Shown: one piece after another, positions 1-64,000 of the stretch
Layout of the letters: each line of letters starts with the position of its first letter
How positions within the stretch are numbered: the first letter of the stretch is position 1
Source of the DNA: a virus
Lineage: Duplodnaviria > Caudoviricetes
IMG/VR virus record: IMGVR_UViG_3300017911_001697
Span: 1-64,000 of that record
Direction: 5' to 3' (one strand)
Length of the DNA stretch: 64,000 bases
Notes under the pieces: model-generated
The model's database searches: none
Told to the model about the DNA's origin: nothing
Seen by the model: only the letters and a program-made list of their open reading frames with translations
Translations under genes and position numbers: made by a program

Positions 1-14
1 CCAGCGGAACAGCA

Positions 15-305
15 TTGGCTGAAGAAAGAATCCTCATGCGAGGAGTCAGTGACATTCAGGTCACAAACACAAGCAAGATAATTTTTGAATTAAAGTCGGG
101 TGCAGTATATTCCGGCGAACTTCAAATGTGTCCAGTAGCAGAACATGTGCTAGAAGCACAAGGCAGAGTTTTAGGTGTTACGCCTTTAACTAGCAAGCCG
201 TGGATTAGTGAAGGCACTAAAGTTGCATTCACAGATATGCACAAACAGGATCACAGAAGAAAACGTCTAGGAACCTGTACTGTGGAAAATATAAAGCCAG
301 TATAA
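15..305 (+). CDS. hypothetical protein, probably the 3' end of a gene entering from the left edge
   Basis: Frame is open from nt 3 to the TAA at 303-305; converges on the minus-strand operon; no recognisable motif. Confidence 0.45.
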   Translation: MAEERILMRGVSDIQVTNTSKIIFELKSGAVYSGELQMCPVAEHVLEAQGRVLGVTPLTSKPWISEGTKVAFTDMHKQDHRRKRLGTCTVENIKPV

Positions 306-306
306 A

Positions 307-1326
307 TTAAGATTGTGCCAAATGTGTTAAGAACTGTTTGGCACAATTTTCCCAAGTCCATTTGAGACTGCCTTCGTAAACTGTCTTTCTGTCCAGAGAG
401 CATGCTTCCTTGATGGCTTGTGATAAATCATTGTGCATGATGCCTGTAACATTTGGTTCAATAACATCAAGCGGCCCAGTAACTGGGTATGCAGCAACTG
501 GTGTACCGCATGCCATACTTTCAATCATTACTACCCCAAGCGTATCTGCACGACTTGGAAACACAAAACATTGTGCTTGTCTGTAGCACTCTGCTAAATG
601 CTTACCGTGCTTAACACCTGTGAATACCACATCAGCATATTTTTCTTTAAGCTCATTTAAGTAAGGACCGTCACCTACAACAACCTTTTGGTAACCAGGT
701 GTGTCAAGCTCACAGAATTCGTTTAAGCCTTTTTCTTTGCTGATACGACTTACACATATCAATATAGGAATACCGCTTGGCTTATCGTTGTATTCAAATT
801 GTTCTCTGTCTACACCTCTGGTCCAACTGACCACATTAGTAAAACCTTGTTCTTCTAGTTCTCTTTTTGCTGTTTCTGTGGGCACCATTACTGCAGAACT
901 ATGTTTGTGTAATTTACGCATGTACCAATAAGATAAATTAATTGGCAGTTTAAACATTGCATGCAGGAACTCTGGCCACTTGGTGTGATATCCTGTGGTA
1001 AATTTAATTTTTGCTTTTAAGGACGCATTGAGATATTTTTTACCTATGCTTCCTTCTGGCGTTGCAATATGTACATGATCGAATCCAGTTATCATTTTAC
1101 GCGGAGAGTGATCCAACCAAAAGCCCATTTTTACATCTGGGTATGGTGTGGGTATTTGAAATACACAATCTTCCGGTGTGATTACTCTGACATAATGCCC
1201 TAACTTTTCTAACTGTTTTACTACATTGGTTAAAGTAGTAACTACACCATTAACTTGAGGCTTCCAAGCGTCCGTCACTATCAGTATGTTCTTCGGCCCA
1301 CTCAATGAGTTTCCATTCACCTTCAT
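307..1326 (-). CDS. agt: GT4 (GT-B) glycosyltransferase, Agt-like glucosyl/glucuronosyl-diacylglycerol synthase
   Basis: N-terminal ILIVTDAWKPQVNGVVTTL, HIATPEG, VSRISKEKG and GT4 signature FPSRADTLGVVMIESMACGTPV; directly downstream of a plcP-like gene. True start may be the TTG at 1305. Confidence 0.8.
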   Translation of the reverse strand: MKVNGNSLSGPKNILIVTDAWKPQVNGVVTTLTNVVKQLEKLGHYVRVITPEDCVFQIPTPYPDVKMGFWLDHSPRKMITGFDHVHIATPEGSIGKKYLNASLKAKIKFTTGYHTKWPEFLHAMFKLPINLSYWYMRKLHKHSSAVMVPTETAKRELEEQGFTNVVSWTRGVDREQFEYNDKPSGIPILICVSRISKEKGLNEFCELDTPGYQKVVVGDGPYLNELKEKYADVVFTGVKHGKHLAECYRQAQCFVFPSRADTLGVVMIESMACGTPVAAYPVTGPLDVIEPNVTGIMHNDLSQAIKEACSLDRKTVYEGSLKWTWENCAKQFLTHLAQS

Positions 1327-2044
1327 GTGTCTCCACTATTGCTGTACAACTTTCAACCCAGTCTCCTGTGTTGATATAGTCTATGTTGTTTATTTTTCGC
1401 ATTGCAGCATGATGTATATGACCGCAGATCACGCCATCATAGTCCTTACTGTTTGCATAGTCTGCTAGTCGTTCTTCAAAGCCTGCAATAAAATTAACTG
1501 CATTTTTTGTTCTGTCTTTTAAATATCTACTTAGGCTCCAGTATTTCATGCCTAGTTTTTTACGAATCCAATTTAGTTTGGTGTTTAACCATATGAGAAA
1601 GTTGTATGCAACATCACCAACATGCATGACCCATTTTAAATCTTTACGCATTAAGTTATCAAACATGTCCCCGTGTACAACCAGATATCGTTTGCCTTCT
1701 ACACTCACGTAATCTCGTTGATTTGTTATTCTTATACGTCCAAAACGTAAATGCCAACTAGTCCATTTTCTCAACGCTTCGTCATGGTTTCCTATAATGT
1801 ATCTTACTTTTGTGCCTTTGCTAGACTTCTTTAGTATTTCTCTAATAACGTCACTGTGTGATTGAGGCCAATATATGCCTCTGAGTAATCTCCAGCCGTC
1901 GATGATATCACCAACTAAAAATAGTTCATGTGCATCATTTTGTTTAAGAAAGTCTATGAGTAGATCGGCATTACAGCCTTTTGTGCCCAGGTGTACGTCA
2001 CTAATGAAGATGGACTTATACTGTTTTTTTGCGTTTTTTGGCAT
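1250..2044 (-). CDS. plcP: metallophosphoesterase, PlcP/LpxH2-like phospholipase C
   Basis: Motifs FISDVHLG, GDIIDGW, WPQSHSDV, GNHD, HGD, CGHIH, YINTGDWVESCTA, matching the Sinorhizobium/marine PlcP type as I recall it; overlaps the agt-like gene. Confidence 0.8.
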   Translation of the reverse strand: MPKNAKKQYKSIFISDVHLGTKGCNADLLIDFLKQNDAHELFLVGDIIDGWRLLRGIYWPQSHSDVIREILKKSSKGTKVRYIIGNHDEALRKWTSWHLRFGRIRITNQRDYVSVEGKRYLVVHGDMFDNLMRKDLKWVMHVGDVAYNFLIWLNTKLNWIRKKLGMKYWSLSRYLKDRTKNAVNFIAGFEERLADYANSKDYDGVICGHIHHAAMRKINNIDYINTGDWVESCTAIVETHEGEWKLIEWAEEHTDSDGRLEASS

Positions 2045-2837
2045 TATCTTTTACTGCTTCCTTTAAGATGTTGAGTTTACTGTTTTGTGTTTTTGCATAA
2101 TACAGTAACGCCTGTGTGTCTTTAGGGAAACAATGACCTCCAAAGCCAAAGTTGCCATCTGGGCCTGGTACTTTTAAATGACTATTGCCAATGCGAGGAT
2201 CGCATTTAAGCATGTCAGTAAATTGATCCCAGGTGCTGTGTGTTTGTGATGTTTCAAATAATTCATACATCTCATTAAAAAATGCAACCTTGGTTGCTAA
2301 GTAACTATTTATGGTATATTTTAGTAAACTAGCAGTAATGAGGTCTGTTTTAAAGGTAGGACAAATCTTTACTGAACTGTGTTTAACGTATGCTTTTTCT
2401 ACAAGTTCGCAGTCTCGCCACTTGCCTCCTAACACTTGCATGTGAGGATTGAGAAAGTCTTGGTGTGCATTTGCTTCTGTGAGAAACTCTGGATTATAAA
2501 CAAGTTTTACAGCAAAGTCTTTTTTCATTTTAGTTAAGTGCTTGGGTGTAATTGTGCTTTTGATAACCACAATGCCTTTATAGTTTTGATCATATAAATC
2601 ACTCAGCACCTGTCTAACAATACTAACGTCTACATCGCCGCTGTCGCCTACTGCTTCTGGTGTAGGCACACATATAAATGTTATTGCAGGATTGAACTCA
2701 ACAAGCTCTTGGATAGTGTTGTTATTCTTTGCAGTGTCTACTATAAACTGTTCTACGTTCTTGTCAAACCCATTAATGACACTGCCGCCAACAAAGCCGG
2801 CTCCAATTATTCCTAGTTTTAAATTACTTTGGCTCAC
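2016..2837 (-). CDS. ugd: UDP-glucose/GDP-mannose 6-dehydrogenase family (short form lacking the C-terminal UDP-binding domain)
   Basis: Rossmann GIIGAGFVG, ICVPTP, IKST, YNPEFL, catalytic GFGGHCFPKD; GTG start. Confidence 0.85.
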   Translation of the reverse strand: MSQSNLKLGIIGAGFVGGSVINGFDKNVEQFIVDTAKNNNTIQELVEFNPAITFICVPTPEAVGDSGDVDVSIVRQVLSDLYDQNYKGIVVIKSTITPKHLTKMKKDFAVKLVYNPEFLTEANAHQDFLNPHMQVLGGKWRDCELVEKAYVKHSSVKICPTFKTDLITASLLKYTINSYLATKVAFFNEMYELFETSQTHSTWDQFTDMLKCDPRIGNSHLKVPGPDGNFGFGGHCFPKDTQALLYYAKTQNSKLNILKEAVKDNAKKRKKTV

Positions 2838-3075
2838 CTTCGTACCACTCTATAACTGTGTTCACACGAAAACTTCTGTATGCATCTTTGTCCAAGCACC
2901 ACACAACTATGTTGTCGCTTTGAGGATCAAAATCTTTTACAACTACATTTTTACCTGCAACCTCTGAATTCAGAGTGCATGGCATAATTCTAATTTCTTC
3001 AGTGTTAATTTTTTTGAATACTACTGTTACAATGCCTTTTTTGGCTAAATTTATAAATTTACCTGGATTGTTCAT
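2824..3075 (-). CDS. WYL_2/DUF2693-like small SH3-fold phage protein
   Basis: VTVVFKK...RIMPCTL...VVWCLDKDAYRSFRV pattern; ATG at 3075 overlaps the upstream TGA (ATGA), so the ORF-track start at 3135 is probably too long. Confidence 0.65.
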   Translation of the reverse strand: MNNPGKFINLAKKGIVTVVFKKINTEEIRIMPCTLNSEVAGKNVVVKDFDPQSDNIVVWCLDKDAYRSFRVNTVIEWYEGEPK

Positions 3076-4076
3076 GCAATTAAACCTTTTTCTAACAAAT
3101 CTTGTATTTGCTTTTCTCTTACCATTGCACCCCATCGTCTTGGATTAACATAAGTCTTTTTAAAGAATTTGCACATTTGCGGATTAGGATCAAACAACAT
3201 CATACTATTGATGCCTTCGTTTAATTCACTGCCCAATGAACAAACTGCTTTGTGTAACATAGTGCTATCCCATTCTAACTTGGTGTAAGGACAAGTTTTA
3301 TCATTTAAACCATCAAAACGTGGAGCAACGTCAGTGTTGAAAAATTGCTTGAACCAATCGTAGTCTGATATCAAGTTTGGATCCCAATCAGTTAACACTG
3401 TCATTTGGCATCCTAGTCTTGCACCATAGATCGCCCACAAGCCGTTTTCAACATCTGAACCAATGTTGCACCATGTTTGCAGTCTATTATAATTGCCATA
3501 CCATATTTTGTCAAGAAAAAGATCTGGTTCTACACGTTCTCCTTGATCAAGGCTCATCTTAACGCCTTCTCTAAACCCTGCTCTAAATGCTTGAAATGGA
3601 GAAGCAGTCTGATGTACTTCTGAGAATGTATCGTTGAGTTGTATGTAGTTTAGTTTCCAGCAAAACTCCATACCTTCGCCGTCTGTTGCAGCTTCGTGAG
3701 TGTTGATTGTTTTGGTATATTCTGTGGGCCAACACTTTAATCCACCATTACCGTACACTAGTCCATTGAGTAAGTTTTTAGCATTCCAACTAAAAATACT
3801 TTCTGATATATTGTTGCCATCTAAATCAGTGTCAGGAACATCAAGTACTTGTTCAAAGAAGTCGTCCATCACAATGTTATCACCATCTACAGTGATAAAA
3901 CGTTCTGTTTCGGATTGATTTGCGGCTGCTTTATGTGCGGCATCAAAACCTTTAACACCGTGTACACGCTTTGCCCAAGGGACTTTGTTCAAAAGATCTG
4001 CCCAATGTTCTTCACAGTTGGGTTCGTCATATGAAATATAGAATATGTCTAACTCTGTGACATCAATTTTTGCCAT
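3072..4076 (-). CDS. GT-A-fold glycosyltransferase-like phage protein
   Basis: IFYISYDEPN, RVHGVKGFDAAHKAAA, DxD motif FITVDGDN, NGLVYGNGGLKCW. Confidence 0.6.
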   Translation of the reverse strand: MAKIDVTELDIFYISYDEPNCEEHWADLLNKVPWAKRVHGVKGFDAAHKAAANQSETERFITVDGDNIVMDDFFEQVLDVPDTDLDGNNISESIFSWNAKNLLNGLVYGNGGLKCWPTEYTKTINTHEAATDGEGMEFCWKLNYIQLNDTFSEVHQTASPFQAFRAGFREGVKMSLDQGERVEPDLFLDKIWYGNYNRLQTWCNIGSDVENGLWAIYGARLGCQMTVLTDWDPNLISDYDWFKQFFNTDVAPRFDGLNDKTCPYTKLEWDSTMLHKAVCSLGSELNEGINSMMLFDPNPQMCKFFKKTYVNPRRWGAMVREKQIQDLLEKGLIA

Positions 4077-4087
4077 GTGTGTGGTCC

Positions 4088-4112
4088 TATTTATACTCTC
4101 AAGTATTTATCG
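4088..4112 (-). promoter_or_regulatory. tandem T4-type late promoters (TATAAATA 4095-4088; CGATAAATAC 4112-4103)
   Basis: Exact T4 late consensus plus the window's recurrent GATAAATA motif just upstream of the 4076 start. Confidence 0.6.
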
Positions 4113-4744
4113 AACAGCGGAGCAGTGTGTATTTTACAATGGCGCAGATCTGCTACAACATCTTTGGTGATTATTTCTTCTGTGAGCAATTCAACCATAG
4201 AAACTGTTAATGTATCGTATATGATATTTTGATTTTCTGGATCACTTAAAAAGATTTTGAATATTCTTTTTCCTTTAACTGTTGCTTGTATTGGATAAAC
4301 ATTTTTGTATTGTTCTTTTGCTTTAGCATCAAGTTTAATTGTTGCTGTATCTTCTTTGATACTCACATACACATCGGCATCACCTTCGCCAAAATCTACT
4401 ACTGTTAAATCTTCTGCAGACATCTTAGCATACACTGTTGCTTGAGGGCGTAGTTGTATTTTGCTTTTACCTTTACTGTCTGTTACTACCCAAAATTGGT
4501 TTATGTCTTTGTCTTTTAACATAGCCAATTCATGTTGATCAAAATCAAAAGTTTTCCACAGTGGGTTAACATCTTTGGGCGGTTGCTTGCCTAGAGACAT
4601 AATATCTCCTCTTTCATCAAAGTAAAGGAACAATTCCCTGTGATCGTTTTTTTCAATCAGTTTTTCAAAGTCGCCGGCGGCGCCTTTCTCTTCTAGAAAT
4701 CTTTTTTTGCGGGCTAATGCCTCAGGACTTATCTCGTCACTCAT
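4091..4744 (-). CDS. hypothetical protein, paralog of 4741-5409
   Basis: 217 aa; shares the EAL/ALARKKRF N-terminus and the IKGKR/RKI.F....DP motif with its neighbour. Confidence 0.75.
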   Translation of the reverse strand: MSDEISPEALARKKRFLEEKGAAGDFEKLIEKNDHRELFLYFDERGDIMSLGKQPPKDVNPLWKTFDFDQHELAMLKDKDINQFWVVTDSKGKSKIQLRPQATVYAKMSAEDLTVVDFGEGDADVYVSIKEDTATIKLDAKAKEQYKNVYPIQATVKGKRIFKIFLSDPENQNIIYDTLTVSMVELLTEEIITKDVVADLRHCKIHTAPLFDKYLRV

Positions 4745-5409
4745 TTTTTCTCCTCAACAAATTTATAATTGTCGAATAATTTTAGTGTGAAAACACTACA
4801 ACCAGTGTAGTTGTCATCTAACTCTATCTTTACTTCTTTGTTTGTTAATAGTTCTTCTAATGATATATTTACATGTTTTAGCATAAAACTTGGATCATTT
4901 TTAGTTGTAATATAAAACGGAATAATTTTCCTACCTTTTATGATCGCATCACTGAGAGGTATATCAGTATACTGCTTGAGAAGGTTAGCATGAGCACTGA
5001 TTATGAGTACAGACTTTCCCATGCTAACCTTAACATCAAACACTCTTTTATTCTGATTGTCTACCTGAAATAAAAAGAAGTCCTCTGTTGATATTCTATC
5101 TACTTCGACTGGTCTAACCTGTATAAACTTTACATGCTTGTTTTTAGGATCTGTAATAATTCTATACAAGTTCCAATTTTTATCTCTGAGGATATCAACT
5201 TGTTCGTTTGTGAATATTGCTTTTTCATACTTTGAATCTAAATCATCGTTGGGCTCTTTGCTCATAGAAACTATTGTGCCATCTTCCTCGTGCCACAAGT
5301 TCCAATCAAGATTTTTGATATGCTTGATTAAGCCATCAACGTTTCCGCCATGTTCATTTTTGGCTTCCATGAAACGTTTCTTTCTTGCTAACGCTGCTTC
5401 AGATACCAC
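4741..5409 (-). CDS. hypothetical protein, paralog of 4091-4744
   Basis: 222 aa; ATGA-coupled to the downstream paralog. Confidence 0.75.
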   Translation of the reverse strand: MVSEAALARKKRFMEAKNEHGGNVDGLIKHIKNLDWNLWHEEDGTIVSMSKEPNDDLDSKYEKAIFTNEQVDILRDKNWNLYRIITDPKNKHVKFIQVRPVEVDRISTEDFFLFQVDNQNKRVFDVKVSMGKSVLIISAHANLLKQYTDIPLSDAIIKGRKIIPFYITTKNDPSFMLKHVNISLEELLTNKEVKIELDDNYTGCSVFTLKLFDNYKFVEEKK

Positions 5410-5590
5410 TATTTTTTTCCTGCTTGGCTTTATTTTTATTCACGTGATAGTTGTATGTTTCTATAGACATTTCGTGTGCACTGAGTTTCGATAGATCATA
5501 ACCTGTAAAACCATACCAATGCATTTTTTTAAGTTGTTCCATTGCTAATCTTCTTTTAAAAACTCTTTCAAAATCTTCCTCAGATTCCAT
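5399..5590 (-). CDS. small hypothetical protein
   Basis: 63 aa; fills the gap and overlaps both neighbours in the operon. Confidence 0.55.
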   Translation of the reverse strand: MESEEDFERVFKRRLAMEQLKKMHWYGFTGYDLSKLSAHEMSIETYNYHVNKNKAKQEKNSGI

Positions 5591-6443
5591 AGTCCTTCTC
5601 CATTTGTTTTATCTTAGTTTCGTCCATCCAATCTTTTTCCACGTAATGAAATGGCATCAGTTGCTGGAAGTTGCCTATTTTAAAATTTGTATAAGAGTCG
5701 TAATATGTTGGCAACGAGTCAGACCATTTATCATTAACCATTGTTTCTGGTATATCTTGTACATGACTTTTCATGTGTACAAACGTTGGAAAATTATTTG
5801 TTAACGGTTTAGTACATTCGTGCTCAATACCAAGCAACTGCATTGCTAAAGCATAAGCAACATCTCCACTTAGCCACGCAGGCTTACCGTGAGGCATGTA
5901 TTTGTAAAACATTCTTTGCCAATGCTGAAATATTATCTCAATCATAGCAAACAATTCACTTGCTAAATCACTTTTCTTAAAATAAAAGAATGCAGTGTAC
6001 ACGTTGGGTAAATCATTTTTAACAAAATATTTTCTATAGTAATCACTACTAACAATATCACCTCGATATGTTCTCACATTGGTTGTGGCCCACACATCTC
6101 TGTCTGCTAACATATCCCACCAATGACTGACATCAACTGGAAATATCATGTCTGTGTCTAGTATAACAGTTTCGTCATACGGTGTCATGTAGTAATATTT
6201 CCACTTGTTGTTTATTTTCCAACTGGTGCTTTTTGCATCATCGTTCCATGGAATATCAATGATGTGATCAAAAACTTGTTTGTGTTTCGACTGTATTAAT
6301 TGTTTTGTTTTTTCATCAACGCACACAGACAAATTACTTACTTTGCTTTGCGTAAGTTTCAAATTGAGTGCCAGAGCATAGGCCTGCTCTAAATAATCAA
6401 CAGAGCCATTGTTCTGTGCTATTACAATATAACCTTTACTCAC
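5580..6443 (-). CDS. GT-A nucleotide-diphospho-sugar transferase (GT8-like)
   Basis: GYIVIAQNN, TPYDETVILDTDM (DxD), PNVYTAFFYFKK, FVHMK, PFHY. Confidence 0.7.
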   Translation of the reverse strand: MSKGYIVIAQNNGSVDYLEQAYALALNLKLTQSKVSNLSVCVDEKTKQLIQSKHKQVFDHIIDIPWNDDAKSTSWKINNKWKYYYMTPYDETVILDTDMIFPVDVSHWWDMLADRDVWATTNVRTYRGDIVSSDYYRKYFVKNDLPNVYTAFFYFKKSDLASELFAMIEIIFQHWQRMFYKYMPHGKPAWLSGDVAYALAMQLLGIEHECTKPLTNNFPTFVHMKSHVQDIPETMVNDKWSDSLPTYYDSYTNFKIGNFQQLMPFHYVEKDWMDETKIKQMEKDYGI

Positions 6444-6606
6444 TCTTTATTTTCCAATTTTCTTTGAACAAACAAAATCTATCATGCCCTTCTGGTGTTC
6501 GATACACAAACTGCATTCCTAATAATTGTACTACAACACCCTCATTTACTCTGTCAAATGCTGGTTCGCTGTGTACAATATAATCTCCTAGTTGTGGCTT
6601 TTTCAT
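6436..6606 (-). CDS. small hypothetical protein (56 aa; not in the ORF track)
   Basis: Read by hand: MKKPQLGDYIVHSEPAFDRVNEGVVVQLLGMQFVYRTPEGHDRFCLFKENWKIKSE; ATGA overlap with the upstream stop and GTGAGTAA overlap with the next start. Confidence 0.6.
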   Translation of the reverse strand: MKKPQLGDYIVHSEPAFDRVNEGVVVQLLGMQFVYRTPEGHDRFCLFKENWKIKSE

Positions 6607-6842
6607 AACTTGATTGCTAACAATAAAAATATAGCCATTAAAATTATATTAGTAAAAAATATCAACACTGCTAAAATTGTGTGATACCATATCCATCTAG
6701 TTCTATATGCATTTTCTAATGTTAAATCTTCAGGGTCAACTTCAGATTCCATTGTTGGAAGGTTATGCATCATAACCTGATCCACCTTGTTTTTTTCAAT
6801 AGGCGCATCAAATAAACTTATAAATTTTTTCCACCAATTCAT
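6603..6842 (-). CDS. small membrane protein with C-terminal transmembrane helix
   Basis: C-terminal hydrophobic run WIWYHTILAVLIFFTNIILMAIFLLLAIKL. Confidence 0.65.
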   Translation of the reverse strand: MNWWKKFISLFDAPIEKNKVDQVMMHNLPTMESEVDPEDLTLENAYRTRWIWYHTILAVLIFFTNIILMAIFLLLAIKL

Positions 6843-6857
6843 ATTTCTTTCCTTTCC

Positions 6858-7175
6858 TTATAGAAAATGATTGTTCCTACGGGTAAACTTTCTCACTTTA
6901 CCGTGATACCACAGCACTTTCCATAGCGAAGTCTTTTTCATTTTAGGTAATGTGTATTCCCATTCTTCGCCTTCTGGGCTTACCCATGTACAATGGTATC
7001 CATACCATAATACACTTCTATACCACCTTACAGTGCCACCTTTGGTGATTAACTTTTCTAGTGTCCAAAAGTAACAATTATTTTTTTTAGTGAACCACCT
7101 ATATGGCCACATCCAAAAGAAAATTACAAAAATAAAAAACGTGGTGACTATCCTTCCATAATCACTTCTACGCAT
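6858..7175 (-). CDS. small membrane-anchored protein
   Basis: N-terminal TM IVTTFFIFVIFFWMW; Trp/Tyr-rich; overlaps the upstream stop. Confidence 0.6.
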   Translation of the reverse strand: MRRSDYGRIVTTFFIFVIFFWMWPYRWFTKKNNCYFWTLEKLITKGGTVRWYRSVLWYGYHCTWVSPEGEEWEYTLPKMKKTSLWKVLWYHGKVRKFTRRNNHFL

Positions 7176-8079
7176 CTAGCTCTCCATTCAAATGTTGTAA
7201 CAAACTGTTGCTAATCCTATTGATAGCCCATTTGTTCATCACGTGTAAATCTACCCCGTTCCACTTAGTCAACATAAAATCTCCTGGACTTCGTGGCTTC
7301 TCTAATAACAACAATAATGTGTTATCATTTAATGCACTGTGCACATCGTCAGTGTCGAATGTTTTATATAATGTTGTTGGCAATTGTGGAATACCTTTGT
7401 CTACAAATCCACTCATGGTATGTGCCGCAACACTAAAACTATAATCGTTTCTGTACAGTCTACCTTTCCATTTGTATAAATCTCTGTAAAACTGCGAGTT
7501 GTCTTTTACATGTTTTACAATATTAAAAAAACTTTCCGCATAAGATGTTTTTTTAAAATACACAACTGTAGCCCAATACATTGTGATACCTAAATCATTG
7601 AGTCTATCCAAACTGTCAAACTTTCTTTCGAACATAACGTCTTGCCATTTCCAATTCATCATTAGTTCTTCGTTATGTCCCCAACACTGATTGAGAGTAT
7701 CACTGAGTACAAGATAGTCAGCATCTATAAGTATGGTCTCATCATAAGGTGAGATATCATATGCATCACATCTGTTTACATTATAAAACGATAAGTTTTT
7801 TGCTGTGTGACTGGTGTCTTTATAAATGCGTATGTTTGCACGTTTAAAGTTTCTGTCTTTCTCAGAAATAACAATGTTATTGATTGCACTGTTAATAACA
7901 TCTTCGCCTAAGTTTTCTTTGGCGTATTCAAAACTGTGACTATCAGTGACTACTGTTATGTTTTCTATGCCTAAGTGTTTTTGTATAAGGAAACTGTTGA
8001 CTACTGCTAATTTAAAGTAGTCAATTTCGTCGTTGTTGTGGGCAAACATCAATATGCCGCGACTATTCTCCTTTTTCAT
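7168..8079 (-). CDS. GT-A nucleotide-diphospho-sugar transferase (GT8-like), paralog of 5580-6443
   Basis: GILMFAHNN, SPYDETILIDADY (DxD), MYWATVVYFKK, YRNDYSFSVA, DLHVMNK. Confidence 0.7.
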   Translation of the reverse strand: MKKENSRGILMFAHNNDEIDYFKLAVVNSFLIQKHLGIENITVVTDSHSFEYAKENLGEDVINSAINNIVISEKDRNFKRANIRIYKDTSHTAKNLSFYNVNRCDAYDISPYDETILIDADYLVLSDTLNQCWGHNEELMMNWKWQDVMFERKFDSLDRLNDLGITMYWATVVYFKKTSYAESFFNIVKHVKDNSQFYRDLYKWKGRLYRNDYSFSVAAHTMSGFVDKGIPQLPTTLYKTFDTDDVHSALNDNTLLLLLEKPRSPGDFMLTKWNGVDLHVMNKWAINRISNSLLQHLNGELDA

Positions 8080-8422
8080 TGAGATCTAATACCTTGTGAA
8101 CTTTTCTTGCTTTTCTAAGTTTCTCATACTCAGCATAGTAATCGTTAGTAACTTCGAACCAGCGACTAATTATTTCATCGTAAAAATCTTTGAGTTCAAC
8201 TTTGATAGGATTGTTGTAAACATCTAATAGAATAGATTCTGTGTGATCAGCATCTAACAACTGTTTACAGAATGTTAACAGATTCATATCAATTTGAAAT
8301 GTGCCGCCGTTGATACTGTAACTCAGCAAATTTTGTGTTTTTGCTTTGAGTGCAGCATTTTGATTGTTTAGGGTGACCCTATAGTTTGCGAATTCTAGTG
8401 CTTTAGTTAGTCGTGTACTCAT
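8063..8422 (-). CDS. hypothetical protein (tail-region, possible fibre assembly chaperone)
   Basis: 119 aa, intact; position in the fibre/baseplate operon only. Confidence 0.6.
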   Translation of the reverse strand: MSTRLTKALEFANYRVTLNNQNAALKAKTQNLLSYSINGGTFQIDMNLLTFCKQLLDADHTESILLDVYNNPIKVELKDFYDEIISRWFEVTNDYYAEYEKLRKARKVHKVLDLNEKGE

Positions 8423-8437
8423 ATCTATATTTAAGTC

Positions 8438-8467
8438 AAAAAAAAGCCAGTAACCTAAATTACTGGC
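8438..8467 (-). terminator. intrinsic terminator after the 8490-9461 gene
   Basis: GCCAGTAA/TTACTGGC 8-bp stem followed by an 8-T run on the minus strand. Confidence 0.8.
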
Positions 8468-8489
8468 CTTAATTTATTACAGAAAGTTA

Positions 8490-9461
8490 TTATGAGCCTG
8501 TTATATTACCCATGCTGTCTGTTGGTACTGCAAAACTAAATCCTGAACCACTTGCATCTGGCTGATTGCGTCTTGCATTGATTGTTAATGTACCGTCTAC
8601 GTTTTGGTCAAGCACGTTATCGCCTGCGTCAAGTAATGTTGTTTTAAGTGTAATCACTGTTGGGTTAGTTGTTGAATTAACTTTTCCTTCTACTTTGATA
8701 TAGTCAGATGTATAAGGAGAACTACCACCATAGTAAATTACCAACTGTTGATATGATGTTGTTAGTTCATAAAAACCAATACCTGCACTTGTACCTGCAC
8801 TAGCACTTGTTGTGTTGTAGTATAACCAAATATCACTGATAGCACTTAATTTGTTTGTCCACTGAGTGTTCTGGTCATGACTTGAACCGCCACTTCTACT
8901 TGCACTAACACCTACTGCACCACCGCCGTTAAAGAATGCTCTACAAGCACCCTCATTAGCAAACGTCCATGTAGTTTCTTGTGTTAGTGTATTAGTCCAC
9001 GCACTGGTTCTAGTTTTACTGGCATCTGTTGATGCAGTTCTACTTGCTGGGCCAAATCTATCATTCCAGCAATCTTCAATGTTTAACATCAAGTTATTCC
9101 ATGTAGTTGCTTGAATTGTATCTGATGTTGTTACGTCTGTTTCGACGCCGCTTCTAACTGAAATACCTAAAAATGCACACATTGCTTGCACGTCATCCTG
9201 TAAGTCTTTGAAACCTCCGGCGCCTGTATCTTGTACAGTATTGCCTGCTGTTGCAGCACTAACACCAGCACCACCTTGGCCCCAGCCTTTTGTGCTTGCT
9301 GCAGTATAAGTGCCTAATGTAACATCAGCCGCACCACCGAGTAACGTATTAACATTTGTTCTTGCATTATTAAAGTCGTCAGCATCGATAAGGTCAGTAC
9401 CTGCTACGACTTGTGTCATATTAGTACCACCTGAGATTGTGATTGATGATCCTGATGCCAT
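8490..9461 (-). CDS. virion structural protein (fibre/baseplate associated)
   Basis: 323 aa, S/T/G/A-rich, internal repeat I.A.DFN..R / I.ATTWN.L. Confidence 0.6.
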   Translation of the reverse strand: MASGSSITISGGTNMTQVVAGTDLIDADDFNNARTNVNTLLGGAADVTLGTYTAASTKGWGQGGAGVSAATAGNTVQDTGAGGFKDLQDDVQAMCAFLGISVRSGVETDVTTSDTIQATTWNNLMLNIEDCWNDRFGPASRTASTDASKTRTSAWTNTLTQETTWTFANEGACRAFFNGGGAVGVSASRSGGSSHDQNTQWTNKLSAISDIWLYYNTTSASAGTSAGIGFYELTTSYQQLVIYYGGSSPYTSDYIKVEGKVNSTTNPTVITLKTTLLDAGDNVLDQNVDGTLTINARRNQPDASGSGFSFAVPTDSMGNITGS

Positions 9462-9475
9462 TTGTTATCTCCTAA

Positions 9476-11308
9476 TTATTTTACACCAATTACGGCTTCG
9501 ACAACACCTTGGTCGCCGTCGTTCTTGTCTTCTAGTGCTCTACCGATAATTGCTTGTACAGAAACATCTTCTCCTGCAACTGCCCATGCAACTCCTGGAA
9601 CGTCACTACTAATTAATCTTTCACCTTTGCGAACTTTGCCAATAACTTTTACAGGTACACGACCTTGTAATGCTACTGGTAATCCGCCTTCTAGATCCTT
9701 ATTCATTAAGTATGCTGGATCTGTTGATATCACGCCAAACACTTCTGTGTCTGCATGACTTGTTGTTTGTGTTATTTCTGCTGTGCCACCAATTTTAACA
9801 ACTGTGCCTGGCTCGTAATCAGCATCTGGTGCATATTTCTCTGCCAAGTCAGCATAACGTGCACTTGTTGATACGCCACTAAATACACCACCTGTTATGG
9901 TTGCTGTACCGTCATCAAATGTATCTGCTGTTACTGTACCACTAAATGAACCAGTTGTACCACTGAATGTAGTTGTTGTTAGTGTTCCTGATGATGGATT
10001 ATAAGTGTATGCAGAATCTGTTCTAACTTGTTCATTACCTGATGCAGCATCAGTGAACAGTGGGTAGTGTGTTGCATTAGTTGTGTTAGTTGGCACTAAT
10101 GTCACCAATGATGCAGTAGCATCAGATGCTCTAGTATCAACGTATGTTTTATTGGCAATGTCGTTGCCACTTGAAGGTGCATCTGAAATAGTACCACTTG
10201 TTAATGTTACATCAGTGATGTCTGCACTTTCTAAGTTTAATATTTCATTGATGCCATCAAAATCTAAGTTGCCTGAAACTGATAGATCATGCACATAAAT
10301 TTCATTGATTTCATTTGATGATGTTCCAAAATTAACAGTGCCTACTATACCAACAGTTTGTGGAGTAGTAGGGTTACCAATTTGAATTTGATCAACATGC
10401 AAGTCACCAAATCTGTTAGTTGCATTACCTAACGCATAGTTACCACTGACAGTACCGCTTGGTGTCCAGTTTGTTGAACCTACATGAATGATGTCTGCTG
10501 CAGGAATAGTTGCACCAGTGTAAATTGCATTTGCTTTGTCTGCCCATTCACTTGTGCCTGACTGTGCCACAGTTGATTCTGTGTAGTCGGCTCTTAAATT
10601 CATACCTTTTGTAAATGTTGCACCAAAACTGTTTGAGTCAGACAATGTGCTATAATAAGGATCACTTGCTGCAAGTGTAAATGCTCTGTCAGAGAACACT
10701 GCCATCACTGTAGCGTTTGCACTATCGTGTGCATCATCTGCTAATTCGCCTTCATAGCCACTTGCGGCGTCACTTACATATTTAAGTGCTACAACTGGAA
10801 TAATTTTAGCAGTAGAATCTGTGCTCTCTAAGAACAATGTCTCAACTTTTGCACCGTAATTGTTTGCACTACCTGATGCTGCTACGTTACCTGCATAAGC
10901 AGAAGTGACTGTACCACCTGGTAAAACTGCATCTCTAAAAGTACTGCCGTCATAAACTTTTAATTTATCTTCAACGTTATTAAAGTATTGTGTACCTGAA
11001 ACAACATTGCTTGTTATTTCTGTTGCTGATACAGGAACTGTTGATGTTCTTGCCCAGGTGCTGCCATTATAAACACGCAATGTGTTTTCACTTTTGTTAT
11101 ACCAGAGTTGACCTGTTAACAAATAAGTAGGACTTGGTGGTACGTTACTTGCAAAATTTTCTAAGTGTCTTACAGTATTAGTTACAATACTTTGACCATA
11201 GTTAGTGGCGTTTCTACCAATAACAGTAAGCGACAACGAACTGCTGTCTTTTGACTCATCTGCTACGCTGATTGTAACGCCATCGTTAGTTGTTACTGAA
11301 TACGCCAT
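9476..11308 (-). CDS. tail fibre/baseplate appendage protein with C-terminal peptidase G2-like autocleaving chaperone domain
   Basis: N-terminal L.VIGRNATNYGQ...LENFA...GQLWY baseplate-attachment motif; C-terminal ARYADLAEKY...GVISTDPAYLMN...VALQGRVPVKV. Confidence 0.7.
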   Translation of the reverse strand: MAYSVTTNDGVTISVADESKDSSSLSLTVIGRNATNYGQSIVTNTVRHLENFASNVPPSPTYLLTGQLWYNKSENTLRVYNGSTWARTSTVPVSATEITSNVVSGTQYFNNVEDKLKVYDGSTFRDAVLPGGTVTSAYAGNVAASGSANNYGAKVETLFLESTDSTAKIIPVVALKYVSDAASGYEGELADDAHDSANATVMAVFSDRAFTLAASDPYYSTLSDSNSFGATFTKGMNLRADYTESTVAQSGTSEWADKANAIYTGATIPAADIIHVGSTNWTPSGTVSGNYALGNATNRFGDLHVDQIQIGNPTTPQTVGIVGTVNFGTSSNEINEIYVHDLSVSGNLDFDGINEILNLESADITDVTLTSGTISDAPSSGNDIANKTYVDTRASDATASLVTLVPTNTTNATHYPLFTDAASGNEQVRTDSAYTYNPSSGTLTTTTFSGTTGSFSGTVTADTFDDGTATITGGVFSGVSTSARYADLAEKYAPDADYEPGTVVKIGGTAEITQTTSHADTEVFGVISTDPAYLMNKDLEGGLPVALQGRVPVKVIGKVRKGERLISSDVPGVAWAVAGEDVSVQAIIGRALEDKNDGDQGVVEAVIGVK

Positions 11309-11321
11309 TTCTTATTCCTCA

Positions 11322-11954
11322 TTAACTCAATTGAACCCTAATTGTATAAATTATTTCTATCACCCTGTTTTGGCTTTTTTGTACTGGGTGAAATATAACG
11401 TGTGTTAACATTTCTGAATCATTAAAATCAGTTGCATTTGTAAACACGCCTAATTCATCAAAAATATAATCCCCTGTATTTGTTGTACTGCTATCAAAAA
11501 CATCTTGGTCACTGGGTTCACTGTATCCTAAAGTAACTGTCATTTTAATATCAGTATAAGAAGCACCTGTAACAATTTCAATTTTGTTGTCCTCATCTGC
11601 CTGAGAACCTTGTATATCTTTATGATATGTCTTGTTATACAGTGAAGCCGAGGCTTCATATGCTTCGCTAACTCGTGGAGAACGATACAAAACTTTACCA
11701 CCACTGCTGTCAATAGAGGTACCGCCGTTTCCAAAAGCAATAAAATTAATATACGAATCAGCGGTGTTATTCAGTGCTTGTGCAACAATTCTTGCCATGT
11801 TGCCGTAATGAATAGCATTTCTTTTGTTGATTATTTCTTCTTTGGTTTCCTTATCACGGATAACAATGTGTCCGCTCATGTTTAAACCTGCATTATCAAC
11901 TGTGCCTTCGTTCATTTCTGCTTTCTTCTCGTCTTTTTGTTGTTCGTTCTGCAT
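11322..11954 (-). CDS. baseplate/tail structural protein
   Basis: NAIHYGN, IAFGNGGT, FDELG, LTHVIFHPVQKS motifs; between the giant baseplate and fibre genes. Confidence 0.6.
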   Translation of the reverse strand: MQNEQQKDEKKAEMNEGTVDNAGLNMSGHIVIRDKETKEEIINKRNAIHYGNMARIVAQALNNTADSYINFIAFGNGGTSIDSSGGKVLYRSPRVSEAYEASASLYNKTYHKDIQGSQADEDNKIEIVTGASYTDIKMTVTLGYSEPSDQDVFDSSTTNTGDYIFDELGVFTNATDFNDSEMLTHVIFHPVQKSQNRVIEIIYTIRVQLS

Positions 11955-11960
11955 TGTACT

Positions 11961-11968
11961 TATTTATC
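11961..11968 (-). promoter_or_regulatory. late promoter GATAAATA, 6 nt before the ATG at 11954
   Basis: Recurrent motif; no SD between motif and start. Confidence 0.6.
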
Positions 11969-11988
11969 ACTTTTCATTAAAGTATAAT

Positions 11989-14900
11989 TTAAATGCTGTC
12001 CCACCCGATGCTATCCCATGCAACACTGTCGAAACCAATACTTGATACTAGATCGCCATGCAAGAATGCACCAATTGTGGTAACTGTGCTTCTGTTTGTT
12101 TTGTCTGTTAAACTTAATGTTGTGCCGTCTGATTTTAACCAAACTGCTGTGTCTGGATCTCTGTCTTCATATCCTGCTGACCCACCTTTGTTTTCAGGTT
12201 GATTGAATATGTCTTTGCGTCCTGCACCAACTACTGTAACACCTGTGTTGTGTCCTAAATAAGTATTACCTTGTGTTGCTACATTGCCTGTGTATTCAAA
12301 CACAGGACCATTTGGTATTGTAGTACCTCTGGTACCTCTGACTACACCTTTCAGTGTATTGCCTGAAATTCTGTTGTATTCTATTCTTTCACTGCCATCA
12401 ATCCATGCAGCTCCCGGTATGCCAGGTTGCGGAGTAGGCAATTTGCTTGCATCAACAACTTCGATTTCTGTGTCCCATGCATTTACAAAACTAGCAGTTG
12501 TAGTCGAAGTAGAACCATCTGCTAAAATTCTCAGATATTCTGTTGCACCATACAAGTCTTGATGAACTAAGTATTCTACTGCTACTGCACTGACACCACT
12601 TGTTATAGAAACTGTACCAGCATTGTTTACAACATTTGCATCGACCCCAGACAAAGGAATAGTAAATGTTGTTGCTGTAACATTTGAAATAGTGTATGAA
12701 CCTTCTATAATAGTATTACCAACATCACTTAGTGTAACTGTGTCACCATTATCTAGTAGTGGTGATGCTAACGTACTACTGATAGTCACTGTACCACTTA
12801 CACTGTTAGACACACTGTCAGCGTCATAAGGTCCAACACTAATTGAATCTACAATATTGTTGTTTGCATCAAATGCATTTGGTGATGTTTTAACACTCAT
12901 CACTAAATTTTCTAATGGGCTGAGATATACAAGTTCTTCAGGTCGTTCTTCGCCATACAATAAATGATTAAATGACCAACCGTCAAATCCATCGTATGTT
13001 ACACCTGCTTCTCTGTAAGTACTGTTGCCACTGAATATGCCTTCGAAGTTATCTACTGAAACAAAATCGTCCCACATATCACCGAAGCCTTCTGGTGCAT
13101 CAAATGGAGTAGTATCGTAGCCATATGCTGTTTGTAGTTCTAATGAATCTCTGCCTTGTACAACACGAGTGAACACATTTGCATCAAGTTCTTCACCTTG
13201 CCATGTGCCACCTACTTTCTCTTTGACTAGCAGTAGTGTACCGTTTAAAGCACCTGCAGCAACTGCTGTACGCATCTGTGTGCTGTTTTCTACTATACTG
13301 GTATTACTACTAGAGCCTTCGCCGAAGTAATCATTAATTTCTTTGTCAAACACAGTTCTAACTTGCGGATCAAACTTGAATATTCTTGCACTAGCACTGT
13401 ATGTATTTGACGCAACATTAGCAATAGTATCGTTGTTTGCAGAATTAATGTTAGCAATATTATCCGCAATACTCACAGAGTATGACGTAGACGCAGCATT
13501 AAAGTCTGATTCTAGTAGTCTCCAGTCAGTTCTGTCAAATATCAAACTAATATTACCTGTTCTCACAGGAACATTTGCAGTGTCCCACTGTGTTTGTGTT
13601 CCGCTATATCCTGAATATGCTTTAGTGTAATCAGAGTTCTTAGACATGATTTCTCTGTCTGGAGCAAAACCAAAGTCCATGGTTCTAACTTCACCTAAAC
13701 TGCTGTCTGCATAAGGTGGTAAGTCATAGTCACTGACCATTTGTTCGTTTATATATTCGATAGGTGCACGTTTACCATCTTTGTATTCTCTGATTTTTGC
13801 AGTAAAAGGCTTGACTTCGTTGAAGTATTCAACTACACTGTCAAAGTTGTCTGGCTTGTAACCCACACGTTGTACTAAGTCTTCCTCTTCTTTTTCAACA
13901 TACACATACGATGTTTTAAATGCCCAGTCAAGTTCTCTTTGTTCACCTAGTGCATAATTCATCAGTTCAAAGAATACTTTGTTGAAGTTTTCTGTGCCGA
14001 GGAATATGTTGTCTTTGAGCACATACAAAAACTCTCTGAGCTCTGACTGCATGGTGCTGTCTATGTCTTGAGTATAAATTTTATTAGACAGTTTTACAGT
14101 TTCATTTTGAATTGCAATCTGTACAAAGCCTTCTTCTCTACAACAGTATCTCCACAATTGATACCTATCACTTTGAGATGCACGAACCATAACCACTGTG
14201 CCATCTGCAACATTTGCTAAAGAATCAAGTTGTTTAACACTTGAAACAGTGAATGCAGCTTTGAAAGTTTTATCGTATCTAATTTTTTCATTGGTTACTT
14301 GATCTGTACGTTGTACTGCATACCAGTTAACAGTATCAATATATTTCATGCTAGACATACTGTTCTGCCATGTTGTATTCAGTGTGTTCAACTTCAAGTC
14401 TGCTAATAATTCGTTAACAATGTAATGCAATGCACGTCTTGCTTCTTTTGCATCTTTAAACATTGTTTGACGTGGTCTAAACTTAATACCGTAACGCTCA
14501 ACCTCACTGAGATTTGATGCTGGAACAGCATTGCCTTCTGAATCAATCTCTGTTAAACTGTCAATGAGTTTGTTTGCTAAATCTTCAGGAACATCACTGT
14601 TATTGTCTCCTTCACGCATCAACTTCCACGATGCATGCTTTAGCCCAATTGGATTTAAGTTCCTGCTAAGGTTAATTTGTATGTTTTGCTCATCTTCACG
14701 TAAAGTCTTTGTTAGATTACTCATAACAAAACTTGCAATATTTTTAGATGTTTGGGTTCCTGCACTTATAAAGCTCACAGTGTTAATACCTTGACCAATT
14801 GGGTCTGCAAGATATTTTGCTATATCAAACGTGCTGAACTTGCGACCTGCTTGTGTAGCAGCCAAAGTACTAATTTCTCGAACATTCTGTACCCAATAGT

Positions 14901-17900
14901 AATAATATGTCTCATATTGTCCTGTTGAAGGATCAATGTTTCTTTCTACTATAAACTCGCTGGCATTTTTAGGTGTACCTGTTCCTGAATATTCAAATGG
15001 TTGCTGTTTACTTTCAACCCATTCGTACACAGTAATACCACTACCCGGGAATGTACTACCCCAATTCAGCCAACGCTCTTTGTTTGTGCCCTGCTCGTAC
15101 CAGTTGTATCTAACTGTGCTGGTGTTCCACCATACTTGCCCAACTTGCTCTTTGCCAAACACAGCACGGCGTCTAGTGTACACCACTGGGTCATGTTCGC
15201 CGAAATAATCAATTTCAGCATCAACAAATGCTGGGAAAATGCCTTTGAAAGGATCCCACATGTTGTAATCAAAATCTTTTTCGCCTGTGGTACTATCGTA
15301 TAAAATAGTGTTCTTGATATACTTAGGATCGACTAAATCTATCTGTGAACGTTTTAAATTACCATTTTCATAGTACTTCCATTTGCCATCAACGTCATCA
15401 ATCCAAACTTGTTCAAATTCTTCCTTGGTTGCAGGAATGCTTGCATCTGGGAACGCTGTACTAGAAGAAGCAATATCTTCTTCTTTATGATACCGCTGAC
15501 TTTCAAGATACAATACTCTACAATCTGTTGAGCTTATGCTGGTGTTAACTGGTTCGCCATTTAGATTACGCAATTCGTATTGGAATAAGTCACCAACGTA
15601 TGTGACGTTAGCATTGCCTAAAATACTAGAGTCGTCGCTCTTAAATCCATTGTTGTCTACTCCGTACAGCACAAGAACTTCTTCAGGTAATTCGTAACCA
15701 GTCTCATCAGAACCATATTCACTGTCTTGCCCTAAAGTACCCGGTGTACCAGGGATAAACGGTGTTTCACTTCTGCCGAAATTATCGTCTGTGCCGTCAA
15801 TGAGATCTATTACACCATCAGTGTCTAAATTCTTATCGTTAGTCGGTGTGCCGTCTACAGCAGACATTGGTGTTTGATCTGGATTGTAATCTCCGGGTGG
15901 TACACCCAACTTGTCCAGGAATCCGGGCGTTAATTCATCGAATTTTACACCGTCATAGGAAGGTGCATTCAGAATTAATTCGTCCAAATCTTCGTTGATT
16001 GGCTGCACATCAAAATTAATGTCAGTTGGATCGTAGCCAGCATTTTGCAAGGCATTGTTCAAAGCATCGGCTAAATGCTGAACAGTTGGCACTTCGATAA
16101 CTTGATCTGGTATGCCTAACTTGTTTCTAACATCGCCTCTTTCAGAACAATCAGGTATTTCTCTGGCTGTTAAGAATATTCTTGCACCAAAGCCTGCACT
16201 TCCGTGTCCGCTTAGTGTTCCGTACTTGCCTACAATTGGATCCCAATTACCAGGACTACCAAGTCGTTCGTATGTGACTGGATGATATTGTCCTAATCCT
16301 GAACTAAACTTAGGTGGCATTTCGCCGGCGTGCTCATCGCCTAAGTTGATTCCATCATACTCTAGTGGTACACCTGTTGCTAAATCTGCTGGGAATTCTT
16401 TATAAATTCCTCTGTCAATGACTTTTAAACTCTGAATAGTGCCTTCCGGATCCACTGCTGTGACTACAAACTTGGCAGGTCGTTCAGGCATACCGGCAGT
16501 TTCAACCATGTTACCGCTAGGCGACATTGTTTCTGTTTTGATTATGGGTCTAACTTTACATGGTATTTTGGCATACGCAACACCAGTATCTGGATGAGTA
16601 TACCCTGGCCCGCTGTCTATAATTCGTACTTTAGGTGGCTTTGCAGGATCATAACCTCTGCCTGATCTCAATATTGGGATACTCTTGATTCGACCTAGTA
16701 TATCTATTTCGGGCTTGCCTGCTTCACATTCTGAACCTGGAGTAGTGCCGTCACCAATAAAAACATGCACATTAGCGGCATCTGAATAGTACATACCTTC
16801 AATTTCGATACACAGTTCAGTGATAGAACCAAACGGCGATGATACAGGAGTACCACCAACAACTCTCAATCTATCACCAACTCGATAACCTTTACCACCG
16901 GTGTGATTAACACTTGCTCGGATTTCCGGCACTCTGTCTTGTCCAACCATCTGTGACGCTGTTTGAGTGTTAGCAGCCGTGGTTGAATTTCCATTGGTTG
17001 TAGTAGTTGTGTTAACGCTTGCTGTGGTTAATCCTGCAACGTGAGTACCTGTTGTAGTCGAAGTTGACTGAGTAGTTACTTCGTTGGGCAACTGATTGCT
17101 CACAGTGTATGTGTTGCCGTTGATGGCATATTGGTCCTGTGTAGAATCTGTTAATGAGAAGTTTTTCACAATGTGGAAGTCTAATACTTCTTTGTATGTG
17201 CCGCCTCTACAACCATCGCGGAATGTTAAAGGAACTGATCCACATGCACTAATAGTTACAGCGTTTTGATTACCGCTGTAACTAGGTATTGCTGTATAAC
17301 CGAATCCACCTGAACATTCAAACTCTTTGAGGGTTGCTGCAGGTGTGCCTTTGATTGTGATAGTCTGTGTGTTAACAATTACTTGATCACCAGGTGTTAA
17401 GCCTATCATATCATTTTCTGTTAATGTTATACTTGGCGTAGGCCTATAGATTGGTGCTACAGCAGTTGGCCCGGCCGGTTCGTAAACGTAGCCGCCGCCT
17501 GCTGGTCTCTTTCTTGTAGGAGTCACTGTCATTAAAGGCACTTCAGTGTACTGAATGTCTGGATCTAGTGGAGCATCCTCACTCGGTATAGTCTCTGAAG
17601 GGGTTAATGTATCAGAAAACTGTGTGGTTAATCCTCTTAATGTAGTACTGTCGTATACTAATCCGCCTGGTATAATAGTAGGATCACCTGCTGGAATAGT
17701 TGTAAATGTTACCACAGAACTGTCACTGCCATCACCTGACCCATCTGTGCCAGGGATAAATGTTGAAGATCTTGTACGCAACACATTGTCTGTGCCCGTG
17801 CTTCCATCAAAACCTGGTACGCTGATAGTTTGTATATCATAATTACTGCTTGCAATCTTTAACAGTTTTTCATCTATTAAATCATTACCCCAGAAACTGG

Positions 17901-20900
17901 AATTACCAAACTTGTCAGAACCTGGATACAGTGCAATGTCAACACCTTTAATTGCTCTTCTTGCAATAGGTATTGGTGGAGCAATAGGTGCAGCCAATGG
18001 TATTACTCGGCCTCCACTTGCACGTTGTTGTGTAACATTCACATATCTGTTATCGCCTAACGGCTGAAGCCTACCAACATTTTGAGGATTAACAGTTTTG
18101 ACTGTCTTTTTAAATATGCTTGGCATGTGTGTGAAACCTGCCATTGGTGCTAAACTGAATCCGCCAAAGTTATGCGAGTAGTTTAGGCCTGCAACGTTAA
18201 AGCGGAATGAGCCACCGCCGCCTGCGTATGGACCAGTCGGCAAAATTGGACTAGCAACTTTCAACTTAGTAGTTGGAAGACCAGTTGGGTTAATAATTGG
18301 CGTTGTTGCCACGCTACTGGTATTAGGATTAGTTGTACCGTTAGAAACACCAGTGTTTAATTGTCCCGGGTTAGGGTTACTTTGTGCAGTACCTATAGCT
18401 CTGCCAGTGTCAGTCAGAGTAGGATAGCAGATCATGTATCTGTACACACTGCTTCTCTTGTCAACTTCCACAACAAGATTTCTGCCTTTGGTGTGATCAA
18501 AATTAAATTCTAATACTCCACAATACTTAATACCTCCTGGTACACCGTTATCACGTATATAATCTTTTGGAAACTGATTGGGGTTTACATTTCCAGGGAG
18601 ATTCCAGTTTATATTTGGATATATATTTGTATTTGTGGTTGTGATTGGATTCAATCCTCTGCTGTCAAATAAATCTTGCTTTTCTTGGGCTGTGGCATTC
18701 CTCAAGAGTCCGCCAGTCCATGCAACTCGTTGCTTGCCAGCAATATTAGTGCCGCTGTACTGATAAACACTCAGTGAGTCTGTTGCTGCATCCATGTCGA
18801 TGATCAATTTGATTGCGCCGTCAACTGCATCTATCTGGTAATACCATGCATCGTCAACTCCATTAGTTGTTGTGGACTGCTCCTGGTATTCGCATTTTTC
18901 ATACACTGTGACCGTTGGTGGTGGCACATAAGGTTGTTGGCCAACTTCAATAACGACTAATACGTCAGTGTCGATGTTGCCTTCGGAATCTGCTATATCG
19001 TATGTGAACGTATCGCCGCCTTCATATCCTGTTTCAGGAATGTATGTAAATGATCCGTTTGATGCTAAATTAAATGTACCAGCATGATGCTCGGGCGGTC
19101 TATTCAGTGTTACAGTTAAAGAGTCACCTTCGGGATCACTGTCGTTGTCTAACACATTGCCAGTAAACTGTGTTTCGAAAGCAGTAAAATACTGATCTAC
19201 AATGGCCTCTGGCGGTAAGTTTGGTGGAGGTGGTGGAGGTGGAATAACCAAAGTACCACAACCTTGTGTTGGCGGTGTATGTACCACATAAGGATTGACC
19301 ACCACTGCACCAGTGTTGTTAGTTGCATAGCCTGATGGTGTTGGGAATGTCAGTGTTGGTATACCACTACCACTACCGGGAACTGGTTGCTGCACAGATT
19401 TGTTGTGAGATAATAGTTCTCCAACAATGTATGTGTGTGCATCAGTGACAGTGATAACAACAATATCGCCAGCAGCTTCGTCATCTTCTATGCTGACAAC
19501 ACTGTGTCCTTGCACATCATCGCCTACTTTTAAATCTTGTACTTCTACCCAATTTTCATTTACTTTAAATTTGTGTGTTAATGAACCTATGAATTCAAAC
19601 CCATCATCAAACGTGACTTTTGTTCGTTGCTCCTGCTTGATCTCAACATACTCAACATCATACAAGCCAAACTCACCTGTGTGCTCGTGTGCAGTGAATA
19701 CTTTGTCTCCTACTTGTAAGTTGCCCGCGGGTTTTGTTTTACCGTCTTGTGATATCTTAATTGGCATCTCTGGTGCGGGACAAGATGTAGTAACAGGAGG
19801 ATTAGTTATAGTTTGAATAGTGCCCAGCAAATTTAAAAATGTCTGACTAGCACCCGACGCTGTTGGTTTAACTGTGCCACCAAATGTGCTGTTGATAAAT
19901 GTGTTATTGGTACCCAGCGATGATGCAGCAGTTTTGCCCCTGGTTCCTGGATTGGTAAAATTATTACCTGCTCCACTAGTTGCAGTGCTGTACCCGCCAA
20001 CGCTTGTGCTAGGATTAAAATAACTAGTATTTAATTTGGTACTCATTGGTGTTACACTTGCACCTGAGCTTAATGTTCCTCGTTGTGCTTTTTGACTTAT
20101 CTTTGACTGCCCAGTACTGGTTTTATTGAATCCTTTTAACTGAGAGCCAGGAGAACCCACTGGCAAATTGCCTGTCTGCACTAGGTTTGTTGTTGATATT
20201 CCAGCAAAGTTGTTTACATAAGGAGATGATCCTCTGGTTTGTCCTAACATGCCTCCAGTGGCTGAGTTATGCAGTGGATTCTTGAGCATGGGTATACCCA
20301 TTGTAAAACTACCGGGTGCTTTAATCCAACCACGTCTTAATGCAAAGCCTCTGTTCAATGCCTCGATCATACCATCTAAACTTGTAATGTTGTCTATTTT
20401 GATATTAGAATTGTTTAATGATATAACATCATGATCCAATGTATTCATCACAGTGGTGTTTGCATCCATGTTGATAGTTTGATCATTAAATGGATATGCA
20501 CCAGCAACAACAATAGTGTTTGCACTTGGAATTTTGTCTACTCTATAAACCCTGTTGTAGAATTTTTCCTTTGAATTATGAATAGCAATCTTTTTATTCT
20601 TGTAATCAATTTTGATTCCATGAGGTTCACTTGTTGTGATAGTGATATAAGGTGTTACAATATTGCCTGTTGTTGGCCCACTAGCAATATAAGGAGCCTG
20701 TATACAGAATGTGTTTGCACTTGCACTTTCTACTGGCCACTGTCCGCTATAAGGCCCTGCTACAATTTTAACTGTTTGTCCGCCGAGGAATCCGTGTCCG
20801 TCTGAGGTTATTTGTGTCCTATTAAAGAAACGCACAGTCATGTTTGCAGGCTCAACATTACCACTTAGTGTTTCATTAATGGTAAATGTGCTGTTTGCAA

Positions 20901-23900
20901 TATCAATATTAGATGCTTGATATGTATTGCCAAATAGTATTTGTTCATCAGGTGTAATGTTTGATGTTGCAAACCCTACGGTTGTGTTTACATTCACACT
21001 TAGGTTATCAACTGTGGTATAAATCTTGACTGTGTTGTTGCTGATTCTTTCTGCAAATCCACTAGCAAAACCACTAATACCAGGATTGATATCTGTAATT
21101 GCTTTGACTGTTCTAGGGCCAATTGACGAAACATACTTTTCAGTCATTGCCACAGGAGTAATATTGCTCAGCCTAACCGACTTGTTGTTTACAACTTCTT
21201 CATTTACCCAGACAACAAATTTATCACTGGTATCCACGTCTTTGATTGCAATATGGTAATCTAAGAATCTTCCTAAGTCTATGTTGCCAATCTGATTGCT
21301 GTCAGTATAATTAAACAGTGACACATTGCTATACAAGTATGCTGTTTCGTCATCTCCTTCACGCTCAACAAAACTGATGTCTGTGTTCGCTTCTTTGAAT
21401 TTATACACATTCCAATGTCTGTTTTCGCTTATTGCAACATGGACTGTGCTGTTAGCATCTGGCTGTATCAACAAACTACTATTAAATAAATCGCCAATGC
21501 TAGGCACATCAAATGCACTAAAGTCTACATTAGAACTGTTTACATAACCAGCATTAGGAATTTTTGTGAATCTGCTGTCATTTATACCTGTGTAATCAAC
21601 ATTAGCAGTGGTTGGCCACAGGTTGTTTTCCCTAACGCCAATTGGCTTTTTGAGGAATCTCTCAGTGTCGTCAATGTCTATCAGTATCACATCATCGGTT
21701 TTAACATCTGGTGTGATTTCATATATTCTTTTTGTTTTTGTGAGTATTGCAATATCATCGCTGGTGGTTGTTTTAATATTTAAACTAGCACCAGGAACAT
21801 CACCAAAGTACGCATCTTCAAAGTCAATTGTAGGTGACTCCACAAGATAAATGTTTGCACCTGCTGCTAATCTATTGCCTGGTAATGTTTCAACATTGTG
21901 AATTGTTAACTGACTTGTGGTCAATGTATACCTGATATCTCCCACAGTATTAATTAATTCAACTCCATCCACAAACACATTAGCATGAGGATATGTAATA
22001 TCGTTTTGTTTGACAATGTTGTTGGCATCCAGTGTTTGCGATAGAGGAATGTTTACATTTCCTGAATTAACAAAATCATTGTCGAAGTCTATTGCACCAC
22101 TTGTACTGATGTTAAAATCAAACTGCTGTCTGGAGCCTGCATCGTAAATCCAATTGTTGCCGTTATCAGATGACACAGTTGAACCTGCTACTGTGACAAT
22201 TATATCATCAACAGTGGTTGCTCCTGTCCCTAATGTTGGGTGATTGTCAACGGCAGAAATACTGTATCTCTGATGCGGCTGATATCTATTAGGAGTTAAG
22301 TTTAACGTTGACAGAGTTGCTCCATTTTCACTTAATGTGAAATCGTTACCTGAAATACTTAACACATGTTGCTGTATAACATTACCGCCTTCTAGCACAT
22401 TACTTGTAATGCTTGATGCAGTAATACTTGAATTGATTGTTGCATTACTGTTAATTGCTGTAACAACATTAGCCACACTGGTCACACTGCTTAAATCTAA
22501 ACTAACACTTACATTAGAACCATTCACTGTACTTGTGATGTCTAACAAACTCAATGTGCCTGTTACATCTGCATCCGTAATTGCATCTGTGCTGACCGCT
22601 ATAGGTTTATTAAATGTTGTACTAATATTTGAAATATTTAATTCTGCTGCAATAACCTGTAATCTAACTGGTTGTTTGTATCCTGAGCCTGCATTAGTTA
22701 TGCTCACTGATTTTAACACACCGTTGGCTTCTAATTGTGCAACCGCGGTTGCTTGTTCTGCAGGTGTGCCAGTAGGCGCTGCTATTTCAATACGAGGTAC
22801 TCTGTGATACTTGTGTTTGGCCTTTATAATTTTAACACGATCAAGCACACCTGTGGTATCTTCTGGGAACGCCAATGTGATCAACTGTGGATCATTTGTT
22901 ATCTCACTCTTTTGTAATTTTAACTCAATTGCTTGATCATTTTCTAAATCACCAAAGTCGCCTGCTTTAATAGCCCATTCATCGTATACAGTCATTTCGC
23001 CTTGTACAATGTTTGTGCTCTTTGCTATTCTGCTTAAACTTGCTACAGTTCCTTTATTCTGTAACATGCCTTTGTAGAATTCAAATTGATCATCATCTTC
23101 TACTTCAAGTACATTTAGATATTCTTTTTCTTGATACCCAAACAGACCCCTGGCTTGTTCGTATATTTGTTTTTCTACAGGTATAAAGCCTAGTTCGTGA
23201 TAACGCCCTAAACTCTGTGCCATATTGTCTAAGTTAGGTTTTAGTTCGTCATTCTGAATGATAAAACCTTCGGTACTGAATAATCCGCTCCAATTTGCAG
23301 TACGTTTGCCTTTAACTTTTAATCTAGGCTGTGCATGGCCGTGCACAGGATCAAATAATACGTCATTGAAGTTGGTTACGTTGTCAAACACTAACGCATG
23401 TTCAATTTCTTTAGTATACAATATTGTGCTATAAATCTGTGAACCTTCTGGAGGAACAATTTCGATTGTGTTACCTTCTCTGACTATTTCACATAACTTA
23501 GGTTCAATTGCTTTTCCGTCTTGATCAATTAATGAAAATTGATTTTTATCTGTTCTATTAATAGCAGCTATCATTCCGGTGCTGCTATTGAATACTAATC
23601 TATTTGCACAAGGACTGAGCTCTAGTGTGTTGTTATTTTCCCAGCCCCCGGATACCCAGAACAAGAATTGGCGTACAACATAATTCCAATTTCTAACATC
23701 ATTGATGCTTGAATCAAAATTACCAAAATCAAAACCAAGACTTTCTTGGTATGCTCCTAGGCCAACAATAACATCAACTACTTCCTGATAAGTTTTGTAT
23801 TCTGTTTGATAATCAATTCTGTCCACATAAGGTAAACTGTCCAAGAACAATGTTGCTTTGACACTGCCTGTTTGTGGTAAACTTGGCAGTCTATTCCATA

Positions 23901-26900
23901 AACTGGACATAAAAGTCTGACTGCTAGGCACCAACGTAGGAGCTCTGTAGTAACCGTTATTGTAACTTACAATAGTTTCTTTTGGATAACTTTTACCTGG
24001 TTCCCAAATTTGATAGTCTACAGCATTGCCGCCGACTTCAACACTGGATGTCTGGCCTTTGTAATTTCTGCGTAACACTTCAAAATAACCAAAGTTTTTA
24101 TCATATCCTTTGATTTTATAACCGTTAGCAGTTTTTTGTATGTGCATGCCAGAATACGAATTTCTATTTTTGTAAGGCGAACTGTGTACTACAACATCAA
24201 CATTTTCGTTTGGTATTACCAAACTCTGAGATGTTGTGGTAAGACTAGTTTGATCTGCCCTCACTGACAAAGTATCTTTATCAGTAAAGCCTGCTAGTCT
24301 GTGTGCTAATTTTATGTTAACTTTTCTCAGTTTTTCAGCATAGTCTGTTGTGGTATTTAAATCCTGATATGTTAACCAACTGTGAACAAACTGTGTGTAT
24401 CCTGAATTGATCACAGTGTTGCCGGTGTTGTCAACTGCACCGTGTATACAGAAATGATCTTGATCTACAAAGTCAAATGGTGTTCTGGTTGTGCTGTTAA
24501 TGATCTTTGTTTTATCTAACAACGGCGATGTGATTCTAGTAGGATCAGAAAATTGTGTAACAAACTTACCAGGACGTGATAACAGTAATGCTTCTACAAC
24601 AGCAAACGGATAAGCAACACTGTATTTCCATGCATTCTCTACAGGTGCTCCGTCCCCGAATCTCCAAACACTGTTGGCCAAGTCAGTATCATTATTTGGG
24701 GCAACTGTTAGGTTACTTGATATAGCAACTAACGATCCTTCTTCGGTAATCGAGCCTGTGTTGTTTTTGGTTGGTTCAACTGGTTCTGTCCAGTACTTTC
24801 CTTGATATGTATTATCGCTTGATCCAACTGTGCCGCCAATTGCAAACGGGAACATTGGATCTCCGTCATTGTCAATCGTAGCAACATAGAACCAAATTGG
24901 AGTTGTAGGACTGTCAGGCGTTATACCGTAACGCAAATTGTATTTGCCTAGTTCGCCTGAATTGGGTGTGCCAACTTCGCCTGCATAAGTTGAAGCATTA
25001 GCAGGATTATAAGTGTAGTCTTGAATAAATTCGCCAGTGTGATCACCGCCTGGTCCAGAAGATCTATTATTTTCTTTTAGTTTAAATCCACTCTGAATGT
25101 TTGTGATATCATTGTTTACTACTTGGCCGTTAGCAGCATATTCTGTGTAACCATAAGGCCCGTATATTGGTAGTCCATCAAAACTCCAACCTACCACAGG
25201 CGAATGATTATCAGTGTCCCATTCTGTCAAACCAGCATGCTCTGGTTCAATAAAATAAGTTCCGTTTGCTGGTGCATCGCCCCTATAGGTATTTGTGTAG
25301 TTCCAATCACCTTCGTTGTTCCATGATTCTGCACTTCCTGGATTTAAAATAGGTGTGCCTGTTACTGTTATACCTATTGCATTACTGGAAATTGCAGTTG
25401 GCGTTTGAACAATAATGTTTGCTGCCTGGGTCAAATTATCAAATGTGTAGTTATACAATTGATATTTGGTATTTTCAATTTTATCTTCCACAAAAATATA
25501 AGGCGTTTCAAAGCCGTCTAATCCTTCTGCAAATCCACTACCTTGTATGCTAGGACTAATTGTACCATCGTAATCCCAGAATGTGCCTGCTTGCGGTGCT
25601 GCATTAGCATCAAACAAAACTCTCAGTGCAGCAGAACTACCATATGTAACATTAATGCCATTTGGCAAATTGCTTTGTCCAGTGCTGTCATAAAAAGTGT
25701 CTGAGACTGTTTGATTAGCAAGACGCCTGTTATTCCATATTTCTTCTCTGGTAGTTGTACCTGTGCTAGTAATTTGACCCGGACTTAACAGTTCTGCATC
25801 TGCATTTACAGGAATAAAGTCTGAAAGTCCTACACGGCGCCAATTGTTATCATTCTTGTAAGCACCAGTAGTAAAGTTTTCTCGGGAACCTTGTCTAATA
25901 ATACCTTCCTCAAGGTCTTCCCACATGCTGAAATTTTTGCTACCGTATGAAGTGCCATACTGTGTTTCCCACCAACTTGGTTTTTCAATAAAGCCAAGCA
26001 TCTCCCACGGATGGGTATGTGGTCTAACAGTGTCGTAGTAATATTCGTACCAGCCTCTCCAGTGTCCTGGTAAATCTAATTTACCTCTGTAATTCCAAGT
26101 CCATGTATTTGTTGCATCAAAATGCTCGTTTGTTACATGATCAACTTTGTTAATTTTTGCCCAGTCATTAAAACTGTTTCTCAACAAATCAGTGTATTCA
26201 CGTGGTGCAAAATTGTTGCTTCTAAATTTACCTGCCCTAACGTCACCAACGTTTAATGCTGGTAAACTGTTTGCATCTCTGAACTTACTCAAAGAAGTAT
26301 TATATATTCTTGTTTCAAATTCTAATAGTATATCATCAACAATGGTGTTTGTTAATGTTGTCTTACTGCCGTCGTGTCCAACTAACAGTTTAATAGGTGT
26401 TTGAAAACTATTGTCCGTTTCTATACGTGGAATGTATAATGGATAAATGCCCATTGTACTTGGGGTAGGCGGACATTCGGCACTGTCTCGCTCCTCGTTA
26501 TATAACTTTGTGATAATAGAATCGCCAAGTTTTACAGTGGCTGACACATCTACTGTGATTGGGTTTGCAGATGATATTGTATAGTCTTCATCATTTGTAA
26601 GTAACTCTTGTTTTCCATTTTCAGGATCAAACTTGTAGACTAACAAACTGTTTTGCAGTGTTTCTAAATCTTCGTAGTTGCTTAGTGTATACGAAGTGTT
26701 AGATAAATCACTAACGTCAAACGTTTCTTCAATATAATTATCGCCGAATGGCAAAATAAATGTGCTACCAAAAACATTTTTACCAACACTGAAAGAGATC
26801 AAATTTCTCAGTACTTTTTCTAAAATGTATTCATTTGTTAAATTTTCTACAGGGAAAGAATTATAGTAATTTTGTATTTCCTTAACTAAACGTGATCTGT

Positions 26901-28971
26901 ACTTTCCATACTCCTTAGCAGAAAAACGTAAACTTTCAATCAAGTTGTGTGGCTGATCATCAAGCAAAAACGCAGCTAAGATTATATCTTGCTCTGTCTG
27001 CACAATGTTTTTTGCATGTGTGACGTCTTTTGCTGTACTTGAGAAATTGTTAGACGCCAATACATCACCAGTAAAGCCTTCTTGTTTTTCAATAAATCTT
27101 TTGAAGTGTGACAAGTATTGCGGTTCTGCAACAAGTTCAATTTCACTGTTGAAAGGATTAGTTTTCCAACTCAATGGTATTTCATATCTACTGTCAGATA
27201 TTTTTTCAATGCCGCTGTCACTGGCAACTTCAACATCTATGATGTCGCCTTTGCTAAAATCAAACTCATTAAATTTAATACTTGACGGTGACTGGTAAAC
27301 ATAATTGGTTACAATAGCACCATTCACCTTGACCAGTATGTCATATCCACTTGATGTAATAGTTGATGCATTTGGAGTTGCACCAATATTGTACACTATC
27401 TTTTCTTCATCAACATCTTGTCTTGTTACATAATGAGTGGTAATGATTTTTTGTTCATTTTTATCATCACTTAATTTCCAGTAAGAATGGTACTCAGGTG
27501 TATCTTTTAACAACTTGTAATAGTAACTTCCTAGAACAGTGTTCTTAGTTGAACTACCAAAGTTTTGGTACTGGACTCTATCTGTTTGAATAAAGTTTTC
27601 AAATGTTATTTCACTTACTGCTTTGTAAGGAGTATAAGATAGAGGAAAACCCAGCTCAGTGTCTGGTTTACCTGTGCCGATCTTGTATCCAAATATTTTG
27701 TTACCAACAAAGTCACTGTTGTTGTACAATCCAGTGTTGTTTAACTTGTTGCCTGCATCATCATATAGATTAAACAGTGGTGGCTGATTTACTTGAACTT
27801 TTTTCTGAGCTTGTGTAAAAATTGTACCGTTGTACAAATAATCAGCACCTTCGTACACATTACCTTTGGCAATTACAACAGTTTGATTTGCTTTGATTGC
27901 AGTTGAACTTGTTGCTGTGAGCACAATAGAACTGGTTGCTCCGGATACTTTGTAGAGATATACTTTGTTTGCTTCAGATTCATTAGGGAAGAACAGCACA
28001 TCACCGTCCTGCACAACTCTAGTATCAATTGTTAAGTTTGCTTGACCTTCTACTTCTGCTTTGCTTAATGCAACAACTGCAACAGTTGCTACATCATAAT
28101 TTGTATCACCATGATTATAAATCTCTAAGTCTTTGTTGAATTCAAGTATCGGACGCATGCTGCGATACTTTCTATCTGGTAAACTGTCATCAGCATCAAG
28201 GAAGTTGTTTCTATGATACCAATGGTTAACACGACTCCATGCATTTTTATTTTGTGAGCCACGCTCTATAGTAATATAATCTTTATTGTCGGCTTTGCTT
28301 CCTCCATAAAGTGTTGCTGAACTCAGTGATTTCTCAACAAGATAGATACTTTCACCAACACCGCCAACAATGTACTCTGTGCCTGCACGATGCTCTGCTG
28401 TTGTTGCAGTGCTGGCAGGAATCACATTGTTGTTATCTGCGAACTGAACAATCATGCCGTTACGCAGTGTAACATTACCATACGAGTATGATTTTTTACC
28501 TACAACATCTTTGTCTATGTTTATGTAAGTTGTAGGTGTTATGGTTATTGTGCTTGGACCATCTGGGTACCAGTAATACTCCTGATAGTTAACAAACTTG
28601 TCAATGTCAATTGGAGGCATGAAAGTTCTATAGCGGCTACCAAATATCTTGTTGTGATTTTTAGTATCTACGCCATACACGTTTAAGATGTCTATGAACT
28701 CATCATAAAACATCAAGTTTTCACTTTCACCAGTTATAGTATTTAAATTGTTAATAGCAGGTGTTAAATTATAAATGCGTCTGTCTGCAGTGTCTTCTGC
28801 AACAAATGCACCTTGTACTTTTTTGTCTTCACCAGTCTGTTTGCCAATAAAACCACTTATAGGAGTGATATTGGCTTCGCTGTATAACTGCTCTACTGTG
28901 GCTTCAAAAAAGTTTTTGATTGCCTTTGTTTGCAGTACTACGGGTAACTGATTAAAAATTTTATCTGCCAT
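11989..28971 (-). CDS. giant (5660 aa) baseplate wedge-type structural protein with YHYH-like, Hint and Ig/cadherin-like insertions
   Basis: Uninterrupted 17-kb ORF downstream of the gp6-like gene; Trp-rich baseplate-type segments; internal domains listed separately. Confidence 0.75.
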   Translation of the reverse strand: MADKIFNQLPVVLQTKAIKNFFEATVEQLYSEANITPISGFIGKQTGEDKKVQGAFVAEDTADRRIYNLTPAINNLNTITGESENLMFYDEFIDILNVYGVDTKNHNKIFGSRYRTFMPPIDIDKFVNYQEYYWYPDGPSTITITPTTYINIDKDVVGKKSYSYGNVTLRNGMIVQFADNNNVIPASTATTAEHRAGTEYIVGGVGESIYLVEKSLSSATLYGGSKADNKDYITIERGSQNKNAWSRVNHWYHRNNFLDADDSLPDRKYRSMRPILEFNKDLEIYNHGDTNYDVATVAVVALSKAEVEGQANLTIDTRVVQDGDVLFFPNESEANKVYLYKVSGATSSIVLTATSSTAIKANQTVVIAKGNVYEGADYLYNGTIFTQAQKKVQVNQPPLFNLYDDAGNKLNNTGLYNNSDFVGNKIFGYKIGTGKPDTELGFPLSYTPYKAVSEITFENFIQTDRVQYQNFGSSTKNTVLGSYYYKLLKDTPEYHSYWKLSDDKNEQKIITTHYVTRQDVDEEKIVYNIGATPNASTITSSGYDILVKVNGAIVTNYVYQSPSSIKFNEFDFSKGDIIDVEVASDSGIEKISDSRYEIPLSWKTNPFNSEIELVAEPQYLSHFKRFIEKQEGFTGDVLASNNFSSTAKDVTHAKNIVQTEQDIILAAFLLDDQPHNLIESLRFSAKEYGKYRSRLVKEIQNYYNSFPVENLTNEYILEKVLRNLISFSVGKNVFGSTFILPFGDNYIEETFDVSDLSNTSYTLSNYEDLETLQNSLLVYKFDPENGKQELLTNDEDYTISSANPITVDVSATVKLGDSIITKLYNEERDSAECPPTPSTMGIYPLYIPRIETDNSFQTPIKLLVGHDGSKTTLTNTIVDDILLEFETRIYNTSLSKFRDANSLPALNVGDVRAGKFRSNNFAPREYTDLLRNSFNDWAKINKVDHVTNEHFDATNTWTWNYRGKLDLPGHWRGWYEYYYDTVRPHTHPWEMLGFIEKPSWWETQYGTSYGSKNFSMWEDLEEGIIRQGSRENFTTGAYKNDNNWRRVGLSDFIPVNADAELLSPGQITSTGTTTREEIWNNRRLANQTVSDTFYDSTGQSNLPNGINVTYGSSAALRVLFDANAAPQAGTFWDYDGTISPSIQGSGFAEGLDGFETPYIFVEDKIENTKYQLYNYTFDNLTQAANIIVQTPTAISSNAIGITVTGTPILNPGSAESWNNEGDWNYTNTYRGDAPANGTYFIEPEHAGLTEWDTDNHSPVVGWSFDGLPIYGPYGYTEYAANGQVVNNDITNIQSGFKLKENNRSSGPGGDHTGEFIQDYTYNPANASTYAGEVGTPNSGELGKYNLRYGITPDSPTTPIWFYVATIDNDGDPMFPFAIGGTVGSSDNTYQGKYWTEPVEPTKNNTGSITEEGSLVAISSNLTVAPNNDTDLANSVWRFGDGAPVENAWKYSVAYPFAVVEALLLSRPGKFVTQFSDPTRITSPLLDKTKIINSTTRTPFDFVDQDHFCIHGAVDNTGNTVINSGYTQFVHSWLTYQDLNTTTDYAEKLRKVNIKLAHRLAGFTDKDTLSVRADQTSLTTTSQSLVIPNENVDVVVHSSPYKNRNSYSGMHIQKTANGYKIKGYDKNFGYFEVLRRNYKGQTSSVEVGGNAVDYQIWEPGKSYPKETIVSYNNGYYRAPTLVPSSQTFMSSLWNRLPSLPQTGSVKATLFLDSLPYVDRIDYQTEYKTYQEVVDVIVGLGAYQESLGFDFGNFDSSINDVRNWNYVVRQFLFWVSGGWENNNTLELSPCANRLVFNSSTGMIAAINRTDKNQFSLIDQDGKAIEPKLCEIVREGNTIEIVPPEGSQIYSTILYTKEIEHALVFDNVTNFNDVLFDPVHGHAQPRLKVKGKRTANWSGLFSTEGFIIQNDELKPNLDNMAQSLGRYHELGFIPVEKQIYEQARGLFGYQEKEYLNVLEVEDDDQFEFYKGMLQNKGTVASLSRIAKSTNIVQGEMTVYDEWAIKAGDFGDLENDQAIELKLQKSEITNDPQLITLAFPEDTTGVLDRVKIIKAKHKYHRVPRIEIAAPTGTPAEQATAVAQLEANGVLKSVSITNAGSGYKQPVRLQVIAAELNISNISTTFNKPIAVSTDAITDADVTGTLSLLDITSTVNGSNVSVSLDLSSVTSVANVVTAINSNATINSSITASSITSNVLEGGNVIQQHVLSISGNDFTLSENGATLSTLNLTPNRYQPHQRYSISAVDNHPTLGTGATTVDDIIVTVAGSTVSSDNGNNWIYDAGSRQQFDFNISTSGAIDFDNDFVNSGNVNIPLSQTLDANNIVKQNDITYPHANVFVDGVELINTVGDIRYTLTTSQLTIHNVETLPGNRLAAGANIYLVESPTIDFEDAYFGDVPGASLNIKTTTSDDIAILTKTKRIYEITPDVKTDDVILIDIDDTERFLKKPIGVRENNLWPTTANVDYTGINDSRFTKIPNAGYVNSSNVDFSAFDVPSIGDLFNSSLLIQPDANSTVHVAISENRHWNVYKFKEANTDISFVEREGDDETAYLYSNVSLFNYTDSNQIGNIDLGRFLDYHIAIKDVDTSDKFVVWVNEEVVNNKSVRLSNITPVAMTEKYVSSIGPRTVKAITDINPGISGFASGFAERISNNTVKIYTTVDNLSVNVNTTVGFATSNITPDEQILFGNTYQASNIDIANSTFTINETLSGNVEPANMTVRFFNRTQITSDGHGFLGGQTVKIVAGPYSGQWPVESASANTFCIQAPYIASGPTTGNIVTPYITITTSEPHGIKIDYKNKKIAIHNSKEKFYNRVYRVDKIPSANTIVVAGAYPFNDQTINMDANTTVMNTLDHDVISLNNSNIKIDNITSLDGMIEALNRGFALRRGWIKAPGSFTMGIPMLKNPLHNSATGGMLGQTRGSSPYVNNFAGISTTNLVQTGNLPVGSPGSQLKGFNKTSTGQSKISQKAQRGTLSSGASVTPMSTKLNTSYFNPSTSVGGYSTATSGAGNNFTNPGTRGKTAASSLGTNNTFINSTFGGTVKPTASGASQTFLNLLGTIQTITNPPVTTSCPAPEMPIKISQDGKTKPAGNLQVGDKVFTAHEHTGEFGLYDVEYVEIKQEQRTKVTFDDGFEFIGSLTHKFKVNENWVEVQDLKVGDDVQGHSVVSIEDDEAAGDIVVITVTDAHTYIVGELLSHNKSVQQPVPGSGSGIPTLTFPTPSGYATNNTGAVVVNPYVVHTPPTQGCGTLVIPPPPPPPNLPPEAIVDQYFTAFETQFTGNVLDNDSDPEGDSLTVTLNRPPEHHAGTFNLASNGSFTYIPETGYEGGDTFTYDIADSEGNIDTDVLVVIEVGQQPYVPPPTVTVYEKCEYQEQSTTTNGVDDAWYYQIDAVDGAIKLIIDMDAATDSLSVYQYSGTNIAGKQRVAWTGGLLRNATAQEKQDLFDSRGLNPITTTNTNIYPNINWNLPGNVNPNQFPKDYIRDNGVPGGIKYCGVLEFNFDHTKGRNLVVEVDKRSSVYRYMICYPTLTDTGRAIGTAQSNPNPGQLNTGVSNGTTNPNTSSVATTPIINPTGLPTTKLKVASPILPTGPYAGGGGSFRFNVAGLNYSHNFGGFSLAPMAGFTHMPSIFKKTVKTVNPQNVGRLQPLGDNRYVNVTQQRASGGRVIPLAAPIAPPIPIARRAIKGVDIALYPGSDKFGNSSFWGNDLIDEKLLKIASSNYDIQTISVPGFDGSTGTDNVLRTRSSTFIPGTDGSGDGSDSSVVTFTTIPAGDPTIIPGGLVYDSTTLRGLTTQFSDTLTPSETIPSEDAPLDPDIQYTEVPLMTVTPTRKRPAGGGYVYEPAGPTAVAPIYRPTPSITLTENDMIGLTPGDQVIVNTQTITIKGTPAATLKEFECSGGFGYTAIPSYSGNQNAVTISACGSVPLTFRDGCRGGTYKEVLDFHIVKNFSLTDSTQDQYAINGNTYTVSNQLPNEVTTQSTSTTTGTHVAGLTTASVNTTTTTNGNSTTAANTQTASQMVGQDRVPEIRASVNHTGGKGYRVGDRLRVVGGTPVSSPFGSITELCIEIEGMYYSDAANVHVFIGDGTTPGSECEAGKPEIDILGRIKSIPILRSGRGYDPAKPPKVRIIDSGPGYTHPDTGVAYAKIPCKVRPIIKTETMSPSGNMVETAGMPERPAKFVVTAVDPEGTIQSLKVIDRGIYKEFPADLATGVPLEYDGINLGDEHAGEMPPKFSSGLGQYHPVTYERLGSPGNWDPIVGKYGTLSGHGSAGFGARIFLTAREIPDCSERGDVRNKLGIPDQVIEVPTVQHLADALNNALQNAGYDPTDINFDVQPINEDLDELILNAPSYDGVKFDELTPGFLDKLGVPPGDYNPDQTPMSAVDGTPTNDKNLDTDGVIDLIDGTDDNFGRSETPFIPGTPGTLGQDSEYGSDETGYELPEEVLVLYGVDNNGFKSDDSSILGNANVTYVGDLFQYELRNLNGEPVNTSISSTDCRVLYLESQRYHKEEDIASSSTAFPDASIPATKEEFEQVWIDDVDGKWKYYENGNLKRSQIDLVDPKYIKNTILYDSTTGEKDFDYNMWDPFKGIFPAFVDAEIDYFGEHDPVVYTRRRAVFGKEQVGQVWWNTSTVRYNWYEQGTNKERWLNWGSTFPGSGITVYEWVESKQQPFEYSGTGTPKNASEFIVERNIDPSTGQYETYYYYWVQNVREISTLAATQAGRKFSTFDIAKYLADPIGQGINTVSFISAGTQTSKNIASFVMSNLTKTLREDEQNIQINLSRNLNPIGLKHASWKLMREGDNNSDVPEDLANKLIDSLTEIDSEGNAVPASNLSEVERYGIKFRPRQTMFKDAKEARRALHYIVNELLADLKLNTLNTTWQNSMSSMKYIDTVNWYAVQRTDQVTNEKIRYDKTFKAAFTVSSVKQLDSLANVADGTVVMVRASQSDRYQLWRYCCREEGFVQIAIQNETVKLSNKIYTQDIDSTMQSELREFLYVLKDNIFLGTENFNKVFFELMNYALGEQRELDWAFKTSYVYVEKEEEDLVQRVGYKPDNFDSVVEYFNEVKPFTAKIREYKDGKRAPIEYINEQMVSDYDLPPYADSSLGEVRTMDFGFAPDREIMSKNSDYTKAYSGYSGTQTQWDTANVPVRTGNISLIFDRTDWRLLESDFNAASTSYSVSIADNIANINSANNDTIANVASNTYSASARIFKFDPQVRTVFDKEINDYFGEGSSSNTSIVENSTQMRTAVAAGALNGTLLLVKEKVGGTWQGEELDANVFTRVVQGRDSLELQTAYGYDTTPFDAPEGFGDMWDDFVSVDNFEGIFSGNSTYREAGVTYDGFDGWSFNHLLYGEERPEELVYLSPLENLVMSVKTSPNAFDANNNIVDSISVGPYDADSVSNSVSGTVTISSTLASPLLDNGDTVTLSDVGNTIIEGSYTISNVTATTFTIPLSGVDANVVNNAGTVSITSGVSAVAVEYLVHQDLYGATEYLRILADGSTSTTTASFVNAWDTEIEVVDASKLPTPQPGIPGAAWIDGSERIEYNRISGNTLKGVVRGTRGTTIPNGPVFEYTGNVATQGNTYLGHNTGVTVVGAGRKDIFNQPENKGGSAGYEDRDPDTAVWLKSDGTTLSLTDKTNRSTVTTIGAFLHGDLVSSIGFDSVAWDSIGWDSI
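18943..19221 (-). other. Ig-like/cadherin-like (Big_9/tandem-95-type) domain within the giant protein
   Basis: NLPPEAIVDQY...GNVLDNDSDPEGDSLTV...G.F...SNGSFTYIP..GYEGGDTFTYDIAD. Confidence 0.75.
19402..19782 (-). other. Hint (intein-like) autoprocessing domain, residues 3064-3190 of the giant protein
   Basis: Starts with Cys (S-CPAPEMPI), LQVGDKV, block-B-like SLTHKF, DLKVGD, block F/G VITVTDAHTYIVGELLSHN; 127 aa, no endonuclease. Confidence 0.85.
24831..25380 (-). other. degenerate YHYH-type domain within the giant protein
   Basis: AIGITVTGTPILNP, HSPVVGWSFDGLPIYGPYGY, G.FIQDY.Y, YGITPDSP, PMFPFAIG; the YHYH position reads YFIE. Confidence 0.6.
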
Positions 28972-28980
28972 TACTGTTGT

Positions 28981-31900
28981 TTACCTATCAGCTCTTAACG
29001 TTTGAGAACTAATCTTCTCAACTATTTCTATGTCACTAACTTTTGCAGTATTTAAAAACAGCTCATACGGTTCTGCTTTGATTTGAAATAAATCGCCAAA
29101 GCTGCCGCCGCTGTTTTTTGGTATAATAACAATACTGCCAATATTACTACCTAAGCGTTGATGTATATAACTGCTTAATTCTGTAAAATAAAATGTTTCG
29201 CCAAATTCCCAATTTTCAAGTGCAAAGAAACTGTTGAATGCAGTAATAACTTTACTCTTAATTTCATTGTCGGTCATTGTGGTGCTTGGTAATTTTACAA
29301 TTCTAAATTTAGCCTGATTCTCTGGATCAGCATCTGCACCAAAGAGCAACTTAAATTGTGCACTCTTAAATATCAACGAATCGCTTACACTTTTAAATTC
29401 GTTTAACTTTTTAAATTCTGTTGCTAACTTTGCTGGAGTAGGTGCTAAAGGAAACTCAGTTCCTGGAACATTCTTATACTTTAATACACTATCATAATAA
29501 TCATTTGTTAACACCAACATTTCAACAATGTTGCTAATACTAGGATCTATTCTCACATCTTTTGGAGCAACATGCTTCCACTTAAACACAATATCATCTT
29601 GTTCTATGAGTGCTGTGTTTTGTCCTGATGCTCTGCCATTTTTAACTATATAATCTGTGGTTTCTACTGCTGTTGCAGCCGTGTCTGCACTGTTTGGGGT
29701 CATTTGATAAATTTTGCCAGCAGTATTATCATACACAACTAATCCATTAACATTGTCTATGCCGGCTGCGGATGTTACTGCGCCGCCTAATTGTGAAAGA
29801 TTTTTAACTATCAATATATCTGTTGTACTAATAGCGGTAGTGTCAGGCAAGCCTCCGGGCTTCATAGTGTCTGCTGCATAATCAAAACTTATACTGTCTT
29901 CGTTTCTGAAATCTGCAATATTGCCTGACATAGGTCTATTGTATGTATACCCATCAAAATCAGTGTAATTTTCAAAGAAAATCAAATCATTTTCGTCAAC
30001 AAACTCTCTAAACTGTAGAGGTCTATCAGGCACTAAGTCGCCGTCAACATCTATAGGCGACACTACAACTTTTCTGTTATCAGTGTAACCGTCTGGATAT
30101 TTTACTGGAGCAACAATATTCCAATCAATTTGCTGATCCAATTGATCTTTTGAGTTTTTGTATTTTACCACAATCTTGTCTTGTGTTGCTTGCCCTGAGC
30201 CGTCAAACGCAAAAGTGTAACGATTGTTAAACATGTTTGTGATAATCAAATTACCTGTTTGTGCTGATAAGTTTGCATTTGCTAACAGTATGCGTCCACT
30301 GTCTCCACTGATAACACCTGTTGTTCCTGAGGTAGTTGCTTCAAAGTTTTCAAACAAATTTGTACTAAAGTTATAATCTTTGTAGTAAACATTACCTTGT
30401 GCATCTAATATGTTATAGCCAAACGTTGTGTTAGTGAATGGTATCGTAATGTTTGCTGGCAACGATGTAATTCTACCTGAATTGTTTGCAATGGTCACAT
30501 TGTTTGTGCTGGTTGTGCCTTGTGTGCCGTCTGCAAAATATGTGTTAAGAGACACTGTTGCACTGTTAACAAACAAATTTGATGATGTACTACCATTACG
30601 ATATATACCTGCACTGGTCACATAATCAACGTCTACATCATACCATTTTAAGTTTCTTGTTCTCAATGATATGCCCGGATCGTAAGAGTTAGGTGTATAC
30701 TTTTCTCCTGTGTCACCACTGATCCACACTTGACCAAACACATTGCCATTCAGATCCCAATTAAACGTTTCTGAGCTGCCAGGCTTATAATTAAGTGTTG
30801 TGAACGAAATTAAATCTCTGCTGGATTGATTATCGCTATCAGCAACTTTAACATTATTGATGTTGTAGAATTTTAAATCTGCACGGCTTTGAACAACGTA
30901 TTGTTGTCCTCTAGTTGTAACAATATATTTGTAATTGTTAGAATCTATAGCAGTGTATGTGAATAGCAACAACCAACTAGCATCAATGCCTGTGCCTGAA
31001 CTGTTTTTTGCATTGTCAGGAGACCACTTGCCTTTCTTGTCAATGTCAGCATTGAGTATTACATACCATCTGTTAAGTGCTGGATCAAAACCTAGTGCAA
31101 ATGTTCTTTTGTTCTTCATCTCATTCTGAACTGCAACTTTCTCAGATGTGTTAATAACTTTACGCATTGTTGCAATGTACTCTTCTGCTCGCCAGCCGTC
31201 CTGAACAGGAGCCGCTAACTTAAATGGCCCAGTTGAAGTACTAAGTCCACTGCTAAGTAATCCGTTGTTTGCAACACTTACAATTCTTGTCCATTTATAC
31301 TTAGAAGGTGTGTTTGTGTCAACAAACTTTATAAAATTATTTTCTGCAAATTCTTCAAACCCAAAACCAAACGAAGTGTCAAGCACCGATGAGTTGCCAG
31401 GATCTGATGTTGTTTCTAAAAAGTATCCGGTTTGATTTGTACCTGTCACAACAGGCAAAGTCTTCCACACAGCATTTTTTGTTTTGATATTAAATTTATC
31501 AATGTCTGTATCTGACCAACTTTCTCTGAACTGTTCATAAACAAAATTGTTCAGTTGTCTGTTTTTCAATATCAATGGTATATCGTATTCTACTGCTTCA
31601 ACTACAGTGTTGTTTTCAGTAATAGAAATACTTTCTGTTTGTGGAGTATCTTCTATAAACAACGAACCGTCAGATGCAAATGTTTCTAAATTTTGATATG
31701 TACCTGTAGGATCATTGATATCGATATATCTGCTGTGGCCAGCATGTGTTTTGTTAATTGCTTTTAATTTTAACAAATTGCTAGTTTGACTAAACGGAAA
31801 AATATTATAGTCTTGTGCACTCACCATTCTGTTTTGTGTATAATACACTTGCGGTGCACGTTGTTTGATCGCTGTTAGTGTTTCAGGCGGCAAACTATTG

Positions 31901-33117
31901 CTTACACTTTCCTGTAAACTAAATGTTAATGTTAAATTAAAGGTTGTTCCTTGTACATTTGTGTAAGGGATGGTGACTTTAACATTTCTAGCATCTTCTG
32001 GTGACAGCACAAAATTTTCTGGATCACTAACTCTGAAGTATGTTCTAAAACGACCAAAAGGAATGTCACCAAAGTTTCCATCAGGAAATCTTAATTTAAT
32101 ACCAGCATTGTTTAAATTTTCTACAGCATACAATGTTCTTGTATCAAGTGCCAAATCGTTATAGTTTAACGTTTGTCCTACGGTGTTAGGTATTTGCTTC
32201 CACTTTTGTATAGTTGAACCATTTGTGTTTATTTCTTGTACATACACATCTGTTTCATTGATATTTAAAACATTGATTTCTTGTGTTCTGCTGGTTAGTG
32301 GAGTATCATAATTAAAATCTTGGCTTTGCAATACACCTTGCTTGAACATAACAAAGAAGCCAGAATTAATACTGCTGATGCCGTTGCCATCATTTCTATA
32401 AATTAAATTAAAGTTGTTGATTCTATCTGGGTGTCTTTCGTAAAAAGCGCCGCCGTCTTCAAAATCAGGATTAACAATTTGGAATGCTCTGTCTGTACCA
32501 CTTACTGATAAATTAAAGTCATATGCAACAGGTGCTGTTACAGGAGTATTAATTTCATACAAGTCTGTTGCTATGTTTCTTACTTTACCTGATTTTGCAG
32601 GGGTGCTAAATCTGTTGTTGCCTCCCATTGCGGCATTCAGTATTGTGACAAACTGCTCAAAACTGTCTGGGTTATTTGCATCGTCCCAGAACACATTGAT
32701 GTTGTTTAAATCATTTCCCAGACTGTCTTGTAGAGGCTCTGATGTTCTGACTGCTACTAGTTTCATTAAACCACTAGCAGGTAAATTTCTACGTGGATTG
32801 TATCCTAACTGTCTTGCTAGTTTAAACACACTGTCACGTCTCTCAGCAGTTTCCAAAAAGTTTTCTCTGCTGTTCAAGTCCATTCTAAATGCAAGACTCT
32901 GACTGAGGTAGGACAGTAATTCTATGATTGCAATAAATTCAGAACTTTCAGTGTAATCATTAAAACTTTCTGGGTAGTTTACACGCACATACTCTACTAA
33001 TGCTGCTCTGATAGTATCAAAGTCATATGCTTGGAAATTCACTTCGCTGAATGCTTTATATGCTACCTTCCAATCTTCAGCGGCAAATAAGTTATTTTGT
33101 CTGTTTACTAATGCCAT
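28981..33117 (-). CDS. baseplate wedge protein, T4 gp6-like
   Basis: F.AYDFDTIRAALVEY, DYTESSEFIAIIELL, ENFLETAERRDSV..LA..LGYNP, FPDGNFGDIP, IKQRAPQVYYTQNRMVSAQDY. Confidence 0.85.
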   Translation of the reverse strand: MALVNRQNNLFAAEDWKVAYKAFSEVNFQAYDFDTIRAALVEYVRVNYPESFNDYTESSEFIAIIELLSYLSQSLAFRMDLNSRENFLETAERRDSVFKLARQLGYNPRRNLPASGLMKLVAVRTSEPLQDSLGNDLNNINVFWDDANNPDSFEQFVTILNAAMGGNNRFSTPAKSGKVRNIATDLYEINTPVTAPVAYDFNLSVSGTDRAFQIVNPDFEDGGAFYERHPDRINNFNLIYRNDGNGISSINSGFFVMFKQGVLQSQDFNYDTPLTSRTQEINVLNINETDVYVQEINTNGSTIQKWKQIPNTVGQTLNYNDLALDTRTLYAVENLNNAGIKLRFPDGNFGDIPFGRFRTYFRVSDPENFVLSPEDARNVKVTIPYTNVQGTTFNLTLTFSLQESVSNSLPPETLTAIKQRAPQVYYTQNRMVSAQDYNIFPFSQTSNLLKLKAINKTHAGHSRYIDINDPTGTYQNLETFASDGSLFIEDTPQTESISITENNTVVEAVEYDIPLILKNRQLNNFVYEQFRESWSDTDIDKFNIKTKNAVWKTLPVVTGTNQTGYFLETTSDPGNSSVLDTSFGFGFEEFAENNFIKFVDTNTPSKYKWTRIVSVANNGLLSSGLSTSTGPFKLAAPVQDGWRAEEYIATMRKVINTSEKVAVQNEMKNKRTFALGFDPALNRWYVILNADIDKKGKWSPDNAKNSSGTGIDASWLLLFTYTAIDSNNYKYIVTTRGQQYVVQSRADLKFYNINNVKVADSDNQSSRDLISFTTLNYKPGSSETFNWDLNGNVFGQVWISGDTGEKYTPNSYDPGISLRTRNLKWYDVDVDYVTSAGIYRNGSTSSNLFVNSATVSLNTYFADGTQGTTSTNNVTIANNSGRITSLPANITIPFTNTTFGYNILDAQGNVYYKDYNFSTNLFENFEATTSGTTGVISGDSGRILLANANLSAQTGNLIITNMFNNRYTFAFDGSGQATQDKIVVKYKNSKDQLDQQIDWNIVAPVKYPDGYTDNRKVVVSPIDVDGDLVPDRPLQFREFVDENDLIFFENYTDFDGYTYNRPMSGNIADFRNEDSISFDYAADTMKPGGLPDTTAISTTDILIVKNLSQLGGAVTSAAGIDNVNGLVVYDNTAGKIYQMTPNSADTAATAVETTDYIVKNGRASGQNTALIEQDDIVFKWKHVAPKDVRIDPSISNIVEMLVLTNDYYDSVLKYKNVPGTEFPLAPTPAKLATEFKKLNEFKSVSDSLIFKSAQFKLLFGADADPENQAKFRIVKLPSTTMTDNEIKSKVITAFNSFFALENWEFGETFYFTELSSYIHQRLGSNIGSIVIIPKNSGGSFGDLFQIKAEPYELFLNTAKVSDIEIVEKISSQTLRADR

Positions 33118-33120
33118 CTA

Positions 33121-33489
33121 TTATACCTGCTCTTCTCGAGTGAATTCCAAATACAGCGTATCTTTGCTGTTGAGAATTACATAATTTAATTCTACCTCTG
33201 CTCTCACAGAATGATCTTGTGCATACACATCAATGTTGATTAATTCTACACGTTGCTCTTTTGCAATTATTCGTTCTATGTCTTGCTTAATTTCCTCAGT
33301 GGTAAACGTGTCCTCTGGGTTCATCAGCAGGTCCCAAATAATACTGCCAAAACTAGGTCTCATTAATCGCTCACCTTTTCGAGTATAAAACTCATTCAGT
33401 AAGTCACGTTTTACTAACTCTACATCTGTGAGTGTAAAAGGTGCCTTAACCTTGTCAACAGTGCTGAAACCTTTGAATAACGTTGCCAT
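33121..33489 (-). CDS. baseplate wedge subunit gp25/GPW-like
   Basis: FKGFST, LTDVELVKRDLLNEFYTRKGERLMRPSFGSIIWDLL; likely start ATG at 33489 (MATLF). Confidence 0.9.
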   Translation of the reverse strand: MATLFKGFSTVDKVKAPFTLTDVELVKRDLLNEFYTRKGERLMRPSFGSIIWDLLMNPEDTFTTEEIKQDIERIIAKEQRVELINIDVYAQDHSVRAEVELNYVILNSKDTLYLEFTREEQV

Positions 33490-33494
33490 ACACA

Positions 33495-33502
33495 TATTTA
33501 TC
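33495..33502 (-). promoter_or_regulatory. late promoter GATAAATA, 5 nt before the gp25 ATG
   Basis: Recurrent motif; no SD. Confidence 0.6.
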
Positions 33503-33541
33503 CAAATCATAAACAATAGTTTTAATACTTGAATAAAAAGG

Positions 33542-33569
33542 TTGACAACAAAAATAGTGTGTGTATAAT
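33542..33569 (+). promoter_or_regulatory. sigma70-type promoter TTGACA-N16-TATAAT
   Basis: Perfect -35 and -10 hexamers with AT-rich upstream sequence. Confidence 0.8.
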
Positions 33570-33647
33570 AGACGATAATGCAGTAACGGTGCTGCAGAAA
33601 CAGGCAGAGATGCCACTAAATTCACCCTTAAGTTAGGATAAACAGTG

Positions 33648-33902
33648 ATGTTTAAATTAACACGTGAGTTTGAGGCCATTTGGGAAAAGGCGCAGGCAGT
33701 TAATGCAAAATCTTCAGAACAGCGGTTCTACAAGATTTTTCAGCAAACTAAGCGTTTTGTCACAGTTGGCTTGTACGATTCAGTTACCAAGAAGTATGAG
33801 CTGTTTGACACAGTTAACTTTGCGGGTAACTATCGATACGATAAGACTCAAAAGCCGCAAGAGCTTGAAACCATGGAAAAAATGGTGAAACAAGCCGGCT
33901 AA
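33648..33902 (+). CDS. hypothetical protein (84 aa), likely early-expressed
   Basis: Own sigma70 promoter and downstream terminator; antisense to the tail operon. Confidence 0.7.
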   Translation: MFKLTREFEAIWEKAQAVNAKSSEQRFYKIFQQTKRFVTVGLYDSVTKKYELFDTVNFAGNYRYDKTQKPQELETMEKMVKQAG

Positions 33903-33906
33903 GACT

Positions 33907-33941
33907 AAATATGTGTGTAGGAAACTACACACATATTTTTT
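33907..33941 (+). terminator. intrinsic terminator with a late-promoter-like CTAAATA overlapping its 5' arm
   Basis: AAATATGTGTGTAG-GAAA-CTACACACATATTT perfect 14-bp stem with T run. Confidence 0.75.
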
Positions 33942-33955
33942 ACACTGGAGAGGTA

Positions 33956-34147
33956 ATGACCAATAAGTCATTGAATAACACCTTAGAAGAAGAATTAAGA
34001 ATAATGGTCTGTGATCAATTATCTACTATCAATGCACTCAAGTCAGAAATTGAATTACTTAAGAACACAATCAAAGATGAGCAAGATGCAAAATATCGTG
34101 CTTATGTGAGAATTTCTGATTTACAGAGACAAGCCACCAGTAAGTAG
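33956..34147 (+). CDS. small coiled-coil protein (63 aa)
   Basis: SD GGAGAGG then ATG at 33956; heptad LKSEIELLKNTIKDEQ. Confidence 0.65.
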   Translation: MTNKSLNNTLEEELRIMVCDQLSTINALKSEIELLKNTIKDEQDAKYRAYVRISDLQRQATSK

Positions 34148-35569
34148 TAGATTGTTTCTTTGGGAGTACAGCCATTTTGCCTGTTCTTCAAATGTTACCC
34201 TAGAAAGGAATGAAGGGAGTTTGATGATGTCTGGAGTTTGGAAAAGTTCTCCTTCGTATTGTCTACGCTGATAATGTGCCATCTGAAAAGTTGGTACGCC
34301 GCCTTGCATTAGAGAAGAATGTGCTGTTAACAAAAATGGCACTATTGCAAAGTTTCCGCTATTCACTGCCCCCAACACTTTGCTTTTTGCAAAGTTTTCT
34401 ACACCAATGTGATTTGCTAAACTTATCATTGCTAAGTATTGATTATCGCTCAACGATCTAGTAATCAACTGTTTGACAGTACCTTCTGTGTTTCTTAAAT
34501 TTGCTTGTGTAAGCATAGCGTTGCCTACATTACCTAGCCCAGTATCAAATGTGACTACTTTGTTACCGTTCGCTCCAACGTAAATTGTTTCTTGTCCAAA
34601 CTGTTGTGTTTGTATGCCTTGTGCTAACAGTGCTTCTGCTTGCTGTTGTGGATCAGGATATTGTGTTCTTGCTGCACTGATCCTGTTACTCATGCTACGA
34701 AGCTCACCTTTTGAGAGATCTGCTGGCATACCCTTAACATCAAATGCTAACTGTTTGGCATTATTTTGTATATTAGTAATTGTTCCATTCATTCCCAACT
34801 TCATAGCCCCCTGGGGACTCATTGTTGGTTGTCTCACCGTAGGTATACTGCTGTTTAAACTAGCATTGAGCTGACTTATCAATTGATCGGTGTTTTGCTT
34901 ATTTTTAGCAATGGTAAAATTGTTTGTAAACTGACTAGGATTGGTATACACAGGATTACCGTTCTCATCATAAGAACCTTGTGCTAACCCATCAGGCGTG
35001 TTCACGTCTGCAGGACTATTTGATAAACCATTACTGTTTGGATTTAAACCTTGAGATACACTTTCGTCTGGTACCATGCTGTCTTGATCATCATTAACTG
35101 GGTTAGGAATACCGTGTCCTGCAAAAGGCTCTGCTGTGACTAGTACGCCTACAATGGATTGCATTTCGGCACCGCTACCGGAACGTATTCCTCCACTGGT
35201 AACCGGAGACTCAGCTGCCCTGTCATATGTTGGTGCGTCTTTGGGCTGATCAAATTTTTGGTTTGTTGCAGTAGGTGTAGCAACCAATGCTTCTGCAGGA
35301 TCACGTGCATCAGGTCCTCCACTGTTTAACAATATTTGACTGCCTTTTGCAACAAAATTTGCGCCAGTTGTTAACACAATTGCACTGCTTGCTTTTGTTG
35401 AGAATCCAGCACCTGCTGCCTGCTCAATGTCAGAAGCTGCTTTGAGACTGTATTTATTACCTGTGGTTACACCAATTTGTCCTGCGGCGTTAATATGATG
35501 CTCGCCTTGCATTGATGTTTGGAAAGTGTTAAATTCTGCTTGCAAGTGCATCTCTGCTAATGCTTGCAT
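34121..35569 (-). CDS. C-terminal part of the gp5-like baseplate spike (beta-helix end + degenerate GH24 lysozyme-like domain)
   Basis: Continues the beta-helix repeats ending GSQILLNSG; LSDNQYLAMISLANHIGVENFAKSKVL...RRQYEGELF; same frame as 35606-36574. Confidence 0.7.
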   Translation of the reverse strand: MQALAEMHLQAEFNTFQTSMQGEHHINAAGQIGVTTGNKYSLKAASDIEQAAGAGFSTKASSAIVLTTGANFVAKGSQILLNSGGPDARDPAEALVATPTATNQKFDQPKDAPTYDRAAESPVTSGGIRSGSGAEMQSIVGVLVTAEPFAGHGIPNPVNDDQDSMVPDESVSQGLNPNSNGLSNSPADVNTPDGLAQGSYDENGNPVYTNPSQFTNNFTIAKNKQNTDQLISQLNASLNSSIPTVRQPTMSPQGAMKLGMNGTITNIQNNAKQLAFDVKGMPADLSKGELRSMSNRISAARTQYPDPQQQAEALLAQGIQTQQFGQETIYVGANGNKVVTFDTGLGNVGNAMLTQANLRNTEGTVKQLITRSLSDNQYLAMISLANHIGVENFAKSKVLGAVNSGNFAIVPFLLTAHSSLMQGGVPTFQMAHYQRRQYEGELFQTPDIIKLPSFLSRVTFEEQAKWLYSQRNNLLLTGGLSL

Positions 35570-35605
35570 TCTTATATTTCCGCCAGCACCTGAACCATCT
35601 CCTAG

Positions 35606-36574
35606 CTACTGTTCACCATCAAAATCTTTTGCAGCTTTGATGTTTATGTCTTGTCCGGCTTCTAGATTAATATTTTGATCTGCTCTTAGATTAAAATTTT
35701 TCTTTGCTCGTAAATTAATATCACCTTCGCCGTACAAGAAAACATCACCAGTCTGCGAAAACTCCATCCATACTGTGCCATCGCGATTGATCATGTATAT
35801 CATGCCTGACGTATCGTCTAAGAGTAGTTGACTGCCTTGTGCAGAACGTATTCTTATTTGTCTCGAACCTAAGTTGTCATCTAATGTTATACTGTGGCCG
35901 CCTAATCTATAATTAAAATTATCTGGGTCGCGTGGACCTGGCGTGAGTAAACCAAATACTTCGCTAGGCGACTCACGACGTGCTGTTGCTTTGCCTGCCC
36001 CTCTAATAGGGTCACGTGCTAGTCCTTGTCTCACAATACCTTCTGACAAAGTGTGCTGTATAGGTCTGAAGGTATCGTTGTGATTAATATCTTCTGTGCG
36101 TTTATTTTTTTCAACTACAGGAAGCTCTATGTTTGGAGACTGATAACTCTTATTGCCTGCTTGGCCAGGAATCATAAAATTAAATTTGTCGCCAAACAAG
36201 CAACTTATAACCAGAGGATATTTGGTATTACCGTCGCCAAATGCAACCAAAACCAAGTTACCGTTATCTGGCACTGTTGCCCAAAAGCCGTAACTGCTCA
36301 TAGATTGTTCTGGTAGATTTATATCTGTACCGACTGCTCTAGGATCGGTGGTGCCTGCAAAAGGGCTTGTCCATATTGCATCAAAGTATCCTGCAGTGGA
36401 GTTTTTGTCTTTGCTGATTGCTGGAATAAAAACTCTGCAACGGCCTGTTCTACTGATATCTTTTGTGGAAACTACTTCGGCAAGATATATACCAAAAACT
36501 GCATCTTTGCCTGTGTTCAGTTTTTGAGTAGGATTCTTTTTACTCGACTTGTTGTAGTTTGCATTAATAGACAT
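35606..36574 (-). CDS. N-terminal part of the gp5/VgrG-like baseplate hub-spike (OB fold + start of beta-helix)
   Basis: GRCRVFIP, SPFAG, SYGFWATVPDNGNLVLVAF, GHSITLDD, IRIRSAQGSQLLLDD; ends at TAG 35606-35608. Confidence 0.8.
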   Translation of the reverse strand: MSINANYNKSSKKNPTQKLNTGKDAVFGIYLAEVVSTKDISRTGRCRVFIPAISKDKNSTAGYFDAIWTSPFAGTTDPRAVGTDINLPEQSMSSYGFWATVPDNGNLVLVAFGDGNTKYPLVISCLFGDKFNFMIPGQAGNKSYQSPNIELPVVEKNKRTEDINHNDTFRPIQHTLSEGIVRQGLARDPIRGAGKATARRESPSEVFGLLTPGPRDPDNFNYRLGGHSITLDDNLGSRQIRIRSAQGSQLLLDDTSGMIYMINRDGTVWMEFSQTGDVFLYGEGDINLRAKKNFNLRADQNINLEAGQDINIKAAKDFDGEQ

Positions 36575-39021
36575 TATGATTCAGTCTCCTCTGGTGCTTT
36601 ATCTATCTTTTTGAGATCCAACGCAGTCTGTTTTATGAGTTCTAACTCTTGTGTGAATTCTCCTCCACTGAACATACTAGTAACTATTTTGACTTCGTAT
36701 AATCCTGTGATAAAGTATCCTGTGCCCATTTTACTCCAATATCCTGAGTTATCTGCAGCATCTTCGTCTTCAACATTAAAGTCAAATCTTCGAGGTGTTT
36801 GAAGATCAAATAAAATGTAAATTTTATCTCCAGTAAATCTAACACCATTTTCTTCAGATACATCTGTTGTGTCTTCTGATCCAGGTCTTTTTGGTTCTGC
36901 TTTATCACTTGATGCAGGTCCCAAAAACCACGGGTCACCTTTAACTTCCATGTCTAATTTAACCAAGAAATCAGTTGCACCATGTTGTTGCATCAAATAT
37001 CCAAAAATTGTGTTGCGAGGAGTTCCGTTGTATGTGCCGTCTTCTGCTTGGTTTGGAATAGTGCGTGATTGCACTGCTTCTCTGGTGTGCCCTTCTTCGC
37101 CTTCATCTTGTTGTTGTACATTAGAAGCCAGTTGCTGGGCTGCGTTTAATGCTGCAGCTTGATCAAGTCTATCACTTACACTGCCAATGATATCTGCAGA
37201 ATATGTTGTGCCACTAAGTGTGGGTGCATAATCGCTCCTGTCAACATTGTTTACGTTATCACTGGTAGTTTGTACACTGGATGTTGTTTGTGCATTTCTT
37301 AACGCCTGTGCTGAACCTTTATTTTTTAATGCTGTTTTGATTGCTTCAGCGTTTTGTCCGTTTCTGTTTGCTACAGCATCTACTATTTCTGCCTCTGAAA
37401 ATCCAAGCAATCCTCCCAGTCGCTGAATGTCTTCTTCTCGCTCTGGTGTTTGCTGATTGAACAAATTGTCAACTGCGGCAGTTCTATCTTTTTCATTTGC
37501 AGCTTTTACAGCGGCAGTTGCTAAATCGTTGCCTGTTAAGTCTTCATCTGGTGTTGCAGAATTTGAAACTGTTTTGCTGAGCACCGTGCTGAAATCTCCG
37601 GAGACGCCGCCGGCAGGAGCAGTTAATATAGCAACACCTGCTTTATAGTCTATCCTAACATTTCGTATTTGATCATTTAAACCAGTAAACAAATAATGGT
37701 ATGCTTTGTGTACAGGTATCTGGTCAACTCTTGCTTGCACTTCTTCAGATGTTAAACCTGAATTTTCGTTTATCTTGGCTTGCACAGTGTTTGTGGCTGT
37801 TTTGTACATCACAGGCTTGTACACAACATCTTTTGCATAAACATTACGTTTTTCATCAAATGCTACATACGTTACTCCAGCATTAACTTTGAACCAATTA
37901 ATAAATGCTTGATCTTTTTTAACTTCGTCGCTTTCTGGATCAGCGCCTTTTACAGCTCTTGTTGCTCTAGCAAAAAACTCATCATTCATAGACAACAGTG
38001 TTGCTATGTATCTTTCAATGGTGACCCCTTCTCTGACTGTTACACGGTTCTCTTCAACTACAATATCAAGTGTGCCTTCGTCTTTGGCTGCTCGTTCGAG
38101 TATGTCTTGATATTCATCTTCTGTTTTGTCTTCTAATTCAGGATTCATAATCCTGTTGATTTCTTCTGCTCTTACATCACTAGATGTAGTTATAGAGTCA
38201 TCTTCTAAACCATGCTCGCCGCCAATAAGTCCAGAAATATCAATGTCTATTCCGTCTTGTATTTGGTAATCATTGTTATTACCTGCATTGTGCTCGTTTA
38301 TTTTTTTAACTAAATTTTGCACATGCTCGGTGATAGTTGTGCCTTTTGATTCTAATTTTTTAGGCATCCTAAACTTATCATCGGTGTATGCTAGATGATC
38401 AATGTTTACCGTTTCAAATGCATAAGTACTGCCGGCTTCGTCTATTTCTAAGGACACACTTTTTATTGCTAATCGCATTCTATATGGTCCTGCAGCTATA
38501 ATAGCCTCTCCACCATTGTCCTCATCTTCAATATCTGCTTTGTATCCTTTAAACACAATCTCTAAAAACACAGGCACATCGTTAGACAAAATCTTGTCAC
38601 CTAAAAATGCTTTTGCGGCTATAATTTGGTCCATAAAATCTGCAGCACCAGGCTGAATGATGTCAAAGTTTACTTGGGCTACATTCATGTTGTTACCTGG
38701 TCCTGGGGCAGCTCTGATTTCTAAATTATCAATTTGTGCACCAGTAACGCCTGTTTGTGCTAGTACTACTGTTTGATTGGGAGGAGCAGTGTATGCATTT
38801 TGTAAGTATCCGCCTTGTCCACCACTGCTAGATTGCGGAATATCTGCTCTTTCGTCTGTGGGGCCGCCTTCAGGTTGTTGTTGTTCTCCGGGAGGATTAG
38901 TCACAGGAGGAATCATGTACAATTTTAAATTGTACTGATAGTTATCAACTTGATCAAGTATATTGCCGAGCACATCTCTTTTGAGAAACGGCTCATATTG
39001 TTTTTCTGCTGTTATGGCCAT
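36574..39021 (-). CDS. baseplate hub/tail protein (gp27/late-control-D-like)
   Basis: 815 aa between gp53-like and gp5-like genes; C-terminal LDMEVKGDPWFLG and GLYEVKIVTSMFSGGEFTQELEL. Confidence 0.6.
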   Translation of the reverse strand: MAITAEKQYEPFLKRDVLGNILDQVDNYQYNLKLYMIPPVTNPPGEQQQPEGGPTDERADIPQSSSGGQGGYLQNAYTAPPNQTVVLAQTGVTGAQIDNLEIRAAPGPGNNMNVAQVNFDIIQPGAADFMDQIIAAKAFLGDKILSNDVPVFLEIVFKGYKADIEDEDNGGEAIIAAGPYRMRLAIKSVSLEIDEAGSTYAFETVNIDHLAYTDDKFRMPKKLESKGTTITEHVQNLVKKINEHNAGNNNDYQIQDGIDIDISGLIGGEHGLEDDSITTSSDVRAEEINRIMNPELEDKTEDEYQDILERAAKDEGTLDIVVEENRVTVREGVTIERYIATLLSMNDEFFARATRAVKGADPESDEVKKDQAFINWFKVNAGVTYVAFDEKRNVYAKDVVYKPVMYKTATNTVQAKINENSGLTSEEVQARVDQIPVHKAYHYLFTGLNDQIRNVRIDYKAGVAILTAPAGGVSGDFSTVLSKTVSNSATPDEDLTGNDLATAAVKAANEKDRTAAVDNLFNQQTPEREEDIQRLGGLLGFSEAEIVDAVANRNGQNAEAIKTALKNKGSAQALRNAQTTSSVQTTSDNVNNVDRSDYAPTLSGTTYSADIIGSVSDRLDQAAALNAAQQLASNVQQQDEGEEGHTREAVQSRTIPNQAEDGTYNGTPRNTIFGYLMQQHGATDFLVKLDMEVKGDPWFLGPASSDKAEPKRPGSEDTTDVSEENGVRFTGDKIYILFDLQTPRRFDFNVEDEDAADNSGYWSKMGTGYFITGLYEVKIVTSMFSGGEFTQELELIKQTALDLKKIDKAPEETES

Positions 39022-39022
39022 A

Positions 39023-39322
39023 TTACGATGCTAGTGTTTCTACTGTTTCTTTACTAGGCAGTGATATTTCTGTTCCTGCTTTGAAATCTCTGATGGGATC
39101 TTCTATGATATCTAAATTTCTCAAAGATACTATCCACCAGACTCTGCTAGAACCGTATTTGTCAAAAGCAAATAAATCTGGACGCTGGTCGTATTTGGCC
39201 TCAATAGTATACTTTTCGTCTGCTATGCTTTTAGGCACAGTAGGCAAAGTGTTAACATCTAAAAAGATATCGTATACTTTTGTTCTTTTTAAAAAACTAT
39301 CTGGTCTATGAATTTTAGCCAT
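39023..39322 (-). CDS. baseplate wedge gp53/LysM-like protein
   Basis: YTIEAKYDQRPDLFAFDKYGSSRVWWIV...DPIRDFKAGTEISLP. Confidence 0.8.
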   Translation of the reverse strand: MAKIHRPDSFLKRTKVYDIFLDVNTLPTVPKSIADEKYTIEAKYDQRPDLFAFDKYGSSRVWWIVSLRNLDIIEDPIRDFKAGTEISLPSKETVETLAS

Positions 39323-40131
39323 TATACAAATCCGTCTCTATAATTTTTACCTGTAGTAAAGTCTTGTAACCTAAATCTTTTACGCAATTTGTGCGGAGTA
39401 TAACTTGGTTGCAAGTTAATTTGTGTGTTCATCATTGTGGGCACATAGGTTACTTCTTTGCCAAGTACGTCTGTTGCCACAGGAATATAATCTACATCTG
39501 CTGTGTATGTGATACTGTACGAAGTAATGACAACAGGCACTCTGTTGAATCCATGGTGTCCTAAGTACTCAAACAACAACACTGGCGGCGGAGTACCATA
39601 GTACCCATCTGCTACTGCAGCATCACCAAAAAAGGACTTTGTTGAAACTTTACAAAAATGTATCACTGCCAACATATATCTTGCTTCATCAATGGTGTTA
39701 GCACTAAAATCTGCTGTTACCGGAAACGCTGGCGGTATGGTATTTTTGTAAGTCATCAACGGATAGTTTTGTCCATGAAAGTCAGGCATGTTGTAATTGA
39801 CTTGTGAACTTAAAAGAATATCAGGCGTGTACTGCCACACTAAGCCTCCTGCATCATGCAACGGCTTTAACAAGTAATCTACATCACCTGTGATATCAGG
39901 ATCTGCTCCTTTCCAAAATAAATCTCTACCACCATCTTTTGGACGCAATCTTGCTCGCCAATCATAATCGGTAGTGATGCCTGGTTGTTGTACAGGACTT
40001 CCTTCGCCGTCTACTTGCTGAGATGGCCCGACAGTAAAGTTTTTTTGCTGGCCAGCAAGACGGCTGAGGAATTCTGGCCCTGTTACTGAGCCTAGATTTT
40101 TGTTGTTACCTGTTCCGCTATTTTGTGGCAT
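39322..40131 (-). CDS. tail tube initiator/baseplate-tube junction protein (gp48/gp54-like)
   Basis: QYTPDI, GTPPPVLLFEYLG, VPVVITSYSITY..DVDYI. Confidence 0.65.
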   Translation of the reverse strand: MPQNSGTGNNKNLGSVTGPEFLSRLAGQQKNFTVGPSQQVDGEGSPVQQPGITTDYDWRARLRPKDGGRDLFWKGADPDITGDVDYLLKPLHDAGGLVWQYTPDILLSSQVNYNMPDFHGQNYPLMTYKNTIPPAFPVTADFSANTIDEARYMLAVIHFCKVSTKSFFGDAAVADGYYGTPPPVLLFEYLGHHGFNRVPVVITSYSITYTADVDYIPVATDVLGKEVTYVPTMMNTQINLQPSYTPHKLRKRFRLQDFTTGKNYRDGFV

Positions 40132-40148
40132 ACTAATCTCCTATGCAT

Positions 40149-40201
40149 GTATTTATCGGTTTCATAAAACACAGTTTTAATTGCTGAGTAGCGATAAATA
40201 C
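40149..40201. promoter_or_regulatory. back-to-back late promoters (CGATAAATAC on minus 40158-40149 and on plus 40192-40201)
   Basis: Perfect 10-bp inverted repeat of the recurrent motif at the divergence point between the tail and gp55 operons. Confidence 0.65.
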
Positions 40202-40257
40202 CTGTACTACAAAAGGTATATTTCTACTAAAAGTGGCAAAAACTGGCAGGTTTTTGC

Positions 40258-40285
40258 TTGACATACAGATATAGTTCTGTATAAT
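40258..40285 (+). promoter_or_regulatory. sigma70-type promoter TTGACA-N16-TATAAT for the gp55-47-46 operon
   Basis: Perfect hexamers upstream of SD GGAGG and the ATG at 40314. Confidence 0.8.
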
Positions 40286-40313
40286 GTGTAGAATACTGGA
40301 GGTACCAACTATA

Positions 40314-41180
40314 ATGAAAAAACCCGGAACAGTCAATTATTTAAATAACAAAGACATATTAAAAGAAATAAACAAGAGTAAATTAACGTATTGTTATGTG
40401 CAGGACGAGAAATACAGCAATTACGATGTAATTGTACACAATTTGTCAGAAATCAACGACGCAGCTATTCAGCAAGCAAGACTTAACAAAGCAGCAAAAA
40501 TTCAAAGCGAAGCCTATCAAGCAGCAATGCTCACGCACGATAAAAAAGATTATCGCAACAAGCCAAAGCAAAAAGAGTTTGCTGTAGACCCAGAAAGTTT
40601 TGATATTAGCGAATTAACCTTTAGAGTTATGGACATGGAACACATTCCTCTAGAAGAAGGCAGAAAAAAGAATCCAAAAACAGAAGCAGACAAAAGAGCA
40701 AAAGTAAACTTTCCTGCATTCAAACATTATGCATATCAGTCAGGTGAGCTCAAAGAGGTAGTACGCAGTCACTGGCAAGGTAGTTTAAGCAATGGAGAAT
40801 TTAGTGTAAGCCATGGACAACTTACTAATAAGTTGGGCACCATGTTCCTCAAGTTAGTTGAACGTTACAGTCACAGAGCCAACTGGAGAGGCTATACTTA
40901 TGTTGATGAAATGCGTGGACAAGCTCTAGTACAACTATCACAAATTGGTTTACAATTTGACGAATCTAAATCAGACAATCCTTTTGCTTACTACACAGCA
41001 GTAGTAAACAACAGTTTCACTAGAGTTCTCAACATTGAGAAGAAAAATCAAAACATCAGAGATGACATTTTAATTGAACAAGGACACTTACCTAGTTTCA
41101 GCAGACAAATTGCACATGAAGAAGAAATGAAGGCACTGAGAGAGTCTGTAGAAACTGACACGGACAACGTTACAGAGTAA
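40314..41180 (+). CDS. gp55: late-transcription sigma factor, T4 gp55-like
   Basis: VNYLNNKDIL, LGTMFLKLVERYSHRANWRGYTYVDEM, FDESKSDNPFAYYT..NNSF.RVLNIEKK; start at 40314 after GGAGG. Confidence 0.85.
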   Translation: MKKPGTVNYLNNKDILKEINKSKLTYCYVQDEKYSNYDVIVHNLSEINDAAIQQARLNKAAKIQSEAYQAAMLTHDKKDYRNKPKQKEFAVDPESFDISELTFRVMDMEHIPLEEGRKKNPKTEADKRAKVNFPAFKHYAYQSGELKEVVRSHWQGSLSNGEFSVSHGQLTNKLGTMFLKLVERYSHRANWRGYTYVDEMRGQALVQLSQIGLQFDESKSDNPFAYYTAVVNNSFTRVLNIEKKNQNIRDDILIEQGHLPSFSRQIAHEEEMKALRESVETDTDNVTE

Positions 41181-41186
41181 ATTTTT

Positions 41187-42203
41187 ATGAGTCAACTGTT
41201 TAAAACAGCGGCCTGCTTTACGGATATTCATTATGGATTAAAGCAAAACAGTCGCTTACACTTAGAAGACTGCGGTAGATACATTGACTGGTTTATTGCT
41301 GAAGCAAAAGCAAGAAATGCAGAAACATGTATATTCTTAGGAGACTGGAGTCATCACAGAGCAAGTATTAATGTTGCAACAATGAATGCAACAATTAAAG
41401 ATTTAAAAAAGCTCAACGATGCATTCGAAAAGGTTTATTTTATCACAGGCAATCACGACTTATACTATCGTGACAAACGTGAAATGAACAGCATCGAATA
41501 TGCTAGAGATTTAAGTAATTTTGTGATGGTCGACGACATGTTCTTGGAAGATGACGTTGCTATTATACCGTGGCTGGTAGGAGATGATCACAAAGTGGTT
41601 TCCAAGATGGAGTGTAAGTACATGTTTGGTCACTTTGAACTTCCTTATTTTAAAATGAACGCAATGGTAGAAATGCCAGACCACGGAGGCATCAACGATA
41701 AGATGCTGAGTGGTCCCGAATATGTGTTCAGTGGACATTTCCACAAACGACAATACAAAGGCAATATTCATTACATTGGTAATGCTTTCCCACATAACTA
41801 TGCAGACGTTGATGATGATGAACGTGGTGCTATGTTTTTAACATGGGGCGAAGAACCTGTGTATGTGAATTGGGAAGAGTGCCCAAAATACAGAGTGTTC
41901 TCATTGAAGGAGTTACTTGATGATCATGAGAATCTACTTGACAAATACACTTATGCTCGTGTAAAATTAGATATCAGTGTATCGTATGAAGAAGCAACAT
42001 TCATTAAAGAAAAATTTGCAGAACAATACGGTGTGCGAGAATTACAGTTGATTCCCATCAAGGAAGAGGAACAACAATTCGAAGGCAGTGAAATTAAATT
42101 TGAGAGCGTGGATCAAATTGTTATACAACAACTAGAGACAATCGAATCCTCAACTATAGAAAGACAAAAACTAATTGACATTTATAACGAGTTAGAAACT
42201 TAA
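41187..42203 (+). CDS. gp47: recombination endonuclease subunit, gp47/Mre11/SbcD-like
   Basis: FTDIHYG, FLGDWSHHR, GNHDLYY, FGHFE, SGHFHKR phosphoesterase motifs. Confidence 0.92.
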   Translation: MSQLFKTAACFTDIHYGLKQNSRLHLEDCGRYIDWFIAEAKARNAETCIFLGDWSHHRASINVATMNATIKDLKKLNDAFEKVYFITGNHDLYYRDKREMNSIEYARDLSNFVMVDDMFLEDDVAIIPWLVGDDHKVVSKMECKYMFGHFELPYFKMNAMVEMPDHGGINDKMLSGPEYVFSGHFHKRQYKGNIHYIGNAFPHNYADVDDDERGAMFLTWGEEPVYVNWEECPKYRVFSLKELLDDHENLLDKYTYARVKLDISVSYEEATFIKEKFAEQYGVRELQLIPIKEEEQQFEGSEIKFESVDQIVIQQLETIESSTIERQKLIDIYNELET

Positions 42204-42204
42204 T

Positions 42205-43974
42205 ATGCTAAAAATTAAAAACGTTACCGCCCGCAATTTCATGAGCGTGGGTAACAGCACACAGGCAGTTAATTTTGACAACTGTCAGCTCACACTTGTA
42301 CTGGGTCACAACTTAGACATGGGCGGAGATGGCAGTCGAAACGGCACAGGTAAGACCACTATTATCAATGCACTCAGTTACGCACTGTATGGTGAAGCAC
42401 TTACAAACATTCGTCGTGATAATTTGATCAACAAAACAAACGGCAAAAATATGATGACTACCGTTGACTTTTCAGTGGGGGACACCGAGTATCGTATTGA
42501 ACGTGGCCGGCGACCAAACACATTGAAGTTTATGGTCAATGGTGTCGAAGACAGCGACCAAGAACAACAAGGCGATAGTAGAGAAACACAGAAAGCAATA
42601 GAAAAAATTATTGGTTTCCCTCACAACATGTTCAAACATTTGGTTGCACTGAACACATACAGTGAACCGTTTTTGGGCATGAAAGCAAATGATCAGCGTG
42701 ACATGATCGAGCAACTGCTGGGCATAACTGATCTAAGTTCCAAGGCAGAACTACTCAAAGAAAAAATCAAGAATATCAAAGACAGCATAAAGGAAGAAGA
42801 AATGCGTATCAATGCTGTCAAAGACAGCAACGAACGTATTGAAAAAAACATCAAAGAACTAGAAAGTCGTAAAAAAGCCTGGGAGGCCACACACGACAAT
42901 AAACTAACTGAAATGGAAACTGCGATCACAACATTAGCAGAACTTGATGTTGACCAAGAGATTGAAACACATAAAAATAATGTGTCTGCAAAAGAGCAAG
43001 CGGACACTATTAAATTGCTAGAAAAAGAATTAAAAACCACACAAACAAGTTTTGACAGATCCGAAAACACACTCACTGAATTGCACAGCAATTTACAAAG
43101 TGCTGTCGACGGTGTTTGTCCTGCATGTGGACAAGGAACTGCACACTTAGATACTCATGCTGAGTACACCAAAGAATTAGAAGAAAAGATCAAAGAAGAA
43201 CAAGACTACAGAGATGAAAAGTCTGGTCGCTTGTCAGAAATTGAAGAAGCAATAAGTGTGCTAAGTGCAGAAAATTTTGTTGTCGGTGAAACGTTCTATG
43301 CCGCAGTGGAAGAAGCATATGAGCACAAACACAACTTAGAATCTCTTGCACAGCAATACGAAAGCAAAAGAGAAGAAACTAATCCATACGATGAACAAAT
43401 AGACATGCTCAGAGAAACTGGCATACAAGAAATTAGTTTTGATGACATCAACGAATACACATTCCTAAAAGATCACCAAGAGTTCTTGTACAAATTGTTG
43501 ACCAGCAAAGACAGTTTTATCCGTAAAAAAATCATTGATCAAAACATAGCATACTTGAATCACAGACTTGCATGGTACTTGGACAAATTAGGTTTACCGC
43601 ATGATGTAAAATTTGCCAGTGACCTAAATGTAGAGATCACAGAGTATGGTAGAGACTTAGACTTTGACAATTTAAGTAGAGGAGAACGTAACAGACTTAT
43701 ACTAGGATTGAGTTGGGCGTTCAGAGACATTTACGAAAGTTTAAACAGACCTATGAACTTGATGTGCATCGACGAACTTATAGATTCCGGAATGGACACC
43801 ATGGGCGTGGAAAATGCATTGAGCATTCTCAAAAAGATGAATCGAGAACACGGCAAAAATATTTTTCTTATCTCACACAAGGAAGAACTTGTTGGTCGTG
43901 TTAACAATGTGTTAACTGTTGTAAAAGAAGGTGGCTTCACAATGTACAACACAGACACAGATTACATCGATTAG
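42205..43974 (+). CDS. gp46: recombination ATPase subunit, gp46/Rad50/SbcC-like
   Basis: Walker A GSRNGTGKTT, zinc hook CPACGQ, signature LSRGE, Walker B IDELID, ISH. Confidence 0.95.
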   Translation: MLKIKNVTARNFMSVGNSTQAVNFDNCQLTLVLGHNLDMGGDGSRNGTGKTTIINALSYALYGEALTNIRRDNLINKTNGKNMMTTVDFSVGDTEYRIERGRRPNTLKFMVNGVEDSDQEQQGDSRETQKAIEKIIGFPHNMFKHLVALNTYSEPFLGMKANDQRDMIEQLLGITDLSSKAELLKEKIKNIKDSIKEEEMRINAVKDSNERIEKNIKELESRKKAWEATHDNKLTEMETAITTLAELDVDQEIETHKNNVSAKEQADTIKLLEKELKTTQTSFDRSENTLTELHSNLQSAVDGVCPACGQGTAHLDTHAEYTKELEEKIKEEQDYRDEKSGRLSEIEEAISVLSAENFVVGETFYAAVEEAYEHKHNLESLAQQYESKREETNPYDEQIDMLRETGIQEISFDDINEYTFLKDHQEFLYKLLTSKDSFIRKKIIDQNIAYLNHRLAWYLDKLGLPHDVKFASDLNVEITEYGRDLDFDNLSRGERNRLILGLSWAFRDIYESLNRPMNLMCIDELIDSGMDTMGVENALSILKKMNREHGKNIFLISHKEELVGRVNNVLTVVKEGGFTMYNTDTDYID

Positions 43975-44017
43975 CCAATAAACATAGTCACCTGCATACA
44001 TTGTCGGTAACTATATT

Positions 44018-44446
44018 TTGATGAGTTATTGGATATATCAGGGAAAACAAATTGACGAACTACCCGAAGGATGCGAAGCATTCGTATACTTAATAACGAA
44101 CAAAAAGAACGGCAAGAAGTATGTGGGTAAAAAATTAGCAAAATTTAAAACCACAAAGCCACCACTTAAAGGTAAAAAAAGAAAACGCAAAGGCACAAAA
44201 GAAAGTGACTGGAGAGATTATTGGGGGAGCTCAGACAACCTCAAGGAAGATGTAGAAAAGTACGGGGAAAAAAGTTTTATCCGAGAAATACTACATCTTT
44301 GCCCTAGTAGAGGAGTTGCTAGTTACTTAGAAGCAAAAGAACAATTTGATCGCAAAGTTCTCTTGACAGACAATTATTATAATGGTATAATCAATGTAAG
44401 AATTGGCGGTTCAAAAATTTTACGAGAATCACTAACAAAGAAATAA
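44018..44446 (+). CDS. minimal GIY-YIG nuclease (Seg-like catalytic domain only)
   Basis: FVYLITN..NGKKYVGKK, WRDYWGSS, F.REIL..C, YYNGIIN. Confidence 0.85.
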   Translation: MMSYWIYQGKQIDELPEGCEAFVYLITNKKNGKKYVGKKLAKFKTTKPPLKGKKRKRKGTKESDWRDYWGSSDNLKEDVEKYGEKSFIREILHLCPSRGVASYLEAKEQFDRKVLLTDNYYNGIINVRIGGSKILRESLTKK

Positions 44447-45045
44447 TTATAATTGCATTAAGGCACATCAAGGCATAACAAGGCATACCTGGCTTAACAA
44501 GGCACACACATAGGACCATACACCACCCCACCGAGGCAAATAATATCGGTTTCCTTGAGGCTCCGTATCCACGGCGTCAGATTCTGGAATGTATGGCGGT
44601 ACATGAGATACAAACAAACGACAACAGTATTGAACGATTCAGGCTCTGAGAAAAAGCAACCTGAGAGTTAGTATAACTAAACTCGTCAAGGTTATACTGG
44701 CTTCCGTGGGACACCAGTGACGGTAGTGTATGAGGGGATAAGGCCCACCACCTCTTAACAGCACCCGAGATTGAGATGGCGATGCTCATCATGATGACAT
44801 CCATTTTTTTATTCACCCGGCAACGGGTGAATTATGGCTCAACTTTCATGATAACTTCTAAGATCTAAAGATCTTATAAAGATATCTTGTAAATGAGTGA
44901 TTCGAGTGAAACGAGAGAACGAATGTAACAAGATAAGACACGAAGTGTCTGTTAAATGTAATTAATTGTAACAATCCACTAAAAAGTAAACTAAAATATT
45001 AATCTATACGTTAAATAATTTGTAACCATCTCTGAGGATTACAAC
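44447..45045 (+). ncRNA. ~600-nt structured non-coding region (candidate ncRNA and/or replication origin)
   Basis: No credible ORF; AAGGCA repeats, multiple hairpins, a GNRA-capped 9-bp stem, possible pseudoknot (see findings). Confidence 0.45.
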
Positions 45046-46317
45046 ATGAAAAAACTTTTAGGATTGATGCTTTTTCCTTTATGTGTGAGTGCACAAACTT
45101 ACACAGACGACATAGCAACCATAATCAACAACAACTGTGTGACTTGTCATCGTGCAGGTGGCATAGGACCAATGAGCTTTGAAACTTACGAACAAGTGCG
45201 GCCATGGGCTCCGTTAATTCAGTTACGAGTAGCAAACAGAGAAATGCCACCATATGCATACGATCATGGCATAGGTATACAGGATCTCGAAGGCGATTGG
45301 CGTTTATCACAGGAGCAAATAGATGCAGTAGTAGAGTGGGTAAATTCTGGGTCGCCATATGGTAATGCAGACATTGTTCCACAACTGCCTGATATGCCAG
45401 ATCCTGATGATTGGCGTTTTGCAACAATGTTTGGAGAGCCCGATTTAATTGTTCCCTCACAACCATATGACATACCTGCAAATGGTAATGATCTGTGGAG
45501 TAAAGAAATTGCAGAAACAGGCATAACAGAAAACAGATGCATAAAAGCAGTACAAGTTAAGCCGCGAGGAGATGCATCTGCTGTAGTACATCACGCTAAC
45601 TCTAGTTTTCTTACCGAAGAAGGCAGAGAAGGCATGCTCACAGAATATGCTATGGGCAAGTGGGGAGAGATTGTTCCTCAAGGTGTATGCAGAACGTTCC
45701 CTGCACTAGCCAAAGTACAATGGGATATACACATGTTCCCAGGCGGAGTTGGTGCAACAGCGAACGGTGATATGATAGAGGATAACGTAGTTGAAATTGG
45801 TATTTGGTTCTATGACGAGTTTGAAGAAAAGGATTTGACTTATAGACAAGATTTGTCATTGTACAGAATTGGAGACCAAGCAGACATTGCTATCCCTCCA
45901 CACGGCACATACATGACACAAGGCTTTCATACATTTGACCATCCGGTGCGTATAGACAGTTTTCAACCACACGGACATTTGCGTATGAATGCTGCGAGCC
46001 TCGAAGTATTTTATCCTGAAACAGGACGCACAGAAGCAATAAGTCAGATATCAAACTGGAGTGCTACTTGGCACCACAGTCACATATATGCACCAGATGT
46101 TGCTCCTCTACTGCCTGCAGGTGCTGTTCTAATACTGAAGCAGTGGTATGATAATACTGCTGACAACCCAAATAACCCTGACCCTGATATGTGGGTATAC
46201 GGTGGTTCTAGAACAGCAGACGAAATGACGCATGCATGGATTGCTGTAACACACTTAGATGATAAAGGTTATAACAAACTATTAGAGGAAAGAAATGAAA
46301 AAACTATTGGTGATTAG
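45046..46317 (+). CDS. secreted cytochrome-c-motif / copper type II (PHM/DBH-like) monooxygenase
   Basis: Signal peptide, CVTCH heme motif, VVHHA, QPHGHLR, DEMTHAW Cu-ligand pattern. Confidence 0.75.
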   Translation: MKKLLGLMLFPLCVSAQTYTDDIATIINNNCVTCHRAGGIGPMSFETYEQVRPWAPLIQLRVANREMPPYAYDHGIGIQDLEGDWRLSQEQIDAVVEWVNSGSPYGNADIVPQLPDMPDPDDWRFATMFGEPDLIVPSQPYDIPANGNDLWSKEIAETGITENRCIKAVQVKPRGDASAVVHHANSSFLTEEGREGMLTEYAMGKWGEIVPQGVCRTFPALAKVQWDIHMFPGGVGATANGDMIEDNVVEIGIWFYDEFEEKDLTYRQDLSLYRIGDQADIAIPPHGTYMTQGFHTFDHPVRIDSFQPHGHLRMNAASLEVFYPETGRTEAISQISNWSATWHHSHIYAPDVAPLLPAGAVLILKQWYDNTADNPNNPDPDMWVYGGSRTADEMTHAWIAVTHLDDKGYNKLLEERNEKTIGD

Positions 46318-46474
46318 TCTTTTACTAACTGGTTGTAATTTTACGCCAGTTGATATTTACAGTGACCCTATGGAATTTGATTGGATGCCAAGTGAATTGA
46401 TGTGGCAGAACAATATTAGAAACTGTAGAAGTCAACCGCAGTGTAATGCTGCTGATTTGTTTCAGAGAAATTAA
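46295..46474 (+). CDS. small lipoprotein (59 aa; not in the ORF track)
   Basis: Read by hand: MKKLLVISLLLTGCNFTPVDIY...; lipobox LTGC; overlaps the monooxygenase 3' end. Confidence 0.7.
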   Translation: MKKLLVISLLLTGCNFTPVDIYSDPMEFDWMPSELMWQNNIRNCRSQPQCNAADLFQRN

Positions 46475-46591
46475 ATGTACGGCGGTATTCCCTTGTTTTT
46501 GACATTTTGCACAATTTTAATTGTGGTGGATACCGCTATCCATGTTATGATACAGATGTATTTTGAAAAACATCCTGCCTTTGTAGATTAA
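46475..46591 (+). CDS. small single-TM peptide (38 aa; not in the ORF track)
   Basis: TAAATG coupling; MYGGIPLFLTFCTILIVVDTAIHVMIQMYFEKHPAFVD. Confidence 0.5.
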   Translation: MYGGIPLFLTFCTILIVVDTAIHVMIQMYFEKHPAFVD

Positions 46592-46785
46592 AGCATTTCG
46601 TTATTGTTTTTGCCTGATCTTGCTGCGTTAAACTTGTTGAGTGTTTTAATCAACAAGTCGCGATCCAACGGAGGTAGTAACCATGCTTCACTCCATGAGA
46701 CTGCCCCTTCGCTGTAGATAACTAACTCTGCGATTTGATTGCTAAGGGCAGTTTGATCGTTCTTGAGCTTCCCAAGATACGCCAC
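46588..46785 (-). CDS. tail-assembly-chaperone C-terminal module (likely the -1 frameshift extension of 46809-47678)
   Basis: GAVSWSEAWLLPPLDRDLLIKTL resembles gp51/GT-type C-termini; frame is open back to the slippery site at 46821. Confidence 0.65.
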   Translation of the reverse strand: MAYLGKLKNDQTALSNQIAELVIYSEGAVSWSEAWLLPPLDRDLLIKTLNKFNAARSGKNNNEML

Positions 46786-46808
46786 TATCTCCTCGGGCTC
46801 AGATTGAG

Positions 46809-47678
46809 CTAGGAAGCCGTGAAAAAATTTACAGGGTCAAAGTTTACTCTGCTTTCGAACGTGTATGGTTCTTCGTTTTCGTCTACACATTTTTCACATT
46901 GCATAGACATTTCATGATTAATACCAATAGCATTGATTTCTTGAATTTTTCCTTCAATTAATTTGCCAACAGAATTTTCAGCATTGTTTAAAAATTCTGT
47001 GATGTGATCTCTGTCGTCAACTACCACAGATTCGCCGTCTTCGTCTATTACTGTAATACTAGCAACACTGTCTACGATTAAAGAAAAGTTTAATGCTGCA
47101 ATCTGTTTGAAGTTGTCGTTAAACAGACGCAGTCTTTCCATTTCGTCTGTGACGTCTGCTAATGCTTGTAAACTTCTTGTGCTTTGGAAATTTGTGATAC
47201 CTGCTTGAATTGTGCTGGCATAAGTGAACGGACGAATTTCAATAGTTAATGTGTCATGTCCAACAGTGTATGAATCTTCGAGCTTACCCATTGTGTCAAT
47301 GGCTGCTTCAACGCTGGCAACACCTGATTGTGATTCTTTACACTTTGGGCATTCTGCTGTTACTTCAACTTCGTCGCCGTATGTAGCACCTTGAATAGCA
47401 ACCAGCAACACATCAATGTCACTGCTCATCATTGCTCTAGCGTTTTTAACATTAGGCACACAACTTTGAATAACTTGTGCAACTGCTTCTCCATTCAGTA
47501 AAGCATCAGGATTTTTCATAATCATTTCGTCTTTTGCTGTCATAGAGAACACAGGTAACTCCTTGGTTTCAGGCATCTCTACAACTTCATCTGTGTAAAA
47601 ACGACCTTCACTCGGAATAGGAGTGAAAAGTTTAGGTGCTCTAAAATGAGCACTTAATGGATTGTGTTTGTTTGTCAT
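46809..47678 (-). CDS. baseplate hub assembly/tail chaperone, T4 gp26-like
   Basis: NPLSAHFRAPK...LPVFSMTAKDEMIMKNPDALLNG, DIDVLLVAIQGATYG, CPKC and CEKC zinc motifs. Confidence 0.75.
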   Translation of the reverse strand: MTNKHNPLSAHFRAPKLFTPIPSEGRFYTDEVVEMPETKELPVFSMTAKDEMIMKNPDALLNGEAVAQVIQSCVPNVKNARAMMSSDIDVLLVAIQGATYGDEVEVTAECPKCKESQSGVASVEAAIDTMGKLEDSYTVGHDTLTIEIRPFTYASTIQAGITNFQSTRSLQALADVTDEMERLRLFNDNFKQIAALNFSLIVDSVASITVIDEDGESVVVDDRDHITEFLNNAENSVGKLIEGKIQEINAIGINHEMSMQCEKCVDENEEPYTFESRVNFDPVNFFTAS

Positions 47679-47704
47679 AATAAATCCTATAAATTAACGT
47701 AGCA

Positions 47705-47734
47705 TATAAATACTGCTACATCCAGTATTTATCG
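47705..47734. promoter_or_regulatory. face-to-face late promoters (TATAAATA plus 47705-47712; CGATAAATAC minus 47734-47725)
   Basis: ATAAATAC-N11-GTATTTAT inverted repeat between divergent genes. Confidence 0.55.
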
Positions 47735-47770
47735 CTATCATAAAGCAGGGTTTTAAAATTTAGGTAATCA

Positions 47771-48346
47771 ATGAATCAATCAGACTACTTTGCAGAATTA
47801 AATGTTGATGCAACACAATTAGTGCAAACATGCAACGAATTTCTTGCTAATGACCCACCTGTGATAAAATATAGGACTGATTCTGAAATAATACACGATG
47901 TGACTACAGATAATGATTCGGCTGATTTTGGTAAATCTTTTCGATATTTTGAATTGTACGAAATGAATATAGGGGAAGTTATACAAAGTTGCCCTTTTTT
48001 AGAACAAATCAATATCAGATATAAGATATACAGAGCTGGTGTGTTTTCATTGCATCCTAACTATTACTATAGGTTACACACCGATATTGGCAGAGGGGTT
48101 GGTATAAACATGTTGTTGTCTGGACACGACAGTCATTGTTTGTTTGTTGATGACACTGACTTTATAGAATTAAAATACAAAAAGAATAAATTATACTTGT
48201 TTAACACACAAAAACCGCACACTGTGATTAATTTTTCGCAACAAAGATATATGTTTAGTCTAGCATTTGCACTAGACAAGGATAAACTAAGTTACGAAAA
48301 ACTGTTCAAACAATGTAAAAGATTAGGGTATTATGAGAGTAACTAA
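47771..48346 (+). CDS. 2OG-Fe(II) oxygenase-like protein
   Basis: HxD (RLHTDIG) ... H (LFNTQKPHTVIN) facial triad, jelly-roll pattern. Confidence 0.65.
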   Translation: MNQSDYFAELNVDATQLVQTCNEFLANDPPVIKYRTDSEIIHDVTTDNDSADFGKSFRYFELYEMNIGEVIQSCPFLEQINIRYKIYRAGVFSLHPNYYYRLHTDIGRGVGINMLLSGHDSHCLFVDDTDFIELKYKKNKLYLFNTQKPHTVINFSQQRYMFSLAFALDKDKLSYEKLFKQCKRLGYYESN

Positions 48347-48875
48347 CTTTAAGAGCTTCCAAGAAACCACAGCAAGAGAATGGCAATTGATAGGAAAAGC
48401 TCATCGAAAAGAACGCAAGCATCTTGTGAACAGAATTGTTCAGCAATTAAAACTGCTTGAGGACACTGACGGCGGATTTCCTGTTACCATACTAGAACAC
48501 TGCCTACAAACTGCTACTCGAGCTTATCGTGCTGGTGAGGATGACGAGTATATTGCAGTTGCTTTATTGCATGATATTGGCGATGCAGTGAGTCCTGAAA
48601 ACCATGGCGAAGTTGTTGCAGCCATGCTAAAACCTTATATAAGTGAAGCAAACTATTTTTTACTCAAAAACCACACTGACTTTCAAGGATATTACTACTA
48701 CCACTACATAGGTAAAGATCGAAACGCCCGCGATCAATACACTGACAGTCCTCACTATGAACACACTGAAAAATTTTGCAGACTGTATGATAGCCAAAGT
48801 TTTGATGCAACTTACAAATCTGAACCATTAGAATTTTTTATTCCTTATATTGAAAAACTGTTAAGTAAAAACTAG
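48333..48875 (+). CDS. HD-domain protein, PhnZ/TmpB-like diiron ligand set
   Basis: H56, H80-D81, H91, H114, D153; EHCLQTATRA..AG...ALLHDIG. Confidence 0.7.
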   Translation: MRVTNFKSFQETTAREWQLIGKAHRKERKHLVNRIVQQLKLLEDTDGGFPVTILEHCLQTATRAYRAGEDDEYIAVALLHDIGDAVSPENHGEVVAAMLKPYISEANYFLLKNHTDFQGYYYYHYIGKDRNARDQYTDSPHYEHTEKFCRLYDSQSFDATYKSEPLEFFIPYIEKLLSKN

Positions 48876-48887
48876 TTTTAATTTTTG

Positions 48888-48897
48888 CGATAAATAC
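48888..48897 (+). promoter_or_regulatory. late promoter CGATAAATAC upstream of the tape measure gene
   Basis: Exact recurrent motif; SD GAGG follows. Confidence 0.65.
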
Positions 48898-48915
48898 ATG
48901 CAAAGAGGATTCTAA

Positions 48916-51900
48916 ATGGCTGACGTCGTAATGCCGGAGGGCAACGTTGTAAAAATACCAGACTTTGCTCTGGAAAGTACTGCTCAGCAGATGCTGAAGC
49001 AACTGTCTGTCCTTGATCAAAATAACAGCAAAGCACATGCTGCTCTGCTAAAACAAGCACAAGATGACGCCAAAAATACTGAAAAATTTCGCAAAGACGA
49101 CGAATCTGACAGAGAAGATTTATACAAAGCCACTCTTGACATTGCCAAAGCAGTCAGAGAACAATCCAAAGCATCTGCAGACAAACCAGGTTTAGAAGGA
49201 ATCAGCGTAGGTGCAGAACTACCTCAAACACTAACACGTTTAGCACAAGGTGCTAACACCACTGCAACTCACATAGACAATGTTGGGCAAAGTGCAGGGG
49301 TCAGCAGTGAAGCCATTGAAAACATGGGCGACACATCAGATGCTGCTAGAGAGCAATTAGACAAATTTAACAAAAGTGCTGCTGTAGGCGAAAAAGCATT
49401 TGTGATGTTTTATGACTCTGCTATGACTACAGCCAAAACATTAGTTGGTGCAGCAGTAGTTTATGGTGGTTTATTATTAGATAGTTTTACAGGCTTAGGC
49501 GAACAACTCAATAATTTAACCAGAGAAGGTGTTGGCTTTACTGACGGTTTATCATCAGGTGGCATGAGTGCCACAGGTGCAATGATGGAACTGAGCGGCA
49601 TGGGCCTCAATGCTGTGAGTACATTAAGCACATTTAGTAGTGTTGTACAAAGCATGGGCAAAGGCCCGTTTGTACAGTTAACAGAGTCATTTAAAGATGC
49701 AACCAACGCTGGTGTTGACTTAGGTATGTCGCTGGAAGACAGTGTTTCTAGAATGGGTGCAGAAATGCAGAAACGTCAGTTAATGGGTGCACTAGATGGC
49801 GTTAATCAGCAAAGATTACAGAAAACAATTACCACAAGTATTAGGAATCAACAGAAATATTCGGCTGCTTTAGGTGTTTCTACAGACGAATTAGTTGCTT
49901 TTACTGACTCGTTGTTAAGCCAAACTCCTGCTTTAACCGCTAATTTAATGCGTTTAAATGCAGACTTGCGTAATCAAGTAATAGGTGGAATCACCGATTT
50001 CGGTACCGCTATGCGTGGTTTAGGCGGCGAAGAAGGCGGAGCAATAGCAGAAGCAATGACAGAGGCTGCAGCTTCGGGTGCTATGGGCTTCAGTGAAAGC
50101 ATGACAGGTTATATCACTGCATTACCAAGTTTAGCAGGCCCAATGAACGATTATATTAGTGCTATCCAAGCAGGTACACTGAGCCAGGAAGACGCAGATC
50201 AAATGGCACAAGACATTGCAACACAATTAGGCAATGTTAGTGCTGCAGAAAAGAACAGAATATTTGCACTTGCTAGGGCAGGCGATGCTCAAGCAGAAAG
50301 CATGGCCAAGGCTATTGCACAGTTTGAACAATCTGAGAAAAAATTAAAAGACATGAACAAAGGCTTTGAAATGTCAGAAGTACAAAAAGGTACTAACATG
50401 TTAACAAAGATTGTAAAAGAATTCACAGGAACTTTCGAAGCAATGAAAACAGGCTTCTTGGTTGGATTTGCTAGTGTAGGTGATGCAGGCGAAACAATTT
50501 CTGAATCACTCAAGGAAGCACAAAAAATTATAGTAAGTGCCCTAGGCGATACATTTGCAGATGTATTTGGTGGCACCGGCGATGCGTTTACAGATTTAAC
50601 TGATGGTGCAAAAGGCTTTGGCGCACAATTAGGTAAAAAGTTACCTGATATGATTAAGAGTGTAGCCGAAAGTGTTGCAGGATTTATTAAAGACATACCA
50701 TCCATAGTTGACAGCGTTAAAAGTTTTGTTAGCGGCTTTATGAGCGTGATGAAAGTTGTGGGCATGGTGATATCTCCTGTTATATCTGTGTTTAAATTCT
50801 TAGCAGGTGTAATAGAAACATTAGCATCTGTGGTTGGTTTTGTGTTAACACCGTTCACAGCATTAGGCAGTTGGTTAGGCGGCTTCTTAGGAGACACTGC
50901 TGACAAAGCCGGCGGCTTTGCAAACATATTAGGTAAACTCACAGGTATAGCAATCACACTGTTTGGTGCATTTAAACTTGCAAGTGGTGTTATGTTTTTG
51001 TTCGGTAAGAGCATGCCAAGCATGTTTGCTAACATGGGCAAGTCCATGATGGAAGGCGCCAAGAACATGATGAGTGGCTTAGGTAACAAAATCAACAAAG
51101 CAACTGGCGGCAAATTAGATCAAGTGTTTGGCAAGGCCAAGGAAAAATTAACAGGCAAAGCCAAAGAAATGGACATGGGCTCAAAAGCCATGGACTCAGC
51201 AACTAAAAAATCTAAGAGTTTCACAAAGACATTAGCAACAGGCATGAAAGATATATCCAAAGGTGTATCAAACATGTTAACAAATCTAAGTAAAGGTATC
51301 AGCAATTCTGTGAGCAATATTGCTAAAGGCATACAAAAAGGTATAAGTGCATTAAGCAAAGGTATTGCAGACGCAGGCAAAGGCATTGGTACAGGAATTG
51401 GTGGATTGCTAAAAGGAACACTAACAGGTTTAGGGCAAGGATTACAAGTATTAGGTAACCCTAAAGTATTACTAGGTGTTGCAGCACTTACAGGCATAGG
51501 AGCCGCAATGTTTGTTGCAGGAAAAGCATTCCAGCAGTTTGCAGACATTAATTGGGCAGGTGTAGCCGCAGGTGCAGTAGCATTAGGTATATTAGGTGGT
51601 GCGGCAGCATTAATAGCACCTTTTGCAGTTCCGATGGCTATAGGAGCCGCGGCAATTGGTGCATTAGGTTTAGCACTGGTTCCGTTTGCGGCTGCAGTTA
51701 AGATAGCAGCACCAGCAATGGTTGAACTGATGGGCAGTTTCAAACTGCTCAACGAAGTAGATCCTAAAAACTTATTGTTACTAGGACCAGGATTAGTATC
51801 ATTAGCAGCCGGTATGGCAGCATTCAGTGCAGGCGGTTTAATAGGCAGTGTACTTGATGGATTAGGCAAACTGTTCGGCAGTGACTCACCGTTTGATAAA

Positions 51901-52608
51901 CTTGCTAAGATTGGAGTGGCAGCACCAGCAATAGTTCAAATGACAGACAACATGAACAACATGGGTCAAACAGTTGATAACTTTAATTCAGCAATTGAAC
52001 AACTCGACGGAAAAGCTGCAGGCGAACAATTTGGCATGATAGCAAAAGGTATAGACAAGTTAAACGAGTCTATGGACAACATCAACATGATGGACCTAGT
52101 CAAAATGGCTGCTATGAAAACGTTCGGACCAATAAGACAAGAACTAGAACCAGAACAAGAGGCACTAGCAGGCGTAAATGCAGAATATGGCGATGATATA
52201 ACAGAACCAACAGGTCCTACTGTGAACAAAATGGATATCAAGCCACGTGCAGAAATGAATGCGTATGAACGCAAACGAGCTAGACAACAACGCAGAGAAG
52301 AAACCATGGCCCGCGGCGGCATTGCTGCTGGTGTAAGCGAACAAGATGCTCAACGTGCAAGAGCACAGGCACCACAGGTGGCTGCACTCAATAATCCAAC
52401 TGCCGCAAGTGCAGTCGACACTCAGACAGCAACAAAAACAGTGATATCTGGCACTGATGATCCTATTGCACAATCAATGTCCAGAACAGGATCAGATCAA
52501 AACTCTTTAACTGATGCACTAGAACGCATGGTTGCTAAACAAGAACAAACTAATGCATTGCTCAAGAAAGGCAATCGTATTTCTTCAGATGGTTTTGAAG
52601 AATTCTAA
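48916..52608 (+). CDS. tail tape measure protein
   Basis: 1230 aa, helical A/G/M-rich with a long amphipathic/hydrophobic stretch; near the chaperone gene. Confidence 0.8.
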   Translation: MADVVMPEGNVVKIPDFALESTAQQMLKQLSVLDQNNSKAHAALLKQAQDDAKNTEKFRKDDESDREDLYKATLDIAKAVREQSKASADKPGLEGISVGAELPQTLTRLAQGANTTATHIDNVGQSAGVSSEAIENMGDTSDAAREQLDKFNKSAAVGEKAFVMFYDSAMTTAKTLVGAAVVYGGLLLDSFTGLGEQLNNLTREGVGFTDGLSSGGMSATGAMMELSGMGLNAVSTLSTFSSVVQSMGKGPFVQLTESFKDATNAGVDLGMSLEDSVSRMGAEMQKRQLMGALDGVNQQRLQKTITTSIRNQQKYSAALGVSTDELVAFTDSLLSQTPALTANLMRLNADLRNQVIGGITDFGTAMRGLGGEEGGAIAEAMTEAAASGAMGFSESMTGYITALPSLAGPMNDYISAIQAGTLSQEDADQMAQDIATQLGNVSAAEKNRIFALARAGDAQAESMAKAIAQFEQSEKKLKDMNKGFEMSEVQKGTNMLTKIVKEFTGTFEAMKTGFLVGFASVGDAGETISESLKEAQKIIVSALGDTFADVFGGTGDAFTDLTDGAKGFGAQLGKKLPDMIKSVAESVAGFIKDIPSIVDSVKSFVSGFMSVMKVVGMVISPVISVFKFLAGVIETLASVVGFVLTPFTALGSWLGGFLGDTADKAGGFANILGKLTGIAITLFGAFKLASGVMFLFGKSMPSMFANMGKSMMEGAKNMMSGLGNKINKATGGKLDQVFGKAKEKLTGKAKEMDMGSKAMDSATKKSKSFTKTLATGMKDISKGVSNMLTNLSKGISNSVSNIAKGIQKGISALSKGIADAGKGIGTGIGGLLKGTLTGLGQGLQVLGNPKVLLGVAALTGIGAAMFVAGKAFQQFADINWAGVAAGAVALGILGGAAALIAPFAVPMAIGAAAIGALGLALVPFAAAVKIAAPAMVELMGSFKLLNEVDPKNLLLLGPGLVSLAAGMAAFSAGGLIGSVLDGLGKLFGSDSPFDKLAKIGVAAPAIVQMTDNMNNMGQTVDNFNSAIEQLDGKAAGEQFGMIAKGIDKLNESMDNINMMDLVKMAAMKTFGPIRQELEPEQEALAGVNAEYGDDITEPTGPTVNKMDIKPRAEMNAYERKRARQQRREETMARGGIAAGVSEQDAQRARAQAPQVAALNNPTAASAVDTQTATKTVISGTDDPIAQSMSRTGSDQNSLTDALERMVAKQEQTNALLKKGNRISSDGFEEF

Positions 52609-52630
52609 TTTCAATATAAATTTTTAATAC

Positions 52631-52658
52631 TTGACTTAAAGATAAATAGTGCTATAAT
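52631..52658 (+). promoter_or_regulatory. composite promoter TTGACT-N16-(TGc)TATAAT with embedded GATAAATA (52641-52648)
   Basis: Both motifs are directly visible upstream of the portal gene. Confidence 0.6.
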
Positions 52659-52671
52659 ATAGGACTAATAT

Positions 52672-54381
52672 ATGAGTTGGCGAAAACATTTTACACCATA
52701 CGATAACAGCGGATTACCGCTAAACGTACAATCTAACAACACTGACAGCAGTTTTGGCGCCGCATCTACCAGCAGGTATAGCAGCTGGCTTCCAGAAGTG
52801 TATGCAGGTAGCCCAAACAGATTGATGCGTTATATCCAGTATGATCAAATGGACAGCGACTTAGAAGTAAACGCCGCACTAGACACCATTGCTGAATTCG
52901 GAACACAAGAAAACGAATACAGCGGTTTACCATTTGACATTGAGTACATTGAAAGTCCTAGTGATACTGAAGCAAAAATCATTGACAAAACACTGCACAA
53001 CTGGGTAAGACTAAACAAGATGCACAAACGTGCATTCCGCATGTTTAGAAGTGTTTGTAAATATGGCGACCAGTTCTTTATCAGAGATCCAGAAACATAT
53101 GAATTATACTGGGTTGATCCTGCAAACATCGAAAAGGTTATTGTAAACGAAAGTGAAGGTAAGAAAATTGAAACTTACTTTATCAAAAACCTAGAACCTA
53201 ACTTTGCAGAACAAGTTGCAACAGATGCAGCCGCATTGCATGCAAGACCATACGGTAGCGGACAAGGCATTGCAGGCATCATGGGTCCTGTGAACAGTCA
53301 AGCAAGCAATTACTTAACAGGTGCTATAGATGGTGTAGATCAAGGTGTGCCTGTGGATGCCAAACATATTGTGCATGTCAGCCTTACAGAAGGTATGGAT
53401 CATTCATGGCCATTTGGTGTCAGCATACTTGAACCTATCTTTAAAGTGTTCAAGCAAAAAGAATTATTAGAAGATTCAATTATTATTTACAGAGTGCACA
53501 GAGCACCTGAAAGACGTGTGTTTTTCATTGATGTAGGTAATATGCCTGCACACAAAGCACAGCAATACTTAGAACGTGTAAAATACGAAGTACAGCAAAA
53601 ACGTGTGCCTAATCAAAAAGGTGACGGCAGCAGTGTAACAGATGCTGCATACAACCCAATGAGCATGCTGGAAGATTACTTCTTTGCTCAAACAGCAGAT
53701 GGCAGAGGTTCTAAAGTAGACACACTGCCGGGTGGTGAGAACTTAGGGCAAATTGATGACTTAAGATACTTCAACAACAAACTGTTACGTGGTTTGCGTA
53801 TTCCAGCAAGTTATCTGCCAACAGGCCCAGATGACGGGTCAGCACAATACAATGATGGCAAAGTGGGTGTTGCATACATTCAAGAATACAGATTTGCAAA
53901 ATATGTAGAAAGACTGCAAAAGCAAGTACAAGAAGATTTAGACAGAGAGTTTAAAATGTTCTTGAAGTACAAAGGCATTGACATTGACAATGCTGGCTTT
54001 AAGTTGCAGTTTAACACCCCAATGAACTTTAGCAGTTACAGAGAATTGCAATTAAACACAGAACGTGCACAAATGTTCAATCAAATTGCAAACTTACCAT
54101 ATATGAGTAAAAGATTTGCATTACAGAAATATATGGGACTCAGTGACACAGAAATGAAGAACAATGAAGAGCTGTGGCGCGAAGAAAACGACTATTCTAA
54201 ATATCAAGCAAATGAAAAAGCAGCAGCATTGAAAAATATAGGTATTAGACCGCAACCAGATGCAGCAGTTGATCCAATGGCAGAACCGGACTTATCTGGC
54301 GTTGATATGCCGGTAGATCCTGCTCCAGAGGTAAATACTGATGTAGGAGGAGAAGTACCTCCAGCAGAAGGCGGAATTTAA
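52672..54381 (+). CDS. gp20: portal vertex protein, T4 gp20-like
   Basis: QKELLEDSIIIYRVHRAPERRVFFIDVGNMP, MLEDYFF, GRGSKVDTLPGGENLG.IDDLRYF. Confidence 0.95.
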   Translation: MSWRKHFTPYDNSGLPLNVQSNNTDSSFGAASTSRYSSWLPEVYAGSPNRLMRYIQYDQMDSDLEVNAALDTIAEFGTQENEYSGLPFDIEYIESPSDTEAKIIDKTLHNWVRLNKMHKRAFRMFRSVCKYGDQFFIRDPETYELYWVDPANIEKVIVNESEGKKIETYFIKNLEPNFAEQVATDAAALHARPYGSGQGIAGIMGPVNSQASNYLTGAIDGVDQGVPVDAKHIVHVSLTEGMDHSWPFGVSILEPIFKVFKQKELLEDSIIIYRVHRAPERRVFFIDVGNMPAHKAQQYLERVKYEVQQKRVPNQKGDGSSVTDAAYNPMSMLEDYFFAQTADGRGSKVDTLPGGENLGQIDDLRYFNNKLLRGLRIPASYLPTGPDDGSAQYNDGKVGVAYIQEYRFAKYVERLQKQVQEDLDREFKMFLKYKGIDIDNAGFKLQFNTPMNFSSYRELQLNTERAQMFNQIANLPYMSKRFALQKYMGLSDTEMKNNEELWREENDYSKYQANEKAAALKNIGIRPQPDAAVDPMAEPDLSGVDMPVDPAPEVNTDVGGEVPPAEGGI

Positions 54382-54382
54382 T

Positions 54383-54586
54383 ATGAAAATAGTAGAATTT
54401 TATGAACCAAAGAATGATCAGGAAACTTTGCGTTCTAAGGAAGATACTAGAAAGCCTAAACTCACACTCAAAGAGTTAAACAAACTGCGTAAGGTTCGTG
54501 AAATAGCTCGTGCAGAACAAATAGAACACAACAAATTTGTTAAAGTAATGTACAAACAAGCATCAGACGAACAGCCAGCACTGTAA
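54383..54586 (+). CDS. small head-assembly region protein
   Basis: 67 aa, DTRKPKLTLKELNKLRK; between portal and prohead core genes. Confidence 0.7.
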   Translation: MKIVEFYEPKNDQETLRSKEDTRKPKLTLKELNKLRKVREIARAEQIEHNKFVKVMYKQASDEQPAL

Positions 54587-54753
54587 ACACTTCAAAAACA
54601 CTTCAAATGTCAAAAAATGTCATTATGACATCTTTTTGATCAAAAAAACACCATTATAACACATATATTACAGATTTCTATAAGTATATAGTAATCTAAT
54701 AATTTGCACGAGTATGCAAAATGTTAGCATTAAATTTTTTAAAGGAGGCCACA

Positions 54754-55524
54754 ATGTCTACAAAATTAGAACAAATTTTAGAACTTCTCCTTGCTGAAGA
54801 AAACGAAAAAGCAGAAGAAATGCTTCATGAGTATGTAGTTGATAAAGCTCGTGCTCAATACGAAAGTCTTTTAGACGAAGAAGTCGAGGAAGATGAAGTA
54901 GTTGAAGAAGAAGCTGCTGAAGAAGTTGACGAAGCAGAAGAAGCAGAATTAGAAGAAACTGAGGAAGTTGACGAAGTTATCGATCAAAGCAATGATTTTG
55001 AAGATGACGTGTTAGCGGACGAAGAAGAAATTGAAGCCGATGAAATCGGTGAAGAAGACGAAGACGAAGATGCAATGCCAATGGACGAGCCTATGGGCGA
55101 TGACGACGAAGGCGAAGAAGATCTCGAAGACAAAGTTGACGATATCGCAGACGAGTTAGAGTCTTTGAAAGCAGAATTCGATGCTTTAATGAATGACAAA
55201 GAGTCAGACGAAGAAGAAGCAGAAATGGATGCAGACGCTGAAGAACTTGATCTTGAGTCAGTTGAATATGACTTAGATGAAGCAGAAGAAGCAGAAGAAG
55301 AAGTTGTCGAAGAAGCCACTAAGTTAAGCAACGCAGTTGCAGCACCTAAGGGCGGCGAAGCAGACAGCAATGAGTCACCATACACAAAAGCACCTAAGAA
55401 AACATCAGTGCAAGGCGCAGGTTCACCTGTAAAAGCAAAAGATGGTTCAGAAGGTAACAAAGGTGAATCAGCAAAAGATCACACACCTACAGACAACATT
55501 GACGTAGAACCTAAAAAGGTTTAA
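54754..55524 (+). CDS. highly acidic prohead core/scaffold protein (gp67-like)
   Basis: Very E/D-rich; SD AAGGAGG before the ATG at 54754. Confidence 0.7.
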   Translation: MSTKLEQILELLLAEENEKAEEMLHEYVVDKARAQYESLLDEEVEEDEVVEEEAAEEVDEAEEAELEETEEVDEVIDQSNDFEDDVLADEEEIEADEIGEEDEDEDAMPMDEPMGDDDEGEEDLEDKVDDIADELESLKAEFDALMNDKESDEEEAEMDADAEELDLESVEYDLDEAEEAEEEVVEEATKLSNAVAAPKGGEADSNESPYTKAPKKTSVQGAGSPVKAKDGSEGNKGESAKDHTPTDNIDVEPKKV

Positions 55525-55550
55525 TTGAAATTACTGTAGGAGAGTAAATT

Positions 55551-56177
55551 ATGCAAATCCGTAAACTTTACGAATACATGAGTCCAGATGCTGCCAAAGT
55601 GCAGATTATGGAATCCGAAGACGGCAAAGACCTGTTTATGGCAGGCCTTTTCATCCAAGGTGACGTAAAAAATCAAAATGGAAGAGTATATCCTAAACAG
55701 GAAATACAAAAAGCCGTTGAGAGTGTTCGTAGCCGTTTAGGCAAAGGCGAAACTGTTTTAGGTGAGTTAGATCATCCAGAAGAGTTACAAATTAACCTAG
55801 ACAGAGTTAGTCATATCATTACAGAAATGCATTGCAATGACAGCGACGGTATTGGCAAATTAAAAATCATAGATACCCCAATGGGGAATATTGCGAAAGC
55901 ATTATTGAAAGCAGGCGCGAAACTGGGCGTTTCAAGTAGAGGCAGCGGTAACGTTAACGAATCAGGTAAAGTATCTGATTTTGATATCATTACTGTTGAC
56001 ATTGTGGCCCAGCCCAGTGCACCGGATGCTTACCCAAAGACAATCTATGAGAGTTTATTTAACATGCGAGGCGGTGCCGTTATACACGAAACCGCTACAG
56101 CAGTTACACACGACAAAAGTGCAGAAATACACTTGGCTAGGCAGATACAAAGCCTAATCAATGAACTAAAAATATAA
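55551..56177 (+). CDS. gp21: prohead protease, T4 gp21-like
   Basis: GLFIQGDVKNQNGRVYP, LGELDHP, GVSSRGSG, DIVAQPSAPDAY. Confidence 0.95.
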   Translation: MQIRKLYEYMSPDAAKVQIMESEDGKDLFMAGLFIQGDVKNQNGRVYPKQEIQKAVESVRSRLGKGETVLGELDHPEELQINLDRVSHIITEMHCNDSDGIGKLKIIDTPMGNIAKALLKAGAKLGVSSRGSGNVNESGKVSDFDIITVDIVAQPSAPDAYPKTIYESLFNMRGGAVIHETATAVTHDKSAEIHLARQIQSLINELKI

Positions 56178-56194
56178 GGAAGTAGGAGACTACT

Positions 56195-57307
56195 ATGGCA
56201 GTGACATTTACAGACTTACTTGAGGGAACAGATTTAACTTCTGAAGTTAAAGCAGCCCTTCAAGAAGCATGGGAGTCAAAAGTTTCCGAAGCAAAAGAAG
56301 AGCTTACTGCTGAACTTCGTGAGGAGTTTGCACAACGTTATGAGCACGATAAAAGCACAATCGTTGAAGCAGTAGATAACTTTATCACAGATAAAGTTAC
56401 AGCAGAAGTAGCAGAAATTGCTGAAGAAAAAGACGCTCTTGCAAAAGACAGAGTCAAATATCGCAAAGCCATTAGTGAACATGCTAAATTATTAGACAAG
56501 TTTGTTGTCGAAATGGTAGCAAAAGAAGTTAAAGAATTGCAAGCAGACAAGGCTAGAGTTAACGAACATGTTGGCAAACTAGACGAGTTTATTACAGAAT
56601 CTTTAGCATCTGAAATTGCTGAATTCCATGAAGACAAGAAGTCTTTAGTAGAGCAAAAAGTTAAAATGGTACGTGAAGGTAAGAAACAACTTGCTGAAGC
56701 GAAAAAAGATTTTATCCGCAAAGCAGCTGGCAAAGTTGAAACAACAATCAACAATGTTATCAGTGAAGAGGTTAAAAACTTCCGTAATGACATCACTAAA
56801 GCTCGTGAAAATGACTTTGGACGTCGAATTTTTGAAGCATTCGCTAACGAGTACAACACATCGTACTTGAACGAAAGCAAAGAAATTAAGACATTACAGA
56901 GAACACTAGCCGAAATGGAAACACAACTTAACGAAGCAAAAGAAAGCGTTGAAGCCTCTAACGAAGCAACAGCACTTACTGAAAGCAAGTTAAGAATTGC
57001 AGAAGACCGTTATACTCGTAAAGAAACACTTAACAGTCTACTAGCACCATTAGGCAAAGAGAAGAAAGAAATTATGTCAGACTTACTTGAAAGTGTTAAG
57101 ACAGAGAACTTAGAGAAGCAATTCAATAAGTATCTTCCATCTGTTTTAGATGGCGAAACACCAAGAGTGAAAAAGACATTGTCTGAATCAGTAAAGAAAG
57201 AACATACTGGTAATAAGGCAGCTGTTGTAACAGCAGAGGCCGATGACGAAACTGATAATGTAGTCGAGATTGATTACATTAAGAAATTAGCCGGACTTTC
57301 AAAATAA
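56195..57307 (+). CDS. gp22: prohead scaffolding protein, T4 gp22-like
   Basis: Coiled-coil, ELREEFAQRYEHDK, FGRRIFEAF; between gp21 and gp23. Confidence 0.85.
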   Translation: MAVTFTDLLEGTDLTSEVKAALQEAWESKVSEAKEELTAELREEFAQRYEHDKSTIVEAVDNFITDKVTAEVAEIAEEKDALAKDRVKYRKAISEHAKLLDKFVVEMVAKEVKELQADKARVNEHVGKLDEFITESLASEIAEFHEDKKSLVEQKVKMVREGKKQLAEAKKDFIRKAAGKVETTINNVISEEVKNFRNDITKARENDFGRRIFEAFANEYNTSYLNESKEIKTLQRTLAEMETQLNEAKESVEASNEATALTESKLRIAEDRYTRKETLNSLLAPLGKEKKEIMSDLLESVKTENLEKQFNKYLPSVLDGETPRVKKTLSESVKKEHTGNKAAVVTAEADDETDNVVEIDYIKKLAGLSK

Positions 57308-57322
57308 AAGGAGTGATTTAAA

Positions 57323-58462
57323 ATGGCAAATTTATTTGAAAGCAACTGGTCCGCAACTAAAGAAGCATTGCTAGAAGGTGTTTCTGGAAACAGAAAATCT
57401 TCATTAGATGTGGTCCTCGAAAATACAAAACGCTATTTGTCAGAGGCTGCAACAACAGGTGCAACAGGTGCGGGTTCAGTCGCAACATTAAACAAAGTTA
57501 TGTTACCTTTAATCAGAAGGGTTATGCCTTCAGTTATTGCTAACGAACTAGTAGGTGTACAACCTATGACAGGCCCAGTAGGCCAAATCCATACATTGCG
57601 TGTAAGATATGCAGAGAGTGGTGGTGGTGCTACTGCAGGTGATGAGGCATTAAGCCCATTCAAACTTGCTTCTACATACGCAGGTGCTCCAGATGCTACA
57701 GCAGCAGCTGAAGGACAAGCAGGTAGAAAAATGTCAATCCAAATCTTAAAAGAAACTGTCGAAGCAAAGACAAGACGTTTAAGTGCTAGATGGACATTTG
57801 AAGCAGCACAAGATGCAGAAAGCATGCACGGTGTTGACGTTGAAGCAGAAATCATGCAAGCTCTTGCACAAGAGATTGTTGTTGAAATCGACCAAGAAAT
57901 TATTGGTTCGCTTCGCTCATTAGCAGGCGCAGGTACAACTTTAGACTTCTCAAGTTTAAGTGGTACAAGTGTTTACGTTGGTGACCGTCACGCAGCATTA
58001 GCAATTGAGATCAACAGAGCAGCTAACAGAATCGCAGCTAGAACAAGACGCGGTGCTGGTAACTACGTTGTTGTTTCTCCAGAAGCATTGACAATCTTAC
58101 AAAGTGCGTCAACTTCAACATTTGCTAGAACAACTGAAGGTTCTTTCGAAGCACCAACAAACACTAAGTTTGTAGGTACATTGAACGGAACAGTCAGAGT
58201 ATTCGTAGACAACTACGCAGCTGACGGTACAAAAGTACTTGTTGGTTACAAAGGTTCAAGCGAATCAGATGCTCCAGCATTCTACTGCCCATATATCCCA
58301 TTAATGAGCACAGGTCCAGTTATGGATCCTGCTACATTTGAGCCAGTAGTGAGCTTTATGACACGTTATGGTTATAAAGAACTTACAAACACTGCTTCAT
58401 CTTTGGGTAACGCAGCAGATTACGTTGATGCTATCACATTAGCAAACGTATCTTTCCAGTAA
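57323..58462 (+). CDS. gp23: major capsid protein, T4 gp23-like
   Basis: LIRRVMPSVIANELVGVQPMTGPVGQI, RRLSARWTFEAAQD, FYCPYIPL, FMTRYG. Confidence 0.97.
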   Translation: MANLFESNWSATKEALLEGVSGNRKSSLDVVLENTKRYLSEAATTGATGAGSVATLNKVMLPLIRRVMPSVIANELVGVQPMTGPVGQIHTLRVRYAESGGGATAGDEALSPFKLASTYAGAPDATAAAEGQAGRKMSIQILKETVEAKTRRLSARWTFEAAQDAESMHGVDVEAEIMQALAQEIVVEIDQEIIGSLRSLAGAGTTLDFSSLSGTSVYVGDRHAALAIEINRAANRIAARTRRGAGNYVVVSPEALTILQSASTSTFARTTEGSFEAPTNTKFVGTLNGTVRVFVDNYAADGTKVLVGYKGSSESDAPAFYCPYIPLMSTGPVMDPATFEPVVSFMTRYGYKELTNTASSLGNAADYVDAITLANVSFQ

Positions 58463-58484
58463 GAATTATCTTAACGGAGAAAAG

Positions 58485-58510
58485 ACCCCACTTTATGTGG
58501 GGTTTTTTTT
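58485..58510 (+). terminator. intrinsic terminator after the major capsid gene
   Basis: ACCCCAC/GTGGGGT stem plus T run. Confidence 0.85.
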
Positions 58511-58545
58511 GACTAAAGATTCATAATAATTTACATAGACACTAT

Positions 58546-58574
58546 TTGACAAATAAATAACACTGTGTTATTAT
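58546..58574 (+). promoter_or_regulatory. sigma70-type promoter TTGACA-N17-(TGt)TATTAT
   Basis: Consensus -35 and extended -10 upstream of the lipoprotein gene. Confidence 0.7.
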
Positions 58575-58681
58575 AACACATAACAGTGGATTTACGGTTT
58601 TATCATGCACTGCTAAGAGGTACTAAATGTATGTTTTGTTGAAGAACATACAATAGAGTAGTTTTTACACAGAAAGAGGAC

Positions 58682-59839
58682 ATGATCATGAACGTAGTAA
58701 AACTATTGTTTGTGCTGATCGCTGGAGTAAGCGTAGTAGGATGTGCTAGTGGTGGTTCTAGAACAGATTACTATCTTGCTGTACAACAAGCAGCTCAGGC
58801 ACAAGCAGCACAATCAGAAGCACGTTATCGTGCACTAGCCACTATTGCTAACAGCGGCGACCCAGCTGCAAAAGCAATGGCAACAATGGCTATCGCTCTC
58901 AATGAAGACAAAAACATTGTACCACAGTATATTGAATCTGACGCATTAAGTTGGGCTCGTGTGCTGGCAACGCCTGTGGCAACATTAGGTGGTTTATGGA
59001 TTCAATCAGACGTAGCCAAAAATGCAAGCAACAATGCACGTGATATCCAAATGGCCAATTTTGCATCTAACGAAGCAATTCAGTTAGGACAGCAAAATAT
59101 GGTAACCAACCTTGGTAGCCAATGGTCAGCAGGAGCCGCTGCAAGCAGTCAGCAACTAGTTGATCTAGGTATTGCAGGCTTTGGTGCACTTAACACAGCA
59201 GGCGAACAAACTGTTAATTTAGGTGTAGCAGGACTTACCACAGCAGACAGTATTGCAGGAGCAGGGTTTACTGCTAATGAAAATATTGCTACTGTAGGCT
59301 TTACTGCCGCAGACAGCATTGCTACAACCGGTATTACCACTGTTGGTGCCGTTGGTGTTGCAGGTATGACCAATCTAAATGAAGTCAGCCAATATGGCAT
59401 GACCACCATTAGTGCAGTAGCAGCAACGGGCATGGACGGTATGGTAACATTAGGCACTGCAGGCATGAATGGTATGGAAGTATTGGGCACTGCTGGTATG
59501 ACCAACCTAACCACATTAGGACAGAGTGGATTCACTGCTCTTAATACCATGAGTGCCGATTATAATACTTTGGTTAACAACATCAATACCACAAACGCAG
59601 GTGTTATTAATGATCTTAATACCACATGGAGTGGGGCATTAACTGATAATAATGCCACCTGGAGTGGTGTGTTAACTGACACTAACAGCACTTACAGCGG
59701 TATTGTCACAGACAATAACGACACACTGGGTTCTGCAAACACGTTATTACAAGAAACTATTGATAACTTGATTGCTAACCCTGTCACAAACACAGTAGTA
59801 TGTACCACAGATGCTGACGGTGTGATTAGTTGTAGTTAA
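58682..59839 (+). CDS. lipoprotein with 11-residue Gly-anchored repeats
   Basis: Signal peptide with lipobox SVVG-C21; ten tandem 11-mers; C-terminal Cys pair. Confidence 0.75.
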   Translation: MIMNVVKLLFVLIAGVSVVGCASGGSRTDYYLAVQQAAQAQAAQSEARYRALATIANSGDPAAKAMATMAIALNEDKNIVPQYIESDALSWARVLATPVATLGGLWIQSDVAKNASNNARDIQMANFASNEAIQLGQQNMVTNLGSQWSAGAAASSQQLVDLGIAGFGALNTAGEQTVNLGVAGLTTADSIAGAGFTANENIATVGFTAADSIATTGITTVGAVGVAGMTNLNEVSQYGMTTISAVAATGMDGMVTLGTAGMNGMEVLGTAGMTNLTTLGQSGFTALNTMSADYNTLVNNINTTNAGVINDLNTTWSGALTDNNATWSGVLTDTNSTYSGIVTDNNDTLGSANTLLQETIDNLIANPVTNTVVCTTDADGVISCS

Positions 59840-59858
59840 AGTTTATATTGCTTGACCT

Positions 59859-59890
59859 ATAACCGAGGAACCACCGCCTCGGTTATTTTT
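59859..59890 (+). terminator. intrinsic terminator after the lipoprotein gene
   Basis: TAACCGAGG/CCTCGGTTA stem plus T run. Confidence 0.8.
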
Positions 59891-59898
59891 TCTATATT

Positions 59899-59906
59899 GA
59901 TAAATA
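59899..59906 (+). promoter_or_regulatory. late promoter GATAAATA upstream of the tail fibre gene
   Basis: Recurrent motif right after the terminator. Confidence 0.6.
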
Positions 59907-59941
59907 GTTGTAAGACTTTAATATAGTAGGGTTATCAAAAA

Positions 59942-62900
59942 ATGGCAAATAAACGTACCGTTATAGCAGCAGATGAAGAGTTACTGGTCAAAGGCCAGTT
60001 GACAGTTTCAGGCAACGTAACTCAAATCGAAACAACTCAAACAATCAACCGATTGGAATCAGACGAATTAGTAATCAACGCAGACAGCGATGCTGTAACG
60101 GCTAAAGTAGTATTAAACGGCGCAAGCTCAAACGCAATATTATCTTTTAACTCAACAACTGGCAACTTAGACATCAGCCAACCTATTGCTGTGCCTAGTG
60201 GTACAACAATCACAGGTACATTTGTTGGCGACTTAACTGGTGATGTAACAGGTGATGTAACTGGTACAGTAAGTGACATTTCAAATCACGACACTGGCGA
60301 TTTAACAGAAGGCTCAAATCTCTACTATACAACAGCAAGAGCTAACACAGATTTTGATACAAGACTAGCCACTAAAGATACTGGGGATTTAGCAGAAGGT
60401 TCAAATCTTTATTACACTGATGCTAGAGCAAGAGCATCTATCAGTGTTACTGACTCAGGCGGCGACGGCAGTTTAGCATACAATAGTTCAAGTGGTGTGA
60501 TCACTTACACTGGCCCAAGTCTTGCAGAAGTACAATCCAGAATAGACAATTCAGCAGCAAATGTTAGGGCACATTTTAGCGGTGGGACAGGCATCACACT
60601 TACTGGCGGAACATTCTCTACAACAGATAGCGAAATAGTTCACGATGACCTTAGTGGTTTTGTGGCAAACGAACACATTGATCATAGTAGTGTAGATATC
60701 ACAGCAGGCTCGGGCTTGACTGGCGGCGGTGATATCACAGCAAGTAGAACGTTAAACGTTGTTGGCGGTGACGGTATCACAGCAAATGCTAACGACATAG
60801 AAGTTGATAGTACGGTAGTTAGGACAAGCGGTAATCAAAGTATTGCAGGAACAAAAACATTCACAGGCAGTGTTGTTTTACCAGCATTAACAAATCCAAG
60901 CAATCCTTCGGGCAATGCATACGTTGCAGGCGACGGCGGAGGCTCCACAAAAGCAGCATCAACTGCTTATGTTGAAGCAGCCATTGATGCATTAGTCGGC
61001 GGCGCACCAGGTACACTTGATACCATTAATGAAATTGCATCAGCACTCAACGATAATGCATCAATTGGTGCACAGGTTGTGTCAAACACCAACGACATTG
61101 ACACACTTGAAGGCAGACAAGTTATTGCAGGTTCGGGTCTCACAGGTGGAGGCACACTAGCCGCAGATAGAACATTAAACGTAGGCGCCGGCACAGGTAT
61201 TAGTGTAGCAGCAGATAGTATCAGCACAAATGATAGTGCTATTGTACACGATAACTTATCAGGATTTGTTGCTAACGAACACATTAACCACACAGGCGTT
61301 ACCTTAACAGCAGGCGACGGATTAAGCGGTGGTGGAGACATTACTGCAAGCAGAAGTTTTGCAGTTGACAGTACTGTTGTTAGAACCACAGGCAACCAAG
61401 CATTAGCAGGTGTTAAGACATTTACAGGTGCATTAGTAGTACCAAGTTCAACGAACACAACCAGCGGTGCAATTTATTATGACAGCAGCACCAACGAAGC
61501 ATTCATTTACACAGGTGCAGGTGCTAGAAAAATTACTCCTGCTGTGGATGCAGGTGATGTAGAAAGTTTAGGCACAGGCACAGTTGATGTGTACGCCGGC
61601 CAACGTGCAGCAGGTAATGTTACATATCACGGCATTAAAAGTTTAAATGCAGGCACTTATACAAGTCTTGCAGAAAGTGCAAATGTAATCACATACGATG
61701 TAGACATGCCAGCAGTGAAAGCACAGTTTGCTGCTTCAGGTGCTGAACTATCATATGATAGCAGCACAGGTACTTTCACCAGCACTGCTGACAATTACAG
61801 CAGTTGGAAATTTACCACACCAACAACAGGAAATGTTGTTATCAACAGTGACGACCTAGTAACCTTTGCAGCAGGCACAGGTATAACAATTTCCCACACT
61901 GATAAAACGATCACAATCACAAACAGTAATTCAGCAGACATAACAGCAGTTAACGCTGGTAACGGTTTAACAGGTGGTGCCACAAGTGGTGCAGCAACGC
62001 TCACAGTTGGTGCTGGTGATGGTATCAGTGTAAACACCAACGATGTTGCAGTAGACAGCACTGTAGTTAGAACATCAGGCACACAAACTGTGGCTGGCAA
62101 TAAAACGCTAACAGGCGATACTCAAATTAACAATTTAAACATCAATGGTGCATTTGACTTACCCACCACAGACGGCACAAACGGATATGTGTTAAAGACT
62201 GATGGTTCAGGCACAGTTACATGGGCATCAGTTACTTCATTGCCAGGTACTGTAACAGGCGTTACTGCTGGTGACGGTTTAACAGGCGGCGGCTCAGTAG
62301 GCACTGTGACTGTTGATGTTGCAGGCGGTTATGGTATCACAGTTAATGCTAATGACATTGAAGTAAGTAATTCAGATATTCAAGCACTGTTTAGTGCAGG
62401 CGGCGACCTAAGTTATTCAAATGGTGTGTTCAGTTACACAGAACCCACAATGTATGCAGACAGTGATGCAAGAAGTGCTATTAGTGCAGGTGGTGATTTA
62501 ACATACAACAGCTCAACAGGTGTTATCAGTTTCACAGAAAGAACTGACGCAGAAGTACGTGGCTTACTAAGTGGTGGTACAGGTATTACATATGACGACT
62601 CTACTGGTTCGATCAGTTTAACAGATACAGGTTATATCACAGGTGTTACAGCAGGCAACGGATTAAGTGGCGGTGGCGGTTCAGGCACAGTCACATTAGC
62701 AGTGGACTTATCAGAACTTACTGACATGACTGCTGCAGTTAACAGTGCCCAAGACGAACTGATTATTTTGGATAATGGTGCTGATAGAAGAAAACTTATT
62801 TCAGAAATACCACTAAGTGCATTCAACAACGACAGTGGATTTACTACTAATACAGGTGACATTACAGGTGTCACAGCAGGAACTGGTTTAAGTGGTGGAG

Positions 62901-63631
62901 GAGCAAGCGGCTCTGTTACACTAAACCTTGACTTTAGTGAACTTACAGATATGACAGGAGACATATCTGGCACAACAGAATTTATTCTACAAGACGGTAC
63001 CACAGAAAGCAGGAAAGCTGCAAGCGAAATTAAACTTTCTGCATTTAACAACGATTCAGGTTTTACCACTAATGTGGGTGACATTACAGGTGTTACAGCA
63101 GGCACAGACTTAACAGGTGGCGGTTCAAGTGGTTCAGTTACATTAAACGTAACATCAGCAAGCACTAACACTGCAAACAGAATTGTTAAAAGAGATGGCT
63201 CAGGTAACTTTGCTGCAGGTGTTATCACAGCCACAGCAACAGCAGCACAATATGCTGACTTGGCTGAAAACTATGTAGCAGACAGCGATTATCCCCCAGG
63301 CACAGTTTTAGTGTTTGGCGGCGAACAAGAAGTTACACTGTGTAACGAACATAATTCTGCAAGAGTAGCAGGTGTTGTTTCCACAGATCCTGCACACTTG
63401 ATGAATTCAAACTGCGAAGGCGAGCATGTCGCAGCAGTAGCACTCAGAGGACGTATACCTTGCAAGGTTATGGGTCCTGTTAGAAAAGGCGATGTACTTG
63501 TAACATCAACTACACCAGGTTTTGCAGAAGCATCAGATCAGCCACATTTTGTTGGTGCAGCATGCATAGTTGGTAAAGCAATCTCAGATCATCTTACTCC
63601 AAGCCAAGGTATTGTAGAAATAATGGTTTAA
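59942..63631 (+). CDS. long tail fibre/appendage with C-terminal peptidase G2-like chaperone domain
   Basis: Many (I/V)TAG.GL.GGG repeats, T.DL.EGSNLYYT repeats; C-terminal AQYADLAENY...GVVSTDPAHLMN...VALRGRIPCKV. Confidence 0.8.
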   Translation: MANKRTVIAADEELLVKGQLTVSGNVTQIETTQTINRLESDELVINADSDAVTAKVVLNGASSNAILSFNSTTGNLDISQPIAVPSGTTITGTFVGDLTGDVTGDVTGTVSDISNHDTGDLTEGSNLYYTTARANTDFDTRLATKDTGDLAEGSNLYYTDARARASISVTDSGGDGSLAYNSSSGVITYTGPSLAEVQSRIDNSAANVRAHFSGGTGITLTGGTFSTTDSEIVHDDLSGFVANEHIDHSSVDITAGSGLTGGGDITASRTLNVVGGDGITANANDIEVDSTVVRTSGNQSIAGTKTFTGSVVLPALTNPSNPSGNAYVAGDGGGSTKAASTAYVEAAIDALVGGAPGTLDTINEIASALNDNASIGAQVVSNTNDIDTLEGRQVIAGSGLTGGGTLAADRTLNVGAGTGISVAADSISTNDSAIVHDNLSGFVANEHINHTGVTLTAGDGLSGGGDITASRSFAVDSTVVRTTGNQALAGVKTFTGALVVPSSTNTTSGAIYYDSSTNEAFIYTGAGARKITPAVDAGDVESLGTGTVDVYAGQRAAGNVTYHGIKSLNAGTYTSLAESANVITYDVDMPAVKAQFAASGAELSYDSSTGTFTSTADNYSSWKFTTPTTGNVVINSDDLVTFAAGTGITISHTDKTITITNSNSADITAVNAGNGLTGGATSGAATLTVGAGDGISVNTNDVAVDSTVVRTSGTQTVAGNKTLTGDTQINNLNINGAFDLPTTDGTNGYVLKTDGSGTVTWASVTSLPGTVTGVTAGDGLTGGGSVGTVTVDVAGGYGITVNANDIEVSNSDIQALFSAGGDLSYSNGVFSYTEPTMYADSDARSAISAGGDLTYNSSTGVISFTERTDAEVRGLLSGGTGITYDDSTGSISLTDTGYITGVTAGNGLSGGGGSGTVTLAVDLSELTDMTAAVNSAQDELIILDNGADRRKLISEIPLSAFNNDSGFTTNTGDITGVTAGTGLSGGGASGSVTLNLDFSELTDMTGDISGTTEFILQDGTTESRKAASEIKLSAFNNDSGFTTNVGDITGVTAGTDLTGGGSSGSVTLNVTSASTNTANRIVKRDGSGNFAAGVITATATAAQYADLAENYVADSDYPPGTVLVFGGEQEVTLCNEHNSARVAGVVSTDPAHLMNSNCEGEHVAAVALRGRIPCKVMGPVRKGDVLVTSTTPGFAEASDQPHFVGAACIVGKAISDHLTPSQGIVEIMV

Positions 63632-63651
63632 CCCATTATTTCTTCTACATT

Positions 63652-63659
63652 GATAAATA
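63652..63659 (+). promoter_or_regulatory. late promoter GATAAATA
   Basis: Recurrent motif upstream of the 63733 ORF. Confidence 0.55.
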
Positions 63660-63732
63660 CATATAACGGCGAAGACAGTAACGCAGTGTTGCTGACAATG
63701 TTTTTACAAACATTGAACTAACCGGAGACAAA

Positions 63733-64000
63733 ATGGCAATTTTTGGAAATTTCAAAGGTACCACTAAATCTGAATTTCAGATCGGTAAAAGTGGTTCTAA
63801 AGTATCTAGCGGAAGTGCTGTTCCCAGCACAGATTTATCCAACGGCGACCTATTCATTGACGCTGCTAACTCAACACTACAAGTTTACAACAATGCTTGG
63901 GTAAACATAGGAACAACATTACCTGAGCTAAATGTCGATGACGGCACACTGTTTGTTGATCAAGCAAACGACACAGTGAGCATTGGTTCTACTAGCTCAA
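63733..64000 (+). CDS. virion structural protein, 5' partial (runs off the window)
   Basis: SD GGAG then ATG; MAIFGNFKGTTKSEFQIGKSG...GDLFID; open to the window end. Confidence 0.65.
   Translation, partial: MAIFGNFKGTTKSEFQIGKSGSKVSSGSAVPSTDLSNGDLFIDAANSTLQVYNNAWVNIGTTLPELNVDDGTLFVDQANDTVSIGSTSS

Follow-up and report, generated by a model that had tools for sequence, protein, structure and literature searches.

A predicted PlcP–Agt lipid-exchange cassette beside a shortened dehydrogenase gene in a phage contig

Results

The locus and its setting

The window analysed here, the first 64,000 nucleotides of the IMG/VR virus record IMGVR_UViG_3300017911_001697, carries three intact, co-oriented open reading frames on its minus strand, which had been described from the sequence as overlapping genes for a UDP-glucose dehydrogenase, a PlcP-type metallophosphoesterase and a GT4 glycosyltransferase; both the ORF list of the window and Pfam bear out that layout. 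The first, ugdS (2016-2837; 273 aa, GTG start), encodes a short UDP-glucose-dehydrogenase-like protein that has the NAD-binding and central catalytic domains only (Pfam UDP-glucose dehydrogenase N-terminal and central). It overlaps by 29 nt with plcP (1250-2044; 264 aa), which encodes a predicted PlcP-type phospholipase C of the calcineurin-like metallophosphoesterases (Pfam Metallophos), and the end of plcP is in turn overlapped by 77 nt by the start of an agt-like gene (307-1326; 339 aa) for a putative GT4 diacylglycerol glycosyltransferase (Glyco_transf_4 and Glycos_transf_1). All of the motifs originally quoted are found, namely GGHCFPKD in the first protein, FISDVHLGTKGCNADLLIDFL, GDIIDGW and WPQSH in the second, and TDAWKPQVNGVV in the third.

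The DNA is phage-borne, as had been supposed, since the record is that of a virus and the window includes portal, major head and baseplate genes. The source is probably an uncultured, jumbo, T4-like marine phage with a genome near 350-370 kb, of which the 73.9-kb contig used for contig-wide gene searches represents about 20%. When cultured phages were searched by megablast with the first 6.5 kb as query, there were zero matches, and no tRNAs occur within the window.

Two further minus-strand genes stand ahead of the three. The block is headed by orf334 (3072-4076), a highly conserved core gene without a Pfam domain. Over 7,900 of its homologues were scored, and identity is 73-90% for the best 120 listed. 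The AF2 model of orf334 (pLDDT 83.5) shows an N-terminal domain folded like a GT-A glycosyltransferase, in which a D-G-D is invariant; over residues 3-160, VIA-align gives Z values of 9-10 to GT-A glycosyltransferases, a signal clearer than that of Foldseek, which alone returned weak matches only. Next comes a small WYL_2 protein (2824-3075; Sm-like SH3 barrel; Pfam PF10902, 1.1e-06; phrog_1086), whose ATG at 3075 shares an ATGA with the stop codon of the gene before it and whose open reading frame at its longest extends to 3135. In sister phages orf334 closes a conserved structural block, after which a variable island begins; the slot following it holds unrelated genes, with or without another dehydrogenase-like gene, and WYL_2 itself recurs in the variable island of one sister phage. 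The plcP-agt cassette is located in the variable island behind the tail and baseplate block.

The phosphoesterase is of PlcP type

On its sequence, the 264-aa protein belongs by family to the PlcP-type phospholipases C and not to LpxH, because LpxH models fail, a long branch divides the two in our trees and all PlcP-specific features are present. It scores 42.6 bits on the LpxH model TIGR01854 (cut-off 190.35) and 49.8 bits on a second one (cut-off 134), while its match to LpxH in the PDB has an E-value of only 1.3e-4. In Burkholderiales genomes a true LpxH, at 229-243 bits, occurs together with a PlcP paralogue at 30-36 bits. Trees that took in 61 and 76 PlcP sequences, together with LpxH from E. 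coli and Burkholderiales, place a very long branch with support of 100 between the PlcP group, which includes the window protein, and true LpxH; within the former, the viral proteins and a few marine bacterial ones form a clade of their own, also with support of 100. The choice of PlcP over LpxH made in the first-pass annotation is therefore clearly upheld.

The window protein has the metallophosphoesterase core (PF00149; motifs DxH, GD, GNHD, HGD and GHxH), and its metal-binding residues D16, H18, D46, N86, H87, H124, H209 and H211 are invariant among 19 family members. LpxH (E. coli b0524; PDB 5k8k) is of the same superfamily and of similar length, but forms a separate clade and reads GNRDF where the window protein reads GNHDE. 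Also missing from LpxH, and common to the window protein and the PlcP orthologues of Burkholderia, are GDIIDGW, a 12-residue insert after HGD, the motif YWSLSxYLK and the tail NxGDWVES. The window PlcP has a single match in B. latens and another in B. dolosa, at 50% identity and about 282 bits, and in both cases this lies beside agt. Orthologues from the Burkholderia cepacia complex stood in for SMc00171, PB7211_983/960, PA3219/3218 and BCAL2364/5 in these comparisons; within the complex, identity to the characterised K56-2 PlcP is reported to exceed 84% (PMC13691135), and characterised PlcPs are only 46-47% identical among themselves (PMC8528852).

The glycosyltransferase behaves as an Agt orthologue

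The third protein has the two GT-B domains of a GT4 enzyme (PF13439 and PF00534), and its best NCBIfam matches are glycolipid synthases, every one of them below cut-off. The clade motifs reported for GTcp are the His in YHT, TR in WTRGVD, the donor motif R..EK, a C-terminal Trp, and FPSxxDTxG, in which Asp replaces the usual GT4 Glu and a Glu follows eight residues on (10.1101/2021.03.25.437072). Residues H114, R170, R194, E198, K199, D261, T262, G264, E269 and W325 are invariant across the window protein, its viral relatives and proteins of Burkholderia, Rhizobiaceae and Sphingomonas. When used as a query in the Burkholderia cepacia complex, the protein finds as its best match the gene adjoining plcP (about 277 bits, 44-45% identity), and in three Burkholderiaceae genomes the plcP-linked agt reaches 276-283 bits, whereas the GT4 ranked second has about 40 bits. 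With the clade motifs in place and a unique, plcP-linked best match, it behaves as an Agt orthologue, as had been proposed, and by family is a predicted Agt-type diacylglycerol glycosyltransferase. Both its overlap with plcP and its N-terminal extension are kept in viral relatives. As to the sugar that it may transfer, donor range differs among characterised members of the Agt clade (10.1101/2021.03.25.437072, PMC8528852), and Agt1 of P. aeruginosa takes UDP-glucose only (PMC8528852).

A search of species genomes with a marine GT4 protein, P0135, returned only relatives of 37-44% identity, with no SAR11 among them; P0135 itself sits in a virus-like contig.

plcP-glycosyltransferase cassettes are widespread in viral contigs

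The synteny is not peculiar to this locus. PlcP relatives were found on at least 525 IMG/VR contigs, some of which may not be viral, and most are followed by a GT4 or GT2/GT21 gene. Among 96 viral plcP loci the pairing with a glycosyltransferase holds in 80, the partner being GT4 in 48 and GT2/GT21 in 32, while in bacteria plcP lies directly upstream of a GT4 gene in 47 of 80 genomes. A PlcP relative is also carried by a complete phage genome of 359.6 kb, the portal protein of which is 51% identical to that of the window. Family, orthology and synteny thus all support the earlier description of plcP and agt as a phage-borne phospholipid-to-glycolipid cassette. We found no published description of a virus-encoded PlcP-Agt lipid swap.

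Promoter-like sites

The three genes had been thought to be read from late promoters ahead of orf334. Two ATAAATA promoter-like motifs do lie there on the minus strand (4088-4110), TATAAATA at 4088-4095 and ATAAATA at 4104-4110, respectively 11 and 27 nt before the orf334 ATG at 4076. As such, TATAAATA is not enriched in the window (2 sites against 3.9 expected), and only a positional test on ATAAATA was informative: eight of the 15 window sites are intergenic and no more than 150 nt upstream of a gene on the same strand, against a null of 1.1% (P ~1e-12). Because of this strong enrichment just upstream of genes a late-promoter role is plausible; however, the motifs belong to orf334, and strong sigma-70-type sites occur inside the block. 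A perfect consensus, TTGACA-17-TATAAT, lies within orf334 (3486-3514, minus strand), upstream of WYL_2-ugdS-plcP-agt, and an 11/12 match, TTGACA-16-TATAGT, lies within the 5' end of ugdS (2740-2767, minus strand), upstream of plcP-agt. The window has four perfect matches where shuffled sequences lead us to expect 0.09, and 12 sites of at least 11/12 against 2.8 expected. A paired CTGTCAT-type repeat, or Pho box, is absent from the vicinity of the operon; the best matches reach 11/14, all are inside genes and none is placed where a promoter of the operon might lie, so that nothing here ties its expression to phosphate status.

A dehydrogenase lacking its UDP-binding domain

The first gene was named as an ordinary ugd, the product of which would make the UDP-glucuronate donor. 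Canonical Ugd, HasB and BceC enzymes (PDB 1dli, 3gg2, 2y0c, 3phl) have in common with UgdS the NAD-binding and central domains (PF03721 and PF00984) and the full catalytic set, with C236, K173, N177, D240, T95 and E117 being invariant in the ugdS family, but differ in possessing a C-terminal UDP-binding domain. This domain (PF03720) is absent from ugdS, from the 73.9-kb contig and from the entire ugdS family, the members of which are 250-300 aa from end to end and typically about 270 aa. Of the 413 positions in the nucleotide-sugar dehydrogenase model, UgdS aligns to 78-300, and its AF2 structure (pLDDT 96.4) superposes on solved UGDHs over their first two domains alone (TM 0.75-0.83 by query, about 0.5 by target); there is no natural two-domain form among the solved structures. 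We reject a truncation artefact as the cause of the short gene because the family is conserved at about 270 aa, and a split Ugd with a separately encoded C-terminal domain is likewise rejected for the 73.9-kb contig, where no such domain occurs. By its sequence UgdS belongs to a large, conserved and mostly phage-borne family distinct from canonical Ugd.

The genomic neighbourhoods of this family point in two directions. One explanation is that plcP-agt is a real lipid cassette which ugdS merely accompanies, as a separate phage gene of sugar or nucleotide metabolism sharing the island; ugdS could then feed the GT-A-like orf334 or some other glycosylation, with Agt working on host UDP-sugars. 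Its homologues are indeed mostly found by DNA polymerase B (30 loci), clamp loader, PRPP synthetase and radical SAM genes; one (L112) is beside a T4-type DNA alpha-glucosyltransferase and an epimerase, another (L178) is near an orf334-like gene, and plcP is nearby in only one of the 69 ugdS loci gathered with the window protein as query. The variable slot behind orf334 in sister phages accords with this too. Against it, ugdS adjoins plcP-glycosyltransferase cassettes in eight other viral loci, in four gene orders besides that of the window and with both GT4 and GT2/GT21 partners, whereas by rough estimate chance would produce immediate adjacency in about 0.2 loci in 96. This adjacency is independent of orf334, as even a weak orf334-like match occurs at just one plcP locus of the 96 (L256, which is without ugdS), and in the window itself ugdS and plcP overlap. 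On balance we think it rather doubtful, while still a serious contender, that ugdS is a bystander; because the adjacency recurs in several gene orders, a functional link with the cassette is likely but unproven. What survives of the original proposal is therefore this recurrent association with plcP-glycosyltransferase cassettes, while the missing UDP-binding domain, the replication and nucleotide-metabolism neighbourhoods and the variable slot all weigh against a standard donor-making Ugd.

Discussion

Over large parts of the surface ocean, and in many lakes, bacteria and their viruses alike are limited by phosphorus. We propose, at a probability of roughly 65%, that the translationally coupled plcP-agt pair serves this phage in phosphorus scavenging and membrane maintenance, with ugdS probably serving a glucuronic-acid head group. 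With regard to enzyme activities, expression timing and a benefit in phosphorus, we infer the following sequence of events. During infection, PlcP would cut the phospho-head group from host glycerophospholipids to leave diacylglycerol, which the Agt-type GT4 would glycosylate to monoglucosyl- and possibly glucuronosyl-diacylglycerol, so keeping the bilayer; host phosphatases would then strip phosphate from the cleaved phospho-head groups for synthesis of the very large phage genome, and ugdS would probably supply or create the glucuronic-acid head group. As the phage carries its own copies of both lipid-swap enzymes, it can probably draw phosphorus from the host membrane. The first-pass annotation had credited it with the whole route, which is supported for plcP and agt but overstated, since the product of PlcP is phospho-head groups, not phosphate, and a phosphatase is still needed. 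How ugdS would contribute is a matter for conjecture: without a UDP handle, it might oxidise the glucose of membrane-borne glucosyl-diacylglycerol to glucuronic acid, or it might be a minimal UDP-glucose dehydrogenase, a suggestion that we regard as distinctly speculative and unlikely as it stands.

The membrane might instead be remodelled for an end other than phosphorus, such as a change in surface charge or receptors that blocks superinfection, resistance to antimicrobial peptides or grazers, or a conditioning of the membrane late in the infection cycle. We hold this to be improbable as the principal purpose, for although pstS or any other phosphorus gene is lacking from the 74-kb contig (about 20% of the genome), pstS is found beside plcP in Pelagibacter phage Mosig and at two other loci (L007 and L189), and to our knowledge every bacterium in which the PlcP-Agt pathway has been characterised uses it in response to phosphate starvation. 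In its favour are the Pho box that was not found and the phage-type ATAAATA motifs that head the block. Published work treats aminolipids together with phage attachment (PMC9938194) and lipid remodelling together with predation (PMC9457565), the matter has been discussed for P. aeruginosa phages (PMC9804370), and in P. aeruginosa glycolipids protect against polymyxin B (PMC8528852); moreover, the island behind the tail-fibre and baseplate block is where pelagimyophages keep surface-modifying glycosyltransferases (PMC7029224). The two purposes are not exclusive.

It is very improbable that a late PlcP aids lysis by overloading the membrane with diacylglycerol; the ATAAATA motifs would suit such timing, but the overlapping agt would use up the diacylglycerol, a glycosyltransferase accompanies plcP in 80 of the 96 viral loci, and the sigma-70-type sites within the block permit early expression. 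Least credible is the reading implied by current annotation pipelines, that these are lipopolysaccharide genes for an LpxH-like diphosphatase, a core or O-antigen GT4 and Ugd, which draws on the LpxH labels of homologues in source annotations, on the listing of lpxH among lipopolysaccharide auxiliary metabolic genes in viral surveys (PMC10653327) and on the interpretation of pelagimyophage glycosyltransferases and Ugd as lipopolysaccharide genes (PMC7029224), but founders on the wide failure of LpxH models, on the phylogeny and diagnostic columns of PlcP, and on the unique match of the GT4 to plcP-linked agt.

Annotated so far as lpxH, the cassette has been counted as a lipopolysaccharide gene in hundreds of viral contigs and has therefore been misplaced by viral gene surveys. 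If the phosphorus-scavenging model is correct, viral PlcP-Agt would tap the membrane, a large internal store of phosphorus, while sugar lipids keep the cell intact. Should ugdS prove to function within the lipid pathway, phage enzymes would suffice by themselves to turn phospholipid into an anionic lipid free of phosphorus, and the truncated dehydrogenases, a large family so far orphan, would have a function for the first time; as a recurrent neighbour, ugdS in any case offers a handle on an uncharacterised enzyme family.

Comparison with known systems

The PlcP and Agt/GTcp proteins of SAR11 strain HTCC7211 are characterised members of the two enzyme families, as are PA3219-PA3218 and PA0842 of P. 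aeruginosa (PMC8528852). The B. cenocepacia plcP-agt-dagK operon (BCAL2364-BCAL2365-dagK) has been characterised and is kept across the complex (PMC13691135), and the arrangement of plcP followed by agt corresponds to the 'type 2' layout of Sebastian et al. 2016 (PMC4796936). The cassette in the window has the same two families as the bacterial operon, in the same order and orientation and with the same signature residues, and its proteins are about 50% (PlcP) and 44-46% (Agt) identical to those of Burkholderia, which is within the range between characterised members. It differs in being carried by a jumbo phage, in its 77-nt overlap, in having phage-type promoter motifs with no Pho box or dagK found, and in the domain-truncated dehydrogenase directly upstream.

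Among viruses, the known answers to phosphorus limitation concern phosphate uptake, through the phosphate-stress genes pstS and phoA of cyanomyoviruses and pelagimyophages. These are likewise host-derived and belong to the plastic part of T4-like genomes, and they and the cassette alike are expected to ease the phosphorus limitation of phage replication; whereas pstS and phoA serve phosphate import, however, the cassette would mobilise an internal store, the membrane lipid of the host.

Layout of the locus and its promoters

The motifs and coordinates given in the first-pass annotation for three overlapping genes, taken together as a ugd-plcP-agt route from phospholipid to glycolipid, are correct when re-read in the window. 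The genes close a long minus-strand block that has baseplate and giant-protein genes at one end and position 307 at the other; its last five genes, all on the minus strand, are orf334 (3072-4076), a small WYL_2 protein (2824-3075), a short Ugd-like gene, ugdS (2016-2837), a metallophosphoesterase, plcP (1250-2044), and an agt-like GT4 glycosyltransferase (307-1326), which is the final gene. ugdS and plcP overlap by 29 nt and plcP and GT4 by 77 nt, while the 306 nt between the end of GT4 and the contig end are occupied by a short convergent ORF. The window covers the opening 64 kb of a 73.9-kb IMG/VR virus record (completeness 20% by CheckV) and encodes a T4-type portal, a major head protein, a baseplate wedge and an SbcCD-like nuclease; the portal shares 55% identity with its counterparts in PA5oct-like Pseudomonas jumbo phages and 49% with those in Atu_ph07 and Phosso. 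Elsewhere on the minus strand, 11989-28971 is a single ORF of 5,660 aa, whose 4,110-aa counterpart in sister phages has Peptidase_S8, cadherin-like, Big_9 and FG-GAP domains. On this strand too, 4091-4744 and 4741-5409 hold neighbouring paralogues (28% identity, both beginning ...ALARKKRF..., no family match), and 5580-6443 encodes 287 aa with a DTD motif and the look of a GT8-type glycosyltransferase, its sole match being phrog_1903 (unknown function).

The operon had been proposed to be read from late promoters at about 4088-4112. There is no enrichment of TATAAATA itself in the window, and 8 of the 15 ATAAATA sites there are intergenic and have a same-strand gene within 150 nt downstream (null 1.1%); the portal gene and other structural genes are among those preceded in this way. 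Because ATAAATA concentrates upstream of genes in this way, both motifs at 4088-4110 appear to be genuine phage promoters. Late reading from them is plausible, but the pair heads orf334, and sigma-70 sites also lie inside the block. Perfect sigma-70 consensus promoters (TTGACA-N16/17-TATAAT) number four in the window versus 0.09 expected from shuffles, at 33542 (+), 40258 (+), 44363 (+) and, within orf334, 3514-3486 (-); sites matching at 11/12 or better number 12 versus 2.8 expected, one of them inside ugdS (2767-2740, -). A Pho box was searched for before the plcP-agt operon and not found. Many ATAAATA sites (33495, 40150, 47726, 48890 and others) share gcgATAAATAc with TTAAAAC...TTTATGA about 10-25 nt upstream, an extended pattern that suggests a two-part phage-specific promoter; at 52631 and 58546, ATAAATA falls within the spacer of a sigma-70-like site.

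In sister phages orf334 closes a conserved structural block, after which a variable island starts. More than 7,900 homologues were scored, the best 120 being 73-90% identical, and the only cultured-phage match is in Ralstonia phage RsoM2USA (51%). No Pfam domain is assigned to this unusually conserved hypothetical protein. A GT-A glycosyltransferase fold (Z 9-10) is modelled for the first 160 residues, which contain an invariant D-G-D.

PlcP and Agt

Identity of the 264-aa protein as LpxH is rejected by equivalog scores, trees and alignment states. On two LpxH equivalog models it scores 42.6 bits (cut-off 190) and 49.8 bits (cut-off 134), and it matches the solved H. influenzae LpxH at an E of only 1.3e-4. 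In each of five Burkholderiales genomes a true LpxH scores 229-243 bits, and a further protein, the plcP beside agt, scores 30-36 bits. When trees are rooted on the LpxH of E. coli and Burkholderiales, a very long branch with support of 100 separates every PlcP-like protein from LpxH. The window protein and its Burkholderia PlcP orthologues have GNHDE where LpxH has GNRDF, and share GDIIDGW, a 12-residue insert after HGD, YWSLSxYLK and NxGDWVES, which LpxH lacks; the metal-binding residues are invariant across the PlcP family. The protein is accordingly predicted to be PlcP and not LpxH, as the first-pass annotation had it.

B. cenocepacia K56-2 has a characterised plcP-agt-dagK operon, which is conserved across the B. 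cepacia complex and whose Agt produces glucosyl- and glucuronosyl-diacylglycerol in E. coli (PMC13691135). The window PlcP matches a single gene in both B. latens and B. dolosa (50%, about 282 bits), and the best match of the GT4 adjoins it (44-45%, about 277 bits), the next-best GT4 scoring near 40 bits. Among characterised members, identity is only 46-47% for PlcPs and 35-41% for Agts (PMC8528852). All signature residues published for SAR11 GTcp are present in the GT4 and invariant in the alignment, namely a His/Asp dyad (Asp replacing the Glu of other GT4s), two UDP-sugar motifs, a Thr-Arg pair and a C-terminal Trp. Of 80 bacterial genomes that a search with a related GT4 brought up, 47 carry plcP immediately before the GT4 in the same orientation. 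The GT4 is therefore classed by sequence as Agt-like, and the plcP-agt assignment of the pair is a strong one.

Cassettes in other viruses

PlcP relatives are encoded by at least 525 IMG/VR contigs. Pairing with a glycosyltransferase recurs in 80 of the 96 viral loci examined, 48 with an Agt-like GT4 and 32 with a GT2/GT21, a gene kind that includes processive diacylglycerol glycosyltransferases; the other 16 have plcP alone, some being interrupted by contig ends. The GT2/GT21 is 235-256 aa and takes the place of GT4 (fetched loci L007, L011, L012, L014, L184, L191 and many of L203-L257). Several cassettes are in jumbo-phage contigs with portals 51-53% identical to the window's, one a complete 359.6-kb genome. 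In the tree the 51 viral PlcPs all group with nine marine bacterial ones (Hellea, Hirschia, Robiginitomaculum, an Acidimicrobiales MAG) in a clade with support of 100, apart from the remaining bacterial PlcPs. Two close viral relatives carry further lipid or redox genes by the cassette: a FabF-like ketoacyl synthase and a NifU-like protein (L004, 3529-5948), and a plastocyanin-like protein, a ferredoxin and a class-3 lipase (L016, 3481-8949).

Cultured phages with plcP are Pelagibacter phage Mosig, where it is annotated as an LpxH-type hydrolase and is divergently oriented to pstS, and cyanophage S-SRM01; no Agt-like GT4 above 31% identity was found in the cultured-phage collection. From the pstS linkage in other phages, phosphorus scavenging is a reasonable putative purpose for the cassette. 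We found no description of a virus-encoded PlcP or PlcP-Agt pair in open-access papers and preprints; one survey counts lpxH among the lipopolysaccharide genes of surface-ocean viruses (PMC10653327).

The short Ugd-like gene

The proposed module is at its weakest, and also its most interesting, in the Ugd step. Gene damage is ruled out as the origin of the short, 273-aa ugdS, since its length is conserved: an exhaustive search returned 514 clusters at E 1e-30 or better, the best 150 of which are nearly all 250-300 aa and align end to end, and 68 of 69 viral ugdS loci have open frames of 242-296 codons (the remaining one, L180, is a partial match only). Cultured phages, among them the Campylobacter CP220 group, have it in the same short form.

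An alternative is that ugdS lies outside the plcP-GT4 module. Around ugdS, plcP is nearby in only one of the 69 loci, and in sister phages other genes occupy the slot after orf334. The commonest neighbours are DNA polymerase B (directly before ugdS in 30 loci), clamp loader, PRPP synthetase and radical SAM genes, and L111, L112 and L113-L181 place the family in phage replication or nucleotide-metabolism neighbourhoods. Its close neighbours in L112, namely a T4-type DNA alpha-glucosyltransferase, an epimerase, a dCMP deaminase and a ThyA-like gene, hint at DNA sugar modification as its role in some phages. Against such a separation, a plcP-centred search finds ugdS abutting the cassette in eight other loci, and to the window's own ugdS-plcP-GT4 adds four gene orders: plcP-GT4-ugdS (L209), plcP-x-GT4-ugdS (L228, L235), plcP-GT2-ugdS (L191, L193 and, behind pstS, L007) and ugdS-GT2-plcP (L012). 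An orf334-like gene was looked for in these other loci and none was there. Placing a single-copy gene randomly in a genome of about 200 kb gives, as a rough and informal estimate, 0.2 adjacencies in 96 loci. Because the adjacency recurs in several orders, free of orf334 and above this estimate, a functional link between ugdS and the cassette is favoured as the likelier reading.

The Ugd step is thus probable as to its association, but not supported as to the enzyme named. The AF2 model, a confident one (pLDDT 96.4), matches UGDH structures only, over their first two domains, and no separate UDP-binding domain was found elsewhere on the 73.9-kb contig. GxGxxG is invariant, and so is each position that corresponds to the catalytic Thr, Glu, Lys, Asn, Cys or Asp of UGDH. 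Judged by sequence and predicted fold, the gene is not a canonical Ugd: it is without the UDP-binding domain, and shares with the canonical enzyme the first two domains, NAD-binding and central, and the catalytic residues.

Follow-up and report, generated by a model that had tools for sequence, protein, structure and literature searches.

A large conserved RNA of marine T4-like myophages, an apparent relative of the orphan motif Polynucleobacter-1, located next to a SegE-type GIY-YIG endonuclease gene

RNAs that are large, ornately folded and rich in conserved helices are rare, and several turned out later to be new machines such as ribozymes, omega-RNAs and RNA cages. The RNA described here resembles GOLLD and ROOL, since it is carried by phages, is several hundred nucleotides long, contains many covarying helices as well as GNRA loops and has no known function. 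It differs from both in that neither its sequence nor its structure matches their Rfam models, and in that its neighbours, in T4-like phages, are gp46 and a GIY-YIG gene and not tRNA genes. A second comparison is offered by HEARO and the omega-RNAs of IscB and TnpB, in which a structured RNA likewise adjoins a small nuclease gene on the same strand and short segments vary between elements. However, the variable segments of our RNA are 10–13 nucleotides long, are duplicated inside the RNA and do not lie at its end, transposon ends are not present, and the neighbouring nuclease is of the GIY-YIG type and not a guide-dependent RuvC or HNH nuclease. The nuclease itself is comparable to the freestanding Seg homing endonucleases of T4 (SegB beside tRNA genes, SegE): it has a SegE-type GIY-YIG catalytic domain and is encoded by a freestanding gene that occurs at differing loci in related phages, in this case adjoining a conserved gene for a stable RNA. 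In contrast to the T4 enzymes, it comprises only 142 amino acids in total without a C-terminal DNA-binding domain, and it is present at the gp46 locus in nearly all relatives sampled instead of being patchy.

Among the described motifs, the closest to our RNA appears to be Polynucleobacter-1 (Rfam RF01718). According to its 2010 description, this motif of unknown function is mostly found downstream of a gene family that resembles ORF 218 of the cyanophage P-SSM2, and it had not been encountered in any purified phage (Weinberg 2010, PMC2864571). The Rfam model has 141 nucleotides and covers a 5´ domain only, whereas the RNA of the window has about 450 nucleotides and contains a further conserved 3´ module. 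The context annotated for RF01718 is an upstream GOS11034 or PSSM2_218-like gene; the RNA of the window follows a GIY-YIG gene of the family phrog_447.

The window, that is the whole stretch of 64,000 nucleotides that was analysed, comes from a 73.9-kb viral record in IMG/VR (IMGVR_UViG_3300017911_001697) and belongs to a marine T4-like myophage. Genes for a gp47-like phosphoesterase (41187–42203) and a gp46-like SbcC/Rad50 ATPase (42205–43974) are followed by the gene for the SegE-type GIY-YIG endonuclease (44018–44446, plus strand), the RNA, a gene for a cytochrome c-like protein with a signal peptide (45046–46317) and, on the minus strand, the gene for a T4 baseplate protein (46809–47678). 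ARAGORN detected no tRNA or tmRNA in the window. Cultured relatives are distant: Methylophilales phage Melnitz matches the nuclease gene only, and Pseudomonas jumbo phages match gp46. When the region and two other subtypes of the RNA were compared with cultured phages by blastn, the RNA remained unmatched.

The gap of 599 nucleotides between the stop codon of the nuclease gene and the next gene is 72–87% identical over 400–500 nucleotides in many IMG/VR phage contigs, and the nucleotide matches always lie just after the nuclease gene. The conserved part is a structured core of about 450 nucleotides on the plus strand (44506–44954) with 14 helices supported by covariation. Conservation stops at about 44954, and the AT-rich tract that follows (44955–45045), already pointed out in the earlier note, is present but not conserved.

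The covariation check on homologous regions proposed in that note was positive. In a structure of 72 base pairs compared across 30 homologues, 98.4% of the base-pair cells are paired, and 47 of the 72 pairs show compensatory changes on both sides, compared to 25.6±2.5 in shuffled alignments (none of the 500 shuffles reached 47). Sliding the partners by one to three columns collapsed the signal, with 36–41% of cells paired and only 3–13 pairs with changes on both sides. RNAalifold, applied to 30 distinct sequences, yielded 76 pairs, 47 of them with double changes. For instance, the helix TCAGG/CCTGA is replaced by TGTGGG/CCCACT, TGCAGG/CCTGCA or TGTAAG/CTTACA, and AGACAC/GTGTCT by AGGTCC/GGACCT. 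The strand can be read from G-U pairs at 44735–44753 (30 of 30 sequences), 44607–44631 (27 of 30) and 44729–44761 (27 of 30), which are possible on the plus strand only: since these invariant pairs would turn into A-C mismatches if the other strand were read, the RNA is encoded on the plus strand, in the direction of the nuclease gene. Taken by itself, the folding energy is unusual only to a moderate degree, with z-scores of -2.7 for the plus and -3.0 for the minus strand. Judged from this comparison of homologous sequences, 44506–44954 is a selected RNA structure on the plus strand that is kept by many uncultured marine T4-like phages. The large structured non-coding RNA postulated in the earlier note is thus borne out by conservation, compensatory changes and strand-specific G-U pairs, and it is carried by a widespread group of phages.

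Upstream of the core, on the plus strand, four AAGGCA(C/T)A units are present with a spacing of about 10 nucleotides (44460–44505, with units at 44460, 44470, 44480 and 44499). These repeats had been recognised from the window alone; comparison with homologues revealed that their number varies and that AGGCA units are also located upstream of the RNA in subtypes without GIY-YIG. The previously noticed hairpins ACCGA/TCGGT, CCGT/ACGG and TCAGG/CCTGA were found again at the same positions; a fourth one, ATGTA/TACAT, is present in the window but only a part of the family has it. The helix TCAGG/CCTGA (44639–44664, plus strand; four of five pairs compensatory) encloses the near-invariant sequence GAGAAAAAGCAAC (44648–44660), and a near-invariant 16-mer of this helix region is kept in at least 88 true homologues. 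It is followed by a hairpin of 14 base pairs (44665–44703, plus strand, 44665–78 with 44690–703), in which 11 of the 14 pairs are changed on both sides. This stretch had been interpreted as an H-type pseudoknot, which has to be replaced by the single hairpin, since the 5´ arm covaries with 44699–703 and not with the loop AACUC.

The 3´ module has the same architecture in all subtypes: site A is followed by a U-run and a hairpin with a GNRA loop, and a short conserved linker leads to site B, behind which lie three hairpins, the second of them GA-rich and the third terminal. In the window, a palindrome reported earlier, TCATCATGATGA, is located at 44786–44797, and the GNRA hairpin, also reported earlier, has 8 base pairs and a GCAA loop (44812–44831, plus strand). 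It is located between sites A and B, is preceded by the U-run and has 210 of 216 cells paired. This hairpin is common to all subtypes of the RNA. Site B is followed by the hairpin TAAGATC/GATCTTA (44859–44876, plus strand), which was correctly seen in the window but is variable and optional, being missing or swapped for other hairpins in homologues. The GAGTGA/GAGAGA-type repeats seen at first inspection lie in the GA-rich GAGUGA/GAGAGA region, which is framed by a helix of 8 base pairs (44883–44935, plus strand; seven of eight pairs compensatory); this helix would be the counterpart of the GUUUGAGCGnnAGCGAAAAC hairpin in other subtypes. The terminal hairpin AGACAC-GAA-GUGUCU (44936–44950, plus strand), likewise part of the first description, shows compensatory changes in five of six pairs and likely forms the 3´ end of the RNA. 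Two further candidates were rejected: a helix AUUAUG/CAUGAU closing on site B, in which changes of the 5´ arm are uncompensated, and a partial duplicate of the RNA's 5´ end in front of the GIY-YIG gene, which scored no better than shuffled sequences.

The Rfam scan suggested in the earlier note left the window without a match. Searches of 43500–45600 and 44490–44700 with E values up to 10 returned chance snoRNA-like matches only and no RF01718 (gathering score 37 bits); group I and II introns, RNase P, tmRNA, GOLLD, ROOL, HEARO and self-cleaving ribozymes were also not matched. The link to Polynucleobacter-1 comes from a sister subtype in an IMG/VR T4-like phage contig, L052, in which positions 1465–1611 are a full-length match to RF01718 with 107.8 bits. 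The match comprises 147 nucleotides and begins 13 nucleotides past the stop codon of the orthologous GIY-YIG gene, downstream of gp46. It places the orphan motif in phages, as a mere 5´ domain of a longer RNA. The RF01718 model misses the RNA of the window as well as those of L033 and L041 even at an E value of 10 on short stretches. A covariance model of the A-hairpin-B module, built from the window type only, detected L021, L033, L045 and L068 with E values of about 1e-4, and a second-round model detected L072 (1e-5), L036, a sibling of the L052 type (0.04–0.13), L054 (0.24), L008 (0.59) and L413 (0.66), all at the expected place. From synteny, the shared architecture and these weak covariance-model scores (E 0.04–0.7) we infer that the window subtype is homologous to the most distant subtypes. 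The RNA would then be an extended relative of Polynucleobacter-1 that is not detected by Rfam, and the orphan motif would be extended to an RNA of about 450 nucleotides with a defined architecture. A pattern scan of prokaryotic genomes for the Polynucleobacter-1 core gave 117 scattered matches in unrelated taxa, consistent with chance. A catalogue of candidate RNAs from IMG/VR published in 2023 lists csRNAs of 29–151 nucleotides (PMC10690425) and may hold pieces of the RNA.

The most unusual feature of the 3´ module is a pair of direct repeats of 10 nucleotides each on the plus strand, site A (TCATGATGAC, 44789–44798) and site B (TCATGATAAC, 44846–44855). Three positions of the repeat are variable (T/A, A/G/T and C/G), and in all 49 unique sequences of the window type they are identical in both copies. 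For these columns the mutual information equals the column entropy, and no third column shares the signal. Position 8 is always G in site A and always A in site B. At the homologous places the other subtypes have unlike sequences, which nonetheless obey this rule, with ACAUGAAG twice, ACGUGAAG/ACGUGAAA, CUCGCCACAUGGG/UCUGCCACAUAGG and CUCUGGUAAUGAG/UCUUGGUAAUAAG. Wherever A and B differ, the change is a transition (CUC versus UCU, G versus A), as would be expected if both copies pair with one strand that carries G and U at these positions. This pattern suggests, as a hypothesis, that both sites pair with one common partner. Repeats that change in lock-step are an unusual signature and provide a concrete handle for finding the partner of the RNA.

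A partner in cis was sought in the sampled loci with mutual information and a G-U-tolerant scan, which gave noise only. Several other explanations for the two sites were discarded. Pairing of site A with site B via the palindromic core cannot explain the covarying outer positions; a small ORF spanning both sites (44776–44868) has neither a conserved frame nor conserved stops; and the sites show no consistent relation to the start region of the GIY-YIG gene, either as a mimic or as an antisense sequence. An alignment-free search for transition-tolerant direct repeats did not separate the sites from shuffled sequences by length alone. In L009 and L232, the repeat occurs a third time, in partial form (GCATGATAGAAC), in an insertion after site A.

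The protein encoded upstream of the RNA belongs to a large family, with at least 594 homologues in viral contigs. Its residues 5–125 match Pfam PF19835 (SegE GIY-YIG) with an E value of 1.2e-34 and 119.6 bits (curated cut-off 25), and it matches phrog_447 with an E value of 2e-37. The latter is a family of 148 positions whose genes are common in cyanophages, where they are mislabelled 'NAD synthetase'. A PDB sequence search with the nuclease returned no match. In the protein alignment, the catalytic positions VYL...YVG, R57, E90 and N122 vary little or not at all. The protein consists of the catalytic domain alone, with a Lys/Arg-rich loop at residues 41–61, and ends 17 residues past the domain. 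The earlier note had remarked that the DNA-binding tail typical of homing endonucleases is lacking, which is true, but the tail-less form is the norm for the whole family of about 145 amino acids, whether linked to the RNA or not.

To what extent nuclease and RNA belong together was followed in two samples of loci. The first comprised 80 loci chosen by gp46 similarity alone, and nearly every one that was long enough contains the GIY-YIG gene and then the RNA on one strand. In about 17 of these loci the whole gp46-to-baseplate segment is inverted and nuclease and RNA are inverted along with it; this co-inversion is uninformative, since the pair sits inside a segment that inverts as a whole. The second sample, an unbiased scan for the near-invariant 16-mer of the RNA, resulted in 102 evaluable loci. 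In 74 of them the nuclease gene lies directly upstream, and in 3 an insert separates nuclease and RNA; about 14 are chance matches in coding DNA, and about 11 belong to true but more distant RNA subtypes that lack a same-strand GIY-YIG gene. Among the 88 true RNA loci, 77 agree in gene order and strand. In three related contigs (L172–L174, at about 5220–6788), about 1.5 kb are inserted between the GIY-YIG gene and the RNA.

The upstream genes in the approximately 11 distant loci belong to no known family. In L413, a gene for a PDDEXK_15 'phage putative endonuclease' (2272–2862, minus strand) lies beside the RNA on the other strand; together with a DUF5856 gene (1908–2318) it is located between gp46 and the RNA and replaces the GIY-YIG gene. 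L397 and L447 contain a divergently oriented SegE-type GIY-YIG gene. The neighbourhood of the RNA seems to collect different freestanding nuclease genes. Conversely, GIY-YIG paralogues that are 68–76% identical are located at other loci without the RNA, namely in the cultured Melnitz phage and in L037, L039, L049, L064 and L069. They equal the RNA-linked proteins in length, catalytic residues and Lys/Arg loop, and no protein feature separates the two groups. In the cyanophage ACG-2014j, a match with about 40% identity lies amid tightly packed coding sequences that leave no room for such an RNA. The linkage of RNA and nuclease is tight but not universal, and an obligate ribonucleoprotein explains this pattern less well than does a mobile, freestanding endonuclease gene that adjoins a conserved gene for an RNA.

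In our view, 44506–44954 is more probably than otherwise a gene in its own right that encodes a large non-coding RNA in marine T4-like myophages, and the GIY-YIG gene is a mobile neighbour that does not need the RNA. The RNA would be read from the plus strand, probably either by continuation of the GIY-YIG transcript or under the control of signals within the AAGGCA region, and would most likely act in trans as a stable, compactly folded molecule. One short sequence would be present twice in single-stranded form, at sites A and B, with a hairpin after each copy, and the two copies would pair with, or be read by, a common partner. The GIY-YIG gene would belong to a small, mobile family of freestanding homing-type endonucleases that settled beside the conserved RNA gene; the enzyme would work without the RNA, and the two genes would be functionally independent.

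Such a gene is presumably transcribed. The stretch is matched by contigs assembled from the marine RNA libraries of three studies. Contigs identical to it span 44567–44789, 44725–44908, which runs unbroken across A to B, and 44270–44463, and a 567-nucleotide contig of a relative covers 44500–44955; a relative's contig also reaches into the AAGGCA units. These contigs are a weak hint of transcription, since they do not show ends, strand or level and the libraries can hold DNA; parts of the stretch that they leave uncovered are uninformative. Comparison of the homologues revealed no conserved promoter for the RNA. A perfect sigma-70 site with an extended -10 region (12/12 consensus, TTGACA-17-TGgTATAAT) is located at 44363–44391 inside the 3´ end of the GIY-YIG ORF; it was rejected as internal promoter of the RNA because it is not conserved in homologues, and probably arises as a by-product of the L-T...G-I-I codons or is specific to this lineage. 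After the terminal hairpin, no terminator and no U-tract were found on the plus strand; a terminator-like score was obtained only on the minus strand.

A different proposal, also made in the earlier note, is that RNA and nuclease form a ribonucleoprotein, in which the RNA supplies the recognition that the tail-less nuclease lacks and sites A and B are guide-like. The shared order and strand in 77 of the 88 true RNA loci and in nearly all loci selected by gp46 would agree with this, as would a nuclease reduced to a catalytic domain with a basic loop and short segments that vary between phages, match within a phage and differ by transitions only, as if they paired with one target. However, the RNA is also found without a same-strand GIY-YIG gene or with other neighbours, the paralogues at other loci, including that of the cultured Melnitz phage, lack the RNA without differing in any protein feature, and the guide-like segments have merely 10–13 nucleotides; the co-inversion of the pair adds nothing in favour. 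A search of the sampled loci for a target complementary to the variable sites returned none. In RNA-guided (OMEGA/CRISPR-like) systems nuclease and RNA always occur together, whereas here each occurs without the other; a nuclease gene beside a structured RNA is by itself no evidence for an RNA-guided enzyme. We consider the ribonucleoprotein unlikely. Nevertheless, a purely selfish endonuclease should be patchier, and in the window's own subtype no RNA locus without the nuclease was seen, so that a functional tie may exist in this lineage. A bolder conjecture, to which we would likewise give little weight, is that the RNA is the specificity subunit of a new nuclease particle, with a scaffold RNA that recruits the tail-less GIY-YIG protein and with the 10–13-nucleotide sites A and B pairing with both halves or copies of a target; or that, independently of the nuclease, the twin segments capture RNA of the host or of a rival phage.

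It is quite improbable that the RNA acts in cis, as a 3´ UTR element of the GIY-YIG mRNA through which the stability or expression of the endonuclease is controlled. Its position directly after the stop codon on the same strand and the lack of a conserved promoter of its own would fit, but about 450 nucleotides with 14 conserved helices greatly exceed what is known of 3´ UTR elements, the RNA is retained at loci that have no preceding GIY-YIG gene, and in L172–L174 the two are 1.5 kb apart.

Even less probable is a ribozyme or an intron-like mobile RNA that travels with the endonuclease gene, with A and B serving for cleavage or ligation and both recognised by a single internal guide. In its favour, two identical short sites flank a conserved hairpin, and GNRA loops and tandem G-A motifs are usual in compact catalytic RNAs. 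Against this stands that no ribozyme or intron model of Rfam matches with E values up to 10, that no internal guide column covaries with the sites and that the RNA interrupts no gene. Splicing or cleavage between A and B was rejected as well, since the RNA-library contigs, which cannot show ends, are unbroken and contain no joint.

A replication origin or another site acting at the DNA level, the second proposal of the earlier note with AAGGCA iterons about one helical turn apart, single-stranded hairpins and the AT-rich tract at 44955–45045 as unwinding element next to the recombination genes gp46 and gp47, is scarcely credible, because what selection maintains is pairing in the RNA: the helices retain G-U pairs that mismatch on the opposite strand, the AT-rich tract lacks conservation, and the AAGGCA units vary in number and are found upstream of the RNA core even in relatives without the nuclease. 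The GC-skew check proposed together with the origin revealed a turn near 46600, which coincides with the switch in gene orientation and not with the RNA region.

Two of the neighbouring genes have features of their own. The product of 45046–46317 has 423 amino acids, a signal peptide and a CxxCH cytochrome c motif, with weak matches to Pfam cytochrome c families. Relatives of this protein are encoded in viral contigs at 262 loci, the majority of them without the RNA, and the gene is present in some close relatives of the phage and missing in others (e.g. L007). Further downstream, a gene for a 180-aa HD-domain protein (48333–48875; Pfam HD, weak match to MIOX) overlaps the end of a 191-aa ORF without a known family.
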